Notes under the pieces: model-generated
Database searches by the model: none
Seen by the model: only the letters and a program-made list of their open reading frames with translations
Told to the model about the DNA's origin: nothing
Shown: positions 1 to 64,000 of the stretch, piece after piece
Layout of the letters: every line of letters starts with the position of its first letter
Numbering within the stretch: position 1 is the stretch's first letter
Source: Ruditapes philippinarum
Taxonomy: Eukaryota
Length of the DNA: 64,000 nucleotides
Direction: 5' to 3'
Assembly: GCF_026571515.1 (NCBI RefSeq)
Contig: NW_026863604.1
Coordinates: 62,001-126,000 of the forward strand
Translations under genes and position numbers: made by a program

Positions 1-2422
1 AACAATGTTATATTTGTATTCAACATCTCATATGCAAGATCCATGCTCTTTTAATAGGTTTATAGAGAATAAAAGATTTTTGACAATAGTCATTTAATAT
101 ATGTTATTACAAAAACAGGAAAAAACAACAACAATATTTTAGAGTCTGTGAAAAAATCAAATGCACGATGTACCAAAATAATCTTCAGCATTTAAATATT
201 GTACAATTACAAACAAGATTGAAAACATATATGTAATTATTATTCAATAAATTTCTAGTGTTTTTTGTGTGTCTTTATTTTTATATGTTGACAGTTTTGT
301 AACCGATCTTAAGGAAATAAAATATCTGACTTTTGTCAATCTTTGACAGACTATCATTTAATAAGATTTACCACCAACTTAAAGTTCTTTTTTATGCAAT
401 AATGCGTGCTACATTACTATAACTGCTTAAAATCATGTTAAAATTATTGAGGAAGATGTTTTTCATAAATGTGACTTTACAGTTTAATTATGTTGTCAAT
501 TTGAAAACTTCTGAAAATGTTAAGATTTTTAAAAATTGTTGTACATGTATATATGTATTACATTGTTTGAAATAGAAAGTCATTAGCAAGCCTCTCGCTC
601 ATGCCAAATCATATTGATTTCATATCGTGACATTGAATGTCATCACAATCATCGGCAGGCCTCAAAATTTCACATCATGCCAAGAAAATTAGTTTTGAGG
701 CCATGAAAATCAGTGTAAAGATTTAAGTACATGTATTCATTTATTTTTGTATCTCCGGGGTCTAAAGTTACAGCACTGAATAATGATGTCTTCAGAAGCT
801 TCTCTGCTTGCAGTTAGTCTGTAAGTAGGGTGCTTTGAGGCCGTAGTCTAGAAGTGGGCACCTTCATAGGATATGCTCTGGAGTGTGGTTTTTAGTGAGT
901 ATTGTTGTGACTGAGGCATACATACGAATAGGTTACTTAGGTACTTAGCTCACCAAAGTGCATGTTTACAAGTTAAAAATTCAAGTATAATTATTATTCG
1001 ATTCAGTAAGTGTGTGCCAAAATTGACACTTGTAAACAATGTCTTAGAGTTATGAAATTGTCTAAGTAATTTAATACAACCGTTAATAAACTTGTCTAGA
1101 AATAAGTAAAGAATACCAAAAAAGAAAAAAGATTGATTAAAAAACATGTTTAAAAAGACAAAGAGCAGATAAATTTATATCCTAATTTTAATCACCGGGA
1201 CATTAAAAAAATCAGCAATAATTAGGAAACAAAAAGTACAAATTAAAACACAAAATGGTTGCTTTCATTTTAATTTTAAGTTAAAGTTACAAGACACATC
1301 CGATTTAAAAAGAAATACCACGAAATGATATCTAATTGAGACATTTATTTTGTATTTAGAATAATCGCGTCGTATCTGATGTTTAATATTTTCAACAGTT
1401 TCCTGAAAGAGTGCGGAGAAGTGAAAAATAAAGAATATATGGGAGCAATCAACATGTTAATTGTCTCGGTATTTAGGCGCAATTTATTCCATCATGCTTC
1501 GATTGCGTGTCCAGACAAATAAATAGGAAACTATATCTGGAGGATTGAATTAATGCTTTATTGTTTTGCACAAATATTTAAACCAGTTTCGCAAGTCTTT
1601 CAAGGGAAAAAAATAAGCTATAGGTAGATAATTATATAAATCAATGCCAGTTTTTGATGCTCCAAATTGTAAATCAAATGCAGTATACAGCAGTCGGATG
1701 CCAAATTTAGTGTCAAATGTCACTTGAAATAGAGTATTGGATATGTTTATAGTTTCTTAACATATTTAATAAATCAATCATTTCTTGGTTTTAGACAACA
1801 ATCGGTCAGCTAAAACATTTCAGGACCTTTATATATTCTATAATCTTAAAGGAGATTTTTTTGGCTAGTAAATATTATTTGTGTCTGGAAGTTGGATTTC
1901 CGACAGCGATAAAGGTATGCGCTTTTCTCAACTGAATGAAATGTGATTTTTTATCTATTTTAATTGGTACAGGACAACTATTTGAAATTCCTTATCAGTA
2001 ATGTTTTATCATTTCATATTTCGATTTCTTAGCTATTGAGTACTTTAACTGTTTCATTACTTTTTTATTTTTATTTTTTTATTTTATTTTTTTTTTGGGG
2101 GGGGGGGGGCGATAACATATACAATGTAATATGGGGTTGTCATGTTATTACATGTGAATGAATGTAGAAAATCGCGCACTTTTATTTACATTTACCCAAT
2201 TAATAACATGACAACCTGCATATTATGTAACAGTTAGTCACAGACCTTTCTAGATTAATAAAAAGACACTTACGGGATGATGTATATAATACCAGTTTGA
2301 AAGAAATCGGAACATCAAGTAAAAAAAACAGTTTCATGAACGATTACTATAGAAATTTTAGATTTGCATCTCACTTGTTTAACTTTACTTCTGTCAAATA
2401 AAAATATAAAAAAAATATACAA

Positions 2423-2612
2423 GGGGAGCGGTGGCCTAGTGGTTAAGGTGTCTGCCTCTCAACCCAGTGGGTTCGAGCCCTACACGGGTCACGACCATGT
2501 TTCTTCACATGACACCAGTACTGGTTGGTTCCAGGAAGCGGACTCGAAAGTGATTGATATAAGTTGCATGAACTTGTTTCGCAATCGAGCTAAAATAAAT
2601 ATGTTTAAACCA
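2423..2612 (+). mobile_element. tRNA-derived SINE
   Basis: Pol III A-box (TGGCCTAGTGG) and B-box (GGTTCGAGCCC), a body and an A-rich tail. A diverged copy lies at ~41028-41182. Confidence 0.75.
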
Positions 2613-5600
2613 AATAAAAATATCAAATATCCAGATATATACGTATTTGAATTTCCGAAAAAAAAGATCATATTATTAAGAGGTTAACACACGGCAGAGT
2701 AGGACCGAAAGGTAATAATCGGCTAGTAAAATGAGTAATGACCCCGGGGAATGAATTCCCGAGCCGTCTCTGACGTGTATTAACCTCTTCGATCTAATAC
2801 TAGCACTGTTTTACATATCTTGAAGATCAGAACTTTATTGATATTGAAAAAATGCAGTTTTATATAAGGTCATATATGAAACATAAGTCGTTAATATATC
2901 ACTATGAAGACTGTGATTTCACCGTTTTTTATCTTACATTAAAGCCTTCATTTAAACGCACGTTGTAATTTTAGGTTCTTATAGTGGAAAGAGTTAAGGT
3001 CATACAACGACGTTTGATATACAGAAATTTTGCACCATTTAAAAAAAATGTAAGTACAAGGGACGAATTAAAAGACAGACACAAAAATTGATTTTACATT
3101 GAATGATAAGGCTTTGACATTGACATTATTCTACAGAAATGAAATGTGAGCTCATATTGGACTTGTTTTCATCTTTGCAGACAGTTTAATAAATGCGTTT
3201 CAACATTTAATGGAAAGAAAGAGTAACCTTGAATGATATTTGATTTTAATTTATTATGCACTCTTGGGAAACTCTTTCATTTTTCATATATGAGAGAACG
3301 TCTTATGACATTTTTCAATTCTCTGATATTGCAACCATCGGTATATATTTAACTGTTGTATGACGAACGCTCAAAAGATGCGAGAAATAAGCATCATGAG
3401 GCATTTACATTATAAAAATAATTTACATTATAAAACCAATTGAATTCGTGGATATCATATAAAATTCCATTTGTTTTAAGCGTTTTTAACTATGCACCAA
3501 CCAATTAAGAAACAATAACCATTTTCCATTGCTCATGCTAATTCGCCTGATCCAAGCAATGTTAAGTGATTTTATAAAAGCTTATAAATTTAACACATAT
3601 AGTCCCTTTTTCTTAGTTATTATCAAAACATATTTTACCTTACATAACCTTTCCGTATGAATTGATTAAATTAAGTTTCTACCCGTTGAATGGATAAGGC
3701 GAAAAGACAAACAAATGGTTAAAAAGTGAAAGTACTAGAACTTTAATGGTAAGTTTTCTTACAATCGATGCAATTGTTCTTCTCTTTCACAAGTTAGGAA
3801 TATGTTTTGCATTTGCCATTTCCGGATTTAATTTAAGCATTTGTTTAAAATCCACATAAAACGTGTTGCTTAACATGTCAAAACATTGCTTATTCAAAGA
3901 CAGTTTTCAATTTGTTTTAATATTATCTTGTGTTATCAAAATTAACTTTCAATCCTGAGATTGCAATTAATGTGCCCAATGTGTCTTGAGTTTTATTTAA
4001 AAAAGAGGCATAACCATCTATAATCATCATCACCAAAAGAGAAGTTTGATTTCTTGTGTACATCTAATATATATATATATATATATACAAAGATAGGTTT
4101 TTGTGAAATGCAGAAAATGAATACCATTTAATTTTTACACGTTTATTTTCTGTTAGCGCTTTATACACATATCTTCAGACATGACATATATCATAACTAA
4201 TATTAGAATTTAAAATTTTGAAACATTGTTCAATGGTTCCTGCTATTTTTATTAAATATTAACTAAGTGGTAATTAATGGCATCAATGAAGGTAGAATAT
4301 TATTGGTGTTGGATTTTTGGGACGATAAACATTCTAAGATATCATAACACGTTTCTCTTTTCATATTACAGAAGTAGTGGAAACAAATAATGTGTTGCAT
4401 TTAGCTTATATACAATTTTTCAAATGTTTATTTAACATTTTATTTTTCAAGAGAAAAAATGATTTGCACAGTCTGATCAATCTTAGGTCTAAGTTTAAAT
4501 GAAGATACGAAAAACCCAAAAATATCAACTGAAGGAAAAGTCAAAAGTCACCCACTGCAACTGTTCTCTTTTGTTAATAGATTTTGTGATATGTTGTCCT
4601 GGCAAGTGTAACGGTTTATTGAGTTGATACATTTGGCATGGTAATAAAAAACGAGTTAGCCTGATGCACTAATAGGCAAAGCATTCTTATTACGGGAGTG
4701 TAGATTTTTTGCCAAAATGATCCCTTGATCATGTTCTGTCCGACATTGATAGCGACACCGTATCTGAAATGTTACTTTTGAAATGTTTTTAAAGAAAGTA
4801 ACCCCTCTTATATATGTATCGCTATAAAACAGTTACAAGTCATTCTTGATTATTCACTTTTAATGTAGAACTACTTGAAAGGCCATTTAATTCAAAATCC
4901 CTCTTAAAATAAATGAAACAATGGAAAGAATATTTTGAAATATCGCCTAAAAACGTTCTTTTTGGTATCAAACATTCGCTTTTCCGCTGTCGAGAATTAC
5001 CTTCCTTTGGAGGCAGTACACAGTTTCGGTCGTTTAGTTTCGAATTGGCCAGGGTCATATTTACAAATAAGAGACCATTTTGTAATTGAAGTGGATATTT
5101 GAGCTTCTAAATATTCAAAGTTGCTATATTTCAAGTTTCAGTGGCTAGTATTGTGTTTCGGTTATCAAGTTAACTTGATTTTAGTGGTGTTTGACCCATA
5201 CATTTTGGGGAGTACCTGTCATATTCGAATTTATGACCCATAAAGCCAGCTCGGAAATCAGCTCTTCAATTTAAAGGGTATGCAGAAGACTTAAAATAGT
5301 GAAAAAGTAGGTGCATGTCACCCTGTTTGGATGTTATTTTCAGAATGTGTATTATTTGAGAAGGAAGAAACACTATAGCTTGTGATTTTAATTTTTTTAC
5401 GTTAATATATTTTTGTTATTTTTCGAATAGTTGTAATCCACTCTTTTTGTCGTTGATTTTCGCGACCAAAACAATGAAAAACACAGGGCTATGTGCCAGA
5501 AAACTAGAAGGTGGACATGTATTTTAATTGTTTGATGTGAGATATATATGTATATGTTATATATGAAATGCGTGTATTTCAGGTGTGTGCTTACAGACTT

Positions 5601-5699
5601 GTGTGTAAGGTTTTGATTGTGGCGCAGTCAGTTGTTTGTCGAGAAGCCTTGAAAACTGTGTATTGTCCACTTAAAGACATTTTTTACAGTTTTATGAAA

Positions 5700-6600
5700 A
5701 AATAATCCTTTCATAGAATTTTCTAAATTTTTTGTATGATGAGTAAAATTTAATGACGAATTTAAAAATAAAAAGAAAAATATATCTTGACGTGTTGGAT
5801 TTCTTGTAAAATGGCAGTTTCCATGGTAACCGTATATCTTAAAACTGTCAAAGTAGCCTAAATGTGTTATAACGAATAGAAAATGTATAAGATAGCTTAA
5901 AACACACAACGAGCATTGTTTTATGCAAAGATAAACTTATCTAATGATTCTGTATGAAACATATGATAATCTGAACATATTTCTTTAAAAAATGAGTTTT
6001 AAATGTTCCTCAACCGAACAAAAAATGAGAAAAATGAACATGAATTCTCAGAATTATTAGAGATATTGAAAAAAGTGTTTCATAGGATTTTCTAATTTTT
6101 TTGTATGTTGTGTAAAATTTAATGACAAATTCAAAAAGAAAAAGAAAAATATATGTTGGCGTAACGGATATTTCGAAAAATGGCAGTTTCCGTGGTAACC
6201 GTATATGTATCTCAAAATTGTCAAAATAGTCAAACTGTGTTATAATAATGTATAAAATAGCTTATTACACTCACAATAAACATAATTTTATACAAAGCTT
6301 GCTTTATCTTAGGGTTTTGTATAAAAACAAACGATAATTTGAACATATTTCTTAAAAAAAATGAGTTTTCATGCTTTTTAACTAAATAAAAAATAAGAAA
6401 AATAAACATGAATTCTGTAAAAAATTAAAGCTATCAAGAAATTTCTTTTATAGAATTTTCTACATTATTGATATATCAAGTAACATTTGATTGTGGATTC
6501 AAAAATAGAAATAAAATATATATGTTGACGTGTTAGTTTTTTGTAAACGGGCAGTTTCCATGGTTACCGCATATGCCAACTGTCAAAATTACCACGCTTT
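5700..6600. repeat. Diverged tandem repeat, ~370-bp unit, ~2.5 copies
   Basis: The block 'ttcatagaattttct...aaatggcagtttccatggtaaccgtat' recurs at ~5709, ~6079 and ~6447. Confidence 0.75.
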
Positions 6601-8125
6601 TTTAAGAAATATCAGTGTTATACTAAATGTATTGTCAAATATAAAACATGTTGTAATAAGAATTTCTTTTTCTTTTGATGTTATATTAAGTAAATGATAC
6701 TGAATATTTTTTCAAAACATATCTAGGGCCATATTATTTTTTTCACTCGACTAACATACGCGAACAGTAAGCAAGTATTCAGAAATTTACAAAGAAAATA
6801 ATGAAATTCTGAACATTTCTTGGATATTAATTTTGTTTTTTATTCAACACTTTTAAAATATATCATTTTAAACTTCTTTGCCCAGTTGTCTGCCAGTAAA
6901 CAAGTCGCGACGCACTTTTGTCACTATACCACAAGTGGGTGGGGTAACGCGCGCAGAATTATCATCAATGCTGTCGTACTAATGCTTGGAGAAATCCTTT
7001 ATGTGATGTTGTCTAAACGACATTCTTATTCTTTTGAACCAATGTCCTTTTGAACATTTAGAAATATCTATTCTGTATTATTTACTCATTATTTGCTTAT
7101 AGCCGAAATTTAAACACTTATCCGAATACTTTTCAACTTGACCTTGATAGAGGTCAAAGTCGGGATCCTTGGCCCGTGACTTACGGTATTTTAGAATGTA
7201 TCAAATATAATCAAGGAAACGTAGAAAATACTTAAGTTTTGATAGGCGGCACTTAAAAAGATATACTTTATTAATAACATCATATTCATGTATATATAAT
7301 TACCAGTATATCAATTTGAAATTAATTTGCTAAACCACATTAACTTACTTTGAAAGATCCAGCCATTGTTGTTACACATGACTATATTGAATGAATTATC
7401 TTTTCTATTTATGTCGGTTACTGTGTTATTAACGCAGTAAGTAGATTATACAAAAAAAAATGTTTGACTGACGATGTTGTCATTTGTTAAAAGTTAAGTG
7501 GTCAGTAATTAATGAATTTACATATTACATATTAAACCTAATTATAAATCAGTAGTTATTGTTTGCTTAAACTTTCATTTAATCTTATTCTCATTTCACC
7601 AACTACATGCGTGTTCTTTTATCTAAATATTAAATGTAATGAAAAAAATATCATTAGTTTGTCCAATTTATTAAACACACGAATATCTGCTTAATCTGTA
7701 AAAATTGAAAAACAAGATCAACAAAGAAGAGCGGGATTCAACGAATGAAACCCCAAACACATTAGCACATTAAAGCGTACTTAAAAGACACGAAAACTGA
7801 ATCTAAAATGCAAGGGATGTAACACATTTTTCTAAAGACTTAAATGTAATGCAATTATTTCCCCTGTTAAGTTTCCACCGCTACTGTATATATGTTCAGT
7901 GGAGCGCGGTCTCCAGAATCATGTATACCTGTAATCAAGAAAGCAAGAATTATTCTATAGAAATAACTTTGAAACATCTTTAATATTTGACAACAATTTT
8001 TGCAAAAAGATATAAGCATAGTCAACATAGAGATCAGGTTGCTTTATCTCAACTCTTTTAAGAGTTATCAATTAAACGTTTAAATATGGAATAACATTTA
8101 CAAATGAGTAAGATGAACTGAATAT

Positions 8126-11100
8126 TCAAACGTCGAATTCTGTTCCACTATCATTTGCAATGAGATTATTTCTATCCGACATCGAGATAACGGCATCATC
8201 TTGGTCACGTGTATAAACCGCTGTATAATTACCAAGAGTATCACCCCTTGCTGCCCTCCGCTCACGCATACGACGGCGACATCGTCGGACGGTAAAGAAA
8301 GTAACGGTAATAAGTATTAGTGCCCCTACGACTGACACCAAAACAATAAATAATGTCCTTGATAACGATGATCCACACTTTAAATCTTCCGGTGCCATTT
8401 CTAGTAGATTTTTGTTTCTCAAATTTGATGGGTCTTCACATCTGATGATAAATAAAACATATCTCAAATAACTAGAAGAACATGTTGAAACAGGTGATTA
8501 ATTGCTTTTTAATTGAAAATATAACATAATCATTTATTTAAAGGCAAATGGTGTACACTAAGGTAAAAAAAAAACATTGCAAATATCTTATCAAACATTT
8601 ATCAATAAATAGGCATTTTAAAACACATCTTTCGTGAATCTGAATAAAAAATAAGCATTTCTAAAATGTGAATATCACACCAAGAAATCAAATGAATGGG
8701 GTCAGTAAGAACGTTTTTGTAATACCATAGGAACAAGTATAAGTTATTTTTAATGTAATATATTTATCTTGCAAAAATATGTGTTACGATCCATCCATCA
8801 TATTATATGTTATTTTGGTTTTGGAGTGATATATGTGGATATATTACCTGGCAAGATTTTATATCACCCGAGCCGTTAGGCGAGGGTGATATAAAATCTT
8901 ACCAGGTAATATATCCACATATATCACTCCAAAACCAAAATAACAATTTTATTACCCTTCCCATGCCGAGTAAGATTTTAAAATAAATCATTGCTGTTTC
9001 AAACTTGTAACGTCGAGATAAGATTCCCTTTAGGGTACCTCTTCACCACAACATGACGTCACATAAATACATGACGTATTTGCTTTCGTACCTAACGAAT
9101 GTAAACAAGAGAAAAGGGGTAGTCTGTCGAAGACACTTTTTTGATATTAATATCAAGCATTGGCGAGGCCATTTTTGTTTTCAATACTGATGAGAATATT
9201 CATCATTACTTTCTTTTGGTAAATATTTTTCATTTGACATTTAAATAGTGCTTGTATATCGGAATTTACACCGCGCAAAATCGAACCGTATGCGCATCAC
9301 CATCACGCATGTTGTTTACAACGTGGGGTACCAAACGGGTATATTTAGGTGTGTATATTACCCGTCTGGCTCGGTAATATCAATTTCTTTCGGCGGATCA
9401 ATATCCAATCAAAAAGGTGGAACAAATCTGGAAGGGTAATAAATACTTATAGTACTTACATGAAGGTATAACTCTTCTCCTTCAAATCATAGTCATCAGT
9501 GAGGATCCATCTCATCTTACAATCACATTTCAGTTTGTTATTTGTCAAATCAATCACTTTCAGCTCATCCAGCTCGTCGAGAGGAAAACTTTCTGCATTG
9601 AATCGCTCTATATCGTTGTTCCTATGTATACGAATTACAAAATATTTTTTCTGGCCAACTAGAAGCAAAAGACACAAACATTTGATGTGTCATTGAAAAC
9701 CTCGTCCTAGAGTTTTACAGCAATGGACAACTATGATTATCATCATTCAGTATTAAATATAAGTATCATATGATAACACAACATATGTAAATTTACTAAT
9801 AAAAGTGCAAAGCGTCCCTTCTTAGCTAGCTTTTTGCTTTGCGGCATATCGGCACAAATGGTATAAAGTAACGTTTGATCGGCCCCATTGAAATGTATTG
9901 TATTTTCTTTTGCACTAACTAAAGATCTAAAACCGTATAAAAAATTTCGAGATTGTTAAGGAAGTCGCCAAATTAATAAGTTAACGAACTTATGCACGCA
10001 TGTGTGCAAACCCTCCCACCAATCTAACTCAATGATTGACTGAATGACTGACTGACGGACCGACAGACAGACAGACAGACCGACCGACCGACCGACCGAC
10101 CGACCGACCGTCTCACTCACTCACCTTACGTACTCACTAACTTTAATTGTACAGAACAATATGGTAACATGTTATGCTATCAAACACTACATATAATCAC
10201 AGATCAACTTATTTAATCTAAACAACCGATTAACTTATCAAAAAATCATATTAAGATTTCAGTATGCAAATACTTTAATCAAGATCCAGTATTGTCAAAT
10301 AATCTCTATTTATAATCTATATATCACTAACGTATCTTTATAAAGCAAATATATATATGTATATAAGTTTACATACACATGTAAAGAATAATTATCTTAT
10401 ATTTCAATTCATTCTGTTTGAAATTTAAACACAAAAGATACACGATACACAATCTCATTGGTCAATACATGTTTTGAAAAACAAACACTAAGTATTCAAC
10501 CATCAACTATAGTTGAATATGAAAAAAATCTGCTGTAGAACAACGCTTTATTCAATATTAAAATGATAAAATAACAAAGTTAAATATTGACGCATGTTTT
10601 TATATGGACTTAGAGCAATAACAGTAACAAGGGGGAAAAAGGAGAAAAATTGTACTTGTTACCTTAGGTACAGTTTTTGTAAATTATCTGCGTTGTTTAT
10701 GATATCATCTCTAATTTGAACCTTTTCCATTCCATTATTCTCGAGAATCCATGACACGAGTTCAGGCATGTGAGGAATCTCGTCCAATACCCTGATTCTA
10801 TTATGACTCATGTCTAACGTCTTAAGACTCACAAGCATACGGAACGAATCCTCCTTGAAACTCCCTATCTTGTTCCAACTTAAATCCAAGTGTTCCAAAG
10901 GGGGTAAGTCAAGGGAGCCCGCTTCCAACTCGCCTATTTCACAATGAGATAGGTCTAAAATCTTTATAGAAGGAAGTTCATAGAAAGTGAACGTATCCTT
11001 TTTTATATGTCTTATAGGATTTCTTTCCATGTTTAAATATTTCAACATCTTCAAATAATTGAACATTCTTTCTTCCAAATCTGGTCCAAAGATAAGATTT

Positions 11101-11441
11101 TTGGACAAATCGAGTGTCACTAGATTTGTAAAATGGTCAAATGCATCTCTTTTAATCTTATATATTTGATTGTTTGACAAATTTAATAATGTCAATGCAT
11201 TACCTACCATAGGGTAACCAGTGAAGTTTATATTACTTATATGATTGTTTGATAAATCTAACGTTTCCATGTAAGAAGGGATGTGGTCTCCAGATGGTAT
11301 TTCTGTCAATCCTACACCGCTACAGTTAAATGTATTTTTACTGTTGTCACATTCCCCATATATACTGTCCGACGTTGCCGTCAACGCAAAGACAGACGCA
11401 GACAGGGTGAGAAAAACAGACCACATGCCGGAATTTGCCAT
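8126..11441 (-). CDS. Single-pass leucine-rich-repeat receptor-like protein, paralogue 1 (signal peptide, ~10 LRRs, LRRCT, TM, short tail without TIR), 418 aa
   Basis: Coding exons complement(10663..11441, 9460..9621, 8126..8441), all GT-AG, both introns phase 2, total 1257 nt in frame. LxxLxLxxNxI repeats, LRRCT (CDC..W...CEDP..L...C), hydrophobic TM followed by RRCRRR, C-terminus EFDV. A splice acceptor at ~11456 implies a non-coding first exon (candidate donor ~11719). Confidence 0.9.
8808..9443. mobile_element. Non-autonomous element: ~138-bp hairpin plus a 14-bp inverted-repeat pair
   Basis: Near-perfect palindrome at 8808-8945. TTTATTACCCTTCC (8948-8961) is inverted at 9430-9443. Lies in intron 2 of LRR paralogue 1. 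Confidence 0.65.
10035..10140. repeat. Compound tetranucleotide microsatellite (TGAC/GACA/GACC/CTCA)
   Basis: Directly visible. Confidence 0.85.
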
Positions 11442-12911
11442 TTTATAGTTACAAACTGAAATGAAAACAAATCATTTTAACTCTTCGATTTGATGTAGTC
11501 AAACAATTAATAATTGTGTTGTAACTTGATATAACTTATATAATAGTAAGAAAAATATTTATACAATACTCAGTAGTTTCAAATAAATGGATGTTTAGCC
11601 TTTAATTTATGTAATATGATATAAAATAATTTCTATCATAAGTAATAAATTATACTGTAATCAATTTACCACACATAAGAATTTTTTTTTTAAAAAAAAG
11701 GAAGAAAAACTAAACTTACCAAATTACATAGATTCTTTTTAAAGTTAAGCCATTAACACATTGCATATTGTTTTTCGATGTAGAGGATGACGTTATTTCA
11801 AACATCACATCTATATTTGTCATTCATTCGACTGAGGCCCTACTTTAGAGATTGCTGTACCCTGATATCTTTCAATAATTTGATAAAAGTCATGACTTTA
11901 TTTGACGCATTTTGTGTAAATTGTTAAGTTATCAATTTGTAAGCATAAAAGCCATGTATAAAAGTTGTGTATAGGAAAATAGTCAATTTTGTATCTACAA
12001 ATATGAAATAACCGTTTTTATCCAACATATACATAAAATTAGCGAACGAATAATAGTAAAACATACCAAACAAAAAAGTCATTTCCTTTCAAGGTCCTCC
12101 TCAATAATTTTGTTATCATGGTCAAAGTTTAAACACACTGATAATCGGTTATTATAATAGATATTACCTGTGCGATTAGCATTGTTATGATTCTATCTTT
12201 ACATCTACAAAATTATCAATATGTCAGTTTATAAAATACCATTTATGTTACCTTTTATAAATGGTAACACAATGAACTGCTTTTAAGATTCAGTATTGAT
12301 TTCAACCAGCAGCCGTGGGGTACTGTTCAGTGTGACTGTGCGTGTTTTCGTGTGGATGTGCTTTTTATGATAGTACAGTAATTAAAAGGAACCTTTATCC
12401 TGATATCTGCCGTTCTACGGAAGGTTCAACAGCACATCTGAACAGTATATTATCTGAGTTAAAAGTTTGTCTTATTTAAAAGAAATATTTATAGAAATGT
12501 AAGAAATGACCAACAAACGAGCGTTTCCACTTAAAATGATTTTTTTTCTTTTTTCATACATATTTGTGAACAGAAAATTCAGTTTTCAGGATCAGCTTAT
12601 TTGACTTTTAAAATTGTTATAAATATATAGAAATTAAAAACAAATATTGTTTAAAGAAACAAGAATAATGCTGAAACATGTTTTACTCATCTGGTTACCG
12701 AACTACATTTTCATAACTTATATATCTGACATTACTATATAGCTACATGGTAACAGTGCCAACTGTAAGACCATTATTAGTTTTTATAATCCTTAGTAAG
12801 TTACCCTATCCTGAAAACATTTTTTTATATTTTGTGGTATTTTATCTGAGACAATAACTTTCAATTTAGAGTCGTAAGATCGTGTATCCAAGGTAGTTTT
12901 CATCCAAATTA

Positions 12912-15046
12912 TTAAACATCACATTCTACATTTTTGTCATTTTCCAAGAGATGTTTATCATCCGGTAATGACACTGTAGCTTGATCATCATCATCGCGAA
13001 TATATACTGCTGTGTAATCACCACCGCTGTCATCTTCTGCAGCTGCTCTCTTCAACTTCTTCCGACGCCGACGGTTTCTTATTATAAAAAAGCCTGATAG
13101 AGAAAACCCTACAAATAATACACTGCATATCAGCAAGATAAAGAGAGTTTTCACCGTATGATGATTGCCGCATATTAAATCTTCGTTACTAAGTGCCAAC
13201 AAATCACGATCGCTATTGCTGGATGGATAGGAACATCTGAAGAAGAAAACAAAAAAAAAACATAAGATTAATAAAATGCAACATATTTGACAGTCCTTAC
13301 TAGTAAAGTATAAATGATAAAGAAAATGTTTGAGAATTCTCTTTTTTGTGTTTTTTTAAATTTACATTTCTTCCTTTATTCACTTTCATTTGTGAACTTT
13401 CAAATTGTGAAAAGTTTTATTTAAATGATGCCTAAAAAGGATAAGATATTGACCTGCTTTAGAAAGCGGGCTAATTTCGGGATTGTGGCTTTGTTCTCAT
13501 TTTTAATTTCAATGACTATTCAATTAATTGTCCTAAAATGATATATTGATCCAATAAACACTCGAACCGTACCATGACTTTCCCATAATCAAATGTTAAT
13601 GTTACTTTGCAATTTTTTGTCAGATGATTCGAATGAAAGCTGAAATAACCGCTGTATGATCACCTTTGCATCGTTGGTCAACATTAGGCAAATAATGGAT
13701 GATGACTATTTTGACCTAGTTTATGGTTAATTCCGAAAGATGTGCCAATCTGGTAATACCGGAGTAAAATATATATTTAAAAAACTGAGTATTTAGTGAA
13801 AAATTAAAAATATCAAAGTTATCTTACTCGAATGTGAAACTTTTCTTGTCAAAATTGTAGTGTCCAGCCTTTATCCACCTCATTCGGCAGTCACAGTGCA
13901 GTCTATTGTTTGACAAGTCAATCAGCCAAAGTGAATCCATCTGGAGCGGTAAGCTGTCAGCAGTGAATCGCAGAATATTGTTGTGTCTGTGCAAAATCCA
14001 TTGTTAACATGTATTAAATTGGAATTTAACATTTTATCAATCATTGTACATTTATTAAATATAGAAAATTTAAAGATACGAAGCTTTTGCTAATCGCAGT
14101 TCTTAACTTGTAAAGCTTTACTTATTCTGTTAAACGGTAACTTGCTTTAAAGAAATACATGTCATATATACTTTAACTAACACAATACGTCAGTTACTAG
14201 AATAAAAATAAGAGTGCATTGGGTTTAGTTTGAAAAAAGTTTACATTTGTTGCAACGATTTACGAGTATTACTTACCTTAAATACAATTCTTGCAAGTTA
14301 TCCGAAAAGTCTTCAATTCGTTTTTTGATGGCGATTGTTTCTATTGCATTGTTGTCAAGACTCAGTATGATCAACTCCGGCATGTATGGCATTTCATTTA
14401 GAACTGTAATCCAATTATGACTCAAATCCAGTGTCTTCAAACTTGGCATCATGTGAAATGAGGATTCTTTAAATGCAGCAAGTTGATTCCAACTCAGGTC
14501 AAGATATTCAAGTGATCGAATTTCCATAGACTCACTCTCAAGTTCTTTGATTTCACAATTAGTCAAATCCAAATAAGTCACCGACGGATACTCCAAGAAG
14601 TTAAAAGTATCAGAATGAATCACTTTAAGTGGGTTATGGCTTAGCTTAAGGTGACGAAGCCGTCTTAAATCAGACAAATCCATGTCTTTTAAGGTATGGC
14701 CAGAAACCAGATTATTTGAAAGATCAAGGTATAAAGTATTGTTCAATGATTTAAACGCATTGCTACTTATCACCGATATCCTGTTGTGCGACAAGTTTAA
14801 TGTCAAAACTGAATAGCTTAATTCATGGTAATTTAAGAAAGAGATGTTCACTAGGTTGTTAAAAGAAACGTCTAATGTTGCTATGTTTGATGGAATATAG
14901 TCAGTTTCAGGTAATGTCAAAAGTTCTTGACCACTGCAGTTGAAAATATTTTCATTTTGAAAACACTTTGTAAACTTACTTGAAGCAATGTCCGTTGCAA
15001 CAACTGTTGAAAATGTTATAACAATACACACAATCTTTGAAAACAT
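12912..15046 (-). CDS. Single-pass leucine-rich-repeat receptor-like protein, paralogue 2, 417 aa
   Basis: Coding exons complement(14277..15046, 13828..13986, 12912..13236), total 1254 nt, with the same intron positions and phases as paralogue 1. The start ATG at 15046 (MFSKIVCIVITFSTVVA, signal-like) follows an acceptor at 15061. Exon 2 reads HNNILRFTADSLPLQMDSLWLIDLSNNRLHCDCRMRWI. TM followed by RNRRRRKK; C-terminus ECDV. Confidence 0.9.
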
Positions 15047-16520
15047 TTCGGAGTTTTGTTCTGGAAAAAAGAGAGCAAAGCTTGTTATTTTCCATATAGA
15101 TATTGCAGCATTGAACATTTATCATGTTGCATATTATATAACGCATTTTATGGTGCACAGCATGTTAGCATGTTTACATTTTTATTTTACATTCAATAGT
15201 GTGTCGGACAATTAATATAATATTATAAAAACTAGTAAGATATTTGAAATAAAAAATTACAGTACAATAAAGTCAGGACAAATTATACTGATGTGTTAAT
15301 AAAAGTAAGAGCATGAATGATGTCATGCTATTGTGTTAACTGTATTTTTCTCCCGTGTAATCGGCAGGCTGACTCATGGTTTGAGGCCCGGCCTGAAATT
15401 TCACACTTTCCGAACATAACGCCATGCCATGTTAATCGTCGTAAACCATCTTTGCCATGCTGTTGAGGCAGATACATGTACACGTGTTTGCGTTCTAAAC
15501 GATTACCGAACAAAAATTATTTATGTAATCAAAATTCGAAATTCTAAGGTGAAACATTGCTTGATAAAATAAAATAACGTACAAAATAGTACTAAGATGT
15601 ACTGAGATTTTGTTTTCAATTTGTTATACATCAAAAGAGAATCTATGTCAAATTAAAGTATAACAAAAAATACAAATTCTTGACAAAAATATGACGATGA
15701 TGCATAGAAAATTGATACACTTTTTTGTTTTACCCAACATAGATTAAATATACTTAAATATAAGTTTAAAACAAAATTTATTAACATCCTAAGTGTTCAA
15801 CTGTCAGTATTTGATTAAACATGATTTGTGTTCAGTACAGGGCCTGCTGATGTTTGGTTTAAATGATAAAATATTTTGAAGATTATACTGTGATAACAAC
15901 ACGTTTGATTATCTATAGCTTCAAACATTAACTTGTTAGGTGGGAAAACTGGATACAATGCACACAATGTTAAAGCAATAAAAATATAAAAGTAAAACAT
16001 CTTTCGTATCTTTTTTAAGCTTCCTTTGCATTTAATGTCTTTTTTGCTGATTTTATTTGTTGTTGTTTTTTGTTTGTTTGTTTGTTTAGTTATAAGTTCG
16101 CTAATGTATAATCTATGAAATTCATATTATGCATTAAAGTAACTGATAAAAGATTAGAAATTTTAAAACCCAACTTTTACCCTTGTCATACACGAAGTCC
16201 GTCTTTTTACGATCGAAAATATTTTTAAAAAGGAAGGAACTAAGTTTTCCTTTTTTTCTGAATTCGACTAAAATCCATTTTGATAGTGAACATTAATTCC
16301 CATACACCGTTAAAACAATCGTTCTCGTCAATCTCCTCAATTATACATTTAACGAAAATATTCATCTTTTTAGAGGGGCGGGTACTGAGAGGAATAAAGA
16401 TGATATTTAAAAAAAACACATATTTACATTCTTTATTTTTTATCTTTTAAAGTTGGAAACACAAATGAGTGCTGGATTTTTAACATATTGGCATTCGATT
16501 TGATCTTAAAAGTAACCCAA

Positions 16521-16637
16521 AGTAAATAATTGTTTAAGTTTGGAAAAATAATTCAGTCTAATTAGTATAAGTAAATAATTGTTTAAGTTTGAAAAATAAT
16601 TCAGTCTAATTAGTATTAGTAAATAATTGTTTAAGTT
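16521..16637. repeat. ~50-bp tandem duplication, ~2.3 copies
   Basis: agtaaataattgtttaagttt(g)gaaaaataattcagtctaattagtat is repeated. Confidence 0.8.
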
Positions 16638-16724
16638 ATAAACTTGAAGTTTCAACGAAATACTGTTAAAAGTGCATTCGATACACCGGTAGAAATAAAA
16701 CTATTGATGTCTACCTCCCCATTT

Positions 16725-17347
16725 ATATATTACACGAAAGTATTTATCGTTTTGGATGTGGGGGAGTACTGGCAACTCTACTAGGGGAATAACAATTATA
16801 CTTTTGATACAAAATAGATATATACACCGTAACTTATCTAGTTGGGAACACAAACCAGTGTAGGAGTTTAACATGTTGACATTCGATTCAATGCAAAATA
16901 AATAGACTTCAAAGTAACTCAAAGTATATATTTGTTTAAGTCTGAAAACATTCAGCCAAAGCAGTGTTGATATACTTTGAAAATAAAACGAAATAGATAA
17001 AAATTGAACCCTCATAGACCGGCCAACACCGCAAAATTGAAAACTTCCATCGATTTTCGACCAACCCAAATTATTTAGGAAGGGAATGGAAATATACATC
17101 AAACAAAAATTGTGGTTTTGATATTGATATACTAACATATTGGTATGTTTAAAGTGCAGATACAGCAAAAGATTGGCATACACTGAAGATACAGAACTAG
17201 TACCTGCATAACTCACTTACCACAAACATTCTCGGTTACTTTACAATAGCATGAAAAATATTGCTTATTTATTGAAACTTTGCCTGGGATTTCACAACAA
17301 ATAGCTATTTCTGAAAGGACTAAGGATTCAAGCTGAGAATATCTTAG
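16725..17347 (+). pseudogene. Possible heavily decayed LRR-coding exon
   Basis: Fragments in shifting frames (FGCGGVLATL, KINRLQSNS, NEIDK/IEP, KLKTSIDFR, IQN*YLHN, ITHLP) end in GAA TAT CTT AG|GTAAG, like the 'YLR|gtaa' junction of both LRR genes. Many stops and frameshifts. Confidence 0.3.
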
Positions 17348-17379
17348 GTAAGTGTTATACTTTTATCTTGTGATTTGGG

Positions 17380-17381
17380 AA

Positions 17382-17414
<33 letters not shown>

Positions 17415-17450
17415 GATTTGGGTTTTTTATTATTATTATTATTATTATTT
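17380..17450. repeat. (TAT)n microsatellite next to an assembly gap
   Basis: Directly visible. Confidence 0.9.
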
Positions 17451-17464
17451 TCGTTTATCATCAT

Positions 17465-17747
17465 NNNNNNNNNNNNNNNNNNNNNNNNNNNNNNNNNNNN
17501 NNNNNNNNNNNNNNNNNNNNNNNNNNNNNNNNNNNNNNNNNNNNNNNNNNNNNNNNNNNNNNNNNNNNNNNNNNNNNNNNNNNNNNNNNNNNNNNNNNNN
17601 NNNNNNNNNNNNNNNNNNNNNNNNNNNNNNNNNNNNNNNNNNNNNNNNNNNNNNNNNNNNNNNNNNNNNNNNNNNNNNNNNNNNNNNNNNNNNNNNNNNN
17701 NNNNNNNNNNNNNNNNNNNNNNNNNNNNNNNNNNNNNNNNNNNNNNN
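17465..17747. other. Assembly gap (N run)
   Basis: Run of N. Confidence 0.99.
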
Positions 17748-18625
17748 GTAATTCATACGTTATTTTTAAGTGTCATATTTTTTCATAATCATACACAGTA
17801 CATAATATACATTTATTCTATATATACAATGTTTGAAATGGATTAGAACGAAAGATGTGAAATCTTATATAGTTCTTCTCCGAATGACTTAAGAATGACT
17901 TCAAATAATTCATTTCACTTGAACTGAATTTGAATTCTAATGATTTGCTAAGTTACTACGAAATAAAACTGAATCAAACGAAACGATCTATAATTTGATT
18001 GGATATATTCGCTATAAAACATACCAAAGGAGCGATAATTAAATTGAAAGACAAGATAAAAAGTATCATAATCTTAAATAACTTCACGCATAATTCATTC
18101 ATGAGCATCGCATTTCATAAATAAACAACAACAACACAAAAAACACGTAATTTTTGTTCGACTACGTCAATTAAAAAAGTTGTTTATGACGCTGGAAATA
18201 TTTTCCAAAATCAACGCAACAACACCATGAGTGTATGATGCAATACTACAAACTTCTATTTTGTATACGTGACTTAAATGCGGTCACACACAGTTTACAT
18301 GCGTAAGTTTACATGCGTAAGTAAATGCTACACTTAACTACCTTTACATCAAAACAAGTATAAACAAATAATGACTTGCATTCACAAATAGTATATGAAT
18401 CTTTATGTTGCGAAATCATCAGTGTAAAATATTTTATATTTATAATTTGTATTTAATTCTTTATGTGCTACTTATATCCACAACCATGGCATTTAATAAC
18501 TTGAACAATAAACTGAAGATAAACTTGCATAAAGTTCTGGGAAAAAGTATGCCCAAAATCAAAAAAAAAATTACATTTTATTCAGACACGCTTCACGCTA
18601 TTCCACTATCATACAGGACTGCAAG

Positions 18626-19044
18626 GTGCATTATTACCCGATATATGCACAGCACAAGAAAAACGAATGATTGTACGTCATCGTATAACGTAAAATATGA
18701 CGTAAATAAACCAAATGACGTTAGAAGAATTACCTTTTCGCTAAATGTAGTTTAACATATTTTATCAATGCTCTTTTTTATTAGCATGTATTAATGGAAA
18801 TATATATTAATTTTTCCTGCATTGTAGTATAATAATGCACGGTTTATCGTATTAATCACACAGACCTATCGGCCTTCGTAATTATATTCCTGCGCATTTG
18901 AACTCGAAACGTGCATCATTCTGCAACAATGCACTCAAAATTGATATTTATGTCCTAATATCAATTTTGAGTGCACTAATGTAGAATAATGCAGGGTCGG
19001 AGTTCAAATGCGCAGGAATATAATCACGAAGGCCAATAAGTCTG
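18626..19044. mobile_element. Non-autonomous element: 11-bp inverted-repeat pair followed by a ~184-bp imperfect hairpin
   Basis: GTGCATTATTA (18626-18636) pairs with TAATAATGCAC (18830-18840). The hairpin arms run from cagacctatcggccttcgt (18861) to acgaaggccaataagtctg (19044). Confidence 0.6.
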
Positions 19045-20008
19045 AGCGGGGACAGAAGATTTCTTCCGTCCCGGCCCAGTGTAATTTACAAAGTTTTTTA
19101 ATAACCCGGGGAAATTTATACTTTTATGCAAGAAATTTAATATTATTCAATTTAAAACACCAAGAAAAAAAAAAAATTATTAAAATATGTTGAACTACTT
19201 TGAGCGTAGAATTAATTTTCTTCTTAATTTTCGTCATTTTGGGTTTATTTTTACGAATTTTGACTTTTTTTGCGTGAATAGCTTATCGTTTATAAGGAAA
19301 TGTCGAAGCGTGTTAAAATATTTTTAAAGAACAATTTTTAAATTCTTTCAATCATTATTGTTACGGATGTTTTCCTTTGAAGATGCAATTAAAAAACATT
19401 TAAGTACATTTGGTAAAAGAAAATTTTTGATGTTTATAAAAAAAATCAATCATCAAAATAGTTCGTTGGAAAGGTGAATACTTTTCGAGAAATACTGTAT
19501 ACTAGGACCCCGAGAAAATTTTGGGGAATTTTAAAGCAGTTTACCAGTTTGAGTGTTTAAAAATTTTATGGGGGTTTTTTAAAAAAAAGTACGAAAAATT
19601 TTTATTTTTTTTTTCATTCGGGGAATTTGACTGGATTTTCCTTAAAAGGATCCCAAAATGTTTTTTTGTGGGGAGAAAAATCTTTTTCTTGAAAAATTTG
19701 AACAATGCTTTATACATTGTAATAGTTACTGCATAGCCTCTTTTTGGAATTCTAAACAGGAATGCGTCTTAAAATATTTACATATATCCGTTATGTTCTG
19801 CTAAGTAATTCACCTTTTTTAGAGAAAATCGAACACATTTTAATAGCAAAGTCACAATATCTACAAAAGATGAAAGTTAATCAATATTGCAAGGTTCAAA
19901 TGATCATAAATGCAAGAACATTTTAGGGGCTTAGGCAATGAATGCGTTCACGTGCTTCTTTATACACAAATAAAGGGGCATTAATAACATTCCTCTATAA
20001 TATAGTTT

Positions 20009-20009
20009 A

Positions 20010-20068
<59 letters not shown>
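20009..20068. repeat. (TTA)n microsatellite
   Basis: Directly visible. Confidence 0.9.
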
Positions 20069-20309
20069 CTGATTAGACTAAAATGATGTGATAAGCCTTA
20101 AAATTTTTGGACAACCGCCTTACATATGTATAATTTGTCTGTCATTTTATAACGCAAATGTTTAATAAATTTATATAGCTACATATACCTTTAAGATATA
20201 TTGGTCAAAATTAGACCTTTATAATTAACATAATTCATACGCAAATGCTTAAAAGCTTTTTGAGTGTTTTTTTAGTAATATTTGTCAATAAAAAACCGCA
20301 ATGTCCGTT

Positions 20310-20460
20310 TAATAACAATTGGACAGATAAAAAGTATGTTAAATTCCTATTGGCTGGTTGACTTGACATCACGTTTTATTCAAAATTATGTCGAAATATT
20401 CACCTGCGGTTTTAGCTTATTTATAACGTTGTCGGGCGCAGGAATATCGTCAAGGTAAGA
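20310..20460 (+). promoter_or_regulatory. Candidate promoter and non-coding first exon of Cys-rich peptide gene 1
   Basis: Inverted CCAAT boxes (ATTGG at 20318 and 20349, 31 bp apart), a CpG-containing segment and a strong donor AAG|GTAAGA at 20455. A matching acceptor lies at 22218. Confidence 0.4.
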
Positions 20461-20648
20461 ATTTTAGAAATCAAAAGTAGGCTGTGCCGAAGTAATTAAT
20501 TTTCTAAAGATACTGATTTATTTAACTTATGTGAACATGCTTACATGTTCAATATTTTAAAAACATTATAAAATTTCTGAAAGGATAGCTCGTTATTAAG
20601 TTACTAGTTATTAATTATAGTCCACATTGTAATTTTAAATTAATAAAA

Positions 20649-20885
20649 TGAGCCGTGTCATGACAAAACCAACATAATGGGTTTGCGACCAGCGTGGAGC
20701 CAGACCAGCCTGCGCATCCGCGCAGTCTGATCAGGATCCATGCTGTTCGCTTACAAACCCTATTACAGGTAGAGAAACTGATAGCGAACAGCATGGATCC
20801 TGATCAGACTGCTCGGATGCGCAGGCTGGTCTGGATCCATGCTGGTCGCAAACCCATTATGTTGGTTTTGTCGTGACGCGATTCA
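20649..20885. mobile_element. Fold-back MITE, ~237 bp
   Basis: ~100-bp inverted arms (tgagccgtgtcatgacaaaaccaacataatggg...). Four more copies occur in the window. Confidence 0.9.
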
Positions 20886-21356
20886 AATATCAATTTGATA
20901 TCCCAAAAGAGAAACGGGAAATATTTGCATTAGAAAGTGAAGACGACTCAATCATAAAAATTAAGATCAATTCATATCATTTATCAAAAGACATATTTTG
21001 TTTAGTGTAATTTTTGTTAGATATTTTTTATCTTAAAGTCATAAATTTACCAAATATAAAATTGCAATATCAATTAAATCTTTCAAATTTTTAATTCATT
21101 CTCTGCTTCAAAAATACCTTTACTTAAAATGACAATTGTTCTGCAAAATCGTACCTTTAATTAAAGTGACAATTGTCTTGCAAAATCGTACGTTTAATAA
21201 AAGCAAAATTAAAAACGGTTTACTGCTAAACTCAACTGAAATTGCATTATTCGTGTTCTTTTTTTTTTTGCTTTTTTTTTTGTTTCTCAGTATTACATTT
21301 AGTTTCAAAAAGAATATAAAAAGTGCGTAAATCATCTTTATTTGTATTTTATCATA

Positions 21357-21490
21357 NNNNNNNNNNNNNNNNNNNNNNNNNNNNNNNNNNNNNNNNNNNN
21401 NNNNNNNNNNNNNNNNNNNNNNNNNNNNNNNNNNNNNNNNNNNNNNNNNNNNNNNNNNNNNNNNNNNNNNNNNNNNNNNNNNNNNNNNNN
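21357..21490. other. Assembly gap (N run)
   Basis: Run of N. Confidence 0.99.
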
Positions 21491-22272
21491 TAGATTCTTT
21501 TATTTCATGCAATTAATACTTATAATCATATTCTTTAAACAGAAACACATTTGAATTGCTTTCTAAAACATAGAACTAATATTATTACTTTATTATTGAG
21601 AAGAGACAATACTATTACCTTATGTTTTTATATCTGTAAAAATATCTTTGAGTATTTGCCTGTTTTTCTGTCAGTTTTCATTTTTTTTATAGACAATTAA
21701 TTATTTTCTTTTAAATTAAGTGCACTGTAAATAAATACCCGTACACTAACAAAACTGTTTAAGATTGATATCATTACAACTTCGTTCTAGTTTGAGCGGT
21801 CTTTTCAGTTTCCATTTTGACAATTTCTTAAAAAATATTTATTCCCAACTAAATAACCAGCAGGAAATCATAAAAACGAAAGAGGGCTTGATAGAGTTCA
21901 TATAATCGTATTTTATAAGAGAAAAAGCACCAATTTATAGAGAATCAAACAGGCATGGGTCCGAACATCTTTTAGTTATTAAACCGTTGTCATGAGAAAC
22001 ACACATATATGTGTAAGTAAGCAAGCTTGTTGAGAACACAATATAGAAAGGAAGTTTGAAAAGAGAAGGGAAAGAAGAAACAGGCAAACGTATATGATCT
22101 AATATTTAAATGTTAAATACTTTCATTGATAAAGCAGTGTGCTCTTTTTGAAAAAAAAATGACAAAAGGTTATCGTTCCAGTAGAATAGAACATTAATGC
22201 CGTTTTTTATATTTTTAGGTAGAAATAGACAGAAACCAAGGTGTGTGAAATAATATCACTCTGCCAGAACTG

Positions 22273-22473
22273 ATGGATATATCAAAAATGTGTGTCAGGA
22301 TATTGAAAACAGTAGTGTTAGTTTTATTATTTGTGACTTTGGCTTACAGCCTGTGTGCAAGTGTCGGTTGGGTTGGGTGTGTGGACAATGGATGTTCAAA
22401 ATATGAAGAAGGAACATGTCAAAATGTTGGAAGAAGACCAAGAAATATATGTGTTTGCACTATAGATCACTGA
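22273..22473 (+). CDS. Secreted cysteine-rich peptide precursor 1 (66 aa, defensin-like six-Cys mature region)
   Basis: Hydrophobic signal ending in AYS, then a 40-aa mature region with C-x7-C-x4-C-x7-C-x10-C-x-C. A clear paralogue at 29275 shows synonymous-type differences. Splice acceptor at 22218 in the 5' UTR. Confidence 0.85.
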   Translation: MDISKMCVRILKTVVLVLLFVTLAYSLCASVGWVGCVDNGCSKYEEGTCQNVGRRPRNICVCTIDH

Positions 22474-25400
22474 CATATAAATATGAGACCTCGTGCTTTC
22501 ATTGTTTTCGCTGATGGAATTACTTCGATCGGACCAAATTGAGTTTGAAGATAGACTTGAGCAACGGATGAATGATAATTTTGCAGAATCCGTTTAGTCT
22601 AAAATAGAATCTAAAACTTGGAAATGGAAAAATGTATCATTATATCATCTCAAATACATGTAAAAAGAACTCATTAAAAAAGGAAGTGTTAAAGTAATCA
22701 AGATTTTGATACTGACATAATCTAACATCTAAATATATTTAAGATAAGACATAGAAAAAAGAAGAAAAGGATGCTACGAAAAAAAGAAAAGAACACGTTT
22801 TCAACCGCTCGCTGTCTAAACTATGCCTACAAATTAACAGGTCTGAACTTATCATGTAAAGAAGAAAAACATTATTCTATTTGCCTTTCTGTTTAACTTT
22901 CAACATCTTTCCATGAATATAGTGTTTCATCGTTATGTTTGTTTTCTCTATTACATTTGTTCAGAATTCATTGCATTTAATGGATGAATTTTGATAATAT
23001 TTTTGTGTTATTATATACATTTTTATTATTTTCTTACGCTTTACATGGGATAGAAATCTGTTTACTCAATATTTTGTTTGAGCTGTTGCCATTCATGCAT
23101 TCTTACAAGAAATTATGTCTTTAAATAAAGTAAGAAATAAAAGTTAAATTAACATTGTCATTAAAGTGTTCTTATCTTTCACTGATCTCCCCTGTTTGCT
23201 CTTGCCATTTGCATATACTAACAACAGAAAAGGGGAGGACCCTTGGAAGCTTTTAAAACAAAATAACATGAAAATTGCAAAGGTCAGTTTCACAAGGGAT
23301 CATCAGAAAAACACAAAATGCTGTCCGCTATCAGCGGCTTTAGCGATTTTCAACAGCAGTATTAAGTCTTCCATATTTTATGTGCTGTTACCAATGATTC
23401 CTAATGTCCTGAAGAAATATTACAACACAAAAGTGACGAACGGACACATTTTTATTACTGCCATTGATATAATTTTTAATCTTTAACTGAACAATTTGCT
23501 ATGCAATGGATCGTAATAATGGTCATAATTTTACAACCATTTCATTGATAATTATGTGTCATCTGTGTTATGCGTTTAACATGTCTTAATTTAGATTGCT
23601 TACACAACATTTATTTTAAAACACTTGACTGCCACGTCCGACAGGGAGAATACACTTGCCTATTTCTGGAAGGTTCGTGATATTGTAATATACAGTATCC
23701 GTTCAAATGTATATGGTTGTCAACAGAAATCAATTCGAGCAGGCCTCATTCACCCTTTGTATACATGGCGACTGAATATGTTTTTCATAAATTGGCATTG
23801 CGTTCTATACAAATAATTATAAATAATAAATAACAAAAAAAAGCATTTTATTTACATTATCATAACAATTATATTATTAATTAGGATAAATATTGAAACC
23901 ATCGTTGACAAATAGCCAGCATTTAAAGTATAAAGCAAGATATAAATATATACATACGTTTTTTCGTATACACATTTTTGGAGGTTTGATGAACAAATAC
24001 AACATGTAAATACATACAACAAATATTCTGTTCAACAGATATCGAGATTGACAGATTTTAGAATACAAAATGTATTAAAAAGAAACAACAGAAACGTTTA
24101 TGTAGTTAATAAATATAACGTAACCCTAGGAACATGTGTTTATTCAAAATTAACAATCAACAGACAAAACATATGTGTGTCAATCCTATTCAGCTGATTC
24201 TTCGCCAATGTTGAACTTTTGCAAATTATTTTAACTGACAACAAGTTCGAGTTGAAAAATTCATAATCTATTTGCAATTTAATTGAATTTATCTGCAATA
24301 AAATTGTAATGAAGTACATGTAAATAAACAGCATCGTAAGTTGCACAAATTCCATTCATCTTGTAGAAGAAAACTGTTTCAAATTCAACAGGCCAAAGGA
24401 CCATGTGTACATTTTTGTATATAAACAGCAAGTCGTGTGAGAAATCTGGAAAAAATATTTGTATTGAGAAATAGATAAAATGGTGCGTATCGTGTATCAA
24501 TCGGAATGTCCTCGGCTATTATTTATAATAACCTCGGAAACAATACAAAGTGAAAGTAGTTCTACCCCGTGATTTCAGATGTTAAGAGATTATCTTCGAT
24601 AATGCAAAACGAATGTTTATATCCAAAGAAAAATATAGTCTTATTCGGTACATTTATGATTGAAAATATGTCTGACAACCATTTTTAATTTATTTGACCA
24701 TTGATGTACAATTTCAAACAAATCCGACTAAATGTCAACAGGTTGGCATTTTGTACTTTCTGTTTCTACAACCATAATGATAAGTATATAAATAATGCAT
24801 TGTTTACTGTTATATCTTTGAACTTACTTACTTTAGGTGGACGACTTTTACTTGATATTTCTGATTACCATTTGTTTACATGTTTAGTTTCTTAGTGTAG
24901 GTTAGACCGAAATACCGTATCCGTTCTGTGTATTCCTACTATTGTGTTCGAGGTCCTTATCCGAAGACTGACGGAAAGGGCAGAAAAGTTGCGATTGTGT
25001 CGTGTGTCTGTCAATTACATGGCGATGTCCAATGTAAGTAGATTACAAGCCAATCTGCATGTCTGAACTTATATTTTTAAGAAAGCTTTTTCCGCGTTTC
25101 AATTTGCAATAAACTGTTACTGCCTGTCACAAACATATGTGTATAAATATGAAGACTGCGGTTTTGCTTCCCTTTTGAGAATATAAAGATCACAAAGACT
25201 TGTTAGTTAACATAATGATTCTTTTATTACCTTATTTGATTTATATTAACACATCTCACAAAGGGTCTCTCTTCAGTAAAATTACTTCAATACATATTTT
25301 CAGTTCTTCCTTATCACTTTTACAACCTTATTTGATTAGTATTTATTAACACATGTCACAACAATGTTCCTTTTCGGTAAAAGTACATAACATACTTTCT

Positions 25401-28179
25401 GTTGTAATGTTGACAGCAAATTCAAATATTTATTATATCTATACATGTGTGAAATATATAATTAATTTTATAACTTTTGAAAAAGATATGAAGCAAAATT
25501 ATTTTGTGAAAAAGAAAAAAAAAGGAAAAAGTCTCTGTTTTTGGTTCAGTGACACGCCAGTAAAAATCTACTATATCATTTATTAACAGGACGTTTGTTA
25601 AAGTTAATTTATTACAAAATTATTCATGTAACCTAATTTACGTGATATTTATGAATGAACCACTTGACATGCCGGTAATATGTAAATTCTTCTGCATAAG
25701 TTAAGAATATAAATCATGCCCGACATTTGAAAATTGTAGAACAAAATCATTTTCGATTTCGGACGTCTTTTTAATAGTTATCATTATAAATAATAAAATC
25801 GTGCAATATAGTTTTAAACTACATGTATTCCATATTAAACATATATATAATATAAATGCTCTGTTCCAGTAGGTCTTTTTTCATAATGTTTTTTTTTTTG
25901 TTTAGTTTCAACATATTCTCAGAGATATATATATTTCAATTTACAAAAGGCACAACGCATTTCAAATATTCTTTTAAAAACATGATTAGAATGAAAACAC
26001 GATATACATCTACAGACAGAAGACCACTCCCAAACAAATGAATAAACGCCGTACGCCGTTTTCCTTTTTTTACCAGCCAGTTAATTACAAATCCAGTTGT
26101 GAATGATCTTAATACCATCGCACTATGCATGTCGCTCTCCTATCATTGCAACACTACAAAAGATGCCGATTCAGAAGGGATGGTTGTTTAGCCCCCAAAT
26201 GTTTTACGGTCACAAAATGTAAGTTTTACAACATTTCAAACTGTCATATTTATAAGAAGCCTAGTTATTATTATTCTATTAGTAATATGCTTGGAAATTA
26301 ACAAAAAACTGTCATTTAATGCAATTCTATCTGTTATATATTAAAAAAGATGTAAGATAATTTACATGTACTAGAATGAAGATATATCATTTCATTAGAT
26401 CATGACAGTTTAAATATTTCTTAAAACATTATCATTTGTCACCTACTTTTGAATAATGAATTGCAAAATATTTTATATAGGGCCATGAATTTTAGATTGT
26501 ACAATGTAACAATGAATGCATTCACTGCGAAATGTGAAATGATGAATTTTGTACGTTTGCTATGACGCCGGAATATTTGACCAACTAACAATAATATAAA
26601 TAATGTTAATTATAATATAATAATTGGCAAATCAATTTATCCGAAGATGCTTGAACACTTCAAACCATTCTCCAATGTTAATTAATTAAAAAAAATCAAA
26701 GTCAAATATTAAACTTTTAAATTCATTAGCATTAAACAACAGTTCCAAGCTTTTTTTATCGTTTGTGAATATCATTCATACTTTGATCTGTTTTAATTTC
26801 TTTTTTAAATGATTTCGATTAATTCAAAATATTATTGTTTGCTTTGTTTTACTAATACTAGTAATACCCAGTGAAGAAGGGTCACAAAGTGCTTTCATGA
26901 ATTTGTTAAAGGTGGTTTAACTAATGATATGATCTTCAGATTTAGAATAACGCGCGCGTTCATTGCTCTTTTTCGTCCAATGAGGAGGCCTAAATTTGAT
27001 TTTTTTTCTGATTTCGTATAAATTCTCTCCAATAGAATTTATTTTAAGTTTTGAAACATGTGTTTAAGCGTGCGAGCGCCTAAGTAGATAAACAGCTAAG
27101 TTAATTACTTTAAGTCTAAAATAGCCACAGTCACTCCTACGTCGCTTCTTTTGAGTTGTTTATATTGTTTATTTTGTCATTATTATTAGCGTCTATTTAC
27201 AACGTAAACAAAATATTTCAACTATTTGCTAATGAATTCTACAGATATAGATCTATAATATGTATATTTATTCGACTTTTGTATCATGTCTACATATATA
27301 ACAGTAACAATCTTTATTTAAATCTAATCATTGCATTTGAATGAATCAATAAAACATACATACCAATTAACATTTAATGCAACAACACAATGGCTAAATT
27401 GTAAAAGATGAAATTGAGGATTTAAATCATCATTTAAAGAACATCACAAAACAATAGAAAGCTCATGTATCGACAGTCTAGCGGTCAAATCAAAGCACTA
27501 AATACAATGATTTCATTAATTCCGATATAAGCGGTAAACAAAAATATGCTAACAAAACCATCTTTGATTTGACTTCATATAGTATTTGTACAGTCACACG
27601 TGACCTATCTGTTAAAACAAAACACACCTTTATTTTATACATAAAGTATAAAGTGACATTCTGCTTATTTTTGTCATTGTTAAGTTGAGATGAATTGACT
27701 ATATATTTCAGAAGATTTACTGTTATAATGGAGATTGACCAACAGTTGATACTGGAAAATGTTTTGTATAAAATATAAATCTGCCTAAAATGTAAAAAGA
27801 AAGTCCCATTCTTTTTTATAAATTGACAGATAAATTCTGATGAATATAAATGTCACACAAGTTATATATCATTCATGCGAAGTAAATCATAATATTAAAA
27901 AGAATTACAGCATAATGTAAACTTATTTTGACTTTCACCTGTTCACTCACTAGATACCATAAGATGGGCATAATACCACTTTAAAGAGAATAACAATGTT
28001 TCAGGCATAAGTTCAGAGACTTGACAACAATCTACGCAATTGGGCTATTTAAATCCATCTCTCGTTCTCAAAAGCAGTCTTTCGTTCCGAATATGGCAAT
28101 CAACCTTATGGCTACATTTATAACATCCTTGCGCCTAGGTGAAGTGAATAACTACTAGTAATCGTAATAATTTGTTGGT

Positions 28180-28405
28180 GTTTCAGTGATTAAGACGACA
28201 TCCTTGCGGTCACATGGTTGCCTTTCAAGCGGGAAAACCTCACATAACCATTCGTGCAATTTTTCAGGGATGAGCGGGCACCTGAGAAAAACCTTCGGCC
28301 TTCCTTTGTCGAGCACGTGATCCAATCTAATTATATTCGAATCCACGGAAAAGAAGAAAATGTTATTTAGACTCAACAACCTTAACCACTTGGCCATGCA
28401 AGCCA
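28180..28405 (-). mobile_element. Diverged tRNA-derived SINE (second family)
   Basis: The minus strand begins tggccaagtggttaagg (A-box) and resembles the plus-strand copy at 45424-45640. Confidence 0.55.
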
Positions 28406-29274
28406 TGTAAAGTGAAACAATGTAATGTTAATACCTTGCCAAAGGAAATTAGTATAGGATATGAACCAGACTTCTCCGTCTCGGAGCTCCTACCACTGAA
28501 CCACTGCCAACTATTGCAACAAATAAGAATGACTTTTTCAGTAATCATCCGAACACTGTAGAAGACCATCCCTTGTGGTCAAATTATCTTTTGTCCTCAA
28601 AGATAATATAACTATCTGCGAAAAACCAATCCTATGTTTTTAGCAATTTGTATAATAATAATAAGTTGTAAACAATAAATTTAGTACGCGGAAGTAGTTA
28701 GAACGTAGCTTAATTCCGATTCGTCCAGGTCAGAGCACGATCGCCGTTATATTTAAATATGAAACGATTCAACCGAAATAATAATTCAACCGAAAATTAA
28801 TGTTAAGTGCAGTACCTTTAAAATAGCACGCTGTATAGATGATAAAATACATATTCATGCTATTTACCGACTAACATTCTCTTTACCACACTCGTTTCAT
28901 ACAGATAGACGTGCATGCTACTTCTACTTTGAGTAAGTTGGGTGTTTTTATTATTTTTTTTCATAAAAGTATTCTTGTGATTTTTTTTATTCATTTATAT
29001 TTTCCCCACAACAAGTGATGAATTTACAGCTTTATTTTATTTTATACTATAACATTTATCTTATATTATAAAGCTTAACAATTGATAATTGATTGTGGAT
29101 GGTTAATAATAACAATGATATTTTGTTTGAAATTATGCAATATATTGTGCTCTTATGTTTCTTTTTTTTCTTTTTTCATTCACCGATTTTAAAAACGATT
29201 CCGGTAAATGTTATTCTTATATTTCATACATTCATTGCAGGTATACATCTGCGTTGAATACAACCTAGAATAAA

Positions 29275-29475
29275 ATGGATTTTACACAATTATTTCGTGA
29301 AATTTGGAGAACGTTATTTCTAGTAATAATATCTTTTTCCTTCGCACTTTGCTTATGTACAAGTATTGGTTGGGTTGGATGCGTGGATCATGGTTGCAGT
29401 GACATGGAAGGTGGGAAATGTGAAAACTATGGGACAAGACCTCGTAACCTTTGTGTGTGTGTTATACAGTCTTGA
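29275..29475 (+). CDS. Secreted cysteine-rich peptide precursor 2 (66 aa)
   Basis: Same length and cysteine spacing as 22273..22473, with 26/40 identity in the mature region (GWVGCVDxGCS, GxC, RPRNxCVC). Acceptor TTGCAG at 29240; candidate upstream donor GTAAGT at 28933. Confidence 0.85.
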   Translation: MDFTQLFREIWRTLFLVIISFSFALCLCTSIGWVGCVDHGCSDMEGGKCENYGTRPRNLCVCVIQS

Positions 29476-30859
29476 TGCGAGTGGAAAATAGGATTTATTT
29501 TTCATTTAATTTATTTCATTTTTTGTGCCAATTGTTTCCGAGGTAAAAGACCAAAAACCGGCAATGTTCTGTTTTAATGGAATATTTTCAAAAGTGTATT
29601 TGGGCCTTGAAGATCAACACAGCGATGATGCAACAAAATTGAGTTCAAAACTGTTTCAGACACAAAATTCAAACAACAAAAAACAAACATTAGAATAAGA
29701 TTTTTACGCAAAACCTAATAAATGACCAAATGTTCACAATGTGGATTATTTATCTAGTAGACTTATGCTTCCACGCTTGGTAAAAAGAGAGTATGTGTGT
29801 GTTTTCTTCAAGTTTTGAGCATTCGAGACATATTGTTATGATAATTGTTAATATGCTTAAACGTTTTGATGAAGATAAAATGCGGAATCATGTGATTATG
29901 TGAAAATTTTGACAATGTATTGCTATTTCGGATATGTCAATTAATAATAATACATGTTTTACGGGTATTTATTCTCACGCTTATTTAAAAGTGCATAAAT
30001 CTGTTAAGAAGAATGAATGCCTGAGTGAATGAATACGGAATACGTGCTATTTTTTATTATTCGAGACTGTTGTTAAAATAGGTCAGGTCACTGGGTTACT
30101 TGCAATAAACGTCTTTGAATATTTTAAATTCATGCTTTTGTTCAGTTTAAACATTAATTATCATGTAGCTTTCAGTATTTCATCAATCATTGTTATAAAA
30201 TGAAACACGATACTTATCATGAACGGAATTAAAAAACTTTTTTGTGAAAAAAAAAATGTTGTCATTATTTTTATTGTGACGATCCTACGTAAATCTTTGC
30301 AATATTGTATGTATGAATGACTTATGACTTCGGAAATTCATCCCATGCAATTTAAATTCAAAAGAATGTAAAGCAACTGTAACTAGTCTTTTAACAGTTA
30401 CGGTATTTTGAAAGAGTCAATGCCTCTTTTAACTGACATGTACATGAATACCTTTTCTTGTTTTTTTAAATTGTTTTCCCAAGGGATAGGCACGCACTAA
30501 ATATCGGTCAAATTCATATTGCAAAGCGAGGTCGTTAAGTGTAACACATTTTAGATGGTATGATTTGTAGTGGAAATGTTTAGCGCGCACGTGGCCTGGT
30601 AGTAAAAAGTTTAAAATGTCAAAGTTCAAGTTTATCATCCTATCCATATATAATGTATAAATGTCCATGCACAACTGTGTCCAAATTATTGATAAAGTGG
30701 GCTACTTTTCAAGTATCGTCGCTCTGTGTTCCCTATCTTCATTATATGATATATTATTAAGTAAGGTCTTTAATACAAAATGTCTTTAACGTGACAAAAC
30801 ATTTGTTACTTTTTAATACGTCCAGCGGTATAAACGTTTTTGTGTTTTGTTGTTTTGTT

Positions 30860-31010
30860 CATATTAGTTACTTATTTAGTTACTTACTTATTTACTTACG
30901 TACTTGCTCTGGTCCGCTTACTCGCTCGCTCGCTCAATCAAGCAAGCAATCAAGCAACCACCCACCCACCAGTCAATCAATCAATGAATCAATCAATCAA
31001 TCGAACATTA
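30860..31010. repeat. Compound microsatellite (TTAC/CTCG/AAGC/CCAC/ATCA)
   Basis: Directly visible. Confidence 0.8.
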
Positions 31011-33879
31011 ATTTATTCACTCGCTTTATCTCTTACTCACTACGCATTCAGGCGGACACACGTAAACCATCAAACTGCGTGACGTCATTCTTCGAATAGA
31101 TGAAGATTTATTTATCTGATAAATGAAAAACGAAAACAGCATTTCTGAAAAAATAAACAGCATATCTGAAAAGTAAAATATAGTTTTCTATCTCAGTATA
31201 CTAGTTTGATAGTTGAATGTGTAAACAAGAAAAAGTGAGAAAATATCTTCATGAATAACAAATGTAATTGAGATGAAATAGGTATCTTGCTGGCTTGGTT
31301 TAATGGAAGAAACAAAGGGTTTGTTTCTTGCTGAGTTCCTTGTTTATTAGAATTCAATTAAAATTCTACATACATCTATATCAATGATCAAAACGAGATA
31401 TATAAGAAAAAGTTGCGAGTTGCATGAAAACATACACACTTTGATGTAAGATGATGTAAGAACAATTACTAATGATAAAATTGGAACAGCATTAGGATAC
31501 CAAGTCAGGATATAAAATTGTTTTTAGTTTGATAAACTGATGTAAATTTCTAACGCTACATCATCAAAACATGAATTGAATTTCACAATCTACATGCCAC
31601 AGTCAACAACATATAAAAATGTGCACGTACACATTTCTATAAAAATAAATATCGTTTATTTTAAGTTCACATGATTCTAAATTGGATTGCATCACTTAAG
31701 CATCAGGATAAAAAGTATTTCATAATCCCTTCAGGCGTAAAATATCGCAAGTCATTCAAAATGTCAAGTTAAGTTCAAGATGACAAAACACCTGTAAAGT
31801 TTGGCAAGTATTCACTATTTATAAAATATTATCGTGTGTTGGTGGGGAGCAAAATGCTAAGTTTTCAGAAGTAGCTACAGGTGCTGTTATTTGTCACATT
31901 ATTTTTTTTTAAAATACACAGTGTGTTTACATTGATAAGACTGTTGCTTTCTTGAAAGGGCAAGTTACTGATGCTGAAGTATACCGTTTGATAATTCAAG
32001 TAGACATTCAACGCTGATTCTAATATCAAATAATTGAATTTTATTGTTATTGTTCCAATAAATTCAACTTCAACAACATTTAACCACTATTCTTTACTCA
32101 AATAATGTCATATGTGTGTGTCAATGACTTAAATAGTTTAAACAGGAACTTCAGCATCTAATCATGGGGGGTGCTTTTAAACCTGGGCATTCTTATGTTC
32201 AGTTGCATTCATTGTACCTTATCATTACCACTGCTTAAGATTTTTATTCTGCGATAGAAAAAACACTTTGACGGGTTTTCCTAGATGGTCTGAATAGCTT
32301 AATTGGCCTGGCGACCTTAATCACTAGGCACAAAGTCAATACTCTCACCAACTATCTACGCACAATGAACTGTTTTCATAGTAGTTTCCTGGTTCCATAA
32401 AAAAACGCCGATAATCTCTTTTTTGTGTATCCGTATTCTTTTTGGTAGTTGAAAGTTGAACCAGAATCCTAGATAAAAACTAATTCCGTATCCTAATACC
32501 GTATGTCTGCAATGTACCTAGATTAAAGAGCTCTCAAGCTAGTCAGTACCATTTTTGTTTGTTTTTGTTATCTTTAATGGCAACAAGGTAGAAAATGTAT
32601 GACAATATGATAATGGATTGGGTATGCTGTTTTTGTTGTTGTTGTTGTTTTTTAGGGGGGGGGGGGGTGCAGAAGATACACTCTGTTGGATGTTGAATGG
32701 TTGATGCGTCGCTATTAAAGGAACGGTGAAACTATATAAGCATAGATAAAGCCTCACTCTGCTGGAGACTCAACAGTTGCTATTCTGCTTATCGACAGTG
32801 TTGATAAGGTTATTTAGTGTTTCTTCCGATTTATAATTGTTTACGGTTGGGCACCTCTCTATTATTTAATAGGTAGAAATGCATTAATCATACATATGTA
32901 ATTATATGAGTAGGAGGAATAAGAGGTGTGTGTCAACGAAAAACGAACAAAATATAAACCTGTTCCATATGGAATGTAAGACGTTTCATCTGAAGACTGT
33001 TTCACACTTAAGACATTTTAATCTTAAATATTAAAGATTTTGTGGTTGAGATGTCCGACAAACAGAGAGTTAAACAAATATACTTGACCTTATTTTTATA
33101 TATGTTTTGTTATTGCATTCTATATTTTGAAAGGTGAAGGATAATTTAACGATTTTGATAACATACATGGTATCTGACAAAGAAATATTCAAGTGTTGTC
33201 AAATCTAGAAGATAATATTTACATTATAATAAATTCCAGCGCAAAAAAACCTGATCTGATAAATTTATAAATTTCATACGGCCAATAATTGTATTTTAGC
33301 TTTCATAGAAACATAACAGAAAAGTGTTCACACTTCAATATCAATAAATTATCCTGTCAAAGACAGATTCTAAAATTAACCTTTTACATTAAAATTATAG
33401 TATTTTATATAAAAATGTTTTACTAAGATAGATAGAAAGTAGGCTACAACTTGTATTTTTTTTGTAAACCGTGTTGAGAGTAAAACTTGTTGATGACAAA
33501 CTAGTGTGTGAAATATTTTAAATTATCGCACAAGATTTAATTCTGTTGATATGTTGATAAATATAATTTACCGGAAAGCTAAACATATTTTTTACGTTAT
33601 TGCTTGGTAGGTTATTGTTATTTTTCGCTTTGGTGAGTCATTTCACACGGTAAAGGTACGGTACAAAAAAGATTTAATCCATATTTACATCCGGGCATCT
33701 GAAATGAAAGTCGGCCATGTTTGATGTTTGGAAACAAATTTGGACTATAATTGACAAAGTTTCGTTCGATTTTGTAGTATTTCATTGAGTGTTAGCTTAC
33801 TTAATGGTAGATGCAGATGAAAAACCAGCCGCAGATATCCCATGGATACAACACTAGTTCCTTATCTTCTTGAAAATCG

Positions 33880-36800
33880 ATGAAAATGATAAACAAAAGC
33901 AAGATTGTTTGCCAGAATACAAACATGTTGACATTTTTCAAACCTTTATCTTGTCCGCTGATATTAATACTAATTCTACTCCATGGTGAGTTTAGGCATT
34001 AACTAGAAAAATAAATAACAATAAGAATTGATTTTCCTATGTGACATTTATAATAGGTTCTATTTTTAAAGGTGTTAAAATTATGTTGTGGAGTCGAGAT
34101 AATTTGCAAGTTTAACAAGTTAATTAATAAATTAATAATTTAATTACATCAGAGGGATATGCTACTTAGCAATCAATTCTGACTAGCAGGCGCTTATTCT
34201 TTCTGTTGTCTGTAAATTATTTTGTGACAATGTATGTAAAAAGAAAATATTTGTTTTGTTGAACTTTGAATGCCATGAAGGATATTTTGTATGTAAATAC
34301 TTGGCAATCTCTTGGATTAGACCCCTATGTATTTTTTCAGGAGTAAAACTTGTATATAATACACTAAAAAAAAGACCCCGGGGTCTAATCCAGGATATAG
34401 CCCAAATAGTTATATGAAAAAGGCAAAGCCTCAAAGCAAGCACGATTAACTTTGACCGTGAAATAGTAATAAGTAATGGTTCATTTTTATTTCACATTTC
34501 CGTTTTAAAATTGTCATTTGGTATTTTTTACACTGTTTCCATTGATTCTGGTTCCCTGTCATATTATCAATTGATTATGGTTCCCATATAAGTGCGCAGG
34601 ACACCAGTCTACGCTTCTGTTTTCAATCAGAATACCTTTGCTTTTATCGTTATCTTGTAATTCGAAAAAGTTGCGATGTGTCAGTTCGGTAATTTGGATG
34701 AAAGTTTTCAAAACCATCACTATCAAGCAGGTACTCGCGTAATCGTAAAGCTCGCTTTGCGAGCAGGCCCTTTGAGCTCGCTATAAAAGTAACATACCGT
34801 TACTTGGGAACCTAATGAAAATTCTTCATTTATAATTAATTTTACTATCTAATACGCATAAATTTCTCAATAAAACTAGTACTTCTCCATATTTGAATTA
34901 TTTCTTCAGGGGGCTTATCAGCAGGGGCAAGTGCGTCTCCTCAGGATGAAACAGTCAATGTTATTGAATGTGAGCGCTTAGACAAGAATGACCCAAATTG
35001 TGCTAATGGAGGCTGTTACCAAAAGTGTGAGGGCTCACCCAAAGCTTACTGTTTTGCTTCCTGGAAAAATGGTAAGATTTGTAATTTAATATCAGTTGTT
35101 AACATTTTAGAACTAAAATGGCTAAATGTGTCTTTTTCCAATACATTGAATTGTAAATTAAAAAATTGTTTTTGACCCTAAAGGTCATTTGAAAGATATA
35201 TTTATTTTTTGTAAAACTAAAATTAAAATGAAGCTGTATTAAGAATTTAACTGCTTGTTGATTATTGTACCACTGAAATGAATGTTAACTTTGATCTTAT
35301 TCTAGGTTCTGTAAAATATGATATTAAACATCGTAGTGGACATACTGTGTCTCTTGTGTGTCTATTTACAGAGTATCTATAAGGGATACATAGTACATGA
35401 GAATTATAAAGCCGACCAAGTAGCTTTAAAATTTCTTTGTTTCTAATTTCAGGCACAGATGGCATGGTGGAATATGTAATGAAAGGTTGTTGGTCAGTGG
35501 AGGAGAATTGTGTAAACAACTCGCAATGTGTGCAGTCTCCATCAATTAAACATCTGAATTTTTGTTGCTGTTCTGACCCAAGATGTAACAACAATGTGAA
35601 AAATGTTTACTATCCACCCACGTCACCACCAACTAGCACTGGTATTTGATTACTTAATTGTCTTTTAAAGTGATGTTTTATCTAGATATAGATATCATTA
35701 ATAGCTATGAACAATGACTGTGAATTAAAGCTGTGATGCTTAATAAGTTATTAAGTATGCCTTCTTTATTTCTAATATATAATTTTCTGTATTGTTAAGG
35801 TGTATTCTGTCAGATGTAGTTTTCAAATTGTCTGTGGATTTTTTTATATGGACCTGTCCAGCTTCCATTATTATTTTTAGGGTATCAGAAAATTTCATCA
35901 GCCAACATTGTAGAGCCTGGTCAAAATGTATAGTTGTGCAGGCTGGCCTGGATCTATACTGGTGACCAAGGCTTACCATTTCTGGTTACAGCAGGATAAT
36001 GGTTTAAACAAAGTGATTTTTATTGTGACTTTCTGAAGGGGAAAATATAGCCCATTAAAAGAATAAAAACTGGTTGAAATTAAACACCCAACAACTGTGA
36101 ATGTAGCAAAGTCAACTTCCATTTTAGAGGAAAATAAAGCATGTTTTGCTTTGGGAAACAGCATGTATAAGGCATAGAAAAATCACTGATACATACCTTA
36201 ATATAGACTTAATACAGACTTTTTAATTCCTAACAATGTCTTTCAATCTCAAAAATTTTTTGGTTGTGGTTTTCAATTTATTTCTAATCATGTTTTTCAG
36301 AAGGCAACACTGCGATGAAAAAGCTGCCCAGTAGTAAACTGACAAAAACCCTCATTTATTCCATTGTTCCGTTAGTTGGAGTTGCTGCAGTTATTGTTCT
36401 AGTTTTCTGGATGTGGAAACGATTCAAACGGCAAGAGTATGAATATCATGAACAGTTACCCACAGTTGACCCAATTCATAATATGCCACCTTCGCCTCAT
36501 CCTCCTCGACCTTTGAAGCTTGTTGAGGTACGAGCCCGTGGTAGGTTTGGGTCAGTGTGGAAGGCACAGCTACATGAAGAGGTTGTAGCTGTGAAGATAT
36601 TTCCACTTCAGGACAAGCAGTCATGGTTGACTGAGCAAGACATTTATCGGTTACCTCACATGCAGAGTCATGACAACATTCTACGGTTCATTGGTACAGA
36701 GCGAAGGGGAGATAACCTGAACCTAGAGTTGTGGCTTATCACAGAGTTCCAACAAAACGGGTCATTGTGTGAATATCTGAAAGGAAACACTGTTACTTGG

Positions 36801-39490
36801 AGTGAGTTGTGTAAAATGGCAGAATCAATAGCGCGTGGTTTGTCATTTTTACACGACGAGATTGCACCAATTAGGGGCATGGAAGCTAAGCCGGCAGTGG
36901 CTCATCGAGACTTCAAGAGCAAAAATGTGCTGATCACTTCAAATCTCACCGCAGTCATTGCTGACTTTGGTCTAGCTCTCAAGTTTGAACCAGGGAAAAA
37001 CCCAGGAGAAACACATGGACTGGTAAAACATTAACTTATAAAGTTTCTTTAGTACATTAAGGATTTTTACTTAATTACATTCTGTCTCTGATAAACAGTT
37101 TTTGGAAATATTCAATGTCATTAATTGTCTGCTTATAAGCAACTTGGAACTTATAATACTTTTTAAGAATAAAACAATTGACAATGTAATAAAACTTACA
37201 TGGTTTAGTAATTAGTATGGCCCTGGTTTAGATTAAGACTTATTTAGGTCCATATACCTACCCTATTTTTTAATTGCCAACTAGAGACATTTAATACTAA
37301 TAGTAGAAAGTTAATGCATCTTTTTCTTGCACATCTGCACTAAATGTGTCATTGTGCTTGTCCAGATGTTAATTCATGAAAAAAGGTGTATTAGTGCTAT
37401 TCTTTTATAAAAGTATGTCTAAATTGGTTTCCCACATTTCATTATCTGTACTTCATATAAAGAAATGGTTAATGTTGCCTTTGACATGCCTTCCACCTGC
37501 AAGTGCAATGTCATTCGACAGTTATGTTTTGATGATAAAATTATCTGAGCCGTCATAGCATTTAGCTGTTTTACATTGCATTTAAGAAAAAAGTGCAACA
37601 AAGGTGCATGTTCACCAAAATCTATAGATGCATGTTTTTCTTCTTTGTTTATTAATACCTAAATAAGCAGTTTCATGCAAGAATATATATTCATACCTAG
37701 TAACCTACATATTTTTGGGTTGGATATCAGTAACAGGACTAATACTAGTGATTATACAATGATCAATAAAGCCTGTAGAAGTGTGTGTATATCAAATTTT
37801 GATAATGCATATAAACATAAAACAATTTTATGATTTTTAGGTTGGTACAAGGCGTTACATGGCTCCGGAAGTGCTCGAGGGCGCTATTAGTTTCAATAGA
37901 GATGCATTTTTGCGGATTGACATGTATGCTTGTGGACTTGTTCTTTGGGAAATCATGTCAAGGTGTACTGCAGCAGACGGTAGGCTCTTAAAATTAACAA
38001 ATAACAAGTAGCTGTTGTCAAAAGTTAACACATATTTATTTTAGCTTGATGCTGCAGTTGGGTGGTTAAGATTAACCAGCTATTTTAACAAATATAGACC
38101 ATCTTTACTTTAGTCAGTACCCTCAAAGGTGTTAATATTGGTTTATACTGATTAAATATATTAATGGTTGTTTATCTCATTACACTGTTAAAACTGTTCC
38201 CTAAGTCTGGTAATGACAGAAACTTATAGAATTGTTCATGATGTAATTTTGTAAATTTGAGTTAATGCTATATCTATTGTGATTATTTTTTGCTTGTACC
38301 ATTTAGGTCCAGTTGGAGATTATCAGTTACCGTTTGAGGAGGAGATAGGGCAGCATCCTACCCTAGAGGACATGCAAGAGTTAGTTGTCATCAATAAAGT
38401 ACGACCTTCAGTCAAGGATCACTGGCAAAAACATCCGGTATGTTTTCTTCTTGCCCATTGTTTTCGTTTCTTTTTGCTAATTTTAACATATTGTTGGGCC
38501 AATCAGGCTACTGATCCACCTAACCGACCTACCTGGATAAATTACCAGTAAATAACAATGTCTCCACAAGTGACCAACAACTTTTCCCACATAATTCCTG
38601 AATCAGTAGTTGAAGACAAATGACCATTAGACTGTATGTTCAATGATACGAGGTATCTTTTACAATGTTATATATCTTTTACAATGTTATATGGTATCTT
38701 TGGCAATAATAAGTATAGATATAACTTGATAGTGCTTTTTCTTGTGTTCAACAAAAACTTTAAAATGATTAAAAATAAAGAATCAGTGTATGTTATATAT
38801 CTGATTTATTATGTGTGTTACTTGCTTAGAAACACATTGACAACTTTAGTTTTAATGGAAGTTTTGTTATACCATAACTATATAAAAAATATACATATGT
38901 TGTTGGTGTGAGATACATGATCACATATTATGAGATGCATGATTCAATATAACATTTCTATATTTGGCAGATAATAAATTGTTCTTGATCAAAATTATTG
39001 TTCTAATCATATAAATGTTCATTCAAAATTACTTCGAATTATCAACATTTACTTCTCAAGAAACATTTTACATTATGAATATTTTAGTGTCATTAAAAAA
39101 CCTGGCATATTTTTTAAGAGAGGACAAACTTTTTTACTTGACTTGTTATAGGGCATGAAACTTGCCATAAATTCCTGCGATGAAATTCTTTTACTGAAAG
39201 ATGAGAGCAGTATTTCTTTAAAAGAATCTACATTGTGAAAATTGTTCATTTGTATTTGATTTCAGGGTCTTGATGCATTGTCATCAACAATTGAAGAATG
39301 TTGGGATCATGATGCAGAAGCACGTCTGTCGGCGGACTGTGTGTTAGAACGCATATGTCAACTCAGTAGGACAATGAATACCTCAAACCTTGCTACGAGT
39401 AACAGTGTTGTCAACTCACAACAACCTCTTATAATAAATACCAACCAGGGATTACCTCCTGTATCACCCATAGTTGTGCAGACTCTGTAA
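33880..39490 (+). CDS. ACVR2A: Activin receptor type II (TGF-beta family Ser/Thr kinase receptor), 542-557 aa
   Basis: Exons 33880(or 33925)..33985, 34910..35071, 35453..35641, 36301..37022, 37841..37979, 38307..38437, 39266..39490, all GT-AG and in frame. Signal peptide, ectodomain with CCC-x4-CN box, TM, kinase motifs [51 protein letters not shown]. No GS box. The symbol indicates the family; the A/B split is vertebrate-specific. Confidence 0.96.
34301..34405. repeat. Imperfect inverted repeat (MITE-like) in ACVR2 intron 1
   Basis: ttggcaatctcttggattagacccc ... ggggtctaatccaggatatagcccaa. Confidence 0.5.
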
Positions 39491-41027
39491 TCGTGACCCA
39501 TGGTAACCAGGGAACAAAACGGTTGCCATGGACAACAGAACACATCTTCAACAACAGTTACCTCGCATTATAATGGCCTTGTTTTTATTTATAAAAAGGC
39601 AACAAAACTTTTATTTTATATCTTAACGATGCAGGTTTCATTTATTGGACAGTGATTTAACTGCCAGTGTGTCATTAATATGTCTTTTACCTAATTAATA
39701 CACCATTCTATTTATATTCGTGGATTTAGAAATAGATTTTTTCTTGCAAAGTTTTAAGAAAGAGACATTAAAGAGTGACTGGAGACATTTGCCAGTGCTA
39801 TTTTAATTTCCTAGTGGCACACAACAAGTGTAGATGCCGCTAAAAGGTAGCTATGGAAATTTAACTACATACCTCAAGATTTTTTGTGTGTTTATTCAGT
39901 TAATGATATCATGCATTAATACCTCATTGAAATTTTTAGGACTTTGTGTGAATTTTTATTCGTATTCTATTTTACCACGTCTTGCAGGAAGAAAACTGGA
40001 CATTTTAAGAAGTGGACATGATTTGTGAAGTTATTTAGTTACAATATTGTTGATGATTTCTACATGTTTGACATACATATATGCATGGAATGAGTTTACA
40101 CGCTTTCAGAAGGAAGTGTGTTAATTGGAATGACTTTCTGTGCTGATTAAGTATGTATTTATGTAATGCATATTTTTGTCTGGGACATATATATTAAAAT
40201 CAACATTTAAATATTTTATATGTATGGGTTTTTGTATAAATGAGAGACAGTGATGTTGAGCAAGTGTGTTTGTATTTTGACACACTTGGATGTTAAAATT
40301 TTGATCAGGTTGCACTCTTTAATTTTATCATTGTGTTTGACTGGTAATACGGTGTAGCAAGAATATCTTCTCGGGACATTGTCAAAATGTTGAATTTTGT
40401 TAAAATTAAATGCTCACTCAAGAAATTTTACTCTTAAAATGAATTTGATTAGTGACATACTGAAGGGCATTTTAGATTTTGAAAATTGACACAATGTCTT
40501 TTGTTACATTTTAAAGGATTTGATACATTAAGGAAAAACATGTGTTTTTGCATCATGTACGGATGATTGTTCTTAATATTTGCACTTTTAAGAGTTTTTA
40601 CATAATTATATTTACTGCATGTTAGTATTTGTATGATATATTTAATGCTAATTTAATGTCACCATTGTTACTGTAGATACTTCAAGGCATCTGTGTTTGT
40701 ACAGGTTGATTCAAGTGATGTGTAACAGTGGGTGGTATTTTTTCCCCTTCTTAATTTTGACATTACCATTGCCACCCCAAATATCTTAAGTGCACTTGTC
40801 CACCTTTTAATTGGCACAAAACAATTTATTACTGTTAGGTAAATTTCAAAATAATTTATGACTGAGTAGCAAACAGTGAGGGCCAGACTATGAAATCTGC
40901 ACCAGCAGGCTAAAGGTTCAATAGATGTTTGTTTGGATTTTTTTCTTTCAATATTACAAGATTAATCAATGGTATTTTTATAAAAAAAAATCTTCTAAAA
41001 GATCATGAGTACATATTGAAATGGAAA

Positions 41028-41182
41028 GCACTGACAGTGTGGTCAAAGTGTCTTGCCTCATAGATTCGAGCCCTACTCAAGTCTCAACACAATTTCCTCG
41101 TATGACACTGGCACTGGTGAATTCCAGGAAAATATTCAAATAAGCTTTCAGTTAAGCTTAGAAATATAGATAGGTTTAAACT
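41028..41182 (+). mobile_element. Diverged copy of the SINE at 2423
   Basis: Shares ttcgagccctac, atgacact..cactgg, ttccaggaa and gtttaaac. Confidence 0.6.
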
Positions 41183-42464
41183 GAAGGAAGATGGTTTCTA
41201 AATCTGTATGACTGCAGCAATAGACTTCCGGTAAATCAGCAGTAATGTGGATGACTCTTTACCAACAGTCACAGTGACTATTGAGGTTAAGTAGAGTGAT
41301 TTTAACAGAATAATTTATGTAAATTGGGCTTTGATTAAAGAATTTTAACTTATTTAATATCCATTTGTTTCAGCATACTGTGTAAGATGTAATGTCCTAT
41401 AATATAATCATGTAAGAATATTTTATTGACACATAATTCAGAAACAGTACTGTTTGATTATTAAAGATGATTTCCAAATCCCTGTTGCACATTATTTGAA
41501 TCAAATGCAAATCATTAAATAGGGCAAAATAGATAAGTACCTGCTGAATGTAGCAGCTCTGTATCATGTGACACACATGGGGGGAGTGTCATGTGACTTT
41601 GTGCCATGTGAGACATGTCAGATCACTTTAATGTTGTAAATTAGGCATTACAATAAAAGGCAGCATATAGATGACAATGATTGGATGCTGTGCTACTTTA
41701 GTGGGTCATAAGTATACAGTTAAACATGTGCTATAGGCTACCTTGAATTTTTAGTATACATATATATTATTTACAAAACAGGACAACACATGGCAATTTT
41801 TGACTTGCCCCGTGTTTTTAATGTGAGAATACATTTATAAGGACATTGGCCACTTTAAATTCTTAATTATTTTTATTTTTTCCTTATTAAAGGGATGTAC
41901 ATTAGTTGATAAAAATGTCTCTAATTTTGCAAATAATCTGTTGGAATAATACCAGGTACATTTTTAATTTTTATTCAAAATTGCTATGCATGTGGAACTG
42001 TAAGACAATTATCTTTGAAAAGAATTAACATTTTGTGTGTTTTAAAAATGCTATATAATGAAAATATGGGACACACACAGCCCTATGATTGACGATTTTA
42101 TTTTATTCTTATTTTCAAAATTTAACTATGTAATTTTTATATGCTTTACAATATACAATCTTAACATTTTTATCAAAGGAAGTTATTTATAGAAGTCTTT
42201 TATGTTAATATTTTCTTTAAAAAGGTATTCAAAGTTCTATTCATTATTATTTTAAATTCTATTTATTCATCTAGAAACAAACTGACACAAAAATCACAAG
42301 ACGTGAAGTAATCAAAAGTGTTATTGAAGAAGAAATTGGTATTTAAAGATTTTTTTAGAACGTAGAACAATCTTATATATATTGTTGTTGTTGTTGTTGT
42401 TTTTATGTCTAGTTGGTCACAATTATTGTTACTGATTTTTTAAGGTATGTTTACAGGGAAACTT

Positions 42465-42726
42465 GTTAAATATGATGTTTATATGGATCTTAATGAGTAG
42501 GACTAATATGTTTATATGAATCTTTATTAGGAGGACTAAGAAAAGCTATGTTATATGGATCTTAATTAGGAGTAGTAAGAAAAGCTATGTTTACATGGAT
42601 TTTAATTAGGAGTACTAAGAAAATCTGTGTTTATATGGATTTTAATTAGGACTAAGAAAAGCTATATTATATGGATGTTAACTTAAAGCTATGTTTATAT
42701 GGATCTTAATTAGGAGGACTAAGAAA
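42465..42726. repeat. Minisatellite, ~40-bp unit, ~6-7 copies
   Basis: (aggagtactaagaaaagctatgtttatatggatcttaatt)n with variants. Confidence 0.85.
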
Positions 42727-44814
42727 ATTTTATAATGTTTAGATAATGTTTTTAAAAAATGTTAGATGTTTGTTACCTGAAGAAATTAGCAATAAATGTG
42801 AAATGATTTGTCATAAAGGTAGCAAAAATGTAAACAAAGGAGTATTTTGACTTCCATACAAAATACTAATTTCACTATAACTGTACTTATTGCCAAAAAG
42901 AAACAAATAAAAAAAATGGTAATTGGCCAATGAGTTACTTTGTGGATACTATAAAAGAACACCAAACTTAAAAAGCTTTTGAGAAATAAAAATAAAAGCA
43001 TTTCTGAGGCATAATGGGCCTTACATGAAGAAATACAATTTTTATTCTTTATAACCTGATATGATTGACCTGATTTATTACAATGTGAACTTGGCTCATA
43101 TATTGTAACAGGTATACCTCAAATTGGATCTGTTTCAAGTTATAAAATTCTTATTTAATAAAAGGCCCTCTTTAAAAACAATGTCAAATAAGTAAATACC
43201 TTTACATACCAGTTTTTTACACATATTATTTGTTTATCAATATTCTCATATTTTGATTGTTCATACGAATTTTCATTGACATATTATTTGAGCTTTTTAA
43301 AGATGTTTATAAAATGGTAGATTTAGGTAGATTTCCAAAAAAAGGTTCAACATTGTACTTTAACGTTAGTCTTTTTCTTTTTTTTTGGCCTTAAAATCAG
43401 TCATTTAAGATTTCTGCTGAAATAAATAAAAAAATAAAACAGATATTATGTCATATGTTGTGAAACAGGTAATGATCAGGGAAACTTATGTCTTGTTTAT
43501 CTCAGATAAAATATACCTCATAAAAAAACTAATGGTTCAAACCTGTCTTACCCCTCATATGCTAGTTAATGGACTCTTCTGTATTGTAGAGATGGAATGT
43601 TCCAAATTTTTCACTTTCATAGGTAGGAGAGCAGGTGGATTTACTTATTTGGGATGTTCCATTTAGATTTGAAGGGAAGATAGGATTAATCAGTTTTATA
43701 TATATGCAGTGACCTCTGATATGTTGACCTCTAATGAATAGTTTTGTGTTTGATTGATTTGTATAATTGCTGCCATTACAATGTTGTATATATCAAACCC
43801 TTAACCCACTGAATTTGTATAATGAATTTGCCCAGCTTTGAATTTGGAATTGTCCATTCAAAGTTAAAGGGATTTCATTATCCGAATACAAAAGTTTAGC
43901 TGCTTATAGTAAAGAGCCTGGTCAGAGTGCATGGTGGTGGATGCCAGCTTTGCCCTATACTGGTAGCAAAGACTTAATCACTTTTGGTTCCTATAGGTAA
44001 GGTGTCAAAATGCTTTCTGGCCTCAATAATGTCTCTCAAAGTCTCATAAAAATGTGTCTGTTGTAATCTTGTCTGTCAAAGAACAGCTTTGTAAAGAGCT
44101 TTTCATATTCTTTTACCAGATTTTGGTTCAAAACATTTGTTCATATAGATCACTAGGAAATTACACATAGAAAATGTCAACACTGAAATATTTTAAAATA
44201 ATTTATTGTATGTTTCAAGAATTTTTTTTTGATGGATTTTATGTTTACCGGTCTTTTTCATATTCTGTTAGTTTGACATTTTTATGGGGAGAAAAAAGAG
44301 AACATTTGATATTTATCTAAAGTATTTATTGGTCTTAATGATTTTTTTTACGTCTTCTAGCCTTGGATTGCTGGTTTTGTTGGGTTTAAACGTCAGTATT
44401 TTTGTTTTTAGAATTGTTTCAACTACACAGATCAGTTACTGTTTATTATACTTACTGGATTTTTTGTCAGGCAGGGAAAACCTTCCATTTATATAGTCTT
44501 TGAGCACACAATTTGCCATTGTCAGTACAAGTTTGTGTTGTTTAGGCTATTGTCACAGTAATTTTATCAGTATTTAAAGTTTTTCTGTCATAAATAGATC
44601 AATAGTACAAGAAATTCTGATAAATTAACTCTTGACCTTCTGAAAACAAATGTTATAATATAAACCTTTGCCACTAGCATAGAGCCAGGCATGCCTGCTT
44701 ATCAATGCAGTTTTGCCAGGCTTGATACTGTTGGCTAACCAGCTTTTAATGATCATATTGATAACTTGATATCTCCCAAAGTTACAGATATGGAAGCTGG
44801 TCAAGTTAATTTAA

Positions 44815-45133
44815 AGGAACTCCACTGAGGTCCAAATGCCTTAAATTTTAAAATTTGAATTTCTTTCATAGATCAGCAGGGCCTTTTAAATCAGAAAGAT
44901 ATGCACAAGATAATCAAGAGAGACACCCTTAAATAAGTTGAAAATCGTATTTTTGTGACTCTTAGTCAGATTTAGTCCAATTTTTGGTCATATTTCACAA
45001 TTAAAAGTAACAGTATGGAAAAATGGAGTAAGCAAATGACCACAAGTTCTTGGTCTAGACCTACATCAATAGAACATTCAATCAGAAAATTATTTCAAGC
45101 CCCACCATGCCATAAAACTTCAGTGGAGTCCCT
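44815..45133. mobile_element. Kolobok-like MITE with TTAA target duplication, nested in an older element (~44625-45162)
   Basis: TTAA|AGGAACTCCACTGAGG ... CTTCAGTGGAGTCCCT|TTAA. Confidence 0.75.
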
Positions 45134-45423
45134 TTAAGAAGTTGCACAGGTTAAGTGGTTAACAATGAATCTAAATATTATTGATCATGAATGGTGGAGA
45201 AGTTAATTTCATTTGCACAAAACTGTTGATTATAATATCATCTTACAGGGAATAAAAGTTATGATTATTTTGTAATTGATATCTGTATGTGTGCATTTTA
45301 TTGACATTTATATGGCCAGTGTAGGTAATAACTTGAATTATATAACATAAAGTGTCATAGTGTATTATATCTTAATCATATATCTTTATATAATGTCATC
45401 ATCTTGTAACATTATAATTAGAA

Positions 45424-45640
45424 AGGGCTGCCACAGCCAAGTGGTTAAGTAAGCCGACTTAAAATCATCTGTTCCTCATCAATATGTTTGTGGATCCGTC
45501 TAGGCTATCCAGCTGGCTTATTGAAAGTCAGTGGTTCTACTTCAGTACCTGCTTGTGGCTAAAATAACGCACAGAGGGGCACCAGGCTTCCTTCTGTAGA
45601 GAGCTTGAAAATCACCATTGATCTTTATACAACAAATGTA
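45424..45640 (+). mobile_element. Diverged tRNA-derived SINE (second family)
   Basis: Head gccaagtggttaag; body atccagctggctta...gtggttctac...gaggggcacc. Related garbled copies lie at ~50905-51380. Confidence 0.6.
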
Positions 45641-46170
45641 ACACTTTAAAATGTCTTTATAGTTTCAAGTTAATTGGCAAAATCAAAAAATGATCAAGAG
45701 TAAGGACATAATACAATTAATGGAATAGCTAGGGGAGGTTCATTATAGGGAAATTAATCTTGGAATCTTTTAATTTAATGTAATTTGACTTATTATTTGT
45801 AAAAAAATTGTTAATTTGCCCAGATCTTGAATTGATGTAGGAATGAATACCATTTTAGACAAATGAATAACTTGATGAATATGATTTATTGGTTTTGTTT
45901 GTTTTCTCTCTCTCGGAGTTAAATTGGCTTTAAATTTATATATTAACTGATGAGGACTTTAATATTTTCATGGCTGTTTTATGTATGAAGAGTAGCTTGT
46001 AGGGAGAGATGAATGTACAATATGATGAGATATAGAAATGTTAAGTGTTGTGATATTGAGCTATTCACTCAATTCACGACAATATTTGACAAAGCAGCAT
46101 GCGAATATTATGTATTGTAAACATTTTGTAAGTTTCTCATTTTAAGACTTTTTGATCAAGAGTTTTAATT

Positions 46171-46389
46171 TGAGCTGTGTCACGACAAAACCAACATAAT
46201 GCGTTTGCGACCAGCATGGATCCAGACCAGCTGATCAGGATCCATGCTGTTCGCTATCAGTTTCTCTACTTGTTATAGGGTCTGTAAGCAAACAGCATGG
46301 ATCCAGATCAGACTGCGCGGATGCGCAGGCTGGTCTGGATCCATGCTGGTCGCAAACCCATTATGTCGGTTTTGTCATGACACGGCTCA
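46171..46389. mobile_element. Fold-back MITE (same family as 20649)
   Basis: High similarity to 20649-20885, with a small internal deletion. Confidence 0.9.
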
Positions 46390-47523
46390 TTCGTCTACCG
46401 GTGATAATGTTTGTTTAGATAGTTAGAGAGAGATGATGATGATTGATGATGATGATGATTGATGAATTTATAATGATGTTACATTGACGATAATATTAAT
46501 TTGATAACATGATAATTTTTTTTTTATGATTGACAATAGATTTTGTAAAATTTTGAAGAAAAATATATAAAGCATTATTTTGTAATGATTATAATATGAG
46601 GTTTCTTGATTTACCTTTTCAATGGTTTTGTAGGTAAGCTTTTAACATTAAGAATCCTTAGGGTATTAAATGGCAGGTTTTTTTTATACATCTTTGTTAT
46701 TGTGTTACATTTCAGGTATATTTGTGTTTTAAGACTTTAATTTGATATATAGAATTGAACTTGCTGTCTTAAATAAACATTATAATGGTAGTTGATGATT
46801 TCTGTCTTGCTATGACTGCAGAATTAGGCAAGTACTTCCCAGCAAGGCACATTTTGTTGCTCTTTTACTGCTTAGTAATTTTCGGGTGTTTTACAAAGAA
46901 ATTGTCGGCTGTCATTTTCAATAATTTTGTATTATGTAGTGTCAATCAAAGGTGGTCCCTTTGTGATAAATGAAAATATTGGTTTGCATTAAATTAACCA
47001 AATACTTTTATCATTAAGTTCTTTTTCTGATTTTTAAATCATTGATTTAAGAAAACAGTTGTAAGTGAATGTTGTTTTCCTTTCTTTTTTGAGAGTCAAG
47101 GATGCTGATAAGCCTGAATAAGGTTTTGGTACGGGAGAAATATCTCCTTGTGTCTTGATATTCTATAATGCCATGAAACTTTTCTGTAAATATTTCATGT
47201 TTAAGGTACTTCTTCATGTTAAAATAAGGCACACACTGATGGCAAACAGTGAAAATTGTTAACAGCTTCATTTGTGTTTTGCACAAGTAAAAAAAAAAGA
47301 TTCTACAGATTTTTTTAAGGGGAAAATCATATTTTTGATCAGGGGTTAAGAAGTGTAAAGCGTTTTGGGGACTTTTGTTTTATATGCAAACATGTAGAAA
47401 TACCTTATAATAGTTTAGAAAAGGAAAGTTTTTATGTTATGATGAATGCAATAAGTGCTAAAAAAATTATTTTTTTTTTTCAAATTTTAGGGTGTTTGCT
47501 ACTTTCAGGGTGTACAGACACTG

Positions 47524-48520
47524 TTTTTAGCTCGACTTTTCTATGAAAAGGGGAGCTATCCTACTCGCCCCGGCGTCGGCGTTGGCGTCACACCTTGGTT
47601 AAGTTTTTCGTACCACCCCACTTTATTTCAGAAGTATTACAAGTATGGCTTTGAAACTTACCATACTTGTTCACCATCATAACCTCCATCTACAGACAAG
47701 AGTACATAACTCTGTCAAGGTTTTTGACAGAATTATGGCCCTTTTTTGACTTAGAAAGTGTATTGAGCTTGGTTAAGTTTTTTGTACCACCTCACTTTAT
47801 TTCAAAACCATTGGAGGTATTGCTTTGAAACTGACCATACTTGTTTACCATCACGACCTTCATCAACAGACAAGAGGACATAACTCTGTCAAGGTTTTTT
47901 GACAGAATTATGCCCCTTTTTGACTTAGAAAATACATTGAATATGGGTAAAATCCACTTATTGCCTTAACCCTTTGAGATATTGCTTTGAAACTTTTAAT
48001 GCTATTTCACATCATTACCCCCATCTGTACGCAAGAGAAGGTAACTCTGTCAAGGATTTGTTTTAAAAATTAAGGCCTTTTATCGACTTAGAATCTTGGT
48101 TAAGTTTTTAGTACCAGTCCACTTTTTGACTGAACTGTTTGAGATATTAATTTGAAAGTTGGAATACTTGTTTACAATCATGATTCCCAAACATGTCCAG
48201 GAGAAGGTAATTCTGTCAAAGATTTTATTTGAATTATGGCCCTTAACTGTCAATGTTTTGTATTATAGGCAAGCACTAAAAAAGTTTTTTTTTCTTTCTT
48301 ACCAGCCCTCTTTTGACTTAAACATTTCAAACTTTGCTGCAGTGTTCAAGGGTATCACACAATTCAGTAAAATAATTCTTCACTAAATATCTTAATGCTC
48401 ATGGCCATTGTTCACTTTAAAAATACAGAGATTCTTGTATTGCCTTTTACTGCAAAAACTTTTTTTTATTGGCAAGCAATAAAAAAGTCGAGCGCGCTGT
48501 CTTACGGACAGCTCTTGTTT
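47524..48520 (+). mobile_element. Helentron-associated non-autonomous element (HINE/pearl-like) with ~180-bp internal tandem repeats
   Basis: Starts in a T-run; subterminal IR gctcgacttt / aaagtcgagc; (ggcgtc)n; central repeats; 3' hairpin gctgtc-ttacg-gacagc followed by tcttgttt. Confidence 0.8.
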
Positions 48521-48837
48521 CTCTCTGTTGTTTCATGTAAATGTATTATTGGCTCTTGCCCTGTAATTTTTCTCTCTTTTTTTTTTTTTTTTTTTTTTTT
48601 TAAATCCACCTTTCCACCCCTTATTCCTACTATGGTATGTTCCTAAAATATTAAGATGGAGGAACCTATAATAGATATATAGGGATGAAATGGTAGTAAT
48701 TACTTATCTACGAATCAATTATTATCATATTTATGTTGTGTATTGACAGTAAAAACAATATGCGGGTTATTATATAAAGGGATAATGTAAATTAGCGTAC
48801 ATACCCGCTAAAAATGTCTTTCCCTTTTGTCCCCCAT

Positions 48838-49040
48838 AGAGCCCGCGTCAGGGACAAAACCAACCAAAGGTGCGTTTGCAAAGCAGCATGGACCCAGCCA
48901 GCCCCCCCACCCTGCGCAGTCTGATAAAGGATCCTGCTGTTCCCCTATCGGTCTCTCCTTGAAAATTGGGGTTTTTGTAAGAAAAACAGCAGGGATCTGT
49001 TAGAAAACGCACTATGTTGGTTTTGTCTTTGGCGGGGCTT
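48838..49040. mobile_element. Garbled copy of the fold-back MITE
   Basis: Recognisable gacaaaaccaac...ctgcgcagtctgat...tatgttggttttgtc. Confidence 0.7.
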
Positions 49041-49930
49041 TTATATTCTCATTTCAAAATTCTTACGTCAGTGGGCACTTTGGGTTCTCACTTTTTTTTT
49101 ATTGGTACAAAAAAATTCCCTTTAAAGGGAAAAGTATTTAATTTTAAAACCCGGGGGGAAAACACTGCATTAATAAAAAGCCTCTTTAGTTAAACAGGGA
49201 AAATTTTTTAATTTAAGGTGAAATTAGAGTGTAGGACTTTAAAAAGAAGAAAAAAAAACGGGTTTCACTGTTTAAACCCTTACGTTTTTTTTTTATAAAA
49301 AAAGGGTTTATGTATTAATAATTTTTGGTTGGAAAAAAAAAACCAGCTGTATTTTTAATTTTAATCCCAAAAGATTGGATTCATATTAAACCGTTAAAAA
49401 GTTAATTTTTAAATACATGGAAAGTTTGGGTTATTTGATAGAAATAAATCTTTTTAATTTTTTGGTAACAAGCCCCTTTACTGACTTCCCTTTGCCATTT
49501 AAAAGAAACGGGGCCAAAAAGGCCCTTGAAAAAACCTTTACTTTTGGGGTTTTTTTCACTTCAAAGAAATTTTGGATATTAAAGTCCCTAAAACCCCAAA
49601 AATAGGAATCCCTGAAAATCAAAAGGAAAAGTCTATTTTTGCAATTTAGTATGGGAGAGGAAGTTTTAGCATGTGACAAATATCCTATGATTTCTTAAAA
49701 AAATTTTATTATGGGTTTTTGCAATTTTCTAGGGGCTTTCATTGCTCAATGTTTTTTTCATTTTATAATAAAAAAATTTAAAAGGGGGATGTGTTAAAAT
49801 TTTTCCCAAGAATTTTGGGGGCATTGGATTTTTCCCAAATTGAGAATTGATGTGTTTTTAAATAAATTTTTAATCATTACTTTACAAAAAAAATTAGCCA
49901 TAAACTTTTTAAAAAAAAGTTTTTTAGATA

Positions 49931-50154
49931 TGAGCCGCCCATGAAAAAAAACCAAAAAGGGGTTGCGACCAGAGGGATCCAGCCCAGCCCCAAATTTCGC
50001 GCAGGTGATCAGGATCCATGTTTGTTCCCCTACCCAGTTTCTCTACTTTAATAGAAATTGGCAGATTTCCCGGTAAATGCGCGGGGTTTTGTCGGGGATC
50101 CATGTTTGGTCCCCAAAAAGCACTTTGTTGGTTTTTTTTTCGTGACAGGGGTCA
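49931..50154. mobile_element. Garbled copy of the fold-back MITE
   Basis: tgagccg...gttgcgacc...gatcaggatccatg...tgttggttt..cgtgac. Confidence 0.7.
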
Positions 50155-51942
50155 TTTTTATTTTCACCCCTTTCTCTTCTATAGTTAGTGTTTTTTTGTT
50201 ATAAGCAGCCCCAGAAAATTTGTTTACATCTTATTTGGTCGACATTTGGAAGTTTTTTTATTTTCCTTTATTTTCCCCATTATAAAAAATTTCAGATCTT
50301 GTGCTTTTCACAAAAAGCTGTTCTTACTAATGATTAAAATAATTCATGTGGTATGGTCTAAAATTTTGTTGTTTGAGATATGCAAAACACTCAGGCTGGA
50401 GATATATTTTTCCATTGTTGGTATTATTTTTTTTTTTTTTATAGAAAAAAAAAATGGAGCTAGAATTCTTCCACTGTTGGCTGTTATTATTCAGGTATTT
50501 TATATAAATTTATTTCTTACTTTAGTACTGGTACTTTTAGAAGTTTGCTATTTAAATGTCTGCGTTATTTCTTAGCATCTGCTCTTAATATTGTGAAACT
50601 TTTTAGTAAAACACTTAATGCCATAAAATTTCTTGGACTTTCACTTGAAATTGTAAATTTTTTACACATGAACCTGTTTTTTTTTTTCGTTTTTTTTTTC
50701 TAAGATGATTTTAGACATTTTAGAGTAATCATTCGCTCTCATTTTAAAGCCATTGTTCATAATGATATTATATAAATGCTGATAGTAATGTGAAATAAAA
50801 TAGTGTTTGTTAATTTTGTGTTGTTTTCTCTTTAAAATTTGACATGTATTCATATCTACATTTATGTTATTACATTCATTACATGTCTACCTCACGAATG
50901 TACTATACATTTATTCAGACCACTTGCCCCTAACCGCTGTGTTTCTTTAAATTTCCCTTTTGGTTTCGATTATTTTTGTGAGGAAAATATCAGCCCAGCT
51001 TTTAAGGGGTTGGTTTGGGGGTTCTTTCTTTAGGGGGCCCGTTCGTGCCTGAAAAAAATGCACGGAAAAAGGGGACCCTTTTAGGTCTTCCTCCCCCCCA
51101 GTAAAAACGGAACGTCACCAAATCACCTATTTCTGTGTCTTTTTGACGTAAAAACCCAAAAAAAAAAAAATCTAATTCCACCAGGGAAATTTTGATTTTT
51201 TTCATGTGAGGAAAACTATCCAGCTAGCTTAAGGAACGTTGGTTTGCCCCACTCGGATTTTGGTTTTTTAATTTTTTTTTTTTTTTTGGGTTTTTGAAAT
51301 TTAAATCACCAATAAGGGGCCCCTTTAGGGAAACAGGAATTTTCACCATAGACCTGTACAGTATTGGTTTCAACATTAAAAACCCCAAAACCCCCCCCCC
51401 ACCAATACAAAAATATTTAAAAAAAAAATAAAATTTCTTTAGCCCCCTTTCCTCTGAATATTTTGTAATGGGGTTTTTTTCCTTCTATGACTTTTTTTAG
51501 CATTTCCCTTTTTCCCCGTTTAAGGGGAAAATTTTAAAAACATAATTTTAAATACTGAAGTTTCCAACAGTACAGAAACCTGGATTTGAAAAGGGCCGGG
51601 CTAAACTCTAAGTGGATGCAAGGCTGGTTTTACTTTGGGTTCCCCCGTGAATTATGGGTTAAAGGAAATATTTGAAAGTTAAACCCGAAAAATTGTGGGA
51701 CAGTTGTTTTTAAACCTTTTTGGAGGGCCCCAGGTTTTTTAATTTTTACTGTATTTTATTAAGTGCACCAGAGCCCCCACAACTTTTCTAAATATGGTCA
51801 ATTCTTTTAAAACCCCGTGTAAGTCATGGGATGTGCTTTTTCCAAAATTTCCCAAAAACAAACTACTTTGGTTTTTAGTAACACCACCATTTTTTTAGTT
51901 ACCCCCCAATGCCAGAAGATGTTATTTAGCAGCAGTTTGTAA

Positions 51943-52199
51943 AGAGTCCGTCCCCCGGGCAAAACCAATAATGGGTTTCGCCAGGGATGGATCCAAAACC
52001 AGCCCGCACATTCTGCCCCCAGTCTTTATCAGGATCCATTTCTGTTCGCTATCAGTTTCCTCTAAATTGTTATAGAGTTTTGGGAAACCAACACATGGAT
52101 CCTGATCGGCTGCGCGGATGCGGGAGGTGGTCCGGATCCATGCCTTTTTCGCAAACCCCCAACCCCTATGGGGGTTTTTTTTGGGGGACGCGGGCCCCA
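51943..52199. mobile_element. Garbled copy of the fold-back MITE
   Basis: aaaaccaataatgggtttcg...atcaggatccat...catggatcctgatcggctgcgcggatgcg. Confidence 0.7.
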
Positions 52200-52572
52200 A
52201 TTATTTTTTCTTGGCCAATTTGTCATGTCAAATTTAAAAGGGAATGGGTTTCAAACAAAACAAACAATGATGGAATTGACCAATAAAATAACTATTGCAT
52301 TTGGTTTCAACTAGATTCCAAATACTTAATACCGTACATGGTACTGTGTAAGAAACCTATTTTTTTTTCAAAGTTAACATTGCTATTAGTCCAAGCTTTC
52401 ATACAACTCGATCCCAAAAGAGAGAATCCTAATTATTGAATAATTATATTTTCACTAAGCGATATAAGCGTCTATAAAGTCAATTTTGTTTTTACATCTG
52501 GTTATGGTTTCTTTTTCTTGTTGAACACATAACATGCAATTATTTCTGTTACAATTTTTTGTTTAAATAAAG

Positions 52573-52602
52573 CAGGGTCTTTCAAATATTTGAAAGACCC
52601 TG
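52573..52602. repeat. Perfect 30-bp palindrome flanked by 7-bp direct repeats (AATAAAG)
   Basis: aataaag|CAGGGTCTTTCAAATATTTGAAAGACCCTG|aataaag. Confidence 0.85.
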
Positions 52603-52711
52603 AATAAAGAAGTTTTAATTGTGTCTGTATAAGCGTCTTAGTTTTTGGTATTTACTTCTATGGATTCTTTGTGTTAGTTTGATTTTCTTTAGGTACATTT
52701 ACCACACGTAA

Positions 52712-52761
52712 GTCACGTGATTCAAACCGCGGGAAAGAGTGTCTTTGTTGTTGGCGTGAAA
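52712..52761 (+). promoter_or_regulatory. MCM6 proximal cell-cycle promoter module (E-box, CHR-like, E2F sites)
   Basis: GTCACGTGA (52712-52720), TTCAAA (52721-52726), GCGGGAAA (52729-52736) and TTGGCGTGAAA (52751-52761), immediately 5' of the ATG of a classic E2F target gene. Confidence 0.6.

Positions 52762-64000
<11,239 letters not shown>

Follow-up and report, generated by a model that had tools for sequence, protein, structure and literature searches.

In the 64,000-nucleotide stretch of DNA analysed here (the window), we have described two small genes, A and B, which are best read as old tandem paralogues within a conserved bivalve family of secreted peptides. Models built from the family alignment indicate that its members probably fold as a miniature version of the growth-factor-type cystine knot. 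The joint reading that we favour, in which such a knot would act as the ligand of a host receptor, is given a rough probability of 0.45. Sequence comparisons argue that the family is real and conserved, and from them we can only infer its function.

The earlier sequence-only reading of this DNA had claimed two open reading frames of 66 codons, and both are present on the plus strand, with the following features.

22013..22218, plus strand: putative intron in the 5'-UTR of gene A (donor GTAAGT at 22013, acceptor AG at 22217-22218), from the sequence alone
22273..22473, plus strand: coding sequence of gene A, 66 aa, in a single coding exon (list of open reading frames, alignment)
22273..22350, plus strand: predicted signal peptide of gene A, 24-26 aa, with a putative cleavage site (hydrophobic core)
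22354..22458, plus strand: six-cysteine core of gene A, 35 aa, made up of finger 1 (7 aa), ring segment (4), heel (7), finger 2 (10) and C-x-C (cysteine spacing, model strands, structural matches, family alignment)
22673 and 23124: possible 3' signals of gene A, ATTAAA and AATAAA, respectively, both weak evidence in AT-rich DNA
28933..29240, plus strand: putative intron in the 5'-UTR of gene B (donor GTAAGT at 28933, acceptor AG at 29239-29240), likewise from the letters
29275..29475, plus strand: coding sequence of gene B, 66 aa, in a single coding exon (list of open reading frames, alignment)
29275..29352, plus strand: predicted signal peptide of gene B, 24-26 aa
29356..29460, plus strand: six-cysteine core of gene B, 35 aa, spaced as in gene A (cysteine spacing)
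29717..29722, plus strand: nearest AATAAA 3' of gene B, weak evidence since this motif is common in AT-rich DNA

The two 66-residue proteins align without gaps. A pyrimidine-rich AG acceptor lies ahead of each ATG (by 54 nt in A and 34 nt in B) and a GTAAGT donor, expected by chance about 0.12 times per 350 nt, is found 206 nt (A) and 308 nt (B) farther upstream, a combination that suggests a non-coding first exon in both genes. By the -3/-1 rule for signal cleavage, a cut after residue 24 would be as plausible as one after residue 26, and would leave Cys26 on mature B as a seventh cysteine. Recomputed identities agree with those given before, 7/26 in the signal (residues 1-26) versus 26/40 in the mature part (residues 27-66), and the excess in the mature part is significant (Fisher p 0.005, or 0.009 after dropping Met and the cysteines). 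The spacing C-x7-C-x4-C-x7-C-x10-C-x-C and the motifs quoted with it, the four synonymous codon pairs and the net charges (0 for A, -1 for B) had also been read correctly.

The mature part has been held by purifying selection, as had been proposed. Of the 26 mature residues that are identical, 15 are encoded by different codons, and synonymous differences are saturated (pS 0.76) at a pN of 0.26. In a codon model comparing A with B, omega is estimated at roughly 0.03; its upper 95% limit lies close to 0.17 and rises to about 0.3 once the cysteine codons are left out. Omega can thus be placed below about 0.2, and a likelihood ratio test rejects omega=1 (p 4e-7). In the signal part the constraint does not reach significance under the codon model (p 0.07). 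Chance open reading frames or decaying pseudogenes are left with practically no probability, as the frames are intact in spite of saturated synonymous divergence, omega is far below 1 and relatives occur in other genomes; the claim that these are real genes therefore stands. With A as the query, tblastn finds B at E 9e-21 and its next match at E 1.5, and the family HMM matches 2 of the 2,901 six-frame segments of the window, namely A and B.

Beyond the window, word-index searches with one or both sequences matched only P0001, a protein of a public set that is 98% identical to the product of gene A, and neither exact sequence is present in a collection of 15 billion sequences. A profile of the mature part was run exhaustively with HMMER against 1.84 billion proteins. 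Of its 10 matches at E<=0.001, one is P0001, six are true relatives and the other three (P0002, P0008 and P0009) are long repeat proteins that align over 13-17 profile positions and do not enter the count. All 9 matches of a second profile, out of 119 candidates, are family members, three of them new. The set considered below comprises 11 distinct peptides (A, B and nine relatives), together with the near-identical P0001. The three named relatives all come from Sinanodonta woodiana (Unionidae; locus tags 012349, 012353 and 012355); each is placed on a contig of 130.5 Mb, and their genes probably form a tandem cluster. Two of these three proteins carry the UniRef label 'Defensin' without having a Pfam domain.

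Conservation across the 11 peptides is concentrated in two of the loops. Apart from the six cysteines, which never change, the first loop holds two invariant Gly and the fourth loop an invariant Asn, Gly, Pro and Asn; loop I-II keeps 7 residues throughout and loop IV-V 10. The gap between Cys II and III, which always contains a Gly, measures 3 residues in one member, 4 in eight and 6 in two, and the III-IV loop 6 or 7; C-x-C is found at Cys V-VI in 11/11 and G-x-C before Cys IV in 10/11, while P0013 shows C-T-G-R-C, that is, the CxGxC signature. A tree of the 11 cores (37 columns) is mostly without resolution, and A and B as sister sequences find no support in it; its one clear split (90/90) sets five peptides with a six-residue heel (the three Sinanodonta peptides, P0005 and P0010) against the remaining six, A and B among them. 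The charge of the core is +2 or more in seven of the 11 and +3 or more in five, and every member has a positive finger-2 loop. As most relatives are cationic, the low charge put forward by the sequence-only reading belongs to A and B, which are among the least cationic members, and cannot be kept as a family trait. In four of the five pairs compared, the leader is less conserved than the core, a pattern closer to that of a ligand than to that of a diversifying toxin, as that reading had argued.

Pfam searches with all 11 members gave only unrelated matches below threshold, and none to the TGF-beta, PDGF/VEGF, GPH, bursicon, DAN or NGF profiles at E<=10. Searches of PDB sequences gave either nothing or matches at E>1 to carbonic anhydrase and a ribosomal protein. 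In the open-access main text covered by the literature search no description of the family was found, and none of six family motifs occurs in any paper there. With secretion predicted, a small family that matches no known one is borne out. The family is apparently undescribed, and surveys of bivalve peptides may show its sequences in figures or supplements. The main risk to its novelty comes from 'defensins' reportedly described by Ren in 2011 and Peng in 2012 in the unionid Hyriopsis, of the same mussel family as the three Sinanodonta relatives, since the A/B family may overlap these published Hyriopsis defensins (HcDef1-6, H. schlegelii). The HcDef primers in PMC6672746 do not tell which defensin is meant.

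The proposed fold comes from structure prediction. AlphaFold2 reached a pLDDT of 65 when given two sequences, and the resulting model had no structural match at Z>=2 and nothing significant in Foldseek. With the 11-sequence alignment the pLDDT was 88 (five models, 83.7-88.0), at a pTM of only 0.51, and the predicted strands (residues 2-5, 9-12, 22-25 and 34-37) form two β-hairpins. The four-strand, two-finger layout around six cysteines that characterizes a growth-factor knot is thus present in the prediction, and a helix across Cys II-III (residues 10-15) is absent from both models. In an exhaustive VIA search, 10 of 48,161 chains matched the 11-sequence model at Z>=2, and nine of these are proteins with a cystine knot, whether growth factor, antagonist or hormone (Z 2.0-3.4), namely VEGF as the best match (Z 3.4, rmsd 2.6, 38/40 aligned), VEGF-B, two PDGFs, two TGF-beta2 entries, gremlin-1 and two glycoprotein-hormone subunits; the tenth is the tick complement inhibitor RaCI1. 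As these matches are statistically tied and their weak Z values lie far below the tool's own mark of 8, the argument for the fold rests on their consistency and on the register of the cysteines. For the same model Foldseek returned nothing significant, and a second look with VIA nothing; the structures that Atlas listed for P0013 belong to unrelated proteins of prokaryotes (TM 0.38-0.51). The solved small knot 9EBE is not among the ten VIA matches, and the library of representatives may lack it. Concerning the register, the positions computed for VEGF-B, PDGF-B, mini-TGF-beta2, gremlin-1 and the two hormone subunits agree with what we take to be their knot numbering. If the ends carry no gaps, the first, fifth and sixth cysteines of the model fall on VEGF residues 26, 102 and 104, which are knot cysteines (PMC5063151). 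AlphaFold can mis-pair cysteines when given mature-only peptides (PMC12203953).

Under the presumed pairing, the ring would count 8 or 9 residues in nine of the 11 peptides and 11 residues in the other two, with a Gly in all. Ring size is known to vary among knots, with 8, 9 or 10 residues given in PMC3224965 and 14 for NGF in PMC3592873. If the pairing holds, A and B fit a broader definition of a Gly-containing ring of 8-10 residues; their C-x-D-x-G-C departs from the strict eight-residue ring, C-x-G-x-C, which only P0013 of the 11 presents. A II-III gap of 3, 4 or 6 residues suits such a variable ring and not a helix with fixed i,i+4 spacing.

Among knots of such small size the closest precedent, by analogy of architecture, is the cone-snail peptide sigmaS-GVIIIA, of 41 residues and ten cysteines. 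Its growth-factor knot is proven by NMR, with knot bonds 6-25, 11-36 and 15-38, two extra disulfides and four strands in two hairpins (PMC12203953). Both are molluscan peptides of about 40 residues, secreted or predicted to be so, in which a 10-residue loop links Cys IV to Cys V and C-x-C stands at V-VI, and the growth-factor-type knot with four strands in two hairpins is predicted for the A/B family too; the knot core spans 33 residues in sigmaS-GVIIIA and 33-37 in the family. They differ in spacing (4,3,9,10,1 versus 7,4,7,10,1 in A and B) and in cysteine number, with six in the A/B-family core and ten, in five disulfides, in the framework VIII conotoxins (S-superfamily). Of the 36 framework VIII peptides counted in PMC12203953, 31 carry the strict CxGxC, compared with one of our 11. 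As described there, sigmaS-GVIIIA is a venom peptide with variable loops, whereas the A/B family has conserved fingers and is under purifying selection. A sequence link to sigmaS-GVIIIA or to framework VIII was looked for and not found, and the likeness is one of architecture. The sequence-only reading had called the cysteine framework unusual; a precedent exists in the growth-factor cystine knot, whose scheme (a ring of C-x(n)-C plus C-x-C, threaded by Cys I-IV) the framework fits and of which a representative of like size is known from the cone snail (PMC12203953). That interpretation thus holds as regards real genes, constraint, a small family predicted to be secreted and a ligand-like pattern, fails as regards low charge as a family trait, and misses the precedent for the framework.

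With the cystine-knot growth factors (PMC4079206, PMC3224965) the A/B family shares the order of six cysteines, the predicted geometry, a Gly in the ring, two β-fingers and a signal peptide. Unlike that superfamily, A and B have no pro-domain, no conserved interchain cysteine and no Pfam match, and their predicted ring has nine residues; their knot span is 35 residues, compared with 75-97 in the nine knots matched by VIA. Inhibitor cystine knots carry a hairpin loop of several residues between Cys V and VI, where all 11 peptides have a single residue. The bivalve CS-alpha-beta defensins, mytilins and myticins are also short, secreted and cysteine-rich, with a terminal C-x-C, G-x-C before Cys IV and tandem genes (PMC7168163, PMC5484132). 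A and B differ from them in lacking a C-x3-C helix (their gap is 4) and an anionic C-terminal extension, in their all-β model and in not being cationic. Beta- and big defensins end in two adjacent cysteines, CC (PMC7203481, PMC5484132), which none of the 11 peptides does. MgCRP-I of Mytilus is, like A and B, a six-cysteine secreted bivalve peptide without an assigned role (PMC4558851); it has a C-C-CC-C-C array and a conserved pre-pro region followed by a hypervariable mature part, the reverse of the A/B pattern. As the peptides fall outside the growth-factor-knot profiles, the CS-alpha-beta helix, the terminal CC and the MgCRP-I array, the family is assigned to none of these.

We propose that the peptide, of 40-42 residues, would fold after signal cleavage with disulfides I-IV, II-V and III-VI. 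The last two would close a ring of nine residues, threaded by I-IV, and two short β-hairpin fingers would stand out from the knot. The invariant finger residues form S-x-G-W/Y-x-G and N-x-G-x-R/P-P-x-N; as the fingers are fixed in length and hold these residues while ring and heel vary in length, the fingertips are likely to be the binding face. In the absence of a conserved extra cysteine, the peptide is probably a monomer or a weak dimer. It would most likely bind one conserved host protein, presumably a cell-surface receptor, and could act as a short-range signal or as an antagonist. A more specific version, in which the family is an endogenous, non-venom minimal knot that blocks or tunes a type II receptor of the TGF-beta family or an LRR receptor, possibly representing the scaffold recruited for the framework VIII toxins of cone snails, must be regarded as a long shot.

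The same miniature knot could instead serve host defence as an effector, with a conserved molecule of microbes such as a cell-wall precursor as its binding target, which we consider rather unlikely. The cationic cores of most relatives (+2 or more in 7/11), the positive finger-2 loop common to all 11, the probable Sinanodonta cluster with its cationic members and the two LRR membrane genes adjoining A and B would agree with defence, and a conserved target could explain purifying selection, as oyster defensins are said to act via lipid II binding; against this, A and B themselves are neutral to slightly acidic and the family has no hypervariable mature region of the MgCRP-I kind. A function as a secreted inhibitor, either of a protease or as a ligand trap, is very unlikely. 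The Arg/Pro finger-2 loop, with its fixed 10 residues and conserved G-x-R/P-P, would dock into an enzyme or mask a growth factor, and gremlin-1 and RaCI1 do appear among the VIA matches, but no inhibitor family was matched in Pfam or PDB sequences, and the residue before Pro, Arg in 8/11 and otherwise Pro, would make a poor canonical P1 site.

A different fold, that of a divergent CS-alpha-beta defensin of invertebrate type, would require the AlphaFold model to be wrong about the helix, and we hold it to be clearly improbable. This reading draws on the terminal C-x-C (11/11), the G-x-C before Cys IV (10/11), the C-x3-C of P0013 and the UniRef label on two of the three named proteins. The Atlas language model also places CS-alpha-beta peptides as neighbours (0.80-0.84, with termicin as the top match at 0.82 and 0.84), although scores below 0.9 are leads only and one third of shuffled proteins reach 0.8; weak Foldseek rows point the same way (ASABF, E 8.5; a plant defensin, E 7.3 and rmsd 7.1). 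It is opposed by a II-III gap that is 3 in only one of the 11, always contains Gly and extends up to 6, by two models that both lack a helix across Cys II-III, and by the lack of a defensin among the Pfam matches of the 11 members and among the ten VIA matches.

Should the miniature knot prove true, the family would represent a growth-factor knot pared down to six cysteines and two short fingers, with less than half the span of the nine matched proteins. It would offer a synthesisable 40-residue test of a minimal receptor-binding knot, a candidate bivalve signalling or defence system and a possible non-venom counterpart of the small growth-factor knot of cone-snail venom. In either case, the family is held under strong constraint in bivalve-type genomes, where annotation misses such genes or calls them 'defensin'.

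Cystine-knot ligands act through LRR-containing receptors and receptor kinases (PMC4079206). The genes flanking A and B, of the LRR and receptor-kinase kinds, may for this reason be taken as a functional lead, and only as a lead, LRR genes being common anyway. Upstream lie two tandem genes for LRR membrane proteins, on the minus strand, in which no TIR domain is visible. An activin type II receptor is encoded downstream of B; its ectodomain exons start at a distance of about 5 kb, and its kinase exon has ACVR2B as top PDB match (E 1e-72). Receptors of both kinds, TGF-beta-family type II and LRR, are thus encoded beside the pair. The window as a whole is AT-rich animal DNA, which the family relatives suggest to be that of a bivalve, and MCM6 is found beyond the activin receptor gene.

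The six-cysteine peptide genes A and B stand head-to-head with a tandem pair of LRR single-pass membrane genes:

8126-11471, - strand, LRR single-pass membrane gene, first of the pair
12912-15118, - strand, LRR single-pass membrane gene, second of the pair

The tails of both are short, have Y-T-A-V-Y in common and terminate in E-F/C-D-V, which resembles a PDZ-binding end, and no TIR domain is visible in either gene. An activin type II receptor gene, whose product belongs to a receptor class for cystine-knot ligands, is separated from gene B by about 5 kb, and the window also holds MCM6 exons:

about 34900-38550, + strand, located exons of the activin type II receptor gene, the first exon not among them
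about 52690-63730, + strand, MCM6 exons

Two assembly gaps, one of which sits 0.8 kb upstream of gene A, could hide an additional copy or the promoter of gene A:

17465-17747, assembly gap
21357-21490, assembly gap

Three relatives, P0003, P0005 and P0010, are extended at the C-terminus by basic or hydrophobic stretches or have irregular N-termini; these ends may have arisen from gene-calling on fragments.

A MITE-like palindromic element is dispersed in several copies in the window, which also contains distinct long palindromes and tandem repeats; the 160-175 bp repeat units are presumably reminiscent of the cores of bivalve satellites and transposons:

20647-20888, 46168-46391, 51960-52158, MITE-like element
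8808-8945, 18861-19044, long palindromes
47594-48244, tandem repeat, 174 bp unit
56440-57409, tandem repeat, 38 bp unit
58427-59379, tandem repeat, 162 bp unit
61342-61739, tandem repeat, 170 bp unit
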